A DNA stretch of 64,000 nucleotides from Botryllus schlosseri. Taxonomy: Eukaryota. The translations under genes and the position numbers were made by a program. Each line of letters starts with the position of its first letter. The stretch's first letter is position 1. A model generated the notes under the pieces. The model made no database searches and had not been told where the DNA came from. It worked only from the letters and a program-made list of their open reading frames with translations. The DNA is taken from positions 8,868,001 to 8,932,000 of the forward strand of contig CM119371.1 in the NCBI GenBank assembly GCA_051294905.1, in the 5' to 3' direction. Positions 1 to 64,000 of this stretch are shown piece after piece.

Positions 1-72
1 AGTCGAGTCTTCAGAAAATCGTGACTCTAGTCGGACTCGAGTCGAGTCATGACACAAGTTATTACAACCCTG
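1..72. mobile_element. Right end of GAGTC/GACTC-rich hAT-type MITE (truncated by window)
   Basis: Ends in TTACAACCCTG, the same terminus as the 6629-8734 element; GACTCGAGTC subrepeats. Confidence 0.7.
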
Positions 73-257
73 CCTTCCATGTCATGCAAGTATACGTTTA
101 CACGACAATAAGGTTGGAGGAGCAAAGTTATTTACTATATCATCAAGGATAGCGTGCCTCACAAAGTTTGGGATCCAGTGAAGGGATGGTGTGAACGTGA
201 TCTTCACGGTCGCGTTCTGGGTGTGAACCTCACAAATTTAGAGGTTCACGTTCACTA

Positions 258-1970
258 ACTAACCTATGTAGGTTCTGCACTGTGAACCCTATTCATATAT
301 TACAATTTTTATTTCAGTCCATCGTCTTTGGTTAAAAATTTATTGCATTTCAACTGCGGGCCATTCTATGCATGGCGCTGGCAGCATAAAATAAATCAAC
401 ACTAAACGGGCAAGCACCTTGACAATCTCCTAAAAATTACTTGCTTTGTTACAAAGGTTTGCTCGGAATATCCATTTTTCCGTTTGTGTATATATAGTGA
501 CTCTCTGCTGTGAACTTGACCCGCAATCGCCTTATATCGAGAGCGAAATACACTACTGGTATCGATGTAGTTAGTCAGCGGATGATGCTTATTCAAGCCA
601 TCAATAAAATTGATATTGCTATCTGATTTAAAAAATCTGACAGGCGTACGGGTTCAATCTTCACTTCATAATTTCATTGTATCATAACAACCAAATCCAT
701 GCGAATGGGATGTTGGCTACTGATGCATAACAAGAAATATGTGGAAGAGGACTTTACTTTTGATCTACGCGATCTTGGGAATGAGGCGTATTGAACATGT
801 GTTCGATTTATGAAAATGGGTAACTTTGAATGGGAAGTCAGTAGCAGCCCGTTCGAATGGAGATACGTCATCTTGTTATTGTGTAGATTATCGCTATTCA
901 TGTCACTGGTAACTGAAAACTGCATACGACGACACTTGTTCCTAGACGACGATGCCTTCTATGTCGTTCAGTCCACGGACAATTTTAAGAATGTTTTGTG
1001 GCGTTCAAGTACATTGCGCATTGGATTTGATCTGACTATTTATTGAGTGTAAGTGTTTTTTATTATAATATTTGCCTTGATTGTGATTTATTTAAATGGT
1101 AATTCGTATGACACCACAACAATATGATAACTTCGTGTTTTCCGTTTTATTTTATTGTATTTCAATAATCATATCTCGCCATAATTCAAACATGTCGGAA
1201 TGCCCAGTTTGATGCTGTGGATAGCCGCGCAGTCATTAGCATCCACAGACACGGTGACATAATAGACATACGTTACGAAACGGGGAGAGTTTCAGGTTGT
1301 TCAGCAACTGGCAGGGAGCGGCGAATCAATACGCATGGACACAACGAATATCTGGATATATTTCGGAATCTAGCATCTAAAGCTAACCTTTAACAATTCG
1401 ACTGGGGTATGGAAGATCGGTTGTGCAATGTTTACTATTCTAAACAGCAACCCGGTATTAAAATTTGAAAATATGTTCCTACACGCAGATTAAGTATCTC
1501 CGATAACAAGGTATTTTTTTCTCTGGAACACTAGACCTGAAAATATTGTGAACCTTCAGAAATTTATAGGTTCAAGTCGAACCACTATAGGTTCTGCATT
1601 GTTAATAGTTTTCATATATTACACTTTTTCAAGTCATTAAAACATCTTTGGTTGAGATTCTTTCCATTTCAACTTCGAGCCACTCTATATTCATGGCGCT
1701 GGCAGCATAAACAAAATCAATACCAAACGAACATGCACCTGCTTTGTTACAAACGTTTGCTCCAAATATTCAGCTTTCATTTTGTAAATATTTTATTGAC
1801 TCTCTACTGTGAGCTGGGCCAGTAATCACACAACATCATGAGCGAAATTTGTTAGATGTAGGACGTAGGTAGTTCGCGAATGATGCTCATTCAACCAATC
1901 AATAAAATTGATTAAAAATAATACATCGTTGTCTAATGTAAAAATCCAGCAGACTTATGGGATCGATCTT
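258..1970 (+). repeat. Diverged direct duplication (~258-660 vs ~1575-1970)
   Basis: Shared blocks TAGGTTCTGCA, TTCATATATTACA, CATGGCGCTGGCAGCATAAA, GATGCT(T/C)ATTCAA..ATCAATAAAATTGAT occur in the same order. Confidence 0.7.
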
Positions 1971-2759
1971 GATTTTATATGTTGGGGTGATAACTATTGT
2001 ATAGGGTTACCATATTTCAAAATTGTTGCTGAAGTGACGGATGATATTGATTTTATGGGATTATTATATCATTTTATTGCTACGGTTTAGTTGTATTGAA
2101 AATGCGGGCGAGGATGTTTTCAAGTGAGGCAGGTTGATTGAGTTACTATTTCTCTTTTTCCAGTCTGTATCTTAACGATTACCATGTTGCAGTTCTTGAA
2201 TACAATTTCAGTTATGAAATGTCTGTTTACTTTAAAATAATAGTAGTAAAGTTCATCCTACCTTCAGCTTCTGTTGATGATACTTTTTTCAGAACTCAAA
2301 TATGGTCATTTAATATTTACCGCTACTCAGAGTAACATGAAGGAATTTGTGAAAACAGGATTATTTTTGGACTAAGATATTGAAATATGCGATTACAGCA
2401 GGGTCAGGATTGTATCAGCATTATGATATCATGAAACAGGATGGAATCAGTATCCCCAAAAAATAATGATCCGTACATCTCTAGCATCTACTCATAAATC
2501 AACTGCTGCAGTGCAGTCACACTATATGTTCGGTGAATATCAATATATAGGTTGTTAAGCATTTAGTTAGCGCAGTGCTCTTCAACCGGGGTGGTCGTAC
2601 ACCCTAGGGTGTACCAGAATTTGCAAAGGGTGTACCACTCAGATGGGGTGTACAGGGGTGTACCAGATCCGAATTACAATGAGCCGACGGCTAGCTATCA
2701 CAAAGGCAGGTTTATGGGCCAGTACAGGTTGACGCACAGGTGAATGAGCAGTATGGTAC

Positions 2760-4869
2760 CATAGTGTCCTATATGGTGTCGACACAAGCAAATCGCACGG
2801 TTCAATGAAATTGTATCACGTCACAGTTTCCATTTGGCTACAGGCAATTTGACGGTGATTTTTGACCGGCTTGCCGAGCATTAAATTTGATGAATCGGGT
2901 ATCAATCGAAAGCTGACTCTGCACTGATTACGAAAATATAAATTTTATTCCGCTCGCGGCCCTGGAACCCCCACAATCAGCCCCCAATTATTCACTGTCG
3001 AGTAGATTGGCAGTGTGACGCAACAATGATGTCTGGCGAAACGAGAGACTAGCTCAAGAGCAAGGATGCGGCCGAGCGGCGAGAGTGGGATCAGCTGACG
3101 TCGCGGCAATAGCGATGTGCAAACGCGCCACAGAGAAACGCTGCGCTGTTGATACTTTTTCTATGCGTTTCGGTACAAGCGAGCACACACCAGCCTTTCC
3201 TTGACTTGTAAGGGTAGAACTGGGTCCACGGAATGTATTAGGGCCCTACCAATTTTCGCGCAATATCCTTCAGCTGATAAAGATATGTAGGCTACGTCTA
3301 AGTAGTCTACATTGGATATGTCAGATTATTATGATATCGATTGCCTTAGCCCGCTTGTTGCGTAGGGCTCGAGAGACACGTCGCGCTGTTGATGGCGGGT
3401 GTCGATACTTTCTATAGTCGCTTTTATGGTTAAGTGTGAGCAAGGAGCATTGAGCATGAGCATACATTACAAGCTTTTATTTGATCCGTATGGGTAGGAC
3501 TTGGTCCGCGAATGCAGCAGGTAAAATGTTGATTGTTGAATAAAGTTTAACAGCAGGAGTGTCGAATTAAACTGGTATCGCTGTCCGGATTCAATCCGTT
3601 ACTAGAAAGCTTGCGGGCCATACCTGCCAAATGATTCCAAAATGTTACCACCAAATTCACACCTTTGTTTTTCACTGGAATATATCTGATATCACTATAA
3701 ACATTGACGTTGGAATTTGGTTTAGCATTTTTCAATCACCAAATAGTTTTTTTGAATGCCGGGGACCTTTTGCGTCAAAAGTAATACAGTGGTATCACAG
3801 ATATTTGAAATATATTCATTCTGTAGCCTGTATATATATTCCTAATGTAACTTACGTAAAACGGATTTGCAGTATTTTTTTCGCATCTGTGAATAACTGA
3901 ATGTCCATTGTCCATTCGGCCCAACAGAGTTTGCACTTTCTCGCCTTCTCGGAATTTGGCAAGGTCACCGACGTGGTGCTTATGGGGACTAGAGTGAAAA
4001 CTCAACACTGTAGTTGTATTACTACAATATGATATATTTACATTATCTAAATTTGCTGTCTTGAGTGAATCTTATTACTTGAAAGTATATTTTTCTTACT
4101 AGAAATATCTCTAACAGCTGAAGGATTGCGCGAAAATTGGTAGGGACCAAATACATTCCGTGGACCCAGTTCTACCATTACAAGTCAAGGAAAGGCTGGT
4201 GTGTGCTCGCTTTTAGCGAAGCGCATAGAAGAAGTATCAACAGTGCCACGCATCTCTGGAGCCCTACGCAACAAGCGGGCTAAGGCAATCGATATCATAA
4301 TAATCTGACATATCCAATGTAGACTACTTAGACGTAGCCTACATATCTCTATCAGCTGAAGGATATTGCGCGAAAATTGGTAGGGCCCTAATACATTCCG
4401 TGGACCCAGTTCTACCCTTACAAGTCAAGGAAAGGCTGGTGTGTGCTCGCTTGTACCGAAACACATAGAAAAAGTATCAACAGCGCAGCGTTTCTCTGTG
4501 GCGCGTTAGCACATCGCTATTGCCGCGACGTCAGCTGATCCCACTCTCGCCGCTCGGCCGCATCCTTGCTCTTGAGCTAGTCTCTCGTTTCGCCAGACAT
4601 CATTGTTGCGTCACACTGCCAATCTACTCGACAATGAATAATTTGGGGCAGATTGTGGGGGTTCCAGGGCTATGAGTGGAATAAAATTTATATTTTCGCA
4701 AGCAGTACAGCGTCAGCTTTCGATTGATACCCGATTCATCAAATTTAATGCTCGGCAAGTCGGTCAAAAATCACCGTCAAATTGCCCGTAGCCAAATGGA
4801 AACTGTGACGTGATACAATTTCATTGAACCGTGCGATTTGCTTGTGTCGACACCATATAGGACACTATG
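2760..4869. mobile_element. Foldback element with ~615-bp inverted arms (P/Galileo-like, non-autonomous)
   Basis: 2760-3376 is the near-perfect reverse complement of ~4253-4869; termini CATAG...CTATG; 7-bp flanking duplication ATGGTAC; extra partial arm copy at ~4085-4245. Confidence 0.8.
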
Positions 4870-5744
4870 ATGGTACGATGTTATCTCAAGTGTAATACTG
4901 TACACCGCTTGATTGTGATGTCATAAGCCAATATTTCTCCTATTCATTTAGCCGTCGGTAATAGACCAATGGTTCCGTTTGGTGTTGGAAAGTATGCAGT
5001 TAACAAACATGTGTTCAGCTAGTCATTTGTCTTTTAGTGATTTTTAGAGAACCGCCGCGATAACTCAGACTTCCTGAATCGGTACTTCCTACCCGACGTT
5101 AATAAATACCGCAATGCACATAAATGAAGTGATGTAGCCAGCCAGGGTCGAAACAGCTTCCATGTTGAAATCGAAACCCTTTTGTTTTGAAATGCCGATT
5201 TTATGTCCAATATTTCGCCATACATTTGCAATTCAGTATTTTGTTATTAGTGATGCAAATTAGCGACAATAGACTGTCCATAGCGGCATACGATCTGAGG
5301 TTACTGACATCTTTTGCAGCCCAGGTGCTACTATCGACTATGTGTGGTGTGGGGCAGGCCTGATACGCAATATGCTGGGCTGGTGCGCCTGCTATCATCG
5401 CTGATCTGAATAACCGCTTCTGCAGTAGTAACTTTACCTATACTCTCTCCCCAATACCGTTACATTTAGGTTGATTATCGCTCGTAATGTCATGCTGTTT
5501 TTGGGCTGACACTAAATAAATTCCAATTTGCGTGGCGGGCGGCTTAACTGGCTGCGAATAGACTCTGTGACCAAATACTATTTTATTCAAATCCAAATTT
5601 TTTGTCGGCAATAACTCTGCTTCTACTGGTTGGAATTGAATCAAATTTGAAGAACATTGTTTTTATAGACAACCTAATACTTTAATCGGTGAACAGAAAA
5701 ATTTCAAATTTTTCGTTATTTATTTTATGGTCCGTGGACATATG

Positions 5745-6010
5745 GAAATGCGACATTACAGCATGCGAGACTTCGACATGCGACAATTTGGCATGCGACA
5801 CATGAGCATGTGGGTTAAATTACGGGTTAGGGGTAGGTTAGGGTTGGATTTATGGTTGGGTTAGGGTTAGACTTTAGGTTAGGTTAGGCTATGTTTCGGG
5901 ATAGGGTAAGTTTTTGGGTTATAAAGTATCATGCTGAAGTGACGCATGCTGATGTGTTCCATGCTGAACTGTCGTTTTCCATTGTGTCGCATGCTCATAT
6001 GTCGGGCAAC
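5745..6010. repeat. Small repeat element with degenerate (GGGTTA)n core flanked by GCATGCGAC-type inverted subrepeats
   Basis: GGGTTA/GGTTAG runs at 5812-5920; CATGCGA repeats on the left and GCATGCT/TCGCATG repeats on the right. Confidence 0.55.
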
Positions 6011-6628
6011 CTTATTTTATATAAGAAATAGAAACTTTCTTCTCCCGTAGCAATGCGGCTACTGGTTGGAATTGAACCAAATTTGGTGTGTAGGCTAAAG
6101 TTAGGCAACCTAACAATTTTATGAAGTAGCCAGTACGATTTGAGAAAAAAAGTCATTTTTGAAGACCCCTAATGAACAGGGGTGTACGAGTTTTGAGCAA
6201 ACGTTAAAAGGGTGTACCACGTCGAAAAAGGTTGAAGAGCACTGAGTTAGCGCTATGTCCCATGTATAGATTCAGGATTCAGGAACCTGATGAGCCATTC
6301 ACGGCTTCACACCATCCCTAGTGACAACCATATCATCCGAGCACTGATAACGAAAGCCATCACATGAAATATACTGGTCAAATATTATATATTATATGTG
6401 CTATCAGGTAGAAATAGGCTACCCGTGCCTCGAATTAATAAACTCATAGTAAAATTTCTGCATGGATTCTAATGACAAGCGTCGGTGAATACTTTGTATG
6501 TGTTGTAATTTATATATGTTTATGTTCGGTAAGGCTAACGTTGCCTTTGCTGCATGGTTACGAAGGTTACAGATAACTCATAGTGTTTGCAGACTCAATT
6601 GAATGCTATATACGCGAAGCGTACATAC

Positions 6629-8734
6629 CAGGGTTGTAACCAAGTCACAATGCTCCGAGTCACAAGTCAATCTCAGTTTTACAGTTTTGACTCTAGTCAA
6701 GTCGAGTCATTTTCAATTCACCACCGAGTCAAGTCCGAGTCCAAGTCACCGAGCAGAGGGTCGAGTCTGAGTCATGGTATTATTACTCGAGTCGAGTCAA
6801 AGTCATTGTGTTGACTGCCCAGTTTCCAGTTAAAGGCTTGTTAAATCCACTTTTTGTGACTCTGTTTGGTGATATCGAATTGTTACCATTTATAAAATAC
6901 TAATTTTTGTCATTTATAGCAGTTTCTGGGCGAATTTTCAACCAATAGACCAGTGCTTTTCAACCTTTTTGAGCTCCATTCGCACTTTTTTTGTGAAATA
7001 AATTTCATTCGCACAACATTTTGTTCAGATGTACAACAAATTGGATAACTATCAAATGTCTCATTAAAAAGGCAATTTTTGTCGCTCATTTTATTTCCAA
7101 TTATCTCAATACAACCCTTCTCGACCAAACAATGTTGTTCGGAATTTGTACAAGAACTTCTACTATAGTGCTTGGATGACCAGGTCTGAAAATCATACTC
7201 TGGCGGGCCGCGTGTTTGAGACCTCTGTTTTAGACTACCACCAAAATCTGAGTTTTTGTGGCATCTCGCGACCCGAGCCTCACCCACGAAGAGGAATTTA
7301 TATTTAATATTACAGTTGTATGCTACGATGTTACGGGCATGTATGACATACAGAACGCGCACATCACAATTCTAATCAACACAGCTCTACAACACATGTC
7401 TGACGTACGCGATTTCAAATTAGGGCGAATTAAATTCCTCTGCGTATCACAGCTGTCTACTCAGATTGCAAGAACGCGACTATTCCGTACCGACAACGGA
7501 GCATATCCAATCCATCTCGAAAGGTTTGGCCATCCAGCATCGGTCATTTTTAGACCGAGGTTTTGTCGCCGCTATGTTTTGGCACCACATTTTATCAGCG
7601 GTTTATTCGCCAAAACTTTACGTCTTCATGTGCCCCGACGCCGAAATGAATGAGTCTCATAGGCCTGAACTCGCTCGTTGCACACCCTAAACTAGTTCAT
7701 CCCAACGGTCTTCGACCATGATTTACAGAAAAAAACAGTCGGACAAATCTGATCATGAATGCCATGCCATATGCCATGCTGCGCGTCTCGCTTATTGGCT
7801 ACAGTACCTAACACAGTGACCTTGGATATGTAAAAACGATCGCAGGATTTTTTGCATTAAATTCAATAAACATTACATACATATTAACAGATAGCTCTGG
7901 CATAGTGTCGACCCAAAATTATACCCTTTGTGGTCCCTACTTTAATAACCATGAAGGGGTAAAAATTTACGGTACAGTAAACTTGCGAATGTGAGTCGCT
8001 GTAATGATGGTATTTACTACTATCCTCGTACCTCGCGCTAATCGAACAGTTATTACGAAAATATGATGATTGTTTAGCGAAAGAAAGCCTGCCACTATAT
8101 AGATTGTAGAGATCTCTATAATGCCACTACACCAGCTTCCAAACCAGACTTTTGGTGACGTAATAATTATAGTATGGGAATATTAATTCACTACGGCTTG
8201 TAAGAGCCACGGTTGGTGGTGCGTTGCACTACGGCTTGTAAGAGCCACGATTAGTGGTGCGTCGTATTAAGTTTTTACAATTGCGTCGCAACTACAAAAG
8301 TTACACTGATTCTAAATTTCCTATTAGGTTTATTTGAATTATTCCTCGTCAGAAAAGTTAACAATTAATCACGATTTTCATTCGCACTTTCATTCGCACC
8401 ACCTTCGTCATTCGCAGTGCAATTTTTATCATTCGCACCAGTGCGAACCGTCACACAGGTTGAAAAGCACTGCAATAGACGAAATCCCAATAGTGTGATT
8501 ACTTTACCATTTCTCGAAATTACAATGAAACGTCGGTCTTGGTCGTCTGAGTCTCGAGTCATATGACTTGGTTCGAGTCATGCGCAATGACTCGAGTCCA
8601 AGTCGAATCGATACACAAATTGACTCGAGTCGAGTCGAGTCATTTCCGTGATTTGAGAAAATGACTCGAGTCAAGTCGAGTCATCTGAAAACCGTGACTC
8701 GAGTCGAGTCATGACTCGAGTCATTACAACCCTG
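6629..8734. mobile_element. GAGTC-rich hAT-type MITE with nested insertion
   Basis: TIR CAGGGTTGTAA / TTACAACCCTG; TSD GTACATAC / GTACATAT (7 of 8). Confidence 0.85.
6951..8472. mobile_element. Non-autonomous hAT element nested in 6629-8734
   Basis: TIR CAGTGCTTTTCAACCT / AGGTTGAAAAGCACTG; perfect TSD CAATAGAC; CATTCGCAC subterminal repeats. Confidence 0.85.
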
Positions 8735-9648
8735 GTACATATCAAACATTATTTTAGGTATCACACAAGACGAGCAGCGTGACAACCAAGTTGTAGCCAA
8801 CTGAATAGTAAATAGTATTGGAAACGGTTCTTCAGTTTTGTTCAATACGCCTTTCTAGGAGCGTATATTTATTCCGCGACCTTGGCAATCCTGAATGTCA
8901 AGACATCGGTAACTCCAATATCACCAGAACATATTGCGACGTGAGCATTTCTAAAGTTGTCAAAACGGATTCAAACCTGGCAGTTGCGTTATCTGAGATT
9001 GGCCATTCGGTGCAAGACTGCGTTCTCACTTCTAGGAATTATAAACATGTCTGCTAATCGAGACAGCGAGCCAGAAATCAGCAGTCAAAAATTGATGAAC
9101 CCGCATCAGGATAACGTCGGTTTTTGGCGTAGTGGTCTAGTTCAGCGTAGCAGGAAGTGGTTGTTGTTGTTTGTGCTATTCATGGAGTTTGTCGACTTCC
9201 AACGAAAGAGTTTTCCGTGCCCGGCCAAGGAAGTTTCGGGGCCGGCCATTAAATTCACTGTGACAGGCCATGGAATAGCACTTTTTATGGCCGGCCACTA
9301 AAAAATTCGTTGCCATTAAGTGGCCAAGGGAATGCTGAAAGTCCGTCTCAATATGTTCCAGTGAACTTTTTTTGCAAAGGGGTGTTATATTGCTTGAATA
9401 AAACTTGGGTATTTGAGGCTGTAGCCTATATAGCCAGTACGCTAAATTATATTCTCAAAATGATATATTATACATATAAAGCGGCCAAATTACATCATTT
9501 CATAACGCATGAGCTATAAGTAACAAAGTCAGAAGGTTCAACTGAAAGTTTAACATGAAGTAACGCAGGCTTATGTAATGACGAAGTGGATTAAATCATT
9601 TTTTCACCTTTCAACATATCATAGGACGTAAAATGATGCTCGTAAATC

Positions 9649-9836
9649 CAGGGTTGTAACCAAGTCACAAGTCTTCAAGTCACAGATCAATTTCACATTT
9701 ATAGTTTTGACGTGAGTCATTTTCAATTCACCACCGAGTCAAGTACGAGTCCAAGTCACCGAGAAGAGGGTCGAGTCCGAGTCCAAGTCACCGAGAAGAG
9801 AGTCGAGTCCGAGTCACGGTATTATGACTCGAGTCC
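9649..9836 (+). mobile_element. Partial (left-end) copy of GAGTC-rich MITE
   Basis: Begins CAGGGTTGTAACCAAGTCAC, similar to 6629-6800. Confidence 0.7.
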
Positions 9837-10550
9837 GTGTAAACATTGTGACGTCACGTTCGCGTTCACACACAACCATTTAAAAAGGTTCGCGTTCACT
9901 CGAACCTGAACCTTTCAGAGGTTCACACCATCCCTAACTTACTCGCCACCGATAATAACACGGCTAAAGAGAACAAACAACACCCAGCATGTAACCAACT
10001 ATACGTCACGGGGTCACAGAATGCCAATGACTGCCATACTGACCTGATTAGATAGCTATATACCCTACGAAAAATGCAAGTTACGCCCTTTTCATATATA
10101 TTACCATTTCCGTGACAGTTTCAAAGATTGTTTCGTCCATAGGATTGCCAAGTCACTGTTCCGAGTCATAAGTGTTTCTCTGATTTGAACGTTTGGCATG
10201 ACTCAGCTCGAGGTCTTTTTATATAATCACCCAGCAGTCAATCCGAAATCGAGTACTTTTGCGATAAGTTCGCACCAAACCAAGTCACGATTTTCAGTGA
10301 AAAATCATCCACGGGTCATGTTTTATCATCATGAACTATAAATGTGACGTAATAGCTGATCTTCTACCGCATGGTAAGTTTCAAAAGTGATGTGATGTTG
10401 AAGTTTGTTGAGATTTCAGTGAATTTTATAGTCGTTTTGGCGTGAACCGTGCCGTAATTTGAAAATACGGCCGCAGATTGCCGGAACCAGAAGCATGCAA
10501 GCAGTAATGTCTGAAAACCGCACGATTGAATAGGAATAGCCTACATAAAG

Positions 10551-10735
10551 TAGTGCGGGGCTAATCGACAAATTCTCTGGTCCGGCTCCGATCCGGTTGT
10601 TCCACTCTCTGGTCCGGCTCCGATCCCGCTCCGGCCGTGTCAGGTAAAGTACTGATGCGGCTCCAATCCGGCTCCGGCCAAGATTGTAAAAATCCGGCCG
10701 GATTTTCAATCCGGCTCCGGTCCATGCTCCGCACT
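10551..10735. mobile_element. Small CCGGCTCCG-rich MITE
   Basis: Ends TAGTGCGG / CCGCACTA; internal TCCGGCTCCG repeats; imperfect flanking duplication. Confidence 0.55.
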
Positions 10736-10806
10736 AACATATGGTATAAGCTATCGAAATATCCAAAGTCAAAGATACTGAACTACACCAATATCGATAT
10801 CGTGAT

Positions 10807-11321
10807 TAGGGCTGGGCAAAATCGAGTACCTGGGTGATTCGATTCTGAATCACGTATTCTGCTTCGCGTCGAGTCATCGAGTACTGCCCTGACGTCATAA
10901 CCGAATGTAGTATGTCAAAGTATGAATATGTACCCTTTTATGTCACCACATAGAATATGACGCCCGTTAGCCACCACACTAAAGATATTGCGGTATTTTT
11001 TAGACCAGACCGATTGCATTGTACTTGGTGACAATGTTGTGGAATTATCATGACTTCAGAAATGTGTTATTCCCATTATCGTTCGTAGCTTTGTACAATA
11101 TGTATTGTATTTTTATGTTATGGTACGGTCAGTGAAGATTGCAAGACATAAACAGTGAGAATTAGTATCGTAACTATAATTTTGGTTGATAAACAAACTT
11201 TCAGTGGCGAGGAGCGTTTCATTTAAGGACTCGAAACAATCGTATTTTAATACTCGACTCGAATCATTAAAATTATTACTCGATTCAGATTCGAGTACTC
11301 CAATGATTATGCCCAGCCCTG
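10807..11321. mobile_element. hAT-type MITE (TAGGGCTGGGCA family)
   Basis: TIR TAGGGCTGGGCA / TGCCCAGCCCTG; TSD ATCGTGAT / GTCGTGAT; second copy in opposite orientation at 44083-44598. Confidence 0.8.
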
Positions 11322-11536
11322 GTCGTGATGTAGGCCTACAAATCCTAATACGCCCATAAGCGTCACTGTAATGCAATGAAATAAAAAAATACTTATAGAA
11401 TTAGGCGTATTCTGTTCTAATCTACGGTGCGAACATTTTTCGAAGCATAAGATTTTTTTCCAGTTACTCCAATCTCCCAGTATTACATTAAACAGTTCTC
11501 GCGAAAATAGAACAATTTATTGAATTTCATCACAAA

Positions 11537-11830
11537 CATAGTCAGTGCTAAATTAGCGAATGATTTCTAGCGCATATGTCTGGACGCACAATTGCTAATG
11601 CTACCATAATGTCCTAAATGGTGTGGATACAGCGTGATGGAATGGCTCATTGCATTTGGGTTACGTCGCGCTTTATATTTGGCCAAAGGCAATTTTACGG
11701 CTATTTTTGAGAGACTTCTCGAGTGCTAAATCTCATAACGCGGGTATCAATGAAAAGCTACTGCTATCCTGATTACGAAAATATAGATTATATTTTGCTC
11801 ATAGCCCTTGAACCCCCCATAATCAGCCTC
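11537..11830 (+). repeat. Diverged fragment related to the foldback arm at 2760-2990
   Basis: Shared GGCAATTT.ACGG, GGGTATCAAT.GAAAGCT, CTGATTACGAAAATATA, GAACCCCC..AATCAGCC; starts CATAG. Confidence 0.6.
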
Positions 11831-12940
11831 GAATTTTGCATCGTGGCGAAGTTTAGCACTAATTCTGTCTGGTTCTTGCTCATGAGCTGCAGTCTCGTTT
11901 TGCCAGACAGCTTTGCTGCATCACTATCTCACCATGCCAAATTTCGTTATTGTTATACCGTAGTAGCCGAGTAGGATACAAGGTGCACTCATAACCTAAC
12001 TGCACCAAGCACGAACATTTTTAAAAGTTAATAAATTAGTTCGGCCAATGATAATGTCACTTGCATATATTGCGGGTTGCCTCTGTAACCAGTGGGCTCA
12101 TTTGGTAAACACAGGGTTATTCGGCGCATAGATTTATTCGGAGATAACATTATCGACGATTTTGGTGAAGATGCGCCAATCATTTTGTGCCAAGGTTTCA
12201 TCGCCGACCATCTTTCTGCGAGTGCAGACGCGAAGTCGGATGTTGGACGACACTTTCTCTTATAATGGCCAATATAATCAATTACGTAAATTGGGCGTAT
12301 CTTTATATTGGGAATGGGTACTAAAAGCAAGATATGAGTGACAATAAATCGCGCGAAGTGCTAAAAATATATCAAGTAAAATAAACCTACCACGAACTAT
12401 TCTACTTTATGGTCATATAGGGAGATCTACGAAAAATGTTGCTGGTCACGCCAATGCGTCGGAACTGGTATTTGAGTCACAAACATCCAAAATTTGTGGT
12501 CAGGCAAATCAAAGTTTTGGTTGGTCTTTGAAGTTCAAAGTATATATTAACTAAGTAATTTATTATTTGATATGGTAACTAATTTCGCGAATTATCTTGC
12601 AGGCTACTGAAAATCTTATCTCGGGCCACATGTGGCAGGCAGGCCACTGGTTGGGTACCTCTGATTTATAGATTGTTTATTGTCTGCTATAGACTAGAAT
12701 AATGTTGGGAACTCATGAACCAAACGCCCTATTTAACGGTACATGTGAAACATTTTAGTTTATCATACCATACATCTATAATGTGACGTAATTATTTATA
12801 GATTATATTTCATGATAACATCAGAATTTACATCAAACATTAGACGTAAAAAAATTTTATATTGTAGATTATGATAACATCAGAAATCCCAATTTGTCTA
12901 GGATTATGCGTGCGAAATATGATGACAAGGCTTTTTGCGG

Positions 12941-13122
12941 CATTTAATTTCCTGAAATTCGTGTTATTTACTATTTTTTATTCTTATCCTAAAAGATCTC
13001 CGTATGCTCTCTTCATCAGTTCCATATAGTACCATCATGCAGTATGCACCGTAGTAAATGCCGTCATTCTTATCAGATCATGTCGGTCAATGATTGACAT
13101 AATCACATACCCCATTTAAATT
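12941..13122 (-). repeat. LTR-like terminal direct repeat, 3' copy (segment A 12941-13091 followed by segment B)
   Basis: 12941-13091 matches 48630-48780 with 3 mismatches; contains AATAAA on the minus (coding) strand; lies ~240 bp beyond the env2 stop. Confidence 0.8.
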
Positions 13123-13357
13123 AACTTTCATGACCCGAGGGCAGTTCATTCAACTCTTATTTAGGCCTATTATAATTCATCAAGCACCTTAGGGCAGTTC
13201 AAATCCATAACTTTGATGTCATTTCGACATGTTGTGAGATACGATTTCGAAAGGTTGTTATTATAATCACGCAATATAATCGTGACTCGGAAGCGTATAA
13301 CAAAATAGTTTTTTTTTTTTATTAATTTTTTTGTTCTGTTTTATTAGTACCGTTTTA

Positions 13358-16300
13358 CTATGATACCATAACGCGTCCGCCCAATAGATTATCAGTTTCT
13401 TGTTCTACGACCTCCTTCTCTTGTAACACAGGTCTGGTATGCAACTTTCGCATGCTAATTCCGTGGTGGATGTTTCTATTGACAATTTTCCGCCTTGTAC
13501 TTGATTCTAACTTATTTCTTCTGCGATAATACTTCTTGCTAATGTATATCAAGGCTGCCACGGAAAAAAATAAGATAATGACGACCATCATTAATCTTTT
13601 ACTTTGGCCTTTTATTGGCCCTTGAATATTCCGTACATGAATGCCAGTCATTATGAAAGGTACTAGTTTTACCGAGTAGTTTTCTTCCATCTTTAATAAT
13701 TCATGTAGTTTTTCTGTTAAATTGAGCCTTATCAAAGTGTCTGTGGCATTCTTCGAATCGTACCCCCATATCTCAAGCGTGGAGACAGGGGCTTTAGCAG
13801 TTATCATTTGTGAATCGTTCCCTCCAAGAGTTGGGGGTAGACTTTTAATTGTATTCGGAATGCGAAGGGCCTTAGGGGTTTGTACCATGACCTCCTCTAT
13901 ACGGGAATCATTGAACCGTGTAATTACACGTGTCGTTGAAGGGTCGTCGATATTTTCACTGGACTCATTTATGGTGGTTTTGGTTCTATTGACCAACGGA
14001 TTCGGTTCCCTCGGTTCCGTCATATGCAATTCTCCACTCCTTCCGGCTTCTGGCAATGCTCTGGACATCGATGTACTTCCAGTGCCTTGCAAACCCCGAA
14101 TCACTTTCATCATTAGTATTGTGGCAGCGATACTTGGCGGTGTAGTTCCTGTTCTTTCGGTAGTAATCTCCGTCCCAGAAGAGGTCGTGCCATTTGGTAA
14201 AATTATCTTCGTCCCAATAGCAGCCGTGGTATTCGAGTGCATAGGTTTTATAATCATAACGGTCGGGTTACTCTCCTCCGTTGTACCCAAGGTCGGCCGA
14301 GTACTTAGAATTGTGGTTTCATAATCGTGGTCCCGAGATCGTGATGGATTCCTTATTACTTCAATTCTGTCTTCCAATGTCGAATTTGAGGTGTTTCTGG
14401 AGTAATAACTCAACATGGCTTGTAGAGGTACCTTTAGCGTGGAGGATATAACTGTTTCCGTTCCACTATTTATTAGGGATTCATCGCTATGTGATAATTC
14501 AGATTGGTTCTGTAGAGGGTGGCTTCTAATTGAATCCTTAGTTGTCGTAGAATTTGGGGTGGTCATAATTGTCGTAGAATTTGGGGTGGTCAGAATTGTC
14601 GTAGCGAATTCTGCATAGCTGGACATAGGACGTGTTGTTTGTTCCACCATTACCGTTTTCTCTCCTGAAGGGGTATTCTGGATCATCCTCCTGAGTTTTA
14701 AATTAGGTCTATTTGAAATTGTACTAATGTTCGCTGCATTCCCATACAGAGCGGGTCGTGTTGTTATAACTTCGGACCTCCATACGTCGGGAACAGGGAT
14801 CATGCTCCTTGAATCACTGTATTGTATGGGTTGTGTTGTTCTCACTCTTGAGGGAATAGTAGTACTATTATTCGTTATATTCCAGGGTTCTGTTGTTACC
14901 AAGAATAAATTGTTCCTTGATGACATCGAAAACTTTCCCTCCCCGTCTTTTTTCGAAAGGGTAGCAGTAACTGTTGTATAAGGAACGCCAGTCGATTTTT
15001 CCACAGAAGTGAGTATTGTCATGTTCGTCAAACGGGTTGTATGCGATGTGTTGTTATGATCTACCGGTCCTTCAGTAGGGGGAGAGGTGGGTTTGTTAGT
15101 AAATGGGTCCGGGTTTGTAGCAGAAATGTCCCCAGGCAGGGTGGGCGTCACATTAAAAAGGCGAACAGTAGTGTTAGACATGGACAATGTCCTATCCTTT
15201 CTGGTATCCACTTCAAACACGTTGGGTTGATAATCGGTCGTTATTCTAGCCTTTTCCGGAGGTGGTGAGGTTTGGATTATTTTACCAAGTGCCTCCGTTA
15301 TAGTTGTGTTGATGACGGTCAAATGCTCGTCCGTTGATGACCACAGAGGATTCGCCCTGCTCGTTTCATTTCCCACCACCAAAATCGTACTGGCGTGATC
15401 TGAAAAATTGCTAACACCTTGTTTAGTAAGTCTTCCCCTAATTATTGTCATAAGAGGAGGAGCTTGTGTGCTTTCCGACACATTTCCCGCCGTCGAGGCT
15501 GGGACTTCTATAGTGGTCAACACGTTATTGGGAGCTGCTGTAGTCGTGTTCACCAAACGTAAGCGAGGCCTTTTTTTGTAGGCGTATGGTGTGTAAATAA
15601 GGCTTCCATTCAGAAAGTATGCCTTGTAACACACGTCCGGAGCGAATAGGTTAGTTTGTCGGGATTTTGCTTCCAATAAACTCTGGGCAGTGGCCATTTG
15701 GCTGAACGCTCTGTTCAGCCTTACAGCGTCAGATCCTGAAATACCCTTCTGCTGTCGGTTAATTTTGTTGAGAATCATATTTTTTGCCCTTCTTGGTATT
15801 ATTTCGCGGCTCATAACCATCTTTAACCGAGACCTTATAATAGCTATTGGTCTGGTTAAATTTCTGATTATGTCGACAGCTCGTTTGCGGGCTTGTAGCC
15901 AATTCTGACGAAACCACCCTTCAAGACTTTGTCCATTCGCACCTGACATCGTGAGAAGGAATGCCTGTTCTCTTTTTCTTGCTAATCCAGGAATATGCGT
16001 AAGCGTAGTTCCGACAAATTCTCCTCCGTAGGTGTTGACAAAAATGGGATGATTCAATGATGGATCATACGTCACTAGATTCCCCATAATGAGTTTGGCA
16101 GCCACCCCGCTGAAAGGATTGGTGCACTCTGTTCGGTTTGCGACACGGCCCTGACAGTTCGGATCTAAAGCAGTCATCGACGGGGAGGTTATTTTTATAG
16201 GCATACTCCCTTTCTGACGTCTCTTCGGTCCATCCCGTAATCTGTTGTTGGCATAATATCCGCCCTCCAATGAAATGTTAGCACTCGCCTTAACCCAAAA

Positions 16301-17221
16301 TATTCGATTTGACATCACCTTATCGAAAACTCCTGTGGGCCATAAGTTTTCAGACGCTGCCAGTTGTTCACCATTGTTTATGGGGTTGTCCGTGTTTTCT
16401 CTCGTAGTAAATGTGTCAATAGTAATATCTTCTTCCTGAACAATAAGTCCAAAATCTACAATACCAATCACTGGGTTTTCACCAGTAAATCGACAAGTAT
16501 AACACGTCGGAGATTCTCCTTGAGTAGTTGAGCAGGCATGGAAGTTTCGCATTGTAATGATTAGTCTAAAAGAGACTGGATTCCAATCCCTCGTGCAGTC
16601 AGCTATTACCCCGCGATAGTCTTTGAGCAAACTTATCACGAGAAATTTATAAACAGTCATGATAGGTGTGTACTTATTCCCAGGATTTCCGCGAGGGAGG
16701 GTGAATTGGTTTTCAGCCCATTGCCAAACGAAGCGTGCATCATACTGTTCCGACCGATGGAATCGAATTCGCCTCCCCAGGTAGGAATAATTCAAGGGTG
16801 GTTTTATGTAGAGAATTCTCCTAAGACACGAACAAGTCTGTTCTAACTTCAAAGGATCATCCCAGTATTGACCCTGTGATCCCCTCGGGAGAAGGTTATT
16901 CCGCATTGTTTGTCCAATAGTTTGTATCTTGCCAAACTGGGCATCATATCCGACAATTTCTCCATCAGATTTATAGCGATGTATTTGTTCGGGGTTCGTG
17001 TTAGCCAATGTTATTTCTAAATTGAATAACTCTTGAAGTAGTGCCCTCGAGCTGTTAAACAAGCTCTCGTCATAACGGGTCCATGTCGAAGTGTTCAAGC
17101 TTTCAATAGGTAATATCTTCATGTCAATAAAAGGGACTCGGCCAGTAACATGAGAACGTCCTGACCACGCGGCCGACAGTAAAAGGACCATAACAACGAT
17201 GATGTGATCCAACTTCTTCAT
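13358..17221 (-). CDS. Envelope-like type I glycoprotein 2 (1287 aa): Env1-paralogous N-terminal domain, long S/T/N-rich mucin-like stalk, TM and basic tail
   Basis: Signal peptide MKKLDHIIVVMVLLLSAAWSG; Cys and motif colinearity with the 785-aa ORF; many N-x-S/T sites; TM LMMVVIILFFSVAALIYI followed by KKYYRRR. Confidence 0.8.
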   Translation of the reverse strand: MKKLDHIIVVMVLLLSAAWSGRSHVTGRVPFIDMKILPIESLNTSTWTRYDESLFNSSRALLQELFNLEITLANTNPEQIHRYKSDGEIVGYDAQFGKIQTIGQTMRNNLLPRGSQGQYWDDPLKLEQTCSCLRRILYIKPPLNYSYLGRRIRFHRSEQYDARFVWQWAENQFTLPRGNPGNKYTPIMTVYKFLVISLLKDYRGVIADCTRDWNPVSFRLIITMRNFHACSTTQGESPTCYTCRFTGENPVIGIVDFGLIVQEEDITIDTFTTRENTDNPINNGEQLAASENLWPTGVFDKVMSNRIFWVKASANISLEGGYYANNRLRDGPKRRQKGSMPIKITSPSMTALDPNCQGRVANRTECTNPFSGVAAKLIMGNLVTYDPSLNHPIFVNTYGGEFVGTTLTHIPGLARKREQAFLLTMSGANGQSLEGWFRQNWLQARKRAVDIIRNLTRPIAIIRSRLKMVMSREIIPRRAKNMILNKINRQQKGISGSDAVRLNRAFSQMATAQSLLEAKSRQTNLFAPDVCYKAYFLNGSLIYTPYAYKKRPRLRLVNTTTAAPNNVLTTIEVPASTAGNVSESTQAPPLMTIIRGRLTKQGVSNFSDHASTILVVGNETSRANPLWSSTDEHLTVINTTITEALGKIIQTSPPPEKARITTDYQPNVFEVDTRKDRTLSMSNTTVRLFNVTPTLPGDISATNPDPFTNKPTSPPTEGPVDHNNTSHTTRLTNMTILTSVEKSTGVPYTTVTATLSKKDGEGKFSMSSRNNLFLVTTEPWNITNNSTTIPSRVRTTQPIQYSDSRSMIPVPDVWRSEVITTRPALYGNAANISTISNRPNLKLRRMIQNTPSGEKTVMVEQTTRPMSSYAEFATTILTTPNSTTIMTTPNSTTTKDSIRSHPLQNQSELSHSDESLINSGTETVISSTLKVPLQAMLSYYSRNTSNSTLEDRIEVIRNPSRSRDHDYETTILSTRPTLGTTEESNPTVMIIKPMHSNTTAAIGTKIILPNGTTSSGTEITTERTGTTPPSIAATILMMKVIRGLQGTGSTSMSRALPEAGRSGELHMTEPREPNPLVNRTKTTINESSENIDDPSTTRVITRFNDSRIEEVMVQTPKALRIPNTIKSLPPTLGGNDSQMITAKAPVSTLEIWGYDSKNATDTLIRLNLTEKLHELLKMEENYSVKLVPFIMTGIHVRNIQGPIKGQSKRLMMVVIILFFSVAALIYISKKYYRRRNKLESSTRRKIVNRNIHHGISMRKLHTRPVLQEKEVVEQETDNLLGGRVMVS

Positions 17222-17343
17222 CGTGGTTCTTGTTATAAGTTTATAAATCTTAGTCGTATTCCTATACCTAAATGCAGTTGTTTATGTCATTAGTCTGTCT
17301 TTAGTCACTACTTGTCTTTTCTTATAAAGAATCTTTGTATTAC

Positions 17344-19701
17344 CTATCGCCGAATAGTCAGGGGTGCCATATAAGCCGTATATGTCGTCAACTCATTTCG
17401 GTTATTTCGACCTTGTATCTTATCATGTGTTCTCCTTTTGTTAGGGAAGACGACCGGGTAGAGTTTAATCATACAAATAAGTATTCCGATCACAACCACT
17501 ACAATTATAATCGGTGTGAGTATTCCCGTTAGACTCCCAAATATCGCACCCAAGCCAGAACCAAATAACCCGCTCACTCCGTCAATACCCTGGGAGAGTA
17601 TTTCCCCAGCTCCTTCCGCTACGCTCCGAATAATCGTTCCTGTGCCATTAGCGACGGTCTTAACGGCATCCCCGAAGTCATCAAAGAATTCTTCCCCTAT
17701 TACGCGATTCAAGTGGATAAAACTGATATTATCATACTCCATATTTGAAGTATTTACAAACACGCCGCTGTCCACATCTTCTTGCCAGCGTTGCAATTCA
17801 ATTTCAGCTTGGTAGTCGATGCTCTGTATTTCTCTTCGCGTGTTTTGTAATTCCAACGCCTGATTTTCGGAAACATTTGCATAGTCGCCTTTCAGCTCAA
17901 TCATTTTCTCCGCAATTTCGCGTAGGCTTAAAATCCCTGACTTAATTCGTACAGCGTACGCCTTGTTTCTATCAAATATAGGTTTCGCTGTTAGATTTTG
18001 TAACTCCTGCATAACCAATTGATTAATGCTCAACTCAGCCAATGTCATTTCTTGTACGGTTTGGATCGTGGATAGATAACTATCCACTTGTGCTAATATC
18101 ATGTTTCGATTGGTCCATATCATACTGGTGATAGTTTGGAGCCTTGCCTCGGTAGCTGCTTCCCTTCGCAGATTTGTCAGGATCAACTCGTTCAATTTCT
18201 GAGCCCGGGCAACCCCTATAAGGGAAAGATCGTTTAATCCGTCAGCTACCGTCTTCAAATCATTTTCTATTTGTGTAAATCGGGCGTTCAGTTGCGCAGT
18301 TAAGTCGTCCATATTTTTGTTGATCATGTGCTGTAGATTTGAAGTTACGGCCAGAGTTAAAATTGTCGAGAATGCTAATACGAATAATGAGAAAAACATT
18401 CTTTTTCGCCTTCCCGTCCCTCCTGGAAGTGTAGAATTCCCGTCCTCTAAACCTGTTTTGTGACCTCCCAGTACCACGAGAGGTTTTCCGGGGTATCTTC
18501 TTCGATTGGCCTGGGAATCGTAGATAATGTCGTCCCAATAGGACAGTTTCATGTGCAAGTCCCCAACAGGATATTCACAGGTTGCTTTATTTTCCCGTAT
18601 TCGTCTCACACACCGCTGATCGTCCTTCAATAACGAAGGGTATTGGCGGTATATCGGTAATATTCCCGAAATCTTGATAGGCTTCCTTCCATCCATATAA
18701 TCTAAGCCGTATTTATTCGGATAAGTGGGTCGAATCCAAATTATATTTTCCGGTAAAGTTGGTTTGTCACCCAATATAGCATTTCTCCACACAGGTGCTG
18801 ACGGGTGGTAATTGTGTACTCCAGGCACATATTCCATTTCAATGTCTAGCGACGTCTTTAAATTTCTAGTTGGGTCCTCTTCCTGTATAAGAATTTTGCT
18901 AGGATGGGGTTGATAAGCCACAACCAAACCGCGAAAAGTACAGGTCGTACATCGTAATATCTGGAGTAGACGAACACAATCCACCAGATCTGTAGAACTA
19001 TCGTTGTAGATATTTCTTTGTAACATCATTGCCTCGGTCCTTACCGTATAGGTGACACAATTTATTCTAATACTAGAATATGTGGCAAACATTTTCAACG
19101 CTTTTAATTTATACTTCATAATGGCTATCTGGAATAGGCCGCGAGGATTCCAGCCTCTAATCGTTTCGTCCGTATCGTTCCACCTCCATACCAACCGGTA
19201 ATTATTTCCAGTAGGTCTCACATATACATTTTCCGATTCCAGAGCTTTCAAGTTCAGATCAGGCGTAATATATGCCTTTGTTCGTCGACACAAGCAAGTC
19301 TTTTCGAACGCATTTATATCTTCCCAATAATGCCCAGTCGGATACATGTATTCTTGAAACGTGATCTTCTCGGCCTTCACATAACCAAACGTGGATGAGA
19401 AAAACAATCCAGGGTTACTAAAGTTATAAGTTGAATTCCTTATGTCCCAGCACGACGCTAGAGAAATGTGTTCCCAAGGCGATGATTTCAATTCGGTCCA
19501 ATCTGCGGGAAATTTCTTAGGCAGCCTTCCAAACTGAGCCTGGACTATCGTTCCAGCTCTGTCGTCATAGTATGGTATTGTGCTTGCGGTGGTAGTTATA
19601 TTACTTGCAGATATTGTCGATCCCGTCGTCCTCGGCAATAGCACACTAAGTGTATGAAGCAAGCCACACAAGTAATAATTAATAGTAGAAACGCTGACCA
19701 T
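17344..19701 (-). CDS. env: Envelope fusion glycoprotein-like protein 1 (785 aa)
   Basis: Signal peptide; furin site RRKR (18400-18411) immediately followed by hydrophobic MFFSLFVLAFSTILTLAV; heptad-repeat region; Gly-rich amphipathic membrane-proximal segment; TM IIIVVVVIGILICMI; Kozak context GCACCATGG. Confidence 0.85.
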   Translation of the reverse strand: MVSVSTINYYLCGLLHTLSVLLPRTTGSTISASNITTTASTIPYYDDRAGTIVQAQFGRLPKKFPADWTELKSSPWEHISLASCWDIRNSTYNFSNPGLFFSSTFGYVKAEKITFQEYMYPTGHYWEDINAFEKTCLCRRTKAYITPDLNLKALESENVYVRPTGNNYRLVWRWNDTDETIRGWNPRGLFQIAIMKYKLKALKMFATYSSIRINCVTYTVRTEAMMLQRNIYNDSSTDLVDCVRLLQILRCTTCTFRGLVVAYQPHPSKILIQEEDPTRNLKTSLDIEMEYVPGVHNYHPSAPVWRNAILGDKPTLPENIIWIRPTYPNKYGLDYMDGRKPIKISGILPIYRQYPSLLKDDQRCVRRIRENKATCEYPVGDLHMKLSYWDDIIYDSQANRRRYPGKPLVVLGGHKTGLEDGNSTLPGGTGRRKRMFFSLFVLAFSTILTLAVTSNLQHMINKNMDDLTAQLNARFTQIENDLKTVADGLNDLSLIGVARAQKLNELILTNLRREAATEARLQTITSMIWTNRNMILAQVDSYLSTIQTVQEMTLAELSINQLVMQELQNLTAKPIFDRNKAYAVRIKSGILSLREIAEKMIELKGDYANVSENQALELQNTRREIQSIDYQAEIELQRWQEDVDSGVFVNTSNMEYDNISFIHLNRVIGEEFFDDFGDAVKTVANGTGTIIRSVAEGAGEILSQGIDGVSGLFGSGLGAIFGSLTGILTPIIIVVVVIGILICMIKLYPVVFPNKRRTHDKIQGRNNRNELTTYTAYMAPLTIRR

Positions 19702-19857
19702 GGTGCCGGCACAGGTACGTCGGGAAATTTCATTAATTATAATTTTTTCAAATAGCTGTAAAGTTATCTGTCTGTAAAAGCATAAATAGGGTTAGGCGAA
19801 TTGCGTTCTGTGTTCGAAGCCGTAATATTGTCTCAGAGAGGAGGGATAGAGTATGTT

Positions 19858-20862
19858 TTAGGCGACAGTGGTACCACATACATTGAAACGAGGGTCCTCC
19901 CTTATGGACCTTAACAATGACTCAAATATGTCGTTTCTGTCATGCTGACGTTTGTATAACCACTCATCTACGTACTCTTGTAACAAGTGTCTGGCCAGTC
20001 CACGCGAGCGCCTCATGTGGTGCTTCAGACTAGACCAAGCCGCTTCCTGATCGTTCGTATGCGTCCCATCAGGCGCTCGAAACATAGCGCTATGGTCGAC
20101 TGATCTGTGTTTATAATCTTGCCCCCACTCCTCTATGCCATTATAAGAGGGGTAACAATCCGTTAATATGGTAGATCCCCTGGCTATATTATTTACAAGT
20201 ATACGCTTCATTACCGCTGCCGTCCTGTCAGATGTTATTTCTGCAAACATTTCTCCTGTTGCTCGGTCAAGTCCACCCACAACCCAAACTGCCTTCCGGG
20301 CTGAAGGATCATTGGTCGTGTCGCGACGTCGCTTCGCCAGATGCGACTCGTCCACAACTATGATACTTTGGTAGCCGCCTAGTTTTCGTTTATGTCGTCG
20401 TAAATCCGCAGCACACACTCGTCTCAAGCATCCAGACCAAAACACAATAGATCGGAGGCTAATTTCTGATTCGTGGGAGATGTGATTTTGCGGGCTGTCG
20501 TGGGCCCAGAAATATGTCATTATAAGTAATTCAGGTAGCCCAACCTTGCTATTACTAAATATAGATCCTTTCCGAATAGAGGAGGTTGTCCTGCACTCAT
20601 TTTGTTGGCAGCGATATCTCCATCCATCATCGCTGGCTCCTGTTCGCTCTTCTACCATTGTGGATCTGCATTTTCGACAGGTCATTTGCCGAGACAGTAA
20701 TCCTTGGCTTCTCATGAACATAATGCAATCGCGGGTATTCAGTAAGACTCCAGATTGGGCCAGACGTAGTACATTATGGGGTACTTCTTGAGCGTCTGTA
20801 AGGGTAAAAATAAAATAGGTACAGATATATTCTTGGTTGGTTTGCACCTCTTGTGTATTCAT
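19858..20862 (-). CDS. IS1595/ISXO2-like (Merlin-type) DDE transposase, copy 1 (334 aa)
   Basis: N-terminal CxxC..DGWRYRC..C Zn ribbon, SIRKGSIFS, VVDESH, VWVVGGLDR, STILTDCYPSY, VDHS..F..PDGTHTNDQEAAWS, YVDEWLYK. Confidence 0.9.
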   Translation of the reverse strand: MNTQEVQTNQEYICTYFIFTLTDAQEVPHNVLRLAQSGVLLNTRDCIMFMRSQGLLSRQMTCRKCRSTMVEERTGASDDGWRYRCQQNECRTTSSIRKGSIFSNSKVGLPELLIMTYFWAHDSPQNHISHESEISLRSIVFWSGCLRRVCAADLRRHKRKLGGYQSIIVVDESHLAKRRRDTTNDPSARKAVWVVGGLDRATGEMFAEITSDRTAAVMKRILVNNIARGSTILTDCYPSYNGIEEWGQDYKHRSVDHSAMFRAPDGTHTNDQEAAWSSLKHHMRRSRGLARHLLQEYVDEWLYKRQHDRNDIFESLLRSIREDPRFNVCGTTVA

Positions 20863-20906
20863 GTCTCTTTCTTGTAACTTAAGATAACACTGTGAAATTT
20901 TACTGA

Positions 20907-23900
20907 TTATTGTTTTTTGTCCGCAAACTGTATTACTGCGGAAGGGATGGGTCCTCTACACAAAATTACATCTGGGTTGGGTGACTGCCACATAATCATA
21001 CCCAATTCCCTGATTTTGCTGGCGTCAATTTGTAAAGCCACCTTTCGTCCCCGAGATTTCCCACTTCGGGTTAGGCTAAAGTGAATGTATTTCCGGGGCA
21101 TTCTTTCAAGCTCAGTCTGCATAATCCGTTGAGCGCCATTCCGCGTAGTCATGTGGTACAGCTTGTCGTTACCAGTATATTCCTCATAAGCGGGAGGCTC
21201 ACCCACGGTATGTCCGTGTGCAGCCGCGAGCCCCTCATCTTGAAGAACAGCCCTGGAATTGTTTTGCATGATTGACCTTAGGAAGTGACTTTGGAACTCT
21301 TTCCCCAGTTTTCTCCTTAGGATTTCTTGCAGATGTCCCCAGGGATGAAATCCACCATGGCTGTGGTCACATACCTCGTGCCTACAGTGCCGCATTAAAA
21401 GTCTCTGTATGAATTCATGTCTGGCAGAGTCCAATTCGTTTGGTGCGTCCGCACTCTTCGTCGTAGGTAAAGTGGTCCATACACAAGGGTCGTCTTCCCC
21501 TGCGGCCATTTCCATCCAATAAGAACGAGAAAGCCCATCGGATGTGAATACCTGTAGCGTACTTAAATGAATCACTTTATCTATTTGGAATCCTGATAGA
21601 TGGTTGAGCCATCGCTGGATTAGTGGTTTTGGGCTCGGATTCGCAGCTTTTTCTGTCATCCTTTTCAATAGTCCGAATACCCCTGTATTGTCTGTGATAA
21701 TGGTAAATGGTATTGCGCGCAACATAGATTGCCATTTTTCCACCGAATCTTTTAGAGCTTTGAGCTCTTTTGTACACGGATCATATGCCTTTGCCGTTTG
21801 GGTAGTCCATTTTTGGCTATAAAAAGCAATCGGGTATATCTTCGTAAAGGGCGGTTTTTCTCCTTCTTCTGTCTGAAATATTACGGAACCGAATCCTACA
21901 TCAGAAGCATCGGTTTCGATATACAGCGGGAGTTCTGGGTCCAGATGATATAGTACCCTTGCGTCGTCCAGTAAGGCTTGGGCCACCTTATAATCATGCA
22001 ACAACTCATCGTTCCATAGTAAGGGCGTTACTCTTCCTTGTGTGGCCGGTACTTTCCCCGTTAACGCGTCGAACTTTGCTAGCTTCAGGCTCAATTCAGG
22101 TATGTGTTCTGAGATGTATCTCAATGCCCCGATCCAACCCCGTAGCTCATAAATGTTATGAGGTGGCGCAAGTTCTTTCAGGGCTCTAACTCGTTCGGGT
22201 TGGACCTCAATTTCTTTGCCTGTTAAGGTTGCGCCCAGCAGATTCACTCGCCGCTTGCCAATGAAACACTTATTGATGCTCACTGTCAATTTCATCTTAG
22301 CCAATTGTTCAAACACCATTCTGAGCAGCACCAGGTGATCCTCAATGGTCTTTGTGCTCAGGAAGATGTCATCAATGTAGGCCTCCATAGGCGTCACAGT
22401 GGACTCATCAGTCCTCCCACATTCTCGCATGAAGCGTTGATAATTCTCAGTGATGGGTTTAACCACACATTCCTGCATATTTGAAGTCCAAAGGGCTACT
22501 GCGGTCCGAAGACCCATTGGCATCTTTCGCCAGCGTATATGCCTGCCCTTTACGGCAATGCCTACGTATTGTTTTGATCTTTCCGTCATTTCCATGTGAA
22601 AATAGGCCTTCTTCAAATCCAATAGGGATAGTACCTCACGACCTTGAGCAAGCTGCTTCACGTCAGGTACTAATGGAGGGGGTACCTCTATGGATTTGAT
22701 GGCTGCATTAAGGGGTTGGAGATTCTGTACAACCCTCCATGCCTGTTTCCACCCGCCTTCTTGCTTCTGTCTTTCGTTCATTTTTTGAGGTACTACAAAT
22801 ATGGCCAGTTTCCATTCAGCAAATCCTTGTTCAATGACTTCGAGATCTAAAAAATTATCCACAGCCTCTTTTAAGGCTTTTGCCTGTTCTTCGCCCTTTA
22901 GATTATAAGGCCCTGACACAAAAGGTTTGGTTGAAGGGTCCTTCAATTCGATGTCACATTTGTATTTCATGGCTTGTGGGGCTTTGAGGTGTCCTCGTAG
23001 ATCTTCAAGTTCCGTAGCGTAAGGTTGATATACCTTCCTCCATTCTGCCTCAGGTACGATAGTGTTATCTGGGCTGGTAAGATCCGGTGGCTTATAGGGT
23101 GATTTCGCCAGTTCTACAGCTTGTTTACACAATCTTTCTAATTCGTCTCTAACGTCTGTCTTGGTCCCTTTACACAGTTCATACGTAGTTATCGGACCGC
23201 GAATTGGCCTGGTTGGGCCTTGACGTATTTCCGGTACCGATGGAGAGGGGGCGAGGTCTCCTTTGGTCAGTGGGGCTTCCACACTCGACTTGTTCTGCCT
23301 CTGAAATAGGCGCGTGCCCGCACCTATTTTCACGCCGACGACTCCCTTTTCCCTTGTCGCCGGGGGCCCTTTTTCTGGTAGGGTTTGCATATTTCCTCCA
23401 GACTCTTCGTCATCCACCCTGTTCTCTTTCCCAGAGGAGATGGCGACAGCTGCATTTGAAATAGTTTTCTCGGTTGGTGGCACGACGAATGCGACCATCG
23501 GGTCGTGGACAATATGTCGGCCGTTTTTATCAGGATCCTTCCATACGCCCGTGTCCTGATTATTGCTAGCGGGAATTCTTCGCTCAGCATGATTGGATTT
23601 GGGGGGGACACTACCCCCCATATTGAGATTAGCGTGACCGGACGTCCTCCCTTGTGCGCTAAATCTCTCCGAGAAAGAGGGATTGCCGAAATCCCGAATA
23701 ACGTCAGCGGGGCTTCCACACTCGACGTTGTAGAATGTCGCAGCTTCCATCGCTCCGTCACCAGAAGCAACGTTGCAAGTGCTACTTCTGTTTCCGGTTC
23801 CTTCATCGCCAATTAACGCGGCAAACGTCAATTCATTATTAACTGCAGTAGGGTCTTTAAATTCCATTTCTATAGATGGAAGTTGCTGAACTTGGTCAAT

Positions 23901-24323
23901 CCACTTCAACCCTATAATATTTAATGGTACTCTATCACCAGTCGCAAATGGAACTGGTAAGCCATCTATCATGATTATTATCAGGTAATCAACACAGGAC
24001 AATCCACCTATGCCGCGCAATTTCATTTCGAAAGGTTGCCTTTTGGCCCAACTAAGGGGGTATTTATCCTTGGCTACCTCCTTCAAAATCAGATTTGGGA
24101 CACTTCCCGTGTCGGCTAAGAATTTAGTTCCTGTTTTTTTGTCCATTAGGTACAATAAACGACCACCGAACAATTCAGTAAAGTCAGCCTGTGGCGTATT
24201 GTCCGGTATGTCGAGAAAAGTAAATAGGGGTAAAGAAGAATTATGTACAGTTTTAACGTGGTAAGGTAACACTGATTCGGGCAACTGATTTACCGGATCC
24301 ATCAGTGCCCCCAGTCGTTTTTT
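20907..24323 (-). CDS. pol: Pol polyprotein (aspartic protease, spacer, RT, RNase H, Tpt1/KptA-like domain); probably made as Gag-Pol by -1 frameshift; no integrase
   Basis: LADTGS protease (24105-24113); RT motifs WRVVQNLQPLN, LDLKKAYFHM, MPMGL, YIDD (22368-22379), LLG; Ty3/gypsy-type RNase H ETDASDVG..PIAFYS..KELKAL..IITDN. The ORF-track start at 24362 is TTG. Confidence 0.92.
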   Translation of the reverse strand, partial: KKRLGALMDPVNQLPESVLPYHVKTVHNSSLPLFTFLDIPDNTPQADFTELFGGRLLYLMDKKTGTKFLADTGSVPNLILKEVAKDKYPLSWAKRQPFEMKLRGIGGLSCVDYLIIIMIDGLPVPFATGDRVPLNIIGLKWIDQVQQLPSIEMEFKDPTAVNNELTFAALIGDEGTGNRSSTCNVASGDGAMEAATFYNVECGSPADVIRDFGNPSFSERFSAQGRTSGHANLNMGGSVPPKSNHAERRIPASNNQDTGVWKDPDKNGRHIVHDPMVAFVVPPTEKTISNAAVAISSGKENRVDDEESGGNMQTLPEKGPPATREKGVVGVKIGAGTRLFQRQNKSSVEAPLTKGDLAPSPSVPEIRQGPTRPIRGPITTYELCKGTKTDVRDELERLCKQAVELAKSPYKPPDLTSPDNTIVPEAEWRKVYQPYATELEDLRGHLKAPQAMKYKCDIELKDPSTKPFVSGPYNLKGEEQAKALKEAVDNFLDLEVIEQGFAEWKLAIFVVPQKMNERQKQEGGWKQAWRVVQNLQPLNAAIKSIEVPPPLVPDVKQLAQGREVLSLLDLKKAYFHMEMTERSKQYVGIAVKGRHIRWRKMPMGLRTAVALWTSNMQECVVKPITENYQRFMRECGRTDESTVTPMEAYIDDIFLSTKTIEDHLVLLRMVFEQLAKMKLTVSINKCFIGKRRVNLLGATLTGKEIEVQPERVRALKELAPPHNIYELRGWIGALRYISEHIPELSLKLAKFDALTGKVPATQGRVTPLLWNDELLHDYKVAQALLDDARVLYHLDPELPLYIETDASDVGFGSVIFQTEEGEKPPFTKIYPIAFYSQKWTTQTAKAYDPCTKELKALKDSVEKWQSMLRAIPFTIITDNTGVFGLLKRMTEKAANPSPKPLIQRWLNHLSGFQIDKVIHLSTLQVFTSDGLSRSYWMEMAAGEDDPCVWTTLPTTKSADAPNELDSARHEFIQRLLMRHCRHEVCDHSHGGFHPWGHLQEILRRKLGKEFQSHFLRSIMQNNSRAVLQDEGLAAAHGHTVGEPPAYEEYTGNDKLYHMTTRNGAQRIMQTELERMPRKYIHFSLTRSGKSRGRKVALQIDASKIRELGMIMWQSPNPDVILCRGPIPSAVIQFADKKQ
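20910..21425 (-). other. Tpt1/KptA RNA 2'-phosphotransferase-like domain at Pol C-terminus
   Basis: Colinear family motifs: CRH (LRH), GGF (dGw), IMQNNSR, AAHGHT (RAnqGHS), LYHMT (lyHGT), ERMPRKYIHFS (kpmkRqhVHLS), ALQIDA, QSPNPDVILC..PIP. Confidence 0.8.
24262..24323 (-). promoter_or_regulatory. -1 programmed ribosomal frameshift signal (A AAA AAC plus stem-loop/pseudoknot)
   Basis: In the gag frame GCA AAA AAC (24317-24323); pol is in the -1 frame; downstream GGGCACTGAT pairs with ATCAGTTGCCC, and loop GGTAA could pair with a later TTACC. Confidence 0.8.
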
Positions 24324-27295
24324 GCTAATCTCAACCCCTGGTCCAATTCCTCGTCGGTCCAATATGGATTAATACGGGATTGTGGGGGATAATATGGCTG
24401 GGTCCATGCTACCGTATCGGCATTGTGAGTGGGTCCCCGTGGTCCCCATTGATCTCTATCGCGCCAATGGGTCCTGTCTCTATTCTTAGGTCTTTCGTTA
24501 TAATACGTGTCACACAGGGCTGTTCTCTCAACAAATGAAGGGGACCCTTGTGAGGCTAAGTATCGATCCAAATCAGGTATCGAGAGTAGTCGATTTTCAG
24601 TTAGAAAAGGACGCCAATTCCTTTCTACAAATTCCTTTATGCGAGGTGGTACAGGTCGTCGTCGCTTTTGGATTACCCATCCCTCGGTATCGTCTTTAGT
24701 TAGGACCTCCTCATTCAGCCATAATATGAATTTGGCTACGCAATTTCGAGATTGGTGCCCTGGTGCCTTGCAATAATAACATACAGACAATGTTTGCCCC
24801 TCTGACGGGTTCAAATATAAGCCTAGAGGTGCAAAAATATTGGGGTTACCAAGGAAATTATACCTCTCACCTTGACTGTTGGAAATCTGGCTCGCCTCGT
24901 GGCTACTCGATGGAGTTGCTTGAGAATAGTCCCTTCCGAAGCCCGAATCCTGCGTCTGCGAAAATCGCGGTTGTCCTCGGTTTAATGTTCTCCTTTCCTG
25001 GTTCGGTCGCGAGGTCGGAGAGTTCTGAGAGTAGTGACCGTTACCTCTATCTCCCGCTGGACGTCTCTGCGAAGGCGAGATCCCCTGTGGTCTATTCGCT
25101 ACCCCACCCTTCGAAGTGGGTCTTTCCCGACTGGGATTTCCGTGGGCTATTACCGTCGTGGGGAATCGGTTCGTCTTTGCGGCCCTGCCTGGGTTTATCC
25201 TTGTCACAGGCTGGTACGTTGTCCGGGCGCGTCTTCCGACGTCCATAGGTTGTCGACTCTGAGGTGACACGTTGTTGAGCATAGATTGTGAAGAGGGAGA
25301 GGGCGAGTTGATAATGGGGGGCGTGGGGGTACGTATCGGCTGGGAATTGTCTATTCTCCCATTTCCAGTGGGCTGGGTTGGGTAGCTAGGCATCATGTGT
25401 CCGGCAGGTTGTACATTGTAAATATGTACGGGTGGCAGAGAAGGAGCACTTACAGCGTGTGCCTTTTTGTTGGGAGCCCTCGTCTCGCTAGGGAACCTCC
25501 CTTCTTCCTGATCGTCTAGGAACTCGGAATTCCAGAACATCTGTAACTCCTCAGCCACTTGTTGCCACGTCCCCTCTTCCCAACCGCGGATCATCATTCT
25601 CAACGCCTGAGGCAGTTGACGTCGTAGATGTCTGAACAAACGCAGCCCGTCGGGGTTTTTCTTAATGTAGCTTCCCATATTTATTTCGAGTTGCTTCAGC
25701 ACACTATTCAACAACGGCAGTGGTTCTTCATTCCAGGAGTAATTACTCCGAAATTCGTTAATGATCTTTTCGTTATTCACTAAACCTTGAGGGTTGGAAA
25801 GGTTGAGGGACCTCATAACGGAAAACCAACTCGGTTTGCCCGAGTTGGTGTTGAAAAAGTTTCCCAACTGTCTGGCCTGCTTTATACGTCCTGCCTGTCT
25901 CAGCTTTTTCTGCATGGCGTTTGATAAGATTATATCTTCGTTCGTATCCCCCTCTCCATGATCGATGCGAGCCATCGTATTAGCCATCCATTTAACAAGG
26001 GGCATGTCGTCCGGGTCCATCATGAGTTGCATCATTTCCTTTTCGGTTTGTAATCTGATAGGCCGTTCCCCAGCGTGGAACTCACGTGCTTGACTCGGGG
26101 TCCCCAATTCCCCTGGTGGATTGCAAGTATAACCTTGTTGCTGTTCTACAATTCCTTCCTCACTGTAATCAGGAGTGGACTCAAACCGTGGGGAACCAGC
26201 GGTGAATCGAGACGGGAAGTAAATCTGCCTAAAATTGCTAGGATCGCGGAGAGCGTCTTGTGGTTTGTGGCCATTATTGTTAAGGATAGAAGTCTTGGTT
26301 TCCCTATCTTCTAGGGGACCTCTTCCAATCCTTTCAAAAGTAACGTGCCTGGTTTCGTCTGGCTCGCTCCTCGCTCGTCTTTTGACGGAGATTTTATCGC
26401 TTGTTCGTTGACCGTCCTGTCCACGTTGGTCGTCCTGCCTACCCCGGTCTCCTCCTATTCGTACCAATCCGGCCGCCCCATGATACTGTTTCGTGGAGTC
26501 GTGTTCATGTTGATCTTCCACGCTCGGTCTAGGACGGATCGGCGTGTACATGTCAGTGGAGGGACGTCCTGATGATACGGTCGGAGGGCCGTCCGGCCCA
26601 AATTTATCCAAGGATTTCGAGCGTCTCATCCCTTTGGCACTAAGCAGTCCCTGACCGGGACTGGCTGCCAGTCTAAGAGCGGGACTGGCTGGTTGTAGGT
26701 TTCCGGTTTTTTGAATCGGTTGTTGCTGGGGTGATTTGTGTGTTGGACCTTCCGACTGAGTCTGGGGGGAGGCCGTATATACAGCTGTAATTGTATGGCA
26801 ATCAAGTCCTTTGCTCACATGAAATTTGGGCCTAAGGACGGCTCCCCCCCATGACGGGTTTGTTGGGTGGTGATATGCTGGTGGGGGTGAAGTGGGTATT
26901 ACTGTTAGCGCGTTAGATGGTCGAGAGGTCTCCCCGATTACCGACGCATGTTCCTTTCCGAGGTCGAATTCAGCCTTCAAAACTTCGTTTAGTACATCTG
27001 TGGAAACTTTACCACTGACCTTGGTGGTAGCGTCACATACTGCTTTCAAATCAGCCTTAGCCTGTTTTACCTCTTTCTTTATTTTGTCCAATTCTTTCAT
27101 AGTACCCGGCAGGACTGTTTTGACTTCCTTCAGCAGTTTGGTTTGGTCTGCGACACTTTGAGTGAGTCTTTTTTCCTGATCCTTTACATTTTCATGGCGT
27201 AATTGTGTGGCTCTGAACAGCTGAATTCCTTGTTCTAATTCCGCAGCTGTCTCCGTTGATCTTTTCTTTTTGAACAACTTCACCATTTTTTCCAT
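24302..27295 (-). CDS. gag: Gag-like polyprotein (997 aa)
   Basis: N-terminal coiled coil, PPAY motif, central helical domain, CCHC knuckle CYYCKAPGHQSRNC (24740-24781), position directly upstream of and overlapping pol. Confidence 0.85.
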   Translation of the reverse strand: MEKMVKLFKKKRSTETAAELEQGIQLFRATQLRHENVKDQEKRLTQSVADQTKLLKEVKTVLPGTMKELDKIKKEVKQAKADLKAVCDATTKVSGKVSTDVLNEVLKAEFDLGKEHASVIGETSRPSNALTVIPTSPPPAYHHPTNPSWGGAVLRPKFHVSKGLDCHTITAVYTASPQTQSEGPTHKSPQQQPIQKTGNLQPASPALRLAASPGQGLLSAKGMRRSKSLDKFGPDGPPTVSSGRPSTDMYTPIRPRPSVEDQHEHDSTKQYHGAAGLVRIGGDRGRQDDQRGQDGQRTSDKISVKRRARSEPDETRHVTFERIGRGPLEDRETKTSILNNNGHKPQDALRDPSNFRQIYFPSRFTAGSPRFESTPDYSEEGIVEQQQGYTCNPPGELGTPSQAREFHAGERPIRLQTEKEMMQLMMDPDDMPLVKWMANTMARIDHGEGDTNEDIILSNAMQKKLRQAGRIKQARQLGNFFNTNSGKPSWFSVMRSLNLSNPQGLVNNEKIINEFRSNYSWNEEPLPLLNSVLKQLEINMGSYIKKNPDGLRLFRHLRRQLPQALRMMIRGWEEGTWQQVAEELQMFWNSEFLDDQEEGRFPSETRAPNKKAHAVSAPSLPPVHIYNVQPAGHMMPSYPTQPTGNGRIDNSQPIRTPTPPIINSPSPSSQSMLNNVSPQSRQPMDVGRRARTTYQPVTRINPGRAAKTNRFPTTVIAHGNPSRERPTSKGGVANRPQGISPSQRRPAGDRGNGHYSQNSPTSRPNQERRTLNRGQPRFSQTQDSGFGRDYSQATPSSSHEASQISNSQGERYNFLGNPNIFAPLGLYLNPSEGQTLSVCYYCKAPGHQSRNCVAKFILWLNEEVLTKDDTEGWVIQKRRRPVPPRIKEFVERNWRPFLTENRLLSIPDLDRYLASQGSPSFVERTALCDTYYNERPKNRDRTHWRDRDQWGPRGPTHNADTVAWTQPYYPPQSRINPYWTDEELDQGLRLAKNDWGH

Positions 27296-27301
27296 AATTA
27301 T

Positions 27302-27532
27302 TTAACTAGTTTCGTTATATGGAAAATTTCTAACAGGAAATAGTGCCTCACTTGTTGATTCCGATATATTTACCGAGTTGGGTAGACCAAGAGTGGGGGC
27401 AGTAGAAGTAGGAGGGGCCACAGTAGGAATTAAGTGAAAATACAAGGAATCCAAAGTGACCAGTAGTGTTATGAGTGAAGCGACGACGAAGATGAGAAAG
27501 GCTCCGCCGAAACAACACGTTTTGAACCGCAT
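27302..27532 (-). CDS. Small single-pass membrane protein (~76 aa from ATG) abutting gag
   Basis: Hydrophobic run AFLIFVVASLITLLVTL; stop codon 6 nt before the gag ATG. Confidence 0.45.
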   Translation of the reverse strand: MRFKTCCFGGAFLIFVVASLITLLVTLDSLYFHLIPTVAPPTSTAPTLGLPNSVNISESTSEALFPVRNFPYNETS

Positions 27533-28443
27533 CAGATCGTCCAACCTCAAAACTAATTTTGTTATATCTTCGGGGAGAATGTGTTTATCACCTTAAGTGT
27601 CTTTTCAACGCTGTTAGGTATCCCAGTGGTGCCTCCAATAGTTTTAAGTGAAGCTCCACGGCGATTGCACGTGCGAGTATGTCTCCACTTGGTTCGGTAT
27701 CCTTCCAGTGTTGAAATTGCACTTGTATGGTTCTTCACACCCTATTCCGCGCTTATGGTTGATTGAAGTAAATGCAATGACCGTTTGATTGAACAATTCA
27801 TCAATCTTTTACCGGTCCAGCGGCCAGATCTTGGTCTATACTATAAGATAAATCTTAATACAACCTTAATACAACCAAATACTCCAATCTTAATCACGTT
27901 CAATACTCGGAAAAGGACTATAGCGAATATAAATCAACACATGACTTAGGCTATCAATCCATCGTTCAAGTACATCACGCAATTATATAATGATCTTCAC
28001 ACCAATTCTCAATATTATTTCGCAAATCCTACAGTGAATGGGTCTTGCCTAAAGTGTTGGGTTTATTATACTGTTAACACAGGTTTTTGTTATTCCATCC
28101 TTGTTTTTCGTGGTCATTCACTGGTAGTTTTATTTAGTTTATGACGTCATAGCATTTCCAGGGCAAGCAATTCCCGTTCCTACGATAATCACACTATAGG
28201 GGCATGTGATTTTCAATCCACCTAGGCACAACTCATTCACTGCTATTCATCCCCATTAGAGGAATTGTAAAAGGACTGAATCCACATATAATACGATATT
28301 GTCTTAGACCTAAGTAAATGTAATCATGTACGCACCAGAAATAATTAAAGACACAAGTATTTACACACAAATTTAGTTACGCTTTGTAATATACACAGTC
28401 GCCATTAACAATTGCCCCCTGGTGTATTTCATTTTAGCGGACT

Positions 28444-28989
28444 TCATTGGTATCCTGGGTCCGCATAATCCAAACTGTATTGGTTAATTCTCTGTCGTCG
28501 GTTCTTAAGAGTATCAAATACTTTTGAGATATTTTGTCGTGTTTGGCGCCTCCCGGAAGTAACCAATATCTCTGTTGGCGCCCCTCTTTGTGATTCTTCG
28601 GTAATGGTACTTTTCAGGTATTGCCTTACCCTTCCCAGCTTTTGTTCCGCATCTCCCTCGGTGGACTTATGTATTGTTCTGCATCCTTTTATGATCTTCA
28701 ATACCTTCAGGGATCGCTCACGGACTTTGTCCGGATTCTGTTGTTCTCTTGTCTCTGCAGGTTCAGCAGATATAAAAAATCTATGTAGTATATCATTGAG
28801 GGCCTTCAGGGTAGGCTTTTCTATGTTACTCATCAACCCAATCAGGATGTCGAACTCCTCGATGGTTGCAATTAGTGCTGTATTTACACTGTAGCTTCTA
28901 GAATGAGAGATCTCAATTCTCTTGATGTTTCGGCAATGAGGCATGTTCCCAATCGTCCAATTCTTCTTAATACACCTTAGGGTGTACAA
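28444..28989 (-). CDS. Hypothetical helical/basic protein (181 aa; first ATG 28944)
   Basis: Uninterrupted ORF, same strand as the cluster; no recognisable motif. Confidence 0.5.
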   Translation of the reverse strand: MYTLRCIKKNWTIGNMPHCRNIKRIEISHSRSYSVNTALIATIEEFDILIGLMSNIEKPTLKALNDILHRFFISAEPAETREQQNPDKVRERSLKVLKIIKGCRTIHKSTEGDAEQKLGRVRQYLKSTITEESQRGAPTEILVTSGRRQTRQNISKVFDTLKNRRQRINQYSLDYADPGYQ

Positions 28990-30023
28990 TGTTCAGTCAA
29001 TGGCGAACTGGTTTTATACTACAATAGCGTGGAATATGTGCCTAAATTACTCTAACATCGGGTACCTCTGTAACATGCACATCCAACACAGTCCAATTTT
29101 CATAAATCAACTTCATGGTATCAAAGAGGATAAGGGGATAAATATATGGATATGCGTTTTTACTATTAGCAGCCTTCGATTGAACTCATATGCACGAAAC
29201 AATAGTCACTCACAGGTACACTCTTATAGCATTTGATTCCAAATTCATAGTATATGTTTTATATTTTATATTTTTTCACACGAAATGCATGAATATTCCG
29301 CGAATATGGACTAAACAACACAGGATTTACATATTCGTGTACATCCCCCCAACACCAGATCAGGAGTTATTAAATGGTATATTCATTTTGATTGGTGCCA
29401 CCTGGAGGTAGCCCCAGGTATAAACTGGTGAAATAGGGGATTGGAATTCAAACGTAAACCGTTACATAGGTGATATTCATTTACGTAATCTTCAACACGA
29501 TTCCTGAGAGAGAAAAGGTTAAGGGTTGGATCCTTGTATCATAGTTAAGAAGATTTTGTGTTAATAAGTGATATATCATAATTAGTATTTAATTACTGAT
29601 ATGAGTAAATATAGTATCTTATTAAGGGCGAATAAATATCTGTTGTAATGACAACGGCGCTTTTTCTTACTAATGGCCCGTATGGTCAGCCAGGTGATTA
29701 AATCACCACTAATCTTTTCAGTCACTGTGGTCTTTTTCATAATATAAGATTATGATACCATATCTTATCCAATTTGGAGGGGCTATTGACCTTAACTGAA
29801 ACATAAGGTTACAGTGTCAAATTCCAGAAATATGTATGTATATGCAAGGATTCATGCAATCGTCAGAATTCTCTAAATTAGCATTCGGATACAAGTGATT
29901 AATCAATCGAGAAACACATGGAAACTTTTTTATTCGATAACTCGACGCTTTAATAGCATATTAGTGTTATAAACGTGAAAAATCTCAACCAGAGTTATTT
30001 CTTCGGGCATGTATTCTGACCGT

Positions 30024-30959
30024 CTATTGACACTTGAAACGAGGGTCATTCGCCACGATCTGCAAGAACTTCGGAAATCTCTTTTGGTGGGGGCACCGGC
30101 GTCTCCACAACCACTCGTGAATGTAACTAGGAAGAAGTGCTCTAAAGACACCGTGTAATCTTCGAATAGAGTGTTTGAAAAAATTCCAGGATGCCTCTAT
30201 ATTTTGAGTATGAACTCCCGTTTCTCTGTTAATATACTCTAATTTATGATTAACGGTAAAGTGTTTGTACCCCATACCCCACTCCTCGATCCTTCGATAG
30301 CTTGCAAATGAGTCAGTCCAGATGGTTGACCCTCTTCTTACGTACTTCGTTATTAGTCGTCGTAGTACTGGTGCTGTTCTCCCCTCAATAGGCACTAGTT
30401 CAGCAAACATTTCTTTAGATTCCATGTCGATTCCGGCGAGAATGTACCGATTTTTCTTTACATTTCTGCCCATCTTGTTCCCTGGTTTCCTTTTGCATAC
30501 GTACGCCTCGTCAATTTGAATTATTCTATTTGGACCACCCACTCTGTTATCTTTGCTTAGAATGTCCTGAGAACATACGCTTCTTAATATTTTAGCCCAA
30601 GGCACCATCGTTCGTTTGGTAACTTCCGCTTCAGCGGCCACACGATGCTGGGGCAGATCTATGGCCCAGAAGTATGTTAATATTAGAAGTCGAATGAGTC
30701 CCACACGACTTTTGGAGAATATAGACCCGGCTCTGATGGATTGGCTAGTCCAGCAGATCGGGCAACGCCATCGGCATCCATCTGTCGTTGTGGTGGTTTC
30801 TTCCTGATACATTGGGCAAGCACAGCTGTAACAAGTAGCATGCTTTGCAAGAAGAGAATGGTTTCTTAAAAATTTGATGCATTGGGCAGTGTTTGTGATA
30901 GCCCCCATCTTCGCCAGTCGAAATATACTATACTTATTTTTTTCGCTTCGCGGTCGCAT
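30024..30959 (-). CDS. IS1595/ISXO2-like (Merlin-type) DDE transposase, copy 2 (311 aa)
   Basis: DGCRWRCPIC, SIRAGSIFS, QIDEAY, STIWTDSFASY, VNH..GVHTQNIEASW, YIHEWLWRR; shares YFWA and C-terminal DPRF with copy 1. Confidence 0.9.
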   Translation of the reverse strand: MRPRSEKNKYSIFRLAKMGAITNTAQCIKFLRNHSLLAKHATCYSCACPMYQEETTTTTDGCRWRCPICWTSQSIRAGSIFSKSRVGLIRLLILTYFWAIDLPQHRVAAEAEVTKRTMVPWAKILRSVCSQDILSKDNRVGGPNRIIQIDEAYVCKRKPGNKMGRNVKKNRYILAGIDMESKEMFAELVPIEGRTAPVLRRLITKYVRRGSTIWTDSFASYRRIEEWGMGYKHFTVNHKLEYINRETGVHTQNIEASWNFFKHSIRRLHGVFRALLPSYIHEWLWRRRCPHQKRFPKFLQIVANDPRFKCQ

Positions 30960-31147
30960 TCTTTCTCGTTTATCGAATCTCCCAAGTGTTGGTAAAAAGG
31001 CCTTTCGTTGTCTGGTTCGATAACGTTTCTTCAGTGTTATGTTGTTGTCTTGCGTTAATAAAGGTCTTCGTATGATTCACCAATATAATAAATATCGTTA
31101 TAACATATGTAGCGACACCCTTTTATGCTGAAAGTTATAATTTAATT

Positions 31148-31660
31148 TCAGTCATTCTGGCCTTGTGAATCTCTGAAGGTCGTGAAGTCGCGCTCAGCCT
31201 CCTCAAGAGGTATGCCTCGGGACTTAGCATGGGCGAATATTTGCATGAGTGGGTGAACGACCCATTTCAGAAAAGAATTTTTTCGATCAGTACTTTCCTC
31301 CAAAACCGCTTTCCACACATCGCTGTGTCTCATTAAACCTTCGATGTATTCGCGAGCAATTGTCAGAAAAGCCATTCTAAAGGGCAGTTCTTGATGGAGA
31401 ATACCCGTAAAACATTTTTCAAAATCACTTTCCTCCAGGTCTTTGCCCGCCCAATCCTCATGAAGGACCTCTAAATTGTTTTTAGCTTTCCAGTAACATA
31501 TTCGGGGATCAGTATCGTGCCCTATTATCTCATCCAAGTGATCCACCAGATCATCTGAGGTCAATAGGTACCGCAGTGCTTTAAGTCCTTGATCAATAAA
31601 ATCATCTGGGGATAGAGGTGCCCATTCTCCATAGTCCTGATCTTCCGGTAATTGCACCAT
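31148..31660 (-). CDS. Unknown-function protein, paralog A (170 aa)
   Basis: Full-length alignable with 38024-38542 (F.DQGLK.L, PR..YWK, DW.GK.L, TG.LH.E.P...AF, WV..P...I.AHA). Confidence 0.75.
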   Translation of the reverse strand: MVQLPEDQDYGEWAPLSPDDFIDQGLKALRYLLTSDDLVDHLDEIIGHDTDPRICYWKAKNNLEVLHEDWAGKDLEESDFEKCFTGILHQELPFRMAFLTIAREYIEGLMRHSDVWKAVLEESTDRKNSFLKWVVHPLMQIFAHAKSRGIPLEEAERDFTTFRDSQGQND

Positions 31661-33444
31661 TTTGAGGAATTTCTAAATTAGTCGTTTCTATATGAAAAGA
31701 TCATGAAGCAAATAATCAATTATTCACTTGTTTCAATGGGCACCCTCCTGAGAGATGTATTGATTGGTTTTTCAAGGAATATGAATCACATCATAACCTT
31801 AGTCATAGATGTAGTTGTAGTTATTCAATATGTAATCCCCACCTATTTTTTTCTTCTATATATAGATATATATATATTTATTTATTTATTTTTTTTTTTT
31901 TAAAACCTTTTTCACTCATTTTTAAATTTTTATACCCTATTCACATCGTTTTACTAATCGTTTTATTATTATTTTTTTTGTAAGCTTTTCGTTATATTAT
32001 ATGTATTTTTTTTTTTTTTTTTAGGTGGGTTCTAAAGCATATGTATATACAATGGGTAAATCAAGCCCCCTCCCCCCCATTTTTATCAAAGAATGCCATG
32101 AGGATCCGTTGTTCTCCCTGGCCCAACTACAAAAAATGCCTGGAGATGCCAAAAAACGGAGCCTTTTCTTGTGATAAAAATGTACCCAGGGCGTTTAGAA
32201 AATAAATTTTCGTAACCATCTCTCCTTTAAAAAGAAAAAAAAGGGGGGGTGCCAAGGGGCATATCATTCCCGTTCGAAACGGTCGAGTAATAAAAATATT
32301 CAATATACCAGAAACATAAAAATATAGATCATATTTGATATCACCGCTGTGCAAACGAAATAAACAAGCAAACGAATCGATTAGCAATAAACAAAATATA
32401 ATAAATGTCGCTGCAGGTCACCAATAGGAATAAGGAAATAGATAAAGAAAAAATGAACACGAAAAGAAAGTGACAGGGCGATTCTGCGTTGGGGCCGCAA
32501 GCCAGCGCAGAACCGCGTTGCCATACGGGGTATGATAGATGAAGTAATTATCCTTTATAGACGTCTGGGGTGCCGTCCACAGAGGTTGCGAGGTAATACA
32601 GAAAATTTGTGACACATTATAATTCAAGTTGAAAACGTTGGGTGGTGTATAATTAGTGACAACATTGTGACGCGATAGTTGCCATATGTTATGCTTAAAA
32701 ATTATCCGCTATCCGCTCACCGCCGTACACGAAAAACAAATCCAACCAGCGGAATTGTTACAAAGACGATACTTGAAATAAAATAAACAAAAGCAATTTA
32801 AAAACGAATGCTGCTCACATAAAATTTTCACATAAAATCAATGGACAATGGACATGCTGCTTACTTTACTTGAAACTACGCGTAAAACTGATCCGATCGC
32901 TAAACACCTCTGTCGCTTTATCGCCTGGATGTTAACCGGGTTTACAGTCTATGAATACGTAAATGCTTACGAAAGATGCGCTTTCCCATAGATGTTATAC
33001 AGGGTTCTTGTTACAAAAAATGAAAACTCAACACATTCGAACCTCCTTTAGATCTTATTTAGGGTTCCGGACTTAAAATTTTTTATAGAGAGATAATAAT
33101 ATACTAGTATTCAAGTATGTGGGTTCAATCCATAGTTAAGCCATAAACCTAGCCACAACTGGTTCGTATTCTTCGTCCGTTTAGTTAAACAAGATAAGGT
33201 AATGTCGAAATTTGGGCCTAACCATTATCTGTCATCCCTATCGTTTTGGTCATATGGGCTTCTCCAATGTCTAATACGAAGGTCCCCGTCTCGTTATGAG
33301 GTATTTGTAGACTTTAGGTTCGTAACATCCGTTTTGTTTTCGATGGAAACCGGTTAATCCGGCCTAAGAGCCAATCAAAAGTCCATTATATCTCCTTTTG
33401 CCAAAGGGGAGTGTACATATATGTATATATATGTATGTTGAAAT

Positions 33445-35685
33445 CAGTGTTGGGATCAAGTCACTACCTACGAGTCACGAGTCATCTCGAGTCCTTGCAC
33501 ATTTTGACTCGAGTCAAGTCAAGTCAATCGATTTTCAAAGGTGACTCTGGAGGTGACTCGAGTCAAGTCGAGTCAAGTCAAGTCAAGTCACGAGTCAAGT
33601 CACAATTCAAGTCAAATTGAATTTTCGAAGTATGATAGATGATGCAAAGTCATTAAATTTTACTGGTGATGATGCAAAGTCATTTCATTTTACTAACTGG
33701 ATGAAGGACAGAATAATTGGACATTTAGCTTGAATCAAATAATGAAATAAAAATGAATATACATGCAAAAAGGTGATGTATCGCTCACGCACACGAAGAA
33801 CTGCTAATAAAATACGTGAGTAACTGTATAGCTACATGCTACAGCAGTGGTTCCCAACGTGGGCGATATCGCCCCCCAGGGGGCGATTTGGCGGTCTAGG
33901 GGGGCGAAAATAACGAAGGGGGCGATAGGGGGGCGAAAACGGACGAGGGGGGCTATAGGGGGCGAAAACAACGAAGGGGGCGATGAGGGGGCGATGACGC
34001 GTTAAAAGGGCTATGTTGGAGTCGGGACCGTAACTGCCGCACGCCAAACCTCCCAATTGGGGTGTGGGGCCCGAACTCGAAGGGGGCCCAAAATTATTTC
34101 GTGAATTAACATAAATTATGGAGTAACTTTTTTAGAAATTCGTGCAATTTTTTCAAAAATTTTTCGCGCAGGGCGCGATTTAATATTTTAATATATCTTG
34201 ATTTTGAGATACCGCAGTCACCCAACAAAAATATGAATGATTTATGGAAATGGGAGACTTCGGCGTCGGCCATTACTGGGCCACGACGCACCAAGACATA
34301 TGAAGTTAGAGGCCATGTAACATGCGACTCCGAGAAGTAGGCCTATGCCAGAACGATCAGCAGCGATAAGACCTTGGCCAAAAAGGAATGCCCTTGTCCT
34401 GACCAAAAACTTTGATAGATATATGTTTAATTGTCCATAGGCACCTCGATGACTGGCGCCGAATGTTCCTGTCCTGGCGACCTTAACCCTACAGGACAAA
34501 TGCCATCCCGCAAGGAAAAAATATTTGCCAGTAAAGAAATACCAATTTGAAATCATGTGCGTCTTTTAGTTTGGTACGTTTTGACGATTTCCATATCTTC
34601 TGACATAGCAGATATAGAAGGTCACGAAAGAGTATCATGTAACGAAGTCAATATAGCAACGATTCCGCCCGAAGATGTTAAATTATTATTTAGGGGTCCT
34701 ACCTTTTCCAACACACACCACACTCAGCTCTACCGGAAAATCTGATTACGTGAGCAGAAAGAGGATATAAAATGGATAGCAATATCATGCAATTCCCGAT
34801 CATATTGACCGATTCTAACATGAATTATATAAATTTTTCGCGCTTCGCGCGTTTAGGCGAAATACGGGGATTACCACCAAACAGTACATGAAGTAGGGTA
34901 TAGCCGATATGTAGCGACAAAAAGCCCACTGACTGAGGGGGGTCTGGCTTATCACCATGTGGGGCCAAAGACCAACGTTTTTGGGGGCCTGACGAAGTGC
35001 TGTTTTTCGGTCCCCAATATTTGGGGGGCGATGATCGGTGCGGAGCTTCAAAAGGGGGCGATGAGTCGAAAAAGGTTGGGAACCACTGTGCTACAGTATG
35101 TTATTTTCGGCCAACACAGAGGATCGAATACGAAGCCTCGGGAAGTTGAACAAATTGATATGGTACAATTCACTACCCATCTACACATCCGTGAGAATAT
35201 AAACGCATAACCTATATATTCCTTGAGCTTATTAAATCATACAAGAGTGTTGGTGAATGTGAGCAGTGCGCAATGTAAGCACTGAGCCGTCTAAGAAACA
35301 AAGATACGTTTCTATTTGATGAATTTATTGCTACTGCGACAACGTAAGCTGTGATCGTTTCGTTTGTGGTCAATTTATTTGTGATGTAACAATGGATGAC
35401 CTACAATCAATGAATGACTGGTTTCTCTCATAAGTGACACCAGCGTATCGCGAACAACCCAAACATACATAAGATAGGGTAATTTAATCGACACCTTATA
35501 CTTAATGACTTGAAATTGACTCGTAAATTTTGCTCCAAGTCACGAGTCAATCCACATTTCTGAAGCGCCGAGTCAAGTCAAGTCAAGTCAATTTTGCAAA
35601 GTGACTCGAGTCAAGTCAAGTCATACGAAAAAGTTGACTCGAGTCTGACTCGAGTCAAGTCATGACTCGAGTCATCCCAACACTG
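33445..35685. mobile_element. GAGTC-rich hAT-type MITE with nested insertion
   Basis: TIR CAGTGTTGGGAT / ATCCCAACACTG; perfect TSD GTTGAAAT. Confidence 0.88.
33845..35088. mobile_element. Non-autonomous hAT element nested in 33445-35685
   Basis: TIR CAGTGGTTCCCAAC / GTTGGGAACCACTG; perfect TSD TGCTACAG; GGGGGCGA subterminal repeats. Confidence 0.88.
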
Positions 35686-36030
35686 GTTGAAATATCACAA
35701 AACCAACCACAGCTAATTCACAACATAAACGGGCTAACAATTAATCCCGAAAGAACTATTTTTCGCACAACCAGCACTGTTAGTATCGTATATATACCCG
35801 CAGTGCAATCATGGATCGACGAGTCTCGCATGGGTAAGCCGAATAATTCATACTCTCGGAAAACTGAGAGTATCCGCTACCGTGTAGTACATGATTTTAC
35901 CATTGCTAGTAAATCAGGTGAGTTGACCGTGAATATCATTGTCTGACTGTTTCGCTGGCGTAATTGGCTATAATCTTAAAGCTATTAGGCCAATAAAGGT
36001 GGTTCCAGGAAAATTTATTGTAACCGCCGG

Positions 36031-36131
36031 CAGGGGTGTCAAACATACGGCCCGCGGGATCATTTAGAACAAATTGAAAATATATTACATTCGAAACCGG
36101 CCCGCGACGCGAGTTGAGTTTGACATCCCTG
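36031..36131. mobile_element. Tiny hAT-type MITE
   Basis: CAGGGGTGTCAAAC ... GTTTGACATCCCTG with GGCCCGCG subterminal motifs. Confidence 0.65.
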
Positions 36132-38023
36132 ACCTATAGCGGATACGTGCCCGAAGATCACAGATTGGCACTATAAAGGTAGGGTTTCAAGATATCATAG
36201 GACAGTGGCGGCTCGTGACAATATCGGGTGGTGGGTCAAGGGCTGCAGGCGACTTTTTATCAAGATGACGTCACAATCGCGTTTTAACGTACGTGCCACG
36301 CGACTCGAGAGGTCCGCCGGTGAGCTGTGACTTGAAGTATGGTAACTGCGTAAACGGCGCACGGAAAAAAAGATTCAACACGGTCCATGTTCGCACCAGG
36401 CCCGACTAATTATCTGCAGAATTGGAAATGACTATAACTCGAGAGATAGCGTAAGCCCAACTGGAAAGGCCAACGAGCTCGGACAGACACGCAACTGCCA
36501 TCCCACAGATTGGGCCTGTCATACCGAATCCAAAACACCACTCCGAAGAACTAAGAACAGCAGCCCCGGAAATTCGGCCCCGGCACAGCCCAGAAGATCC
36601 CGGCCCTGAAACTGGAGACTGTAACACGACACACACGGCTTTATTACTGTCTATGGGTCTGCTGCGAAATCGCCCTTGGAATATATATATATCACCGAAT
36701 AAACACGTGGATGAAAGCCTTAAACTTAGTACACTGTTACATGACATCATCGAGAAGTGTCCTCATGGCCCTTTTTGGTATGGCACACTGTCAAAATTAA
36801 TGCGAACAGACCAACACCGAATTTTGCGTAAGATTTACTGAGGAATAGGCTGATCAAGTGATCAGCTGTTAGCCGCCATCGAAAACTAAATAGCTATCGC
36901 GCTTGAGGGGGTTGTAAGCAAATGGCTTGACGGCCACAATTTCACGGTGAAATTGACATTGGAGGATATAATATCAAAGTGAATATTTGAATGGAATCTG
37001 AGAATGATATCATCATCTCAGTTAACGTTACCGCAGATACAACGGCTTTTGCGTGATATCCGCAATGCGTTGACGGCTAAAGTGTCAGATCGGAGCGCAT
37101 CTCTACCATGCTCGACCTTGATAACGAAATCACTGCCCTAATCATTGAGTGTCAACCTTGAGACTTGGCATAGCGTGCGTTCGATATAAAAATAAAGACA
37201 TACTGTTCAAAAGCTTATGACGGATCTAGGTGAGGAGCATCGTTAAAATCGATATATACATCACCGTAGGCTTTCGTCTCGTTTTTGCAATGAATTATAT
37301 CTGTGATATATCAACGGAGGACTTGGAAAATCATGCTGCTCAGTCGTGGAATGACTGCTTGCCCACCCTGCTTATATCAGAGCGTGGAGAGCATATATTA
37401 GAAAACAGCGTGACTCACTGGTCACCCATTTATGCGCTCTAAGGTGTACTGCACTTTTTCACAAATGCGTAGGACTTCTGAATTACAATCCACATAGTCT
37501 CAGTGTTTTATCTTCTCCTATATACAATATACAATACTCTTCTTAAAAAAGCTAGTGATCGGTGTGGTACTACTTTCAGTCAATCCATGTTACCCGCGAT
37601 TCACTATTTGCAACGTATTCGTGATACTCGTTTGGCTTGAAACATATTATACAACCGGCTATACGTCAGGTAAAGGCGGGTATACTCACTGCAGCGTGAA
37701 CTTTCATTGCTATTTGTGCGAGGTGAACCGCATAATTTAGGGTAATTCGTTTAGCAATTCAAGTTCGTATGTAATTCAACACCTCATAGCAACAAAATGC
37801 CCCTGAGAGTAGTTATCTCAATTGACAAGCCAGACATAATACTGAGTAATGCGAAACACCTTGTTTAAGAAGTGATAATTTATTCAGGTATTTCAACCAA
37901 ATTATTCGCCTGAAGGCATCATCGAAAATTTGCACCGATCAACTTTCCATTTCTACATAGGTACAATTCAAATCAATTCTGCATTAGCATTACTTTAATT
38001 TTTCTTGCGAAATCATAAATCAT

Positions 38024-38542
38024 CTAATACGGTACTTTCAAAGCCATATATTGGCAATCTGCTTCCTTTAGTGATAACGAATGAGTTTCCGCATGCGCAT
38101 AAATAACCGATTCTGGGTAAATAACCCAAAGTATGAGATCACGCTCAGTTTTTTTGTCCCTCAATCTTTCCTCCCACTGAGGGAGCGCTATTTTCAAGGA
38201 CTTCACCCAGCAGATGCAGATCTCCGCAAATGCCAGTTTAAGGGGGGTCTCGGGATGGAGAGATCCCGTATAGATATCTTCCCATTCGTTTTCATCAAGA
38301 TGTTTGCCAGTCCAGTCACTATCGTCGCCATGATCGCAGGAGCAGAAGCCATGTCGTTTTTTCCAGTAGCGCATTCGCGGATTAGAGTGATCATCGAGTA
38401 TATCACAAATATATTCTGATAGCGAGGTTGTGGTCATAAGAAATTTCAAGGATTTCAGCCCTTGATCGAGAAATTCCTCTTCTCGGGGTTTTTCAACGAG
38501 GTGTTCGGTTTCAGGTTCTTCGCAACGCAATCCCAAGCACAT
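38024..38542 (-). CDS. Unknown-function protein, paralog B (172 aa)
   Basis: Full-length similarity to 31148-31660; ATG start; intact. Confidence 0.75.
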   Translation of the reverse strand: MCLGLRCEEPETEHLVEKPREEEFLDQGLKSLKFLMTTTSLSEYICDILDDHSNPRMRYWKKRHGFCSCDHGDDSDWTGKHLDENEWEDIYTGSLHPETPLKLAFAEICICWVKSLKIALPQWEERLRDKKTERDLILWVIYPESVIYAHAETHSLSLKEADCQYMALKVPY

Positions 38543-38962
38543 TTCATTAATTTAGTGTATAGTTATTGGTATGATAGCCCTTAAATAAATACACACGGTT
38601 TATTTTAAATCGTGCAACCAACAAAGTATAGCATTTTTGTGGAGTATCGAAGGACTTTATAGACGAAGAGTGGTCACAGTATCCAAGTTCAAAAGTAGCA
38701 ATTTGTAATGACCAAATAACTAATGAGGCTGTTCAATTTAGCACGATAGGGAAAGCACCTTTTTAAACCATCGTAGATGGTATAGTCTTATGCCCGTCCC
38801 GTACCCGTCCTATGTCGAATATAATTATGAGGACATTATGTAACACCGAGGAATCGCAGGGGAATATTCACGTTTCTTATGGCTTAGACATTAAAGAAGA
38901 CGCCTCTCAATTGTACCAGAGTCATGCCCACACGTTAATTTAAGGAAGCGCTCAGTGTACTG

Positions 38963-39330
38963 CAGAGTTGGGATCAAGTCACCACCGTCGAGCCCCGAGT
39001 CATCCCGAGCCACTACACATCCCGACCCGAGTCAAGTCTAAATTCCAGTCAAATTGAATTTTACGTACATTCAGTGATTGACTGGTCACTCTCGCAAGTG
39101 ACACAGCAGGAGCATCGCGCATAATGCTAACATTCACAAAATTCAGTGATTTAATCGATACCATTTACTTGATGACTCGAAATTGACTCAAACATTTTGC
39201 TCCGAGTCACGAGTCAAGTCGCACCCTGGAAGCGCCGAGTCAAGTCAAATCACTTGTTGAAAGGGACCCGAACCAAGCCAAGCCACACGAAAAAGTCGAT
39301 CCGAGTCTGACTCGAGTCATCCCAACACTG
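38963..39330. mobile_element. Short copy of the 33445-family MITE
   Basis: CAGAGTTGGGATCAAGTCAC ... ATCCCAACACTG; perfect TSD GTGTACTG. Confidence 0.85.
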
Positions 39331-40519
39331 GTGTACTGTGGCATAATTATGCGAGCTTATCGAAAACTAGTTACTCTGTGCTCCAAAATACCCGCGGACA
39401 TAATCGCTCGGCTGAGGTAGCGAAGTATCCAGATCTTCGCACAAAAATTTAGCCTGTTGAACCAACGACATACTGTAAGGCCCCGACCTTTCCATTTACA
39501 ACTTGTTATTTGAGAATAGATACACAACGTGGTTCATTGCAGAATTTACAATCAATAGTATAGTTTACATAAAGTCAGAATGGCTCAATCCCAGTAATTA
39601 ATTTCTTACAAGCTGGAAGTCCTAAAGATTGGCCACAAACGCAAATTATCTAACTAATCAAACTATTATTACCAGCCGACACCGGCGATACCGGGCAAAT
39701 TCACAACACCGTTTACATCGGCGACACTGACAAATTAAAGACACCAGGTAACGATTGCGGTTGTCTAGATGGCGAGCTTACAGGCGTATTGGATTGGAAT
39801 ATAGAGACGTATTTTGGGACGACATGGACTGCAGTCTTCAGACGAGCTACATTATTGGATATATCAACAGCCCGCGCTCGACAGGATTTCCACCACTTCG
39901 AAACAAATCCCGAAGTAGGGGAGGTACGTATATGTCTCGTTCTGCGAATTTTTCACAGCCGCCAAATCTCAAAATGCGGCCAAGTCCGGTTTTTCTTCCT
40001 TTCGTTAGTGAACTCGAAGGATATCGGTATAACTAGTTTTACCCGTCCAGTTCTGAGTGCAGAACGTCCATTTCACACGGATAATACGTCCCTAAAAATG
40101 AATCTTCACTTGGTTACCGGTAGCGCTCCGGCTTGTAGCATCAGGCCAAGTTAACCCCTCCATTTGGGAATGATGGACCGGGCCTTGACCTAAAGCCTTA
40201 GGATCAAAAAAATAAGCATACTTATTGAAGCATTTTACTGATGCTAAACGAAAAATAAAAAAATAAAAAATAAAAAAAATTGAAATTAAAATTAGACCAA
40301 GTGTGTCACAGCAATAACGCATTAACTCTGCCAGACCTCAAATTATTGGTTATAATTTCCAAATAACGAACTTCTTAATAGTACCATTAATACAATTGAC
40401 TTGTGGTTTTGCCATTTCACTGACCGAGCCGGTCTTACAAGCTGCACCCTATGCTGGTGTGTGATAAAAAAGCAGGGTAGTAATGATCTGAGTTATTGGG
40501 TTTTAGGAAGACCTCTGTA

Positions 40520-40684
40520 AATTGAGCAGTCAACACAATGACCCGGACCCGGACCCGAGTCACAATACCATGACTCAGACTCGATCCTGTGGGAACCGAA
40601 AAATGACTCGACCCAACCCGAGCCAAAAATACAAAAGTGAGATTGACTTGTGACTCGGAGCCTTGTGACTTGGTTACAACCCCA
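40520..40684 (-). mobile_element. Partial inverted copy of the 6629-family MITE
   Basis: GTGACTTGGTTACAACCC terminus and GAGTCACAATACCATGACTCAGACTCGA match 6629-6820 in reverse. Confidence 0.65.
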
Positions 40685-43600
40685 ATAAAAAGGCAGGCCT
40701 TGTTACTTCTTTTTACAGAAAATCACCACCTATCTACCGGGATTACACATGTCAAAGCAAGGCGACTTCAACAGTCAAGTATAGACTGTCGCGTGAAAAT
40801 AAGTGGTCTTGGTTTATGTATCAAGTAAACCGAAATATTGATGGCAGGTGGACGTTCGAGCATTTTATTGTGCAGGGTGCACCAATTGTTCAAATAGTTC
40901 TGGCCATCAAGATTCAAGAGGCTCGTAACAGGTTGCAGGCCAAGTTCTTATTTGTCTAGATGCCACTAAAGGCCGCCATACTGCAAAATGGCCCTTATCG
41001 ACCATTTCAAACACTGTCGCAAATACCAAGATCCAGTATAAATTCATCAAGACATTGTACATAATGATATAGAAATCAATCTTTCCAATGATTGGAAATT
41101 GGGAAACATTGTTATCACCGGTGTGTAAGCTACTTTATACTAGCTACATTTATTGTAGTGAAATTTAGGGCGAAATTCCAGTTCTCAATAATTGAAAAAA
41201 AGAAAATATTAAAAAGAAAACTTGCAAGTTCTAGCGCGTCGTTGCTGGGCCAAAATGGAGAAGCCGGAATAAAAATATATTATAACAGTTTGCCTTTGCT
41301 TTCATATCAAGGCTGCCCAAGAGTCGCCTTTTAAGACTGGTGCCCGGACGACAATACCGCAGTCGCGTCAAGCCATCACCCAAATTGAATTGAATTTTAG
41401 AGGTGAGAATGATCATACTCAAAATTTATTAGATCAATTCACTACTATGGCGAGTTTGTGGTGAAACACCAGCGTCAGTGAGGCCGCTGCTATACAAATC
41501 ATCAATCCCTACAGGCAACAACATGGCGGATATTTGGTCTAGCCGCGCAGTATCACAACTAAGTCCCCATAGTATTAAAGCAGCCCACAGGCATTCTAAT
41601 ATGGGGGAATGTATCATAGTCCGCAACTAATGAGTGTACATTTTATTTCCAGTTACAAGGTGATGTATCCTCATCGTGAGAAGGCATTACATGAGTAAGT
41701 CACACTTAGATGTATCCGAAATGTAGAACACTAGACTAACTCATGAATGGTTAGTCATAAACTTATGTAAAAAAATGTGCCCCACTTAGGTTACCAACTT
41801 GGTGACTATCAAGCTGCTTTTCTGTTAAAATGTGCTTTGGATTATTGCTTGTTCTAAAACCAAGCGATATTACAGCGAAATGTGCAGCAGTATCTGTCTT
41901 ACAGTGATTAAATTCCTTTTAGTTCATAGATGAACATATCTTACACCCGCATACTTCTCATATCAATCATTAAATTACATAGGGCATTGTAGTAATAGAA
42001 GGAAGTAATTTGTCTCTTCTAACTATGGTATTTGCTATAGTGAACGCCGCAACCAACAGACTCTGGTCTGCCAAAGTCCCACAAAAACTTTAACAGACCA
42101 CGCCCATCCCTCGCAGCGATCCAGCGGTACCCTTAAACAAATCTATGAGAACCCATCTGTCCCTTTAGCTGTTTTATCCTCGTCTTTGATGATCAACAAC
42201 ATGCTGATGTGTTACCCAATCAAAGCATTGCTCACTGATTTGAAGAGAAATAACTCCAGACAATAACACTTACAAAAAAAATTTTACAAATAGTCCAATG
42301 TTCCTATCAGATATGTTTCAGTCTGATCAATCTAGGGTTGTTGAAAATAAACTTGGGTGCCAGTGCTGTTCAAAACTGTCAAGTTCATCCTAACCAAGAG
42401 TTATACACTGAAATTCCCAAGTATCAAATAGTTACATTTCATCTTTCAGGTTGGTGAAGGCAAACATCAATACTCGGCTCGCTAGGACAATGCTATGATA
42501 CCCATAGTATGCGCGGCAAGTCATGTCTGAATCAGGTATGGGAGTCAGAACATGAGAGTTGGAATATAGACAACCTCACCGTGACCTAGTGCCACTATAC
42601 AATAGTCATGGGTTGTTTACTGTTTTAGGGTCAATAGACATCACCCAACTCAGGTCAAGTTGTTGGAATTAAGTCAATACCATTTACTCCAACTCACTGC
42701 TTGTTTTGACTGAATTGGGCGAAAACCAAAACATGAAGTGATGACTCTAGCCAACTGGGGTAATTCTAACATTTTGTTATATAAAACTTATTTTGATATT
42801 TCAATCACCAGTGTAAAACAACAAGGTTAAGAATTCATGCTTTCCCTAAATGGTCTCCTTCTCTTCTTTCTAGGCAGCTAAATATCTGCTATTTAGTGAA
42901 CCCACCCTGACTGAATATTATGTCACAAAATTTCCTGTACGAATATCATATAGGCCAACTTTGCAGCTCTGAACCAATGAGTTCCTACTATATTTCCTAA
43001 CTGTTGACAATTATACCTTCATATTTTTCAGTTTAGACCGTCCTATTAAACAAATCCTGCTCAAGCTTACTGTCCTGTTCAGATCCAACCATGAAGAATT
43101 CAAAAGGCCTATTCCCAGAAATTCTGATGTCAATATCCAATTTGGCAAGACCCAGGTGCTGCTGCTTACAACTTCAAGTCATTCTCATCTTATTTATGGG
43201 TAAGTAATTTTACAACATCCATTTCTACCTTATTTATTCAGTAGTCGACCCAAGTAACCCTGTACTGTGCATGATTTATTTTTATAGACCTCACGAACTG
43301 TCCATCAATCTATACATCCATTCCCAATTAATAGACCCACTTGCCAGCTCACTCAGTATGAACTAGAAATCAAACACACCTTTTAAAATTCACAGCTCAT
43401 CTATACTCCATTTGTAGCTAAATTAGCGAATCTGGAGCTGTACCGAAGTCAACTATTCCTGCTTATTATGACAGGTTCACATTTATAAGTTGTGAATTGG
43501 GAAATGAATTACTATTCTCCTGGCGGGTTACACTAGACAACACTGAAATTTTAAAGCCGAGAAACTAAAAGAAAATAATTTATTTTCTTTATCTTACTGG

Positions 43601-44082
43601 CAGTTTGTAGCTCAAAATTTACAATCAAGGTAGGTAGAATTCTATGTTTTACTATCCCGAACTCATGATTCGCCGTAACAAGTACCCTATTGAGCCCTGA
43701 GTTTGGACCTTCCTTCATTTATTCTACAGGTTTTACACACAGGAAAGTTGTCTCTCATCGTACTACGGCACACAGTGAGTTAGAGACCAAATTCAGATGC
43801 GACTCCCTTACAAAAGACCTTCATCTATTTAGAATCGGAACAGCAATGACTACGAGTATACTCAGGATCCACCACCTGGAATTGGATTTGGAGTGGGCAA
43901 TAAAGTCTTTCAACGCGAACCAGTGGACTAGAGGACTTTACTCATAGGATTTCATCTATTGGTCCTGTTGCGTGTTAAAGATGCTAACCAAAGCTGCATG
44001 AGGCGGTCTCAATAAGACTTTAAAGGGTACATAACCAGTCATCAAAATGGCCCGGACCCGCGTCAGAACTATGCCTCGTAAT

Positions 44083-44598
44083 TAGGGCTGGGCACAATGA
44101 TTCGAGTACTCGAATCTGAATCGAGCAATAATTTTAATGATTCGAGTCGAGTAGCAAAATACGATTTTTTCGAGTACTGAAATTATACGCTCCTCGCCAC
44201 TGAAAGTTAATTTATCAACGATAATTATAGTTTCGATATCAATTTTCACTGTTGAAGCCTTGAAACCTATATTGGCCGCATCGTAGCATACGAAACATAT
44301 AGTACAAAGCTACGAACGTTACATGAAATAACATATTTCCGAAAGCATGATCATCCGCAACATTATCACCAAGTGCCATGAAATCGATATGGACGAAAAT
44401 ATGCCAAAGCAACCTTAAGGTGATGGATATCAGGAATTATATTCTTTGTGGTCGCATAAAAGGTACATATTTGAACTTTGACATAATACATTGTGTTGTG
44501 ACGTCATAATGAGTGATACTAGATTACTCGACTCGACTCGAAGCATTTTACGTGATTCAGAATCGAATCACCCAGGTACTCGATCTTGCCCAGCCCCA
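44083..44598. mobile_element. hAT-type MITE, same family as 10807-11321
   Basis: TIR TAGGGCTGGGCA / TGCCCAGCCCCA; TSD CTCGTAAT / CCCGTAAT. Confidence 0.8.
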
Positions 44599-45594
44599 CC
44601 CGTAATCCGTTCGTTGACTGTAGCGCGACTCGAAGGTGGTACTACAACAGTTCGAATAGAGTCAAAGTTTCGCGAAATCTAAAGTACTTCAGTGAGGCAA
44701 AGTGTGACGTTCCGTTGGCTGGTAAGGACCGTGTTCAACTGATCCTAACTATGACTGTGGACGTATTCACGGGTTAGTTCACTTGGAGCCTGAGCGCGGG
44801 CGGTCCATTCGAAATCCTTTATAATTCTCACCAGCACTGTTTCACATTTCGGTAGGCCACAACTAAGAACAAGGTCTTAAGGAGTTCAGTATTAACTTGT
44901 TTCACGCGTCAGGTTGTCCGCTTATCGAATAGGCCCAAAACTACAAATTGTATTCATGATTAGTGATTTACTAAGCTAATTTCCAATAAGCTATAGCGTT
45001 AGCAATTTTATATCAGAGGTTTGCAGCTATCCCCAATTTTAGGAATGTTTCAAGTCCCTGAAGTACTTGGCCCTGTCTCAGCAGAATTTTTAAATTGACT
45101 AGGGATTCTACCCCCACACACTGCGTTAACATATTAATTCACGCTAATATAAACCCCGTTTCGTTGGCCGGTTGGCTCTTTTATTCCTCGACTCTGTTGG
45201 GTATTTATTCACCCATTTCCTTAATCACGGGGCTAATGTCTCAAGATCATCTAGCGATTGGTGTGTCCATGGAAATTCAGTCGTTACTAATTACGATCCC
45301 ACTATTAAACTCTTCTCAACCGACAGACATGTGGGAACGTAACCTGACTGTAACTATTAACCCGTCAAGCCTCCACCGTCAGTACCAGCCTCGTATTGTT
45401 CTTCTTTTAAGAGTATACAATCTTACACACCGATTACTCGAGAATAGGCACATTAGTAAGTCGCCAAACAAAATCTACGCCATACACACGTATAAATTGT
45501 GGTAAAAACACGTTCGTCGGTATTGACGCAGTCCACTATAGATATCACACCAAGAGTTCTGACAGTTGAAACATAGTTTCAATTAAGCGTCTCA

Positions 45595-46701
45595 TTAATT
45601 ACCAAACCAATCAATGGTACTGGTACAGGGTTCAGGCATTTCGCTCTTTATAGCTTCAAGACTCGGCAATGTTACCACGGTACAAGTTGATTGAACAGGT
45701 GGCAGTGGTTTAAAGTCGCGATACCAATTTTTACAGATGTTTTTCAAGAAACTCATTACGTCTGGTACGTTTCCAAGACGCCACACTTCCGAAAATACAA
45801 GCTCTCCGCGTATGGTATGAATCAGAATCTCGTCAGAATTACTTGAATGACATCGCAACGAGTATTGTTGTAGGGCGATGTCTATACGAGTTGGTTCGTT
45901 GGCAGCTAGTGCTATCCCACAGCTGACCAGTATAGGCATTATTAAATAAGCTACTGCACGAGAAACTTGCAAAGAGACGCTAGAACCACCAAGTTCCATA
46001 GAATCATAGGCGCCACGGCTAGACGAAATTGACCGTCCGATGTCATTCAACAAATTGCCCACAGAATCGGGGTAATTAGGAGCCAAATCGTCCCCACTCA
46101 TCAGACCAATATAGACGTCCAAAGCCTCGCGAATAACGCACCGAATAGTCATTTCATCTTTAAAAAATGCGTGCGGCACATTTCCAGACCTCAGGTCTCG
46201 GTCCGACAGATAATTAACAATTAAGTCATCATTCAAGTCGCCATATAGATTATAACGCCTCTGAAACATTGTAACACGCGACTGAAATTCAATCGATATT
46301 AAAGCAGAAATCATAGCTTGTTGGTCAGCCAAGATATTAGTACACTTAGGACAGTCTTCTGGGGCGGGATTTAATCCATCTGCCCGACGACGAAATTCCA
46401 TGATATTCTGCCCTGTAAAAGTGCTACCAATATTGAATACATACATATTTTTCAAATCGAGCATGAGTTTGGAGGCCGCTCCAGAGGCAATCTGTGATAG
46501 GATTAGATCGTCTGTCAATAGAGCGAATTTTTCGTCAGTAGATCGCGATCCCATGTCAAATGTCGCTATACATTCGGCACAGTTGAAGGGCAGGTTTGTG
46601 CCCAAGTTCCAATGATGATGATTGTCTTTCAGAATGGCCGTCAGCGATTGGCGAGCGCCGAGATGAACGTAGACCTGCTGCAGAATGCTAGCTCCTTCCA
46701 T
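45595..46701 (-). CDS. Hypothetical protein (~368 aa from ATG 46701) with two CxxC motifs
   Basis: Long intronless ORF, protein-like composition, CAEC and CPKC; ATG preceded by acceptor-like TATACTTCAG. Confidence 0.65.
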   Translation of the reverse strand: MEGASILQQVYVHLGARQSLTAILKDNHHHWNLGTNLPFNCAECIATFDMGSRSTDEKFALLTDDLILSQIASGAASKLMLDLKNMYVFNIGSTFTGQNIMEFRRRADGLNPAPEDCPKCTNILADQQAMISALISIEFQSRVTMFQRRYNLYGDLNDDLIVNYLSDRDLRSGNVPHAFFKDEMTIRCVIREALDVYIGLMSGDDLAPNYPDSVGNLLNDIGRSISSSRGAYDSMELGGSSVSLQVSRAVAYLIMPILVSCGIALAANEPTRIDIALQQYSLRCHSSNSDEILIHTIRGELVFSEVWRLGNVPDVMSFLKNICKNWYRDFKPLPPVQSTCTVVTLPSLEAIKSEMPEPCTSTIDWFGN

Positions 46702-47527
46702 TGTTCTGAAGTATAAGTATATTTCGTTCACAATCGCTCGGCCCTTGCCAAGGATGTGGCCAAGCGAATATGCGCCTTTAATTAAGATCGAATATCGTGT
46801 ATTACTATCAATATTGTAGTAACGTGGCTGACGGTCTGTTTAATATACGAGGCGTGAGTTCTCAAGCAGCCATGTATTCAGTGACGACCAAGCACCGAAG
46901 CACCTACGATGTCGTCACACCCTAATGGCGCCATAGAGACTACTACTACAAATGTGTACTGCACCGATGATACAATTAGTTAGGTATTTCTCAAGGAAGG
47001 TAGTCACTGCACAAGACCTCCCCCAATGAACAGTTCAATTAATAACCAGCACAAGTTTCTGGATCAATTTTTAACACCCGGTTTCATAATGACTCTCCAA
47101 GGGTGAAGACATAATTTAGATAATGGATCTTCAACACGCAAGTATCGCATATCTTCTAGCTATATGTAACCCAAGTCGCATCCCTGCGTGGTACTAAAGT
47201 TCAATGCAGTAGCTCACATACCAATGTCTTCTTGAGACGGGAGAGCTTGGCTTCTTCAATTCTTCTTAAACCCTTCTTCGTTTCTTCTCGAATTGTTGTC
47301 TGCTACTGACTCTCCAGACCAAGTAAGCCGAATTATATAGCTTTCTGTCTCGTAGGAAAAAAAGGGAAAAAAAGAAAAGAATACCCTCTATCTGTTACCT
47401 CTCCGCGCACGGATGACGTAAACAATTTCTAAACCAACAGGTTTTCGGCCCTTGGAAACTTCAAGAACGCCCCAAATTAGGTATTGAGGCATAATTTTCA
47501 TTTTTTCTTCTGGGCGAAAAATGCCTT

Positions 47528-47611
47528 GTCACCTAATTCGTATTCCTTTCTCTTCTATAAACCCATCCGGGTCACCTTATTCGTATTCCTTTCTCTTCTA
47601 TAAACCCATCC
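47528..47611. repeat. Two-copy ~43-bp tandem repeat
   Basis: GTCACCT(A/T)ATTCGTATTCCTTTCTCTTCTATAAACCCATCC twice. Confidence 0.8.
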
Positions 47612-48580
47612 CCGGATATTTCTGGAATCTCACATCACAGGAAAAAAATGGGGCAAAGCGTGCCACAAGGATTGCACATGAAGGAAAAAAATGCGGGCGG
47701 TGCAAAAACCTCGTTTAAGGTTCGCCGCGCACCTTTCTATTCCGCTTAGGCTACTTAAGTAATTTAGAACTTACGGCAGAAGGGCCAGCGTTAAGTCATA
47801 ATTCGCAATGTTTCTAAGCGTCGATTTTAAGAAGTCGGCACCTATACGTCAGTTTTAACTTGATAGCCAAAATAGCTGGACGGAAGTGACGGGTTTAGTC
47901 GGTGCCCAATCGCAAGTTCGAATATTAACGGGTTTTACAATAAAATTCTACTGACTCACATATTCAACCTATATGACTGTATTGATGGGAACTAGCTTAA
48001 TTTTATATATACCTTCAGTCATCCTACCTTAGTTACCTTAGTTTCCGTCATAAAGTACGCCCAACTTGTACGTGCAGAATAGAGTCGTCAGTCTGCTTCA
48101 CCGAAATTTCCGGTATTTTTTCCATTAGCTTTGACGCAAAGATCAATTGACATTATGGGTCGTTTTATATGTCGGATGCCAGCAATTTTGTCCGTAATTC
48201 GAATCGTTCCACCTAAATCATACAATCTTGCCGCGGGCGGCCCAACATATTGTTGCATCGTAGCGAACATGCTGCAACGCCAATTGGCCACCAGCTAAAA
48301 TCAAACCGAGATTGACTGTTCCATACCCACCCGAGTGTTGGAGGTTCACCCAGGCTCTTTCCAGTCATTCGAGCCGATCACACAACATTAGGAATCCACA
48401 CCGATTTAGCCACGGCCACGGATCCTTCATGTTGATATTTATTACTTATCCATTTTCTGTAATATTACAGCCAATTATAGATGGAGACATCGCCCGCATA
48501 TCGCGATGACACCCGCATCGCGATGTATACGGAATGGTTTTACTACTTTTATCTTGGCGATCTTGCGCACTTCCTGAAGG

Positions 48581-48782
48581 AATGATTGACATAATCACAT
48601 CGGTCAATGATTGACATAATCACATATCCCATTTAAATTCCTGAAATTCGTGTTATTTATTATTTTTTATTCTTATCCTAAAAGATCTCCGTGTGCTCTC
48701 TTCATCAGTTCCATATAGTACCATCATGCAGTATGCACCGTAGTAAATGCCGTCATTCTTATCAGATCATGTCGGTCAATCA
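48581..48782 (-). repeat. LTR-like terminal direct repeat, 5' copy (segment B twice, then segment A 48630-48780)
   Basis: Matches 12941-13091 (3 mismatches); preceded by AATGATTGACATAATCACAT twice; 48608-48782 reads TGATTGAC...GTCAATCA. Confidence 0.8.
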
Positions 48783-49479
48783 TAACTTAATCTACTATTT
48801 CCATCAATATTCCTTCCATTAAAAAATTCCTACGTACCATTAAAATGTCAATCGAGTGTTCCCTTCATATATGTAATGACGTCACGGGCGGTATTTTCAT
48901 TTGAACCTAATGTTGCATATAATTTCGAAGAAGTCGCTCTCGGTACACTTGCGAGACGTAACTAGCACACTGGTGTGCCGCGGCACACCGGTTGAGAAGC
49001 ACTGGTGTAGACTGTAGAGCAGGGGTGGGCAACCTGCGGCCGTACGGCCGCATGCGGCCGTGGAGGCATAATTGTGCGGCCGTGAGCGCGTGATGTGAAA
49101 TGCATGTGCTGGCGGCCGTGTGTTGATGGATCATATGTTACATGTATGATAAAACTTATTACGACGATGGAGGGTATTGTTAAATCACTGTGGTAAACTC
49201 TTTCACTTCATACTCTGTGACTGCGTTTCCAGCTGCTTCAATCGACGTAATATAATACTGCAATCTACCCACTAAAAGACGGACCTGCGGGGCTCGTTCA
49301 CTTTCGGACCAAACTCACTACATCCTTACGGGGAAAATGTGTTTTTGGTCCGAAAGTGAACGAGCCCCGTCCTCGTCCGGGTTCTTCAATTTCAGATTTG
49401 CTTATAAGGCTTCCTGCGATACGAATATGCGACTATCGTGCACTTTATCGAGAGTTGAGGGCACAATAATGATTGCTAA

Positions 49480-49591
49480 ATATAGATCTGCTTCTTATCT
49501 GTATGTATTGGAGTCAACCATTATGAAATTGACCAATCCTCATGTATGTGGACAGAAGGAGTTTCTATACAATCTTGAAAGTTTCCATTAA
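49480..49591 (+). pseudogene. Penelope GIY-YIG 3' fragment inside the hAT element
   Basis: VLESTIMKLTNPHVCGQKEFLYNLESFH resembles the C-termini of ORFs 52457-52768 and 60343-60612. Confidence 0.6.
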
Positions 49592-49971
49592 CATGAACCC
49601 GTAATTGTCTGTGTAACGCCTTCAGTGAATTGGATAATTTTATTTCCAGTCGTCACTTGTCATGACTACCGGTTGCCGGTAAAGCTGACTTCGCCTAGCG
49701 TTTTCTTATTGCATTGTTACGTCACACTTCGCCAATGTCGGTTAAGTATGAGGACCAAAGACTAAGCTTAGTCAGTCTTGTCGCGAAGTCCAAATGTGAG
49801 GGGCCTATTGGCGATACTGCGATAGGTTGAACCGTAGTTATAAAAGCCTTGGTAAGCGGATAACATTGAGTGGGTGTGGGTGTACTGAGCAAACGGAAAG
49901 AGAATAATACATTGAGACGAAACTTTTTCCTTATAGCCCAATTACATTATAAAGTTGGTCTACATCGCAAT

Positions 49972-51789
49972 ATGTCAGTAAAACGAAAAAGAACAGTAAC
50001 AGAGGAGAAGAGGGCATTTAATATCAAATGGAAGTTGGATTATTTTATGGTAGAAACGGCAGCCCATACTATGATGTGTCTGATATGCAATCAAGTGGTC
50101 AAAACTGTTAAAGGAGATAATGCAAGGCAGCATTTTCGTCGTCATGAGTCACACAAGTACGCAAAAATGGTGGGTGAGTCGAGGAAAAGTCGTCTCGAAA
50201 GTTTGAAGAAAAGTGTGCAAATGCAGACATCTTGCATATCATCTTTCATTCAGTCGAAAAATAAGTTGTGCGAAGCGTCTTATATAGTCGCATATCATCT
50301 TGGTGCAGCGGGAAAGCCTTATTCAGATGGCGAACTACATAAGCGATGTCTCGTGGACGTTGTTAGGTGCATTCATCCTGGTAAGGAAACTGATTATTCT
50401 CCAATTCCTCTCTCGCGTCGTACAATTCAGCGTCGGCAAGATGATATTGCCAAACAGTTGACGATCTCCATACAGACAAAGGTTAATGAGGAAGCAACTT
50501 TATTTTCACTGGCTATCGACGAGTCGACTGACATTAAGGACTCTGCACAACTATTGATCTTCATTCGCTCTCTGTCTCCAAATTTTGAGTTCTGCGAAGA
50601 TCTGCTCTCAATGGAAACACTCTTTACCCACACTCGTGGTGAAGACATATTTGGGGCTGTTAAGAATGCTTGCATTCGCAATGGATTAGACTTGAAAAAT
50701 CTTCGCGGTATTTGTACAGATGGAGCACCTGCAATGATAGGTAACACAAATGGCTTTGTGACAAGATTTTCAGAATTCGTGTCGAAAGAGTACGATAATA
50801 ACCAGCTCACAAACCTTCATTGTATTATCCACCAAGAAGCCCTGAGTGTCAAATCTGTTGCCTTAAATGACACTCTGAAAGACGTCAATCGCATCATCTT
50901 GTACATTCGTGCAAATGGTCTTCATCATAGGCAATTTCAAGAACTTCTGCAAGAGCGCGAAACGTCGGCAGAAGACATTCTCTACCACGCCGCAGTACGT
51001 TGGTTGTCCCAAGGAGACACATCTCGTCGTGTTCTACAGTTGCGAGGAGAAATACTGGAATTTTATTCCACAAAAAATAAAGACTGCCCCTTACAAAATG
51101 AGAGCTTTGTCATATATTTGGCGTTTCTTGTGGATTTTCTGTCCCATGTTAACATTTTAAACCGAAGCCTACAAGGAAAAGAAGCAACGATATGCACCAT
51201 GTACAAAAAAGTATCGGATTTTCGTGACAAATGTCGTCTCCTCAAACTTCATATTCAGCAGCGTGATTTTTTCCATTTTACACAACTTAAGTCTCTCATC
51301 GACAGCTGCGAAATAAAGGTAGAAAAGATTCCGATCACTTTATTTTCGGGGATTTTTGATACTGTGTTGCAGGATTTCGCAGATCGTTTCAAAGATTTCC
51401 AAAAAATATCACATACATTACGACTTGTTGCCTTTCCACACCTGGTGGAAACGGAAAGTGCACCGCCACACCTTCAGATGGAGCTGTTGGAGTTGAAGAA
51501 TGATGAGCAGCTTGTAACAAAGTTCAAGTGCGAGGAGAATTTGATTGACACGTGGAAAATGGCCCATGAATATCCACTTTTGCGAGAATTGGCTAGAGAA
51601 ACTCTTGTTATTTTCGGAAGCACTTACGTGTGCGAGTCTGCCTTTTCGCAAATGAAATACCTGAAAAACGAGTACCGAACTCGCTTACTGAACGGAAACC
51701 TAGAGTCGCAACTAAGACTTATGGTGTCGCGTGAGGTTCCCAATTTTGCAAGTTTGTCATCTCGTATGCAAAATCAAGGAAGTCACTGA
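49972..51789 (+). CDS. hAT transposase (GTF2IRD2/SPIN-like), ~605 aa from ATG 49972
   Basis: BED-like CLIC..H..H, FSLAIDESTD, ICTDGAPAM, HCIIHQEAL, VRWLS, FGSTYVCESAFS. Confidence 0.93.
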   Translation: MSVKRKRTVTEEKRAFNIKWKLDYFMVETAAHTMMCLICNQVVKTVKGDNARQHFRRHESHKYAKMVGESRKSRLESLKKSVQMQTSCISSFIQSKNKLCEASYIVAYHLGAAGKPYSDGELHKRCLVDVVRCIHPGKETDYSPIPLSRRTIQRRQDDIAKQLTISIQTKVNEEATLFSLAIDESTDIKDSAQLLIFIRSLSPNFEFCEDLLSMETLFTHTRGEDIFGAVKNACIRNGLDLKNLRGICTDGAPAMIGNTNGFVTRFSEFVSKEYDNNQLTNLHCIIHQEALSVKSVALNDTLKDVNRIILYIRANGLHHRQFQELLQERETSAEDILYHAAVRWLSQGDTSRRVLQLRGEILEFYSTKNKDCPLQNESFVIYLAFLVDFLSHVNILNRSLQGKEATICTMYKKVSDFRDKCRLLKLHIQQRDFFHFTQLKSLIDSCEIKVEKIPITLFSGIFDTVLQDFADRFKDFQKISHTLRLVAFPHLVETESAPPHLQMELLELKNDEQLVTKFKCEENLIDTWKMAHEYPLLRELARETLVIFGSTYVCESAFSQMKYLKNEYRTRLLNGNLESQLRLMVSREVPNFASLSSRMQNQGSH

Positions 51790-52199
51790 TTTCAATGTTA
51801 GAGACTTTCCTTAAATATATTCGTTTCAAAATATGTTTGGTATTTATTAGATATGATAAGATTAGTAGAAATTAAGTTTTTAAACAAAGCTAAAATGTCC
51901 TCCGAGGGCGGCCAAATGTCTTCGTAGGCAATTATACCGCGTCTTTATGCTTGTGTATTGCACTAAAGTGGCGTGAAATGTGGATTTCGGCATTCGCGAC
52001 GACAATGGGTATGGTTGACTTTATCAACCCAAATAACGTTAACGGGTATTTCGGGATTCAAAACGGAAGATTGAGATTTTTTTAGTCAACTCACATATGG
52101 CTGACGGCCGTATGGCGCCGAAGTATTCGAAATGCGGCCGTGGACGCCAAAAAGGTTGCCCACCTCTGCTGTAGAGTGAACAAGTGATTTGTGGTACAG

Positions 52200-53760
52200 A
52201 ACTTCAGAATAACGCGAAACAATAACTTCATATTGTTAATTTATTCGCTAAAAGCTTTTCGACTAACTCTCATCAGTAGCGAACGTTAGTGATGCGGTGA
52301 ATCAAATTCGAAATGTAAGAACTATTTTGTCTGTATGACGTAATAATAACAAAAACAAACAACTAGTAGACGGGCTAGATACGGTAGTAACGGTACAAAA
52401 CAAACGTTAACTAGTACATATTCGGTTATAAATAACCGAAAACACAACACATAACATTAATGAAATATTCCAAGAGTGTAGAGGCGTTCCTTCTGGCGAC
52501 AGAGAATCGGCTTTCGTAGCTTTATGATCGTAGATTCCAGGACCTTTAAATGAAAAAGAGAACGGCCACGAGCAAGTATAGAAAATTGACTGTCATTGTA
52601 ATGATCAGCACATTCTGGATGGGATAAGAGATGCTGTCCAATAGCCGAATTACAAGCAGTAACTTGATCATAATCACGCAGTGTGTCAACAGACTGCGAT
52701 GAAGGAGTTGGAGAAACATTATTTATTCTAATTTGCCGTGGGACATGCTGGCGAATTCTTTGCTGCAAGCGCTGAGACGTGCGACCTACATACCGACTGT
52801 CACATCGGCACGTGTATTCATATATTATGTTGCTTTGATTTGTCGCAGGTTACATCCTTTTGCGTTGCAGGCATCAGAGATTTCGTCATGAAGATTATCT
52901 GAGGTTCTACTTGTGAAAAACAATGGCTCACTGACGATTTAATTTGTTTTTCAAACCTGTTGGACACTTTCCCAATCCAAGGAAGACGCAAATAAACAGG
53001 ACATTTTTTAGGTCAAACGGTTTAACTTTTCTGAAATCTTTGAGTTTACGATCTATGGTCATTTTAATGATATGATCAGGATAACCATTTGACTGAAAGA
53101 TTGACCGAATGTTCTCCAATTCAGAATCAAGTTTGACTTTACTATAAATCATCAGAGCCCTGTGTACCAGAGTTCTTATCAAATTTACTTTACGTTTTAC
53201 TGGACAGAAAGAATCCCACGAAATGTATTGCCCACTGAATGTAGGCTTACGGTAAACTGATGTAACAAAATTAGCACCCGTCTTTTCCACTACAACATCA
53301 AGGAATGCTAATGAATTATTGACCTCTTTTTCCATGGTGAATTTCAGTGATGGGTGAAGACCATTCAATTTGCTTAGAAACAAACCACACTGGGATTCAT
53401 TTTCAAATATGGCGAAGGTGTCATCAACATATCTTTGATACATTAATGGTCGATCAATATCTTCGAATAACCGTTTTTCGTAATACCCCACAAAAATGTT
53501 AGCCAGAATGGGACCAAGCGGCGATCCCATTGCAACACCATCGATCTGTGTATATATGGTGTTATTGAAACTAAATTCGACATCACAAGTGATCAATCGC
53601 ATTAATTTAACAAAAGAAGACCTTGAGAATGGAGGAGATGGAAGGACACCACCATAGTGTTCATTGGCACAAATCTCTATAGTCTCTTGAACTGGCACGT
53701 TCGTGAATAAACTAGATATATCAAACGAACACAGTAGAGTAGAGTGAGGACAGCATTGGA
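52200..53760 (-). mobile_element. 5'-truncated, frameshifted Penelope-like retroelement (RT plus GIY-YIG)
   Basis: SFDISSLFTNVP, GVAMGSPLGPILANIF, RYVDDTF, YRKPT; downstream YEYTCRCDSRYVGRTSQRL..RIRQH, SAIGQHL, LES..I. Confidence 0.88.
52244..52283 (-). ncRNA. Minimal type I hammerhead ribozyme motif in Penelope 3' region
   Basis: Minus strand TTCGCTA-CTGATGA-GAGTTAGTC-GAAA-AGCT-TT-TAGCGAA: 7-bp stem I, conserved core, palindromic stem III. Confidence 0.7.
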
Positions 53761-54154
53761 AATGACACAGATAAAGGATTGTACTATGCGATTTGTAATA
53801 CATATATTTATTCGGCTAATGAAGTCAATTTTTCGAATTCCATTTTGCGTGGAAATATTTTGCTAAAATGGAGCCCTAATAACAAGTGATGTCGTACAGT
53901 GGGCCTACATATATATGGTAGCTATATGCAACCGCTTTAAAATACTGTTTTACCACAAAAACATATCGATTTTGAGGAAATATTTGGGCATCATTTGACC
54001 AAGCCGCACTGTAAGCGATCAAATAGTCTGAATGTAGCCAGCGATGGAAATTGAGTTCGACTTCCCTGCTATATGGCATGTATGTCACACTGTTATAAGA
54101 GGCCGTTATTACTGTTTTTTTTTCAATATAAAGGATTTGGCGGTAAACCACTAG

Positions 54155-55188
54155 CAGGAGTGTCAAACTCAAATAGCGTCGCGGCCCGGATTCAAGCCTT
54201 CAATTCGCTCGCTGGCCGGACCAGTTAACTGATTCAAAATGTTTCCTAGTGCCCTTGCTTTTCTCTTAAATATTTTATCATCAAGTATATATAGATAATT
54301 ATTACGCGCGATCATATGGGTTTAATTCTAGCATGTCGCAACACCCTTTATTCGCGAATAATGGAATTGGCAAAAATATAATGAATTCCCGGTTGATTGA
54401 AGTTAAATACCGCAACGAACAACTCATTCATTTGAATTGCAATCTCCGTATTTACTGACGGCCGCTCCCGATGAATGACAGATGAAAAGCTTTGAGTGAA
54501 TAAATTGCAATATGAAAATTATGAATGTGTTGTTCTTTGCAATATTCCAATTCTGTAACACAAGGAACCTAGTTAAATACACATAAAACGGTGGCGCTAT
54601 TGACGATCTAACTAGGCATATTTCTATGCTAAAGCTCACTTGCTTTAATTGTAATCCGGCGTTACCCATGCGCATGCGCATGCGTTGTGAGGAATCTAAG
54701 ATATTTACCTGTAAACGCGGACGTTGGAATTTGGTTTATCATTATTAAATTACGAATCCGGATTCTTATAAGTCTGGGGACCTGTTGGGTCGGAAGTGAC
54801 ACAGCAGTGCGACCATATGTCTTTCAATTAGGCCTACCTATTCGTGTAACTAATATATTTTCCATATAAACTGCATATTACGGGACCGTATTGGCACTTT
54901 CACTCCAGTGAATAGCTACCATAAAACTGTGAACGCATTGTGCGATTTTAGTCATGTCGGTGTCGATGTCACCGATTTCTTATATGTTATATGTTGTGAT
55001 AATGTGGTCTACGAACATGCCCAACATTTGCTAGATCGGTGTAATATTTGATGGAAGTATTTCTTGCAACACATATCAACATTTGGTATTACTAATGTGC
55101 TGGCTAATATAGGAATTTTCCAATCTACTCCGAATTGCTTCGCGGGCCGGATAAAATCGTCTGGCGGGGCGTATGTTTGACACCCCTG
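54155..55188. mobile_element. Non-autonomous hAT-type element
   Basis: CAGGAGTGTCAAAC ... GTTTGACACCCCTG; TSD not clearly conserved. Confidence 0.6.
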
Positions 55189-58100
55189 CATTATAGTCGC
55201 TATTTGGTTTCTCGGCCTATCAATGATATATATAGCTCCCATTCCACCAGGAAAATTGAAATTAAACGATATTTACCGATTACTATTGTGGAATACCAAC
55301 AAAAGACCAAACGATGTACGATTAGAATTGCGTCACGCGCGCGGTATTGTTGCAACCGTAGCAACGTAACGGATATCTCTATTCAGGCGTCGACATAAAA
55401 CTCCAAATCAAAACAAGGTTGGAACAATGGCTTTTTTCTATATTGTTTGAGTATCGTATCATTAAGGTAAGTTAAAGGTAGGCTATACGACACAGTTAGT
55501 GCATTGGCATTATTTCTTCGGACGGGAAGTGATCGAATTATCGACAGAGTTCAGAGTTTAACTCATGATTTCTTAACATGGTGTCGCATCTCAAGGAGGA
55601 GGCGGTGAACGGTTGTATTCAGTGCACAAGCTTTCATTCACGAGTCTATTGACATGACCGGGGCCTATCGTTCGGTAGTCGTATACATGGCTCTTTTTAT
55701 GATAGGATACTGTTATCCAGACAAATATTTAGTTCCGTCAAATATTGAAATAATATGTATACTATAAATATAGCGTATCTTGAAAACAGCATGTTTGTAA
55801 ATATTCATATTGGCCTGAATCATAATTCTTGTGGTGGCTGAAACAAGTTTATGTGAGGACAAGATAGTGGCGTACATGCATGGGATTTCGTATCCTTCCG
55901 CTTTCAAAATTCTGAGCATTGATGTTAAATATTTCCTAATGATAATTGTTCGTTAACAGTATAGTTTCTTTTTATAAAATATCAAGTAATCTTACGCAGT
56001 ACCTGTGTTATAACAACGTCATTTTATACACCGAAATTATGGAGCTTACGAGGAACTCGATGCAGTGAAGGTTTTCGTGATGTAATGACGTAATATAAGT
56101 ATTATATTATATTTTTGTAATCTAATAATGATTATAGTCGAAAATTTGGGGTTCGCCGAAGGCTTGCAGATTAGAGAAACGCATTGATGGCAAAAGTAAT
56201 GAAACACTTTATTAGACTCACTTCCTCATTGGTTTTATCTATGAAATCGAATACTAATTAGAACAACTCCTACCGATTGTTGTCGTATTGTAAAGTGGTG
56301 GTCAGTATATTCTCTTTCTGCTTGAGTATTGAGCTGGCAAGACTCAGATATAAATGGAAGATCATATTTCGACCACTATCAAATGACTAACTCCAGAAAG
56401 TATGTTGTATATATGTACAAGTCCACTATATGGAGACTGATTTGCAGAATTGTATAAAGTCCAACGCCTGTAATGTAGAACTTAGTATGTCCCTACGTGG
56501 AGTGTTATTTGGAATAAAATGCTGTGTTTGATTTATACCGTAATGTTAGCCTGAGGTAGGTTCTTGATTCGTGTACCAATTCAGCACATCCATTTATCAC
56601 GGATGATGGACGGGTGGGGTGAATACAGACTTTTTCGCTAAGAGTATATGGTGTGTTGTGCAACCACGAAAAGCAATTGTAGCGATAATGTCGAATTCTC
56701 AACATCAGATCAGCGACTTTCGACAGTTTTAATCTCGTGATCAATTACTCGAATCCCTTACTAATCAGTTGACAACAGAAACGTAAGCTGATATCTATAT
56801 CAGCGCAGAATTCCAAGCTATTGGGAAACTGGCTGTTTAGAACAATGCCAATGTTTCAGAATACAAATATGACGTCATACGAGTGTAGTGATTGAATGTG
56901 TCGGTTTGGAGTTGGATGCATGTACCCCGTTTATGCGAAGTATAAAGTCATAACGAACATTATATAAATTGTAGTATAAACGGAATGGTCAATTTGAGCA
57001 AGTGTGAGCGGTGAGCCACTAAAGTGAAGAGCATAATGTAAATAAATGAAATAATTCACAATGATAATCCAGCCATTCTCAACCCACACCTCGTTGATTA
57101 TTATGATTTACGAGTGCGCCTAATAAATTGATAATTCGCGAAGACAACCCCGTAGTTCCCCCGTTCTGCAAAAGGGTCAGAAATTCATTTGTCGCCGTGG
57201 TTTGAAGAGTTTGCAATTAGTAGTCTGAAAATCAATAATATCTAAACCTGCATGTATTCAACTATTACACATTGTAGTGGAATATATATCAAACAATATC
57301 GACTGAAATGTAACGTGGAAGCTAAAACGAATTCAATTTTATATATGAACCAATAACTTTGCAGTCAAGCAATAACCGCGAGCTTTTCATGCCGTTGGCG
57401 GCAGGCCTTTCGGAGTTATCGCATTTATGTTAGAGTATAATTCGAATGATTCCAGTCAAGGAGTGAAACCCGATTCATACAAGTACTCTAATTATAAGAT
57501 CCTTGCCATTAATTCATGCAGCTACATGAATATTCATTTCAAGACCATTTTTCCATGTGGAAGGCAGTTACCATCGATTGGCTAAAACGCTGAATACGAA
57601 AAGTTCACGCTGCATACGAAAAATTCACGCTGTATACGAAAAATTCCATACGAACCTAAGAACTGTCGTGTAAATGGCATATCTGGTGTATCATAACCAA
57701 TCCATAGGATTGACACGGAGGGCAACGAAGTAGATATGGTCTAGAAAAGCTAAATAATCTATAATGTGATGTGGAACCGACATAATATTCTTTGTGGTCA
57801 TATAAATGCCACATAATAAACTCTTCGTAGTATATTGAGCGTTGTGATGTCATAAGGAGTGAAATTAGGATGTCATGCTCTAGTCCAGAAGTCTCAAACT
57901 CAGATGTTCCCGCGGGGTAATTTTTGATGACGCCGCGGGCCGCAGCATTAATAATAGGGGTTTTCAATGTTTAATATCCAAGTTGACCTTATTGGACGGC
58001 ACTTTGCATACAGGCATTCCACAAACATCGTTAAAATTTAATTCACAATTCTACTAATCACGCTTGGCACGAAAAAACACTCTCAAATATTCGAATAAAA

Positions 58101-59754
58101 TAGTTTATGGTGCCGGACAAAATTTGTTAAAATAATGAGTGTTAGACATCATGCGAGAGGACGATCGTATGTAGTCATACGTATTCTTCCGTGGGGGAGT
58201 TGTCAAATATGATGTTTAATTTATGTTCATTCACCAAAACAATTTAGGGCACCCTTCGAGCTCATCAATTGGGGGTTTGGGTTGCAGCAGTTTCGGTCCT
58301 GATAAGAGGTCAGTCGGCATTTTTGGGACTTAGGTATTGGAAATATTTCGTGCTTTGATCGCGTTCGACGCCTTCGACTATAATAAAACATATATTAATT
58401 GTGTGTGGCATATACAGGGCAAAATGAAAGTTGTTATAACAACGATCGGGTACGAACCCATACCCTGAGGTTTGAACCATCCCGAATTCACATCTTCGAT
58501 TGACAATACGGAGAATTAAAGGTATTGGATTTTGTCTTATTGCTTTGTTTAGAACTATAAATAAGCCAACTGAGAATGGGATGTATATATTTATACCTAC
58601 ATTGAATTTAGTACTGTACCCAGTTATTAATTTTAGCATGAATGTGTTCCAAACAAATAAACCCATATTATATAACGTTCATGTGAGGTTGGAAACCATA
58701 TCACTAGACAGTATCATTCTTAATGATACGATGAAGAAATATTCTGACGATTTAATTTGGTAGCTCTCAACTACAAGTATATTTATTCATTCATTTCTTG
58801 CACAAAACCTGAAAACTTATTTTATGTACGAGGGGCTCTCACTCTCAAAAGTGATATACAGCGCCTCCTTCTTCGATTTTCCACGCTGTGCGCTGCGGGA
58901 TAAAATACCTAATTCGAAACATTTTGTTGAAGAAAAACTAGCAAGCGTGACGGCAGTGTTTTAACGGGAAATTGCCGTTATAAAAGTACGTGTAATTCGT
59001 TTTACATGAATTATAATGACCCACTACATTTATGAAAACATATGCAGCAAACATCGTCGCGAAGCGCGACCAGAAATTTCGGAATTGGACATGTTTTGTG
59101 GGATGTTGATTTGTTCCGAATACTATTCAGGATATTTCACACTACAACATCATCTACTTCGAAGCCATTTTTCCTCAGCACCCCTCCCTATCGACCCCCA
59201 CCCCCTGAGCCCAGCGCCCCCAATATCGCCCACTGAGCGTTTTCGCCCCCTTTCAAATCGGCAGCGCCCCTGGGGGTGATGAAGGCAAGGTTAAGAACCA
59301 CTGATTTATAATGTTATGAGGCCAGAATTGCTGATAATCGAATACTAGACCTCCAGTCGAAGCCGATTACTCGATTCAGAATGAAAGCCATCGGGTATTC
59401 GATTTTCCCAGCAAAATCGAAGAATTTTTTTTTTGAAATTCTGCAAGTATCTCACGCAAGAAAAGATCACTCTGCTGCTATCCCGACTGAAAGCGACATC
59501 TTTTGCGCATACTCTTAGCGAAAAGACTATATTGTTCACACCCGTGTTATGAACCAACGCTTGAGTTCCAAATTGTGAAGATGTGACTGTTGGTATTATT
59601 GCTGTAATATAACCATGAGATCTTTATAGATCAGTGCTCAGGTTTGATAACCTCGGCCTGTATTTCAGAGAAGATTCATCATAGAATGTATTCAATATTC
59701 GTATTTTCGGTATTGTCTTCTACGCTAGCTAATTAATACCACGTTATTTATATC

Positions 59755-62700
59755 ATGGCACAAGGGGGTCGAGATTACAAGTCTGGTGTCGCTGATGGCA
59801 AGGATACATCATCGTCACCTGGGATTAGCGGTAAGTAATGTTTGTTGTATTTGATGTTAGTCTTATTATTAAGATTCATGAAAATGTTATTGCAGTAAAA
59901 CATTTATTCAACTCGAAGGCTTTTCGGGTGTCTATTTTCAAGAGTTAACTGCTCACTGAAAATGGCTATCCTGAACATCTATTGAAATGCCCCATCGCAA
60001 GGGTGTTAAAACGTTCGGATCTATCTCCAAATTATGGACCAGAAAAATGCCCGGCATTTTTGCATCTACCTTGGCTAGGTAACGTGTCCAATCGTTTTGA
60101 AAAGTTGATCAAATCGACGGTGCACCGTTGTTATTATAGTGTAAATGCGCATCTGGTGTATACAACCAAACCACTTTTGCCAAACTTCCGAAAGGATGTA
60201 CTTCCTGCCTTTAATGCAAGTATCGTCATCAACGAATTGAAAAGCCACTGTGATAGTATGTATGTAGGACGTACATCACAAAGATTGTTTGAACGGATAA
60301 CGCAACACATTCCCAAATTGATTTGCTCAAAAACTTGCGCAAATGACCGTACGGAGTTCGCACGGCACCGCAAATTATAGCTGCAAAACCGACTGTTACG
60401 ATGATTACCAAGCATATGCTTCGGCAATTGGCCAACATTTAAATGAGAACCCTTCTTGTGCTCAAAACTATAATGATCAAATATTTACTGTAATTGCGCG
60501 AGGTATATCCTTGTTTTATTTCAAAGTCTTAGAATCAACGAGCATCCAATTGACCAAGCCTATTTTATGTAGACAAAAAGATTTTCTGTATAACTTAGAA
60601 ATTTTCCATTAGCGCGTTCTAAGATCGTGTTTGTCGTTGTTTAGTTACAATTGCTATGTTACTAGGGTACCGTACAGTTCAAAGTTTGTTATTGTTGCCA
60701 TTGTCCCATTGCGGACTTCATGGTATGTAATTTCTAATTGTTGCATCGTATTTTGCCTTCTGTTTAAATCCCTCCGGTGTGCCGTTAACTCTTGAAAAGA
60801 GGCACCCGAAAAGTCTTCGAGTTGAATAAATATTTTACTGCAATGGATGTTGTATTAAAAGCTATCTTCGAGTTCTGTACCACGAACCAACTATTTGACA
60901 ATAATACCCATAAAAAAGAGTTGTGAAGTTATTTCAATACAGTGCATTTCGATCGCAGTGCAAATAATATTCCGAAAGATATCTTGAAAATAACGGAATC
61001 AATAAATCTTATAAGACTTGGCTATGTATGGAGCCTGACAAGAAATACAATAATAACATATGTCTTAGGATCAGCAACTTTAGCTGAGGGAGAAAATGCT
61101 ATTCTGAAGTTTACAAAGAGCCCTGTTAATGTCGTGGCCGGGGATCAGGTGAACCAGGTGAACAAGATCGTTTACAACATTACCGGTGATGTGGCCCCTC
61201 TCGCGAGACAAGGTTAGTATAATGATCTTAAATTCTATACGGAATCCTACTTGTCTGAATAAGTTGGATGACACTGTCCTAATTTAAGTAAATACTATTT
61301 CACGAAATTTCTTACTGGCGATATGATTGGCAGTTTTGATATATTTTCTAATTTAAGCTCTTTATTCTGCAGGCGTTAATGACAGGAAATTGATAAACGT
61401 TTTAAACGACAATACTCGACAAGAAACGTCACATGGTATTCGCGAAGACTTCAAGAATGAAATTGTTCGCGAACCTGATTTCGAAGTTTTCCCGCAGATG
61501 AAGAAAGTCAGTGTTGATGACTACTACAAAGGTCGTTTCCGAGAAAGCAATTCTTCAAATGGCGAAACTGTTCGTGAATCTGGAACGAAAAGTTTTCAAA
61601 GTCAGTTGATAGAAGAAGTCGGCTTTCGCCGTCAACAAGACAACGACGGTAAATCGATAACAATGGAACAGATAATGGCATCAATTTCAAAAATTGAGAA
61701 ATTAACTCCAGATGATGAAGTTGGTTACACTGCCATCGTCGCGTCTGCAGGATCGGGCAAGAGTACTCTCCTGCGTCGAATCGCTCGAAAAGCGCTCGAA
61801 ACTCTCTCTGCGAACGAAAAGGGTGAATCAAATCCGTTAGAGAAAACTAATTTCTTTCATCGATTTCTCCGCAGAGTTTGGGGAATGTTTGCTGTGAAAG
61901 AAATAGGTGTATGCGGTCCATCCGAACTACAACTGGAGCTAAAAATGATACATTACGTCGAATTGAAGAACATGGTAGAAGAAAACTGTATAAAGGCATC
62001 AAAGTTTTTATTCGGCGGACTGTTTAAAAGTGAATCCGAAGAGGATGAAGCTTTCGAATGGTTGTTGGAGCATCAATCCGAAGCCATTATTATTTTTGAC
62101 GGGCTTGATCAAGTGAAGTGGGATTTCGAGGAGTCTAGCGTGCGAAAAATCAAAACGTACGAAAAAGCGAGTACCTCGACCATCATGTACAACATCTTAT
62201 CACGCAGAATCCTTCGTCATGTCAAAATCATTGTGGCGTCACGTGAATTCAAAGTGTCCGAGTTACCCCCGGAGGCACGTCCGGAAGAAATCATCACACT
62301 TAATGGTCTCACACAGCAAGACGCTTGTAAACTGTTTACTTTTCTGCTCTGTGAGAACGGGCAGCGTCTCTGGAAAAAGATTGAAGTCATGTCACCGCGA
62401 TTATTGCAACTAGTATCAGTACCGGTTTTTCTAATTTTGATAGCAGTGGTGATGGGAATTGATCCTGATAGACCTCCTCCATCTACCGTGACAAAACTGT
62501 ACAGCAGGATCCTGTTAGTCTTACAAAGTGTGAAAAATATCCACAATCGTAAGGAAATCATGTCGATCATAAACAAATTGAAGGCAATGGCGTTTGAAGG
62601 CATGAAAGACAGACGAGTCGTGTTCTACCAGGCAGATTTGAATCGGTTTGGAGTTTCCGCGGACGAAGTACAAGATTTGATGACGAAAGTTCCTGGCAAT

Positions 62701-64000
62701 AATATCCTCAGCCGTCACTTGATGGAAGGCGATTTTACATTCTTCTTCTGTCACCAAAGCATGCAAGAATTCGTGGCAGCTTGTTTTATCTCCGAAATGA
62801 ATCTCAACACGTTTTCTCGGTTTAATGACGAACATCTACATAAGAAACGATGGTCCGTAGTTCGAAGATTCGTCACAGGCATCGTTTACATGAAATCTTC
62901 TAACGACCTTTACAGCGGTATGTAATTATTGTTTTCCACAGCTATTTTACCGCAACACCGATTGATTATTAAGGGTCCCTAATAGTTTATCGTGACTTTG
63001 ATAGCATCGTCAAAGGGGTGGAATAGACGAACGATCTTAAATGCATACACAGCCGGCTAAAAAACTGCTTACATTCAGTCGAAAAAATAAAACTTTACAT
63101 CCAAAATATGCATAGGTTCGTGGGATATGGTTGCGCCAAAACAAAGCGAAAGAGTGTGTATTTACACCTGTGTACCACCCCGGATATACGGGAGTGAATA
63201 TACAGTATACCCACGACACACGAAACCTGCATCTACCTCAGATTTATACCGCAATTTAAATCCGAGTATGAAATTTTAATCCAAACTATGCATGCACTTA
63301 GGAACGCAGAAATGTATGCCCGTAGGATTTATGACCGCAATATAATTTCTAGTTATGTTCTGTTTTCATGCACCACCCTTTTCGGCACTTTGGGTTTTAA
63401 TACATGCCCTTTTCGGTTAAAGTGGGTTGTTGGCTAGTGTCTGGCTACACGACACAAACTTCGACTACTTGCAAAATCCATTCGAAAAGTAGAATGGGTC
63501 GCAAAAACAGGCATATGGAAGAAAAGCATCATATATTGACTTTGTTAAAGAAGAGAAGTTACGTGATTACTGTAGGTAGATTTATTAGGGTAACGTGGGA
63601 GACCAAGTTGATATTGTATCTCAATATCCTGGATTCAGTAGGCCTATGTGTCTTTGTTGCGTATGTGTGGATTTTGTGAACTATATTCCAGAGTTTATTT
63701 GCTCGACTTCAACCGTGTGTAAGCGCAGTAGCGTAAATCTTACAATTTTTACGATAACGAGACAATGATATATCGTATTGCTTTATAGTTTCGGATCAAG
63801 CGAAAAAGCAAGAAGTTCTCTCTAAATCGATCCGTTCCCAACTTCAGAAGAGGACTGGACACATGCGCATAGAACTATACACAGCAATCTACGAGTCCTG
63901 GGACGACAATCTTATGAAAGATAACGATGTAGTCGGTGCAAATGCGATCGCATTGAGTGGCGATGAAGTTCATATCATTGGATCGCTTGCAGCAAGGAAT
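59755..64000 (+). CDS. NACHT-domain NLR-like gene, spliced, runs off the window; predicted exons 59755-59830, 61069-61212, 61373-62917, 63789->64000
   Basis: Walker A ASAGSGKSTL, Walker B IIIFDGLDQ, IIVASR, VPVFL, FCHQSMQEFVAA; GT/AG sites all phase 1 and joining in frame. Confidence 0.85.
59889..60844 (+). mobile_element. Penelope-like 3' fragment with inverted terminal copy, in NLR intron 1
   Basis: ENGYPE..., YVGRTSQRLFERITQH, SAIGQHL, VLESTSI; 59889-59949 is the reverse complement of 60784-60844 (degenerate hammerhead-containing end). Confidence 0.8.

Follow-up and report, generated by a model that had tools for sequence, protein, structure and literature searches.

Organization of the locus

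The analysed DNA, referred to as the window, is a 64,000-nucleotide stretch of Botryllus schlosseri contig CM119371.1. Five ORFs (gag, pol, ORF3, ORF4 and ORF5) were found on its minus strand, all of them open, and they are listed with the accompanying features in Table 1. The content of gag and pol (protease, RT and RNase H) is that of a Ty3/gypsy-related element. The ORF coordinates place pol in the -1 frame relative to gag, and the overlap contains an A_AAA_AAC heptamer, which we take to be a classical -1 frameshift site. The zf-CCHC match of gag (E 9e-4, 19.6 bits) is marginally below the cut-off of 20.8 in the Pfam scan, and the protease of Pol carries a DTG motif. The region under study forms the C-terminal end of the Pol polyprotein of a Ty3/gypsy-related retroelement that carries an envelope and has neither an integrase nor detectable LTRs.

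Table 1 Features of the retroelement in the window.
Feature	Position	Strand	Basis or remark
25-nt exact copy of the published chordate spliced-leader (SL) exon	27865..27889	-	570 nt upstream of the gag ATG
Putative 5' leader between SL copy and gag	27296..27864	-	
gag, 997 aa	24302..27295	-	ORF list; single CCHC zinc knuckle
Slippery heptamer A_AAA_AAC	24317..24323	-	inside the 61-nt gag/pol overlap
pol ORF, 1151 codons	20907..24362	-	protease, RT, RNase H and Tpt1 domain, without integrase
RT domain, pol 539-713	22224..22748	-	PF00078, E 8.5e-18
RNase H domain, pol 783-925	21588..22016	-	PF17919 and PF17917, E ~3e-18
Tpt1/KptA domain, pol 976-1146	20925..21437	-	PF01885 and motif alignment
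ORF3, 334 aa, IS1595/ISXO2 (Merlin-like) DDE transposase	19858..20862	-	PF12762, NCBIfam
ORF4, 785 aa, envelope-like glycoprotein	17344..19701	-	translation features
ORF5, 1287 aa, second glycoprotein	13358..17221	-	paralogy to N-terminal part of ORF4
Candidate encoded poly(A) end of the element	13309..13345	-	AATAAA 13340-13345, 8 nt, then 24-nt A-rich tract 13309-13332

The C-terminal domain of Pol belongs to the Tpt1/KptA family

The original prediction, made from the sequence, was that a Tpt1/KptA domain lies in frame behind RNase H, at the usual place of the integrase. This is fully supported, and the arrangement is common to the relatives. The PF01885 match has an E-value of 3.3e-9 and a score of 37.5 bits, above the cut-off of 26. 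The two lobes of the Tpt1 fold were both identified: the N-terminal winged-helix RNA lobe bears R994-H995 and R1037, and the C-terminal NAD+ (ART) lobe bears H1070-M-T1072, R1090 and H1094. The H-H-h signature of the ART fold is present as H1070-M-T1072 and a second His, H1094, in the (V/I)H(L/F)(S/T) strand; the HxT of this signature is described as contacting the adenosine ribose of NAD+. By fold as well as by sequence, the domain genuinely belongs to Tpt1/KptA. Among the NCBI equivalog models, NF002013 scored 51.1 bits against a cut-off of 231. The Pol domain is a homologue in a clade of its own and not an ortholog-level (equivalog) Tpt1.

The search for other RT-RNase H-Tpt1 fusions recovered several, and the fusion is not missing from related copies. 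By exhaustive HMMER search, 17 of the 38 library matches at E <= 1e-3 are retroelement-type, including P0021, which was counted on its RNase H tail and clade signature. PF01885 was matched at E <= 1e-3 in 11 of the 13 retroelement-type relatives scanned, and 9 of those 11 reach the cut-off; P0014 and P0016, which hold the N-lobe only, have no PF01885 match. The profile was also matched in P0040-P0043 (P0043 under the cut-off). The full Pols P0007, P0011, P0041, P0042 and P0043 have the order PR/RT-RNaseH-Tpt1 with no rve match, and P0042 represents 215 member sequences. The same architecture recurs in numerous independent records, which come from four sources (P0003, P0007, P0011, P0012, P0018/P0040 and P0041-P0043). 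A word-indexed protein search of the Tpt1 part against Pol-length proteins gave no match; this blank is attributed to the word index, since the exhaustive HMMER search recovered the family. When metagenomes were scanned with the alignment of seven Pols, the Tpt1 domain was found in none of 79 loci; all 79 are generic gypsy elements that matched in RT-RNase H only, at 22-28% identity.

In the phylogenetic tree, a branch with support of 100/99 splits 16 retroelement-type Tpt1 rows from 15 canonical rows; P0010 and P0013 were too short and were left out. The Tpt1 domain was captured once by an ancestor of the retroelement lineage and has been retained since. The closest named relative is a Styela clava protein annotated as a stand-alone "probable RNA 2'-phosphotransferase". 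Because this protein starts with the conserved RNase H-to-Tpt1 linker and falls within the retroelement clade in the tree, this tunicate gene, annotated as cellular, is probably a fragment of such a Pol.

Conservation of the active-site residues

Residue roles were taken from solved Tpt1 enzymes, as described in PMC6333775, PMC12678800 and PMC12170183. The Arg-His-Arg-Arg tetrad is numbered R18, H19, R68 and R121 in Cth and R17, H18, R65 and R118 in Tko (PMC6333775, PMC12678800). With this published numbering the tetrad maps to R994, H995, R1037 and R1090, and all four residues are kept in the window copy. In the retroelement-type rows of alignment A1, the corresponding columns are conserved as R40 (9/10), H41 (10/10), R83 (13/13) and R136 (14/14), and the HxT columns as H116 (13/13) and T118 (14/14). 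In alignment A2, the tetrad residues together with H1070, T1072 and H1094 are invariant in all seven full Pols. The YxDD of RT and the acidic residues of RNase H are likewise invariant there, at only 34-41% identity of the full Pols to the window Pol. Identity of the Tpt1 domain is 0.30-0.36, which is near that of the protease (0.37) and higher than that of the spacer (0.23).

Several canonical positions are changed. The middle position of the "HGT" motif is Gly in 0 of 14 retroelement-type rows and in 12 of 14 canonical rows, and it is Met in the window copy. The "IRA" position is Arg in 0 of 13 retroelement-type rows and in 13 of 14 canonical rows. These two substitutions were read in the original prediction as signs of altered specificity. 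The substitutions are real and clade-wide; the altered specificity cannot be read from either of them, because both residues lie outside the catalytic tetrad and the glycine of HGT, in the structural account of PMC12170183, touches the nicotinamide through its main chain only. A Lys beside the third tetrad residue is present in 0 of 13 retroelement-type rows versus 11 of 14 canonical rows. The ADP-ribosylated intermediate is reported to accumulate in the K63A mutant of TkoTpt1 (PMC12678800). The argument from the lysine is a weak one, since Lys62 and Lys69 are reported as dispensable in the Runella and yeast enzymes (PMC6333775).

One change concerns the window copy in particular. Glu occupies pol 1084, a position that is Gly in 26 of the 27 other aligned rows; in PhoTpt1 the carbonyl of the equivalent glycine is described as binding the N6 of adenine (PMC12170183). 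Judged from this position, activity may be compromised in the window copy even if that of the family enzyme is intact. The clade also has an extra motif of its own, H-x-R-H-x-x-C, of which H992 and C998 are invariant in 7/7 Pols. The Ser/basic pair of helix 1, which holds the flipped junction base, is kept in the retroelement rows as S/Q/T followed by R/K/H, and the loop ahead of the last sheet is shorter than in canonical Tpt1.

No integrase or LTRs detected

No match to rve or Integrase_H2C2 was obtained in any ORF of the element, and rve is also missing in the close relatives P0007 and P0041-P0044. Outside the Tpt1 clade, the nearest Pols are gypsy-type proteins bearing rve and chromodomain, at 22-27% identity. 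No repeat was found to join the two flanks in repeat searches of 8000-34000 and of the whole window, and blastn of 27296-36000 against 6001-13400 at word size 9 gave no linking direct repeat, a comparison that very short or diverged repeats could escape. These searches recovered only MITE-like elements with CCAGGGTTGTAA termini and a repeat of about 170 nt (12941-13122 versus 48594-48783). The latter was considered as an LTR and rejected, being arranged like a tandem unit. A tRNA primer-binding site was sought through tRNA-like elements (ARAGORN) and Rfam at E <= 1, and neither gave a match. In the search for a target-site duplication the best local flank alignment scored 19, a score reached by 63 of 2000 shuffles, and the candidate was not convincing.

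ORF3 and the other nuclease modules

ORF3 starts 45 nt past the pol stop and ends 157 nt ahead of ORF4. It matched PF12762 (E 1.9e-13, 51.2 bits, cut-off 27) and the NCBIfam IS1595 transposase model NF033547 (77.8 bits, cut-off 75), and its N-terminus carries a Cys-rich, zinc-ribbon-like motif. The pattern D, D, E(x7)K, presumably the motif of the IS1595 family, is kept, and the acidic residues are shared with P0071-P0073 and with a second, free-standing DDE copy at 30024-30959, which is 9 kb off and 41% identical to ORF3. ORF3 was also considered as a separate Merlin transposon inserted in the element, which would be expected to have terminal inverted repeats of its own and an 8-9-bp target duplication; this was rejected, since no inverted repeat brackets 19858-20862. 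The composition of ORF3 does not discriminate between element and host. Around the second DDE gene no convincing inverted repeats were found, and a second element near it was rejected when the five proteins of the element, compared by tblastn with the remainder of the window, matched that DDE gene only. A search of DDE homologues for contigs linking DDE and Pol gave only four matches, all on short contigs, with no link. In the relative P0040, a full Exo_endo_phos (APE-type) domain covering 225/225 profile positions follows in frame after Tpt1.

Glycoproteins ORF4 and ORF5

Neither glycoprotein had a Pfam match. The ORF4 translation has a signal-like N-terminus and a membrane span near its C-terminus, and it contains an RRKR site with a hydrophobic stretch behind it. 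The nearest Atlas clusters of ORF4 are viral class I fusion proteins (scores 0.87-0.89), to be taken as leads only. The N-terminal part of ORF5, about 350 aa, is paralogous to ORF4, and behind it lie a region rich in Ser, Thr and Asn and a membrane span; BLASTP aligned ORF4 and ORF5 with an E-value of 2e-17 and 23% identity across 353 aa.

Candidate ends of the element and expression

The SL copy is identical to the "Chordata 1" SL consensus published in PMC3795323 (Table 1), and it occurs once in the window. It is a candidate for the 5' end of the element, or else an adjacent SL gene or pseudogene. RNA reads stack on 27858-27889, with adapter-like constant sequence on one side and diverse sequences on the other. 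Within the putative leader no ORF with a Pfam match and no tRNA or Rfam match was found; its GC content is 0.41, compared with 0.37 in the flanks. At the other end, poly(A)-containing RNA reads join at 13308/13309 and 13332. Reads over the element ORFs are almost absent in two bulk RNA runs, with no sign of activity in those samples.

Possible function of the Tpt1 domain

The residues that hold the phosphate, those that hold the NAD+ ribose, and the second ART His are all preserved, and for this reason the domain is read as an active NAD+-dependent enzyme. The overall reading favoured here, with a modest degree of confidence and on the strength of sequence conservation, is that a conserved and active NAD+-dependent Tpt1 within Gag-Pol acts on the element's own nucleic acid. 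The domain would be made within Gag-Pol by -1 frameshifting, which would set it beside RT and RNase H, and a phosphate monoester of the element's nucleic acid would attack NAD+. The roles put forward in the original prediction, healing or capping of ends and counter-defence, are hypotheses.

For the substrate, we infer tentatively, from the comparisons above, a 5'-phosphate at an end or nick arising from cDNA synthesis or target cleavage; this proposal is possible, at low confidence. ADP-ribose capping or removal of the 5'-phosphate would block resealing or degradation and leave a 3'-OH for priming or joining. Such a substrate fits the position of Tpt1 directly before a nuclease module in two lineages (the IS1595-type DDE ORF here and APE in P0040). 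It also fits the clade-wide loss of the lysine whose mutation in TkoTpt1 accumulates the ADP-ribosylated intermediate. Several Tpt1 enzymes are reported to cap 5'-phosphate ends of RNA or DNA (PMC6182162). The same Tpt1 residues are described as binding 2'-PO4 or 5'-PO4 (PMC6333775, PMC12678800, PMC12170183), so the phosphate-binding residues are compatible with both substrates and do not choose between them.

The main alternative, considered somewhat unlikely, is the canonical reaction, in which an internal 2'-phosphate (or a terminal 2'/3'-phosphate) would be stripped from an RNA template or primer for copying or extension by RT. Such phosphates could originate from joining of the tRNA-ligase type, or from the healing of ends on which host ribonucleases have left a 2',3'-cyclic phosphate. 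This reaction agrees with the complete R-H-R-R tetrad and with the helix 1 Ser/basic pair; every Tpt1 surveyed in PMC6182162 is reported to perform it, a subset also removes terminal 2'/3'-phosphates (PMC6573784), and the picorna-like RNA viruses described with a PTS_2-RNA domain (PMC11316551) suggest a viral benefit directed at RNA. However, none of the ORFs matched a ligase, kinase or cyclic phosphodiesterase domain, and no source of 2'-phosphorylated RNA is visible. Moreover, the clade does not conserve the Lys and Tyr reported to aid the second (transesterification) step of TkoTpt1 (PMC12678800).

A non-catalytic or relic module would bind nucleic acid, NAD or ADP-ribose for structure, packaging or end-binding, or would be a decaying copy. 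The loss of several canonical positions across the clade, the score far under the equivalog cut-off, the Glu in place of the near-invariant adenine-loop Gly, the near-zero RNA coverage of the locus in two runs, and the H-x-R-H-x-x-C motif, which hints at a modified N-lobe, all point in this direction. Nevertheless, the catalytic and NAD-contact side chains are invariant at 34-41% Pol identity, as in the RT and RNase H sites, which is hard to explain without catalysis, and none of the element's five ORFs is interrupted. A non-catalytic role is considered quite unlikely.

In counter-defence or host manipulation, the enzyme would have its target in the host, be it the ends of host RNA or DNA, NADP(H), or a nucleotide of immune signalling. 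Tpt1 enzymes are reported to accept NADP(H), through its 2'-phosphate, as a substrate (PMC10622864), ADP-ribosyl transfer is described as frequent in host-virus conflict (PMC8120803), and unrelated RNA viruses are described as having acquired a Tpt1 domain independently (PMC11316551). The cis fusion to RT-RNase H and the neighbouring nuclease module in two lineages argue instead for a role inside the replication complex, and no result suggests a target; this explanation is judged very unlikely. A mis-assembly, or a single event in which this copy alone picked up part of a host Tpt1 gene, is practically negligible, being refuted by the relatives with the same architecture. One contig from an independent DNA run that is identical over 20453-22728 (0 differences) also speaks against it. 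Nothing was found in its favour; the Styela clava protein, although annotated as stand-alone, is more likely a fragment of a retroelement Pol.

Returning to the favoured action on the element's own nucleic acid, a fuller scheme can be drawn for a tunicate-type, env-bearing lineage without integrase and LTRs, although as a complete scheme it is unlikely. An SL-capped, polyadenylated RNA would be copied by nuclease-primed reverse transcription, the nuclease being a recruited DDE enzyme of the IS1595 type in one branch and, in another, an APE endonuclease. Acting on the 5'-phosphate of the nick or of the cDNA end, Tpt1 would ADP-ribosylate or remove it, and resealing or degradation would be prevented.

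Significance

To our knowledge, integrase ends Pol in every well-studied retrovirus and LTR retrotransposon. A clade that swapped integrase for an NAD+-dependent phosphate-modifying enzyme and borrowed nucleases would, if this is true, represent a new solution for cDNA priming and insertion, with a previously unknown Tpt1 step in retrotransposition. The role of Tpt1 beyond fungal and plant tRNA splicing has, as far as we know, been a long-standing question. The retroelement fusion would give these enzymes a concrete biological setting, and a substrate hypothesis in the ends of replication intermediates. As far as our literature searches show, a Tpt1 domain ending a retroelement Pol in place of integrase has not been described before; the searches found no account of a retroelement with a Tpt1 domain or with an IS1595/Merlin transposase, nor of a gypsy-type env element lacking integrase.

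Comparison with known systems

The cellular Tpt1/KptA/TRPT1 enzymes (PF01885; TkoKptA 9ld6, PhoTpt1 8tfz, CthTpt1 6e3a, human 7yw3) are not fused to Pol, whereas the domain of the element is the C-terminus of Pol and forms its own clade. It differs from them in lacking the HGT Gly, the "IRA" Arg and the Lys that precedes the third tetrad residue, in the shorter loop before the last sheet, in the clade-specific H-x-R-H-x-x-C, and in its 51 bits against equivalog cut-offs of at least 231.

In the picorna-like (dicistro-like) RNA viruses EPlV2 and PVLADV1, a PTS_2-RNA domain is described as lying between copies of VPg (PMC11316551). Like the element, they represent an independent viral capture of the Tpt1 family within a replicase polyprotein. 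As far as the description in PMC11316551 goes, by which the two are set against the element, they differ in having no reverse transcription and another domain position.

With Merlin and IS1595 (ISXO2, IS1016), ORF3 shares the profiles and the D, D, E(x7)K. Unlike them, ORF3 has no terminal inverted repeats and is one cistron of a retroelement, between pol and env.

Other retroelements without a DDE integrase are DIRS/Ngaro (tyrosine recombinase), Penelope (GIY-YIG), LINEs (APE or restriction-like endonuclease) and Caulimoviridae (none). Like the element, they combine RT with another insertion enzyme or with none. The LINEs share the APE-type endonuclease with relative P0040, and the AATAAA and A-tract at the end of LINE-type insertions resemble the end of the element. 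In contrast to all four groups, the RT of the element is gypsy-like and accompanied by protease, gag and env; a Tpt1 domain or an IS1595-type transposase was found in none of the four in the literature.

The errantiviruses, which are env-carrying Ty3/gypsy elements (PMC13524379), have the same gag, pol (PR-RT-RNase H) and downstream envelope-like fusogen gene. They occur in metazoans including tunicates, and the host group is probably the same (tunicates). The terms "phosphotransferase", "Tpt1", "PTS_2" and "IS1595" are absent from the text and seven supplementary files of PMC13524379, and "transposase" has no occurrence in its main text. Errantiviruses have LTRs and an integrase, and often also a primer-binding site for a tRNA; none of these was found in the element. 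In the element, Pol ends in Tpt1 and is followed by the DDE transposase ORF and two paralogous glycoproteins, and surveys of env-carrying gypsy elements that are based on integrase would overlook this Tpt1-bearing group.

Organization of the retroelement

Five tightly spaced ORFs are located on the minus strand from about 27889 to 13309. The gag and pol ORFs share 61 nt, with pol read in the -1 frame. Within these 61 nt lies the heptamer A_AAA_AAC, a classical retroviral slippery site. The Tpt1 domain is co-translated with RT-RNase H. The pyrimidine-rich motifs in the two short spacers look like splice acceptors, and the ORFs of the ORF3/ORF4/ORF5 side might use separately spliced or SL-trans-spliced mRNAs.

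Positions of features in the window, or in Pol where stated
Feature	Position	Strand	Description
gag	24302-27295	-	997 aa, single weak CCHC knuckle
pol	20907-24362	-	ORF overlapping gag
ORF3	19858-20862	-	DDE transposase ORF
ORF4	17344-19701	-	glycoprotein gene
ORF5	13358-17221	-	glycoprotein gene
DTG protease motif	Pol 84-86		
RVT_1	Pol 539-713		Pfam
RNase H	Pol 783-925		Pfam
PF01885 (PTS_2-RNA, Tpt1/KptA)	Pol 1008-1137		Pfam, E 3.3e-9, 37.5 bits against gathering cut-off of 26
A_AAA_AAC	24317-24323		inside gag/pol overlap
Spacer before ORF3	20863-20906	-	pyrimidine-rich motif ...TTTCACAG
Spacer before ORF4	19702-19857	-	pyrimidine-rich motif ...TTTTACAG
Spliced leader (SL) copy	27865-27889	-	exact 25-nt 'Chordata 1' consensus
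AATAAA	13340-13345	-	12 nt past ORF5 stop codon
A-rich tract	13309-13332	-	24 nt, 8 nt after AATAAA
Free-standing DDE gene	30024-30959	-	IS1595/Merlin-type, ORF3 paralogue
MITE-like non-coding family	6628-8736, 9648-9815, 33445-35687, 38963-39334, 40515-40682		termini CCAGGGTTGTAA / TTACAACCCTGG, internal subrepeats of GAGTCAAGTC type
Inverted repeat, about 510 nt	10809-11320 vs 44084-44596		81-93% over four pieces, 33 kb apart
hAT-type transposase	49972-51789	+	with Spin-doc zinc finger
RT fragment	52928-53803	-	from another retroelement
NACHT/NOD-like gene	61498-62925	+	

The N-terminal halves of ORF4 and ORF5 are paralogous (E 2e-17), and no Pfam family matched either product. In ORF4, a hydrophobic stretch comes after an RRKR site, and a membrane span lies at the C-terminus. 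The Atlas clusters closest to ORF4 are those of viral class I fusion proteins; their scores are <0.9, and they serve as leads only. The tandem glycoprotein genes (13358-19701, minus strand), one with the furin-type site and class-I-fusogen-like features and the other with a long mucin-like Ser/Thr/Asn-rich region, recall a fusion protein plus attachment protein.

The inverted repeat brackets the retroelement plus much else, and it represents either two repeat copies or the ends of a larger unit. With the hAT transposase, the RT fragment and the NACHT/NOD-like gene, the context is a repeat-rich animal genome.

Identity and active site of the Tpt1 domain

The original prediction that Pol ends in a Tpt1/KptA-like domain was borne out by the Pfam match above the gathering cut-off and by matches of the last 197 Pol residues (P0001) to solved Tpt1 enzymes, with TkoKptA (9ld4_A) at E 9.3e-9 and eight distinct solved Tpt1 chains at E <= 1. 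The AlphaFold2 model built from a 28-row alignment (pLDDT 87.5, pTM 0.70) was compared with the PDB by Foldseek, and the top 22 matches were all Tpt1/KptA entries.

The catalytic Arg-His-Arg-Arg tetrad is given as R18, H19, R68 and R121 in CthTpt1 (PMC6333775), as R17, H18, R65 and R118 in TkoTpt1 (PMC12678800), and as R14, H15, R62 and R115 in PhoTpt1 (PMC12170183). R994-H995, R1037 and R1090 of Pol align with the tetrad, and H1070/T1072 align with the ribose-binding pair, both by HMMER against TkoKptA and by MAFFT. In CthTpt1, the NAD+ ribose is contacted by H101/T103, the diphosphate by R139/R140, and the phosphate by K66 and Y80 (PMC6333775); in TkoTpt1, K63A, Y77A and other mutants formed the intermediate, and the final product was absent (PMC12678800). 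Family membership, the fold and a preserved catalytic and NAD-binding residue set are demonstrated by these comparisons.

Residue counts in 14 retroelement-type and 14 canonical rows, gaps excluded
Residue	Retroelement-type	Canonical
Tetrad Arg 1	9/10	all
Tetrad His	10/10	all
Tetrad Arg 2	13/13	all
Tetrad Arg 3	14/14	all
'IRA' Arg	0/13	13/14
Gly of HGT	0/14 (Met in 10)	12/14
Lys 2 residues before third tetrad residue	0/13	11/14
H-x-R-H-x-x-C, first His	10/10	0/14
H-x-R-H-x-x-C, Cys	9/10	0/13

Two changes had been proposed to alter specificity. HGT to HMT was seen as described. The RA-to-AA change (Pol 1046) stands as a clade-wide loss of the 'IRA'-strand Arg, but this residue is not part of the tetrad, and it is not among the contacts named in the available sections of PMC6333775, PMC12678800 and PMC12170183. 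Main-chain contacts in PhoTpt1 join the HGT glycine to nicotinamide and Gly109 to adenine N6 (PMC12170183). Pol 1084 (21111-21113, minus strand) is Glu in the window's copy, while the other 27 rows have Gly (26) or Thr (1); the carbonyl of the aligned glycine binds adenine N6 in solved Tpt1 (PMC12170183).

The clade motif H-x-R-H-x-x-C (Pol 992-998) surrounds the first two tetrad residues and is followed by a conserved His-Pro-Trp (Pol about 1006; about 21345-21389, minus strand). Canonical Tpt1 enzymes lack the clade motif, which may be a metal site.

Distribution of the fusion

When 1.84 billion representatives were searched exhaustively by HMMER, P0001 had 38 matches at E <= 1e-3. We classed 17 of them as retroelement-type (P0002-P0014, P0016-P0018, P0021); the other 21 were classed as canonical Tpt1s or Tpt1s in other fusions. 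Other RT-RNase H-Tpt1 fusions were indeed found: Pfam links Tpt1 to RT and/or RNase H in P0003, P0007, P0011, P0012 and P0018, and P0014, P0016 and P0021 show the linkage through the C-terminal motif of RNase H. The remaining retroelement-type matches are short fragments. The sole named relative, P0006 (XP_039263204.1), carries the annotation 'probable RNA 2'-phosphotransferase [Styela clava]'. Because it begins with the conserved RNase H-to-Tpt1 linker and is placed within the retroelement Tpt1 clade, this protein is probably a fragment of a Pol that was mis-annotated.

The RT-RNase H query retrieved five close Pols with 42-52% identity (P0007, P0041, P0042, P0043 and P0044), among which P0042 represents 215 member sequences. 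After an E-value gap from 1e-98 to 1e-25, ordinary integrase-bearing gypsy-type Pols follow at 19-27% identity. PF01885 is present in P0041-P0043, and the P0044 sequence ends before its position.

In the maximum-likelihood tree of 31 domains, 16 retroelement-type rows (P0021 included; P0010 and P0013 left out as too short) split from 15 canonical rows with support of 100/99, and P0040 forms a long branch. The data show a single ancient capture of the Tpt1 domain.

Nuclease modules in place of integrase

The predicted lack of integrase after RNase H was upheld: no integrase family matched in the five ORFs or in 11 smaller overlapping ORFs, and none was found in the five close Pols. ORF3 encodes an IS1595/ISXO2-type DDE transposase (PF12762, E 1.9e-13; NCBIfam NF033547, 77.8 bits against 75). 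ORF3 seems to belong to the element as one of its cistrons and not to be a transposon that inserted there, because it starts 45 nt past the pol stop and ends 157 nt short of ORF4, no inverted repeats of its own were found, and its acidic triad is retained. Three close ORF3 homologues all lie on short contigs. The free-standing paralogue in the window (41% identity), around which neither retroelement remains nor convincing inverted repeats were found, is a possible source family of ORF3.

In P0040 (1122 aa; cluster of P0018), RT-RNase H-Tpt1 is followed in frame by an Exo_endo_phos (APE) endonuclease, complete over 225/225 profile positions. A nuclease module therefore lies directly after Tpt1 in two branches. 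The two modules differ in origin, and that of P0040 is a second nuclease recruited beside Tpt1.

Proposed function of the Tpt1 domain

We infer an active domain that acts on nucleic acids of the element itself. It would modify the 5'-phosphate of a nick or of a cDNA end. Capping of RNA or DNA ends that bear a 5'-phosphate is an activity of several Tpt1 enzymes (PMC6182162), and 5'-phosphate DNA is a TkoTpt1 substrate (PMC12678800). This tentative and circumstantial reading is favoured because the domain adjoins a nuclease and the step-2-assisting lysine is lost clade-wide; the Runella and yeast enzymes, however, can do without this lysine (PMC6333775). Internal 2'-PO4 and 5'-PO4 reactions use identical active-site residues (PMC12170183). 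The canonical reaction, in which a 2'-PO4 is removed from RNA serving as template or primer, is an unlikely alternative. R994, H995, R1037, R1090, H1070, T1072 and H1094 are invariant across seven aligned full Pols (34-41% identity to the window's Pol), as are the RT YxDD and the RNase H acidic residues. Pairwise identity averages 0.48 in RT, 0.37 in the protease and 0.23 in the spacer, with values of 0.30 and 0.36 in the two Tpt1 lobes, and a non-catalytic or decaying module is distinctly unlikely. Action of the domain on host targets is very improbable. An independent DNA run carries 20453-22728 on a single contig with 0 differences, and an artefactual fusion is hardly credible.

Ends of the element

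No LTRs and no tRNA or Rfam elements were found. The AATAAA and A-rich tract have the look of an encoded poly(A) tail; gag-pol-env elements do not usually have one. The upstream 25 nt match the SL consensus in Table 1 of PMC3795323, and are followed by GT and a tandem repeat of the last 11 nt of the SL. Two bulk RNA runs place thousands of reads on 27858-27889, with diverse sequences on one side and a constant adapter-like sequence, presumably a template-switch oligo, on the other; this is the pattern expected of SL-capped mRNAs. The SL copy with its read pile-up implies an SL-trans-splicing chordate host. Read joints at 27889/13308 are most simply adapter/oligo-dT artefacts. The RNA depth over the ORFs was 0-0.18 (6% and 13% of the two runs sampled), which shows no strong ORF expression in those two samples, nothing more.

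Given the SL copy upstream and the A-tract downstream, the element may have arisen as a DNA copy of a polyadenylated RNA that had been SL-trans-spliced. Such an origin would be in keeping with nuclease-primed reverse transcription and not with replication of the LTR type. However, a GT also follows the SL in SL genes, the stretch of about 27854-27896 (with 7 nt upstream of the SL) seems to be present in DNA contigs from other loci, and no convincing target duplication was found. The SL copy may mark the 5' end of the element; alternatively, it may be an SL gene or pseudogene.

Comparison with described elements

Within the full-text papers covered by the literature search, no description was found of a Tpt1 domain in a retroelement, of an integrase-less gypsy-type env element or of an IS1595/Merlin transposase inside a retroelement. 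Among these papers, the survey closest to the subject (PMC13524379) covers env-carrying gypsy elements of metazoans, tunicates included. The terms 'phosphotransferase' and 'Tpt1' are absent from its text and 7 supplementary files, 'PTS_2' and 'IS1595' from the 7 supplementary files, and 'transposase' from its main text, where alone that term was checked. Among viruses, the sole precedent found comes from two picorna-like RNA viruses that carry a PTS_2-RNA domain (PMC11316551).

What the first reader, a model, noticed from the sequence alone, without database searches (positions are those of the whole stretch)
30024..30959. Second, diverged ISXO2 paralog upstream of gag
Seen: another intact ISXO2 gene sharing idiosyncratic features with copy 1 (C..F.R...LL, YFWA.D.PQ, EEWG..YKH, terminal DPRF), again with no visible TIRs and co-oriented. 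Inference: an old duplication within the element lineage with both copies kept, possibly for division of labour (integration vs excision/circularisation, or a heteromeric transposase).
Basis: partly seen in the sequence, partly recalled or inferred. Interest (0 to 1): 0.7.

Follow-up and report, generated by a model that had tools for sequence, protein, structure and literature searches.

The report
Second transposase in retrovirus-like giant element
A retrovirus-like mobile element in an invertebrate genome carries two intact, anciently diverged copies of a cut-and-paste transposase where one is the rule; the second is real and closely related to the first, but whether it has its own job or is a passenger is still open.

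Summary
Confirmed. 30024-30959 (-) encodes an intact 311-aa ISXO2/Merlin transposase (PF12762, E 4e-19; D150/D216/E255; model pLDDT 95). It is 41% identical to copy 1 (19858-20862, in the integrase position behind pol), with saturated silent sites. No Merlin-type TIR+TSD brackets it. Trees put both copies in one small Merlin sub-lineage (16 rows, 99/95). Grouping copy 2 with generic Merlins is rejected (p 3e-8), and so is a recent duplication (p 2e-5): each copy has closer relatives elsewhere (52%; 56-89%). So this is an old paralog, either duplicated early or captured from a sister element. It lies in an upstream arm with other paralogous ORFs, separated from gag by a genomic copy of the host spliced leader. 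A copy1-copy2 dimer model passes (0.74 vs 0.00), but close paralogs usually do. Not shown: element ends, a second copy of this arrangement, expression, division of labour. Earlier notes of this scan describe the same kind of gag-pol-Merlin-env giant element on other DNA of this genome; their summaries mention one transposase.

The parts
30024..30959 (-). Copy 2: ISXO2/Merlin DDE transposase, 311 aa; C43/C46/C66/C69, D150/D216/E255; short basic N-terminus
   Evidence: the start aligns with the start of P0001
19858..20862 (-). Copy 1: ISXO2/Merlin transposase, 334 aa, in the integrase position; its frame opens at 20955 and overlaps the pol end
31128..31147 (-). Candidate splice acceptor (AG ending at 31128), 20 nt after the orf170 stop and 168 nt before the copy 2 ATG; one short upstream ATG lies between
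   Evidence: rank 8 of 1204 AG sites by an ad hoc score; 8% of random 200-nt windows score as high, so this is weak
31148..31660 (-). orf170: unknown protein directly upstream of copy 2; 31% paralog of orf172; 59% homologue P0155
   Evidence: no Pfam or Atlas hit
38024..38542 (-). orf172: paralog of orf170; no ISXO2 remnant behind it
28444..28944 (-). orf166: unknown ORF between copy 2 and gag
   Evidence: no Pfam family at E 0.001
27854..27888 (-). Genomic copy of the host 24-nt spliced leader (27888-27865) plus an 11-nt repeat of its tail (27864-27854), 570 nt before the gag ATG
   Evidence: 7103, 13399 and 482 RNA reads with one adapter-like loose end behind 27889 and mixed sequence before about 27858
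24302..27295 (-). gag-like ORF, 997 aa, with a weak CCHC knuckle hit
   Evidence: E 9e-4, below the curated cut-off
20907..24302 (-). pol: RT, RNase H, then a Tpt1/KptA-like domain; no retroviral integrase hit; the protease is read from a DTG motif only
17344..19701 (-). env-like ORF 1 (785 aa from ATG); label inferred from hydrophobic ends and earlier notes, no Pfam hit
13358..17221 (-). env-like ORF 2 (1287 aa from ATG); 23% paralog of ORF 1 over 353 aa; followed by an A-rich tract at 13306-13343
45595..46701 (-). Unknown 368-aa ORF in the distal arm, with a candidate acceptor 4 nt before its ATG
   Evidence: no Pfam hit; Atlas hits all under 0.8
12921..12939 (+). Candidate left end of the whole element (imperfect inverted match to 47515-47533); no target duplication
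   Evidence: 13 matches of this strength in the same scan, so unproven
47515..47533 (-). Candidate right end (starts GG); would give a 34.6-kb unit
   Evidence: unproven
12941..13122 (.). About 172-nt unit repeated directly, in permuted order, at 48594-48792 (96% and 93%)

Best explanation
Copy 2 is a resident, selectively maintained paralog of the element's integrase-position transposase. It sits in the variable upstream arm of a roughly 35-kb gag-pol-Merlin-env element. SHOWN: intact DDE enzyme with an integrase-type fold; same small Merlin sub-lineage as copy 1; old split; no ends of its own; co-oriented and contiguous with gag, with no window-shared repeat between them. INFERRED: it came by an ancient duplication or by recombination with a sister giant element of the same lineage. 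It is made from its own mRNA (orf170 and copy 2 read as a small operon resolved by host leader trans-splicing) and dimerises through its N-terminal helix. It cuts and joins Merlin-type element ends as a second, dispensable source of transposase, able in principle to mix with copy 1, rather than as an obligatory subunit.
For: Catalytic triad and four cysteines conserved. Model pLDDT 95.4, pTM 0.90, nearest solved folds retroviral integrases. 41% protein identity with 13 of 45 fourfold sites identical and no stop or frameshift. Clade of 16 rows 99/95, inner 11 rows 83/83; the same sets appear among 142 rows. AU tests: placement with generic Merlins rejected (p 2.8e-8), exclusive sisterhood rejected (p 2e-5), one clade of both lineages not rejected (p 0.38). 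No TIR+TSD. No self-hit to window repeats from 14001 to 32000. Contig depth 44-46, as for gag (46.5), with one contig over 27863-33469 and 0 differences (the tool warns that depth is no copy number). GC3 0.44, like the other ORFs (0.42-0.48). The element holds two more paralog pairs, env/env and orf170/orf172. For dispensability: copy 1 has an 89% relative (P0009), yet two searches with copy 2 found nothing above 53%.
Against: The element's ends are not established: the candidate TIR pair has no TSD and is no stronger than chance matches. Highly repeated host elements fill much of 33.4-37.7 kb, so the arm's continuity beyond 33.4 kb is uncertain. No second copy of the gag-copy 2 arrangement was seen at 88% or more. 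Contexts of P0001 and P0006-P0009 are unknown, so the sub-lineage may include free TIR Merlins. Host Merlin families were not in the tree, and the comparison set was chosen by similarity to copy 2. Inner branches are unstarred. No RNA reads lie on 30372-31705 in three bulk runs (6-13% of each read), though gag, pol and copy 1 are equally blank. The acceptor signal is weak. Base composition does not separate the element from the host hAT gene (GC3 0.41).
Confidence: 0.5

Rival explanations
1. Independent insertion or neighbour: copy 2 (perhaps with orf170 and orf166) is the transposase of a separate Merlin of the same sub-lineage. It landed upstream of gag and its ends lie outside the scanned span or are too imperfect to see.
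For: Copy 2's nearest relative is P0001, not copy 1 (100/97). It is single-copy in run X1. Merlin TIRs can be highly imperfect (PMC8101967, passages). The TIR scan has no Merlin positive control (0 of 19 loci). Summaries of earlier notes on sister elements name one transposase (unchecked).
Against: No TIR+TSD out to 47 kb. An intact gene with eroded ends is unlikely without selection. Landing beside a gene of the same 16-row clade, out of 7731 relatives at E 0.001 or better, needs a coincidence. The upstream neighbour orf170 has a paralog further along the same strand. None of the 15 joints shown (of 655) removes copy 2 in DNA.
Confidence: 0.2
2. Shell plus cassette: an outer Merlin DNA transposon (copy 2 as its own transposase, plus the accessory ORFs) took up a leader-headed, A-tailed 14.6-kb retro cassette (gag-pol-copy 1-env-env). 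Copy 2 moves the whole 35-kb unit as DNA; copy 1 serves the reverse-transcribed cassette.
For: An exact host spliced leader sits 570 nt before gag, between the cassette and copy 2. An A-rich tract follows the last env-like ORF. The two flanks share a gapped match (3.8% of random pairs score as high).
Against: The flank match is weak and post hoc. Earlier notes describe leader-headed LINEs/SINEs that insert at leader-like sites in this genome (unchecked), so the leader copy may be a small insertion scar. Those notes also place TIRs and 8-bp TSDs around units with one transposase. A chance shell would not need to be from copy 1's clade.
Confidence: 0.15
3. Obligatory two-transposase system: copy 1 and copy 2 form a heteromer, or split excision/circularisation from integration, and are inherited and selected together.
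For: Complex model of copy 1 (residues 26-334) with copy 2: score 0.74, best of 3 controls 0.00. That mark was reached by 51 of 78 solved complexes and 2 of 108 mismatched pairs (eukaryotes: 39 of 65 and 2 of 126). Runs agree in at least 91% of contacts, partner pLDDT at least 81. No solved IS1595/Merlin structure was found by sequence, so recall of a template is unlikely. Four-way site count: copy1=copy2 or P0007=P0001 at 27 sites against 13 for the crossed pairs (p 0.038), as if paralogs co-evolve within elements.
Against: The interface is symmetric (N-terminal helix on helices 88-112 of the partner), i.e. a family homodimer surface. Close cousins passed 10 of 12 in the tool's calibration. 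Only 7 of 22 interface residues are identical. The four-way test is post hoc, its strict form gives 6 vs 2 (p 0.29), and nothing shows that P0001 and P0007 share an element. Both copies keep a full DDE triad, so neither looks like a non-catalytic subunit. The 89% relative of copy 1 has no matching copy 2 relative.
Confidence: 0.15

Closest known systems
Merlin superfamily / IS1595 family (IS1016, ISXO2-like) DDE transposons (PMC8101967, passages read)
   Same: PF12762 domain, DDE triad, about 300-330 aa, intron-less ORF
   Different: No GG-starting TIRs or 8/9-bp TSD around the gene; the family has a single transposase gene per element; here two 41%-identical genes lie either side of gag-pol
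Teratorn (piggyBac fused to an alloherpesvirus; PMC10175614, passages read)
   Same: A virus-like gene set joined to a DNA-transposon transposase; the proposed intermediate has two transposon copies around the viral genes
   Different: Here the cargo is reverse-transcribing (gag, RT, RNase H) and the enzyme is Merlin-type; the two genes are deeply diverged and carry no TIRs of their own
Troyka / Kuafuorterviruses (PMC12440569 parts 1-3 of 5; PMC11673190 parts 1-2 of 3)
   Same: gag with CCHC knuckle, RT and RNase H, in aquatic animals including ascidians
   Different: They have LTRs, a retroviral-type integrase in Pol, no envelope and are 5-8 kb; none of that fits
Bacterial composite transposons (two IS copies around cargo; outline in PMC6431247 passages, details recalled)
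   Same: Two co-oriented transposase genes around a cargo block
   Different: The flanking IS copies are near-identical and keep their own ends; here nucleotide identity is 50% and the env-like genes lie outside the pair

Membership tests
Merlin/IS1595 transposase (protein) | DDE_Tnp_IS1595 domain with intact DDE triad | tested here: met
   PF12762 69.6 bits vs cut-off 27; D150, D216, E255 invariant among 11 closest rows and at least 90% conserved among 111
Merlin/IS1595 transposase (protein) | RNase H-like integrase/transposase fold | tested here: met
   Model pLDDT 95.4; best Foldseek matches are retroviral integrases, E about 4e-6, TM 0.30-0.37
Merlin transposon (copy 2 as its own element) | TIRs of 24-462 bp starting with GG | tested here: not met
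   Only 11 short chance-level arm pairs (11-12 of 14), none with a TSD; no Merlin positive control
Merlin transposon (copy 2 as its own element) | 8- or 9-bp target-site duplication | tested here: not met
Merlin-ended giant element (whole unit) | TIRs and 8-bp TSD around the whole gag-pol-env unit including copy 2 | tested here: inconclusive
   Candidate arms 12921 / 47533 match 15 of 18 with no TSD; no genome or sister copy available
IS1595 family / Merlin | Single transposase gene per element | tested here: not met
   Two genes, if both belong to one unit
Merlin/IS1595 transposase (protein) | Excision and strand-transfer activity on cognate ends | not testable with these tools
   needs an assay
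Troyka/Kuafuorterviruses and Metaviridae | Retroviral-type integrase within Pol | tested here: not met
   Pol ends in a Tpt1-like domain; no integrase hit
Troyka/Kuafuorterviruses and Metaviridae | Two LTRs with short TSD | tested here: inconclusive
   Only a permuted 172-nt direct repeat 35.7 kb apart; RT phylogeny not tested
Composite transposon / Teratorn-type intermediate | Two near-identical, end-bearing transposon copies as boundaries | tested here: not met
   50% nucleotide identity, no ends around either copy

The most novel reading that the evidence does not exclude
A reverse-transcribing, envelope-bearing element that has replaced integrase with two co-evolving Merlin transposases. 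One sits in the leader-headed gag-pol-env unit and integrates the cDNA; the other is made from the upstream arm and excises or moves the 35-kb DNA form, or the two act as a heteromeric transpososome with one subunit per end. This would be a two-mode (copy-paste and cut-paste) element with a paralog pair in charge of the switch.
Probability: 0.15. Interest if true: 0.85.

Novelty: new variant of a known kind. Interest (0 to 1): 0.52.

Why it matters
Merlin/IS1595 elements are described with one transposase. I found no paper on a retroelement that uses a Merlin transposase, nor on two intact Merlin paralogs in one element (searches; open-access library only). Copy 2 shows that the element's transposase sub-lineage is old and diverse, and it gives a natural pair for asking how a cut-and-paste enzyme was fitted to a retrovirus-like life cycle. 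If it is only a passenger, it still records how these giant elements grow by duplication or exchange. Most of the surprise lies in the host element, which this scan had already noted elsewhere in the genome.

Tried and rejected
Own-genome search: no genome is held, so copy counts, host Merlins and empty sites could not be read. Viral contigs: no relative with copy 2 or with a 3-sequence alignment. Metagenome contigs: 19 loci, best segments 27-53%, 1-6.5 kb; none matches the eight other element ORFs tested. Longer fused forms: none among 4527 candidates, weak evidence. Eleven long hits carry no RT domain. Cluster look-up of 10 relatives gave no names or accessions. Rfam: no match in 12500-49200. 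No RNA holder was listed for 24300-32000. The RNA 'joint' 27889-32229 in X7 and X9 would skip copy 2; rejected as a read-end artefact, because the side is 21 letters, an adapter-like end follows 27889 and poly-G follows 32249. Recent duplication and recent gene conversion rejected: AU p 2e-5; 45-nt windows reach at most 64% identity and the longest shared word is 14 nt. A third, decayed ISXO2 behind orf172: none. Splice acceptors before every ORF: not significant as a set with my ad hoc score. The leader's sequence was not found printed in two papers searched; that it is the ascidian 24-nt leader is recalled, while its leader role here rests. Troyka/Kuafu identity rejected. Sequence look-ups in earlier findings with either copy returned nothing.

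Full report
OBSERVATION. The minus strand at 30024-30959 holds an ATG-started ORF of 311 aa, inside a stop-free frame of 350 codons. The longest frame in 200 shuffles of 27300-33500 was 151 codons. It matches PF12762 (ISXO2-like transposase) at E 4e-19; the first copy at 19858-20862 matches at E 1.9e-13. The two proteins are 41% identical over 302 residues. Their genes are 50% identical over 888 aligned bases, with 13 of 45 fourfold sites the same, so silent sites are saturated while both frames are intact. A profile search of all six frames finds no third copy.

PROTEIN. D150, D216 and E255 are invariant among the 11 closest sequences and at least 90% conserved among 111. Four N-terminal cysteines are kept. 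The AlphaFold2 model has pLDDT 95.4 and pTM 0.90, and its best Foldseek matches are retroviral integrases (E about 4e-6, TM 0.30-0.37). A profile of the sub-lineage finds no solved relative by sequence (one unrelated hit, E 0.35). The start codon lines up with that of the nearest relative, P0001.

SURROUNDINGS. The window is eukaryotic (NACHT, hAT and RT genes); an ascidian-type host is suggested by earlier notes and by the leader below, and was not determined here. On the minus strand the order is: a 368-aa ORF (46701), orf172 (38542), orf170 (31660), copy 2, orf166, gag (CCHC, weak), pol (RT, RNase H, Tpt1-like; no integrase), copy 1, and two env-like ORFs (the env label is inferred). There are three paralog pairs: the transposases (41%), orf170/orf172 (31%) and the env-like ORFs (23%). 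orf170 has a 59% homologue, P0155. No window-shared repeat falls between 14001 and 32000, whereas highly repeated host elements fill much of 33.4-37.7 kb.

ENDS. No GG-started inverted pair with an 8/9-bp duplication brackets copy 2, within 27300-33450 or with the right arm out to 47 kb. The generic scan does recover six TIR+8-bp-TSD elements in the window, but the Merlin-specific scan found ends in 0 of 19 short metagenome loci and so lacks a positive control. For the whole unit, arms at 12921 and 47533 match at 15 of 18 and would give 34.6 kb, near the 35-38 kb in earlier notes (unchecked). They have no TSD, and the same scan gave 13 matches of that strength. A 172-nt unit is repeated directly, in permuted order, at 12941-13122 and 48594-48792; it is unexplained.

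TREE. phmmer with copy 2 found 7731 relatives at E 0.001 or better, of which the best 150 were returned. FastTree on 142 rows (140 of 152 proteins; 12 left out for length) puts both copies in an 11-row group (92) inside a 16-row group (100). IQ-TREE on 34 rows gives 99/95 for the 16 and 83/83 for the 11; copy 2 pairs with P0001 (52%; 100/97) and copy 1 with P0009 (89%) and P0007 (56%; 100/100). AU tests on 20 rows (quick, LG+G4) reject exclusive sisterhood (p 2e-5) and reject placing copy 2 with generic Merlins (p 2.8e-8). They do not reject one clade of both lineages (p 0.38). So the tree shows a shared small sub-lineage and an old split; it cannot tell duplication in place from capture out of a sister element.

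READS. In DNA run X1, which may be the window's source, copy 2 has depth 44-46 like gag (46.5), and one contig covers 27863-33469 (except a skipped repeat) without differences. No other copy at 88% or more was laid on it, while parts of pol drew partial matches (depth 220-890). The tool warns that depth is no copy number. None of the 15 joints shown (of 655) removes copy 2 in DNA. Three bulk RNA runs (6-13% of each read) have no reads on 30372-31705, and next to none on gag, pol or copy 1; those animals may lack this insertion.

LEADER. The same lay shows 7103, 13399 and 482 RNA reads with one adapter-like end behind 27889 and mixed sequence before about 27858. So 27888-27865 is a copy of the 5' leader shared by many host mRNAs, followed by an 11-nt repeat of its tail. 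It lies 570 nt before gag and separates the gag-to-env cassette, which ends in an A-rich tract, from the arm that holds copy 2. The leader's 9-nt tail recurs at 28974, just before orf166 (3 occurrences on the minus strand of the window). Earlier notes describe leader-headed LINEs and SINEs in this genome (unchecked), so a small insertion scar is as likely as a functional 5' end. A candidate acceptor 20 nt after the orf170 stop could give copy 2 its own mRNA (rank 8 of 1204, about p 0.08, ad hoc score).

HETEROMER. The complex model of copy 1 (residues 26-334) with copy 2 scored 0.74 against a best control of 0.00. That mark was reached by 51 of 78 solved complexes and 2 of 108 mismatched pairs (eukaryotes 39 of 65 and 2 of 126); runs agree in at least 91% of contacts, and partner pLDDT is at least 81. 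The interface is symmetric, and close cousins passed 10 of 12 times in calibration, so the result shows a shared dimer surface, not a preferred heterodimer. Seven of 22 interface residues are identical. A post hoc four-way count (27 vs 13, p 0.038; strict form 6 vs 2, p 0.29) hints that copy 1 and copy 2 resemble each other more than the tree predicts, as do P0007 and P0001. Against an obligatory pair: both triads are intact, and copy 1's 89% relative has no counterpart for copy 2, although fragmentary contigs could hide one.

MECHANISM AND ODDS. Most likely (0.5): an old, selected, dispensable second transposase in the variable arm of the giant element, acting on shared ends. Rivals: separate Merlin with unseen ends (0.2); outer Merlin shell plus leader-headed retro cassette (0.15); obligatory heteromer or division of labour (0.15). 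Activity, expression and ends are inferred, not shown.

LITERATURE. PMC8101967 (passages) gives the Merlin features: GG-starting TIRs of 24-462 bp, 8/9-bp TSDs, a single transposase gene in the IS1595 family, and some very imperfect TIRs. PMC10175614 and PMC6431247 (passages) describe Teratorn and giant or composite elements. PMC12440569 (parts 1-3 of 5) and PMC11673190 (parts 1-2 of 3) describe Troyka/Kuafuorterviruses, which keep LTRs and integrase. PMC3074122 and PMC3691228 (passages) mention ascidian leader trans-splicing but did not print the 24-nt sequence. No supplements were read; Repbase-type tables there could list similar elements. Seven searches (listings only, except for the papers named) found no description of a Merlin-bearing retroelement or of two Merlin genes in one element; the library lacks most subscription papers.

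VERDICT. Observation confirmed; interpretation partly supported. The second gene is a real, old paralog from the same Merlin sub-lineage and probably part of the element, but a distinct role is unproven. New variant of a known kind; interest 0.52.

Noticed in passing
window 27854-27888 (-): Exact genomic copy of the host spliced leader plus an 11-nt tail repeat, followed by GT, 570 nt before gag; could be a cDNA head, a cis splice donor or an insertion scar.
   Followed up: partly
window 28966-28976 (-): Leader-tail-like word 22 nt before the orf166 ATG; possibly a second leader relic.
   Followed up: partly
window 12941-13122 and 48594-48792: A 172-nt unit repeated directly in permuted order (96%) near both candidate ends; the second lies 1 kb outside the candidate right TIR. 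Could be terminal redundancy, a subterminal repeat or a piece of another copy.
   Followed up: partly
window 20907-20955 (-): Copy 1's frame overlaps the pol end by 48 nt in the -1 frame across a run of six A; a Pol-transposase frameshift fusion is possible. The top-scoring acceptor-like site of the region is at 20796, inside copy 1's first codons.
   Followed up: no
window 24302 (-): The gag stop and pol start overlap (TGATG), as in termination-reinitiation; the pol frame opens 66 nt earlier.
   Followed up: no
window 24324-27228: One high-depth contig (441) joins these places with 11 letters between, skipping most of gag; side only 24 letters. It may mark a multi-copy gag-deleted derivative.
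   Followed up: no
window 37776-38424: The orf172 region has contig depth 83 with 5 differences, about twice the depth over gag and copy 2: a second allele or copy may keep orf172 but lack the gag-copy 2 part.
   Followed up: no
window 31148-31660, 38024-38542: orf170/orf172/P0155 form a small acidic protein family without Pfam or Atlas match.
   Followed up: partly
window 33445-35685, 33845-35088, 38963-39330, 2573-6244, 6951-8472: TIR elements with 8-bp TSDs, one nested in another; probably hAT-type MITEs.
   Followed up: no
window 49020-52168: Intact hAT element with 8-bp TSD and a 639-codon frame, just beyond the candidate right end.
   Followed up: no
window 2760-4869: Foldback element with 634-nt arms, 97% complementary.
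   Followed up: no
window 61357-62925 (+); 52928-53815 (-): Host NACHT/NOD2-WH exon (522 codons) and an RT fragment.
   Followed up: no
P0004, P0005, P0013, P0015, P0018, P0026, P0031, P0095: Long proteins (900-1750 aa) with two to five ISXO2 domain matches each in one chain: multi-domain Merlin derivatives exist in public data.
   Followed up: no
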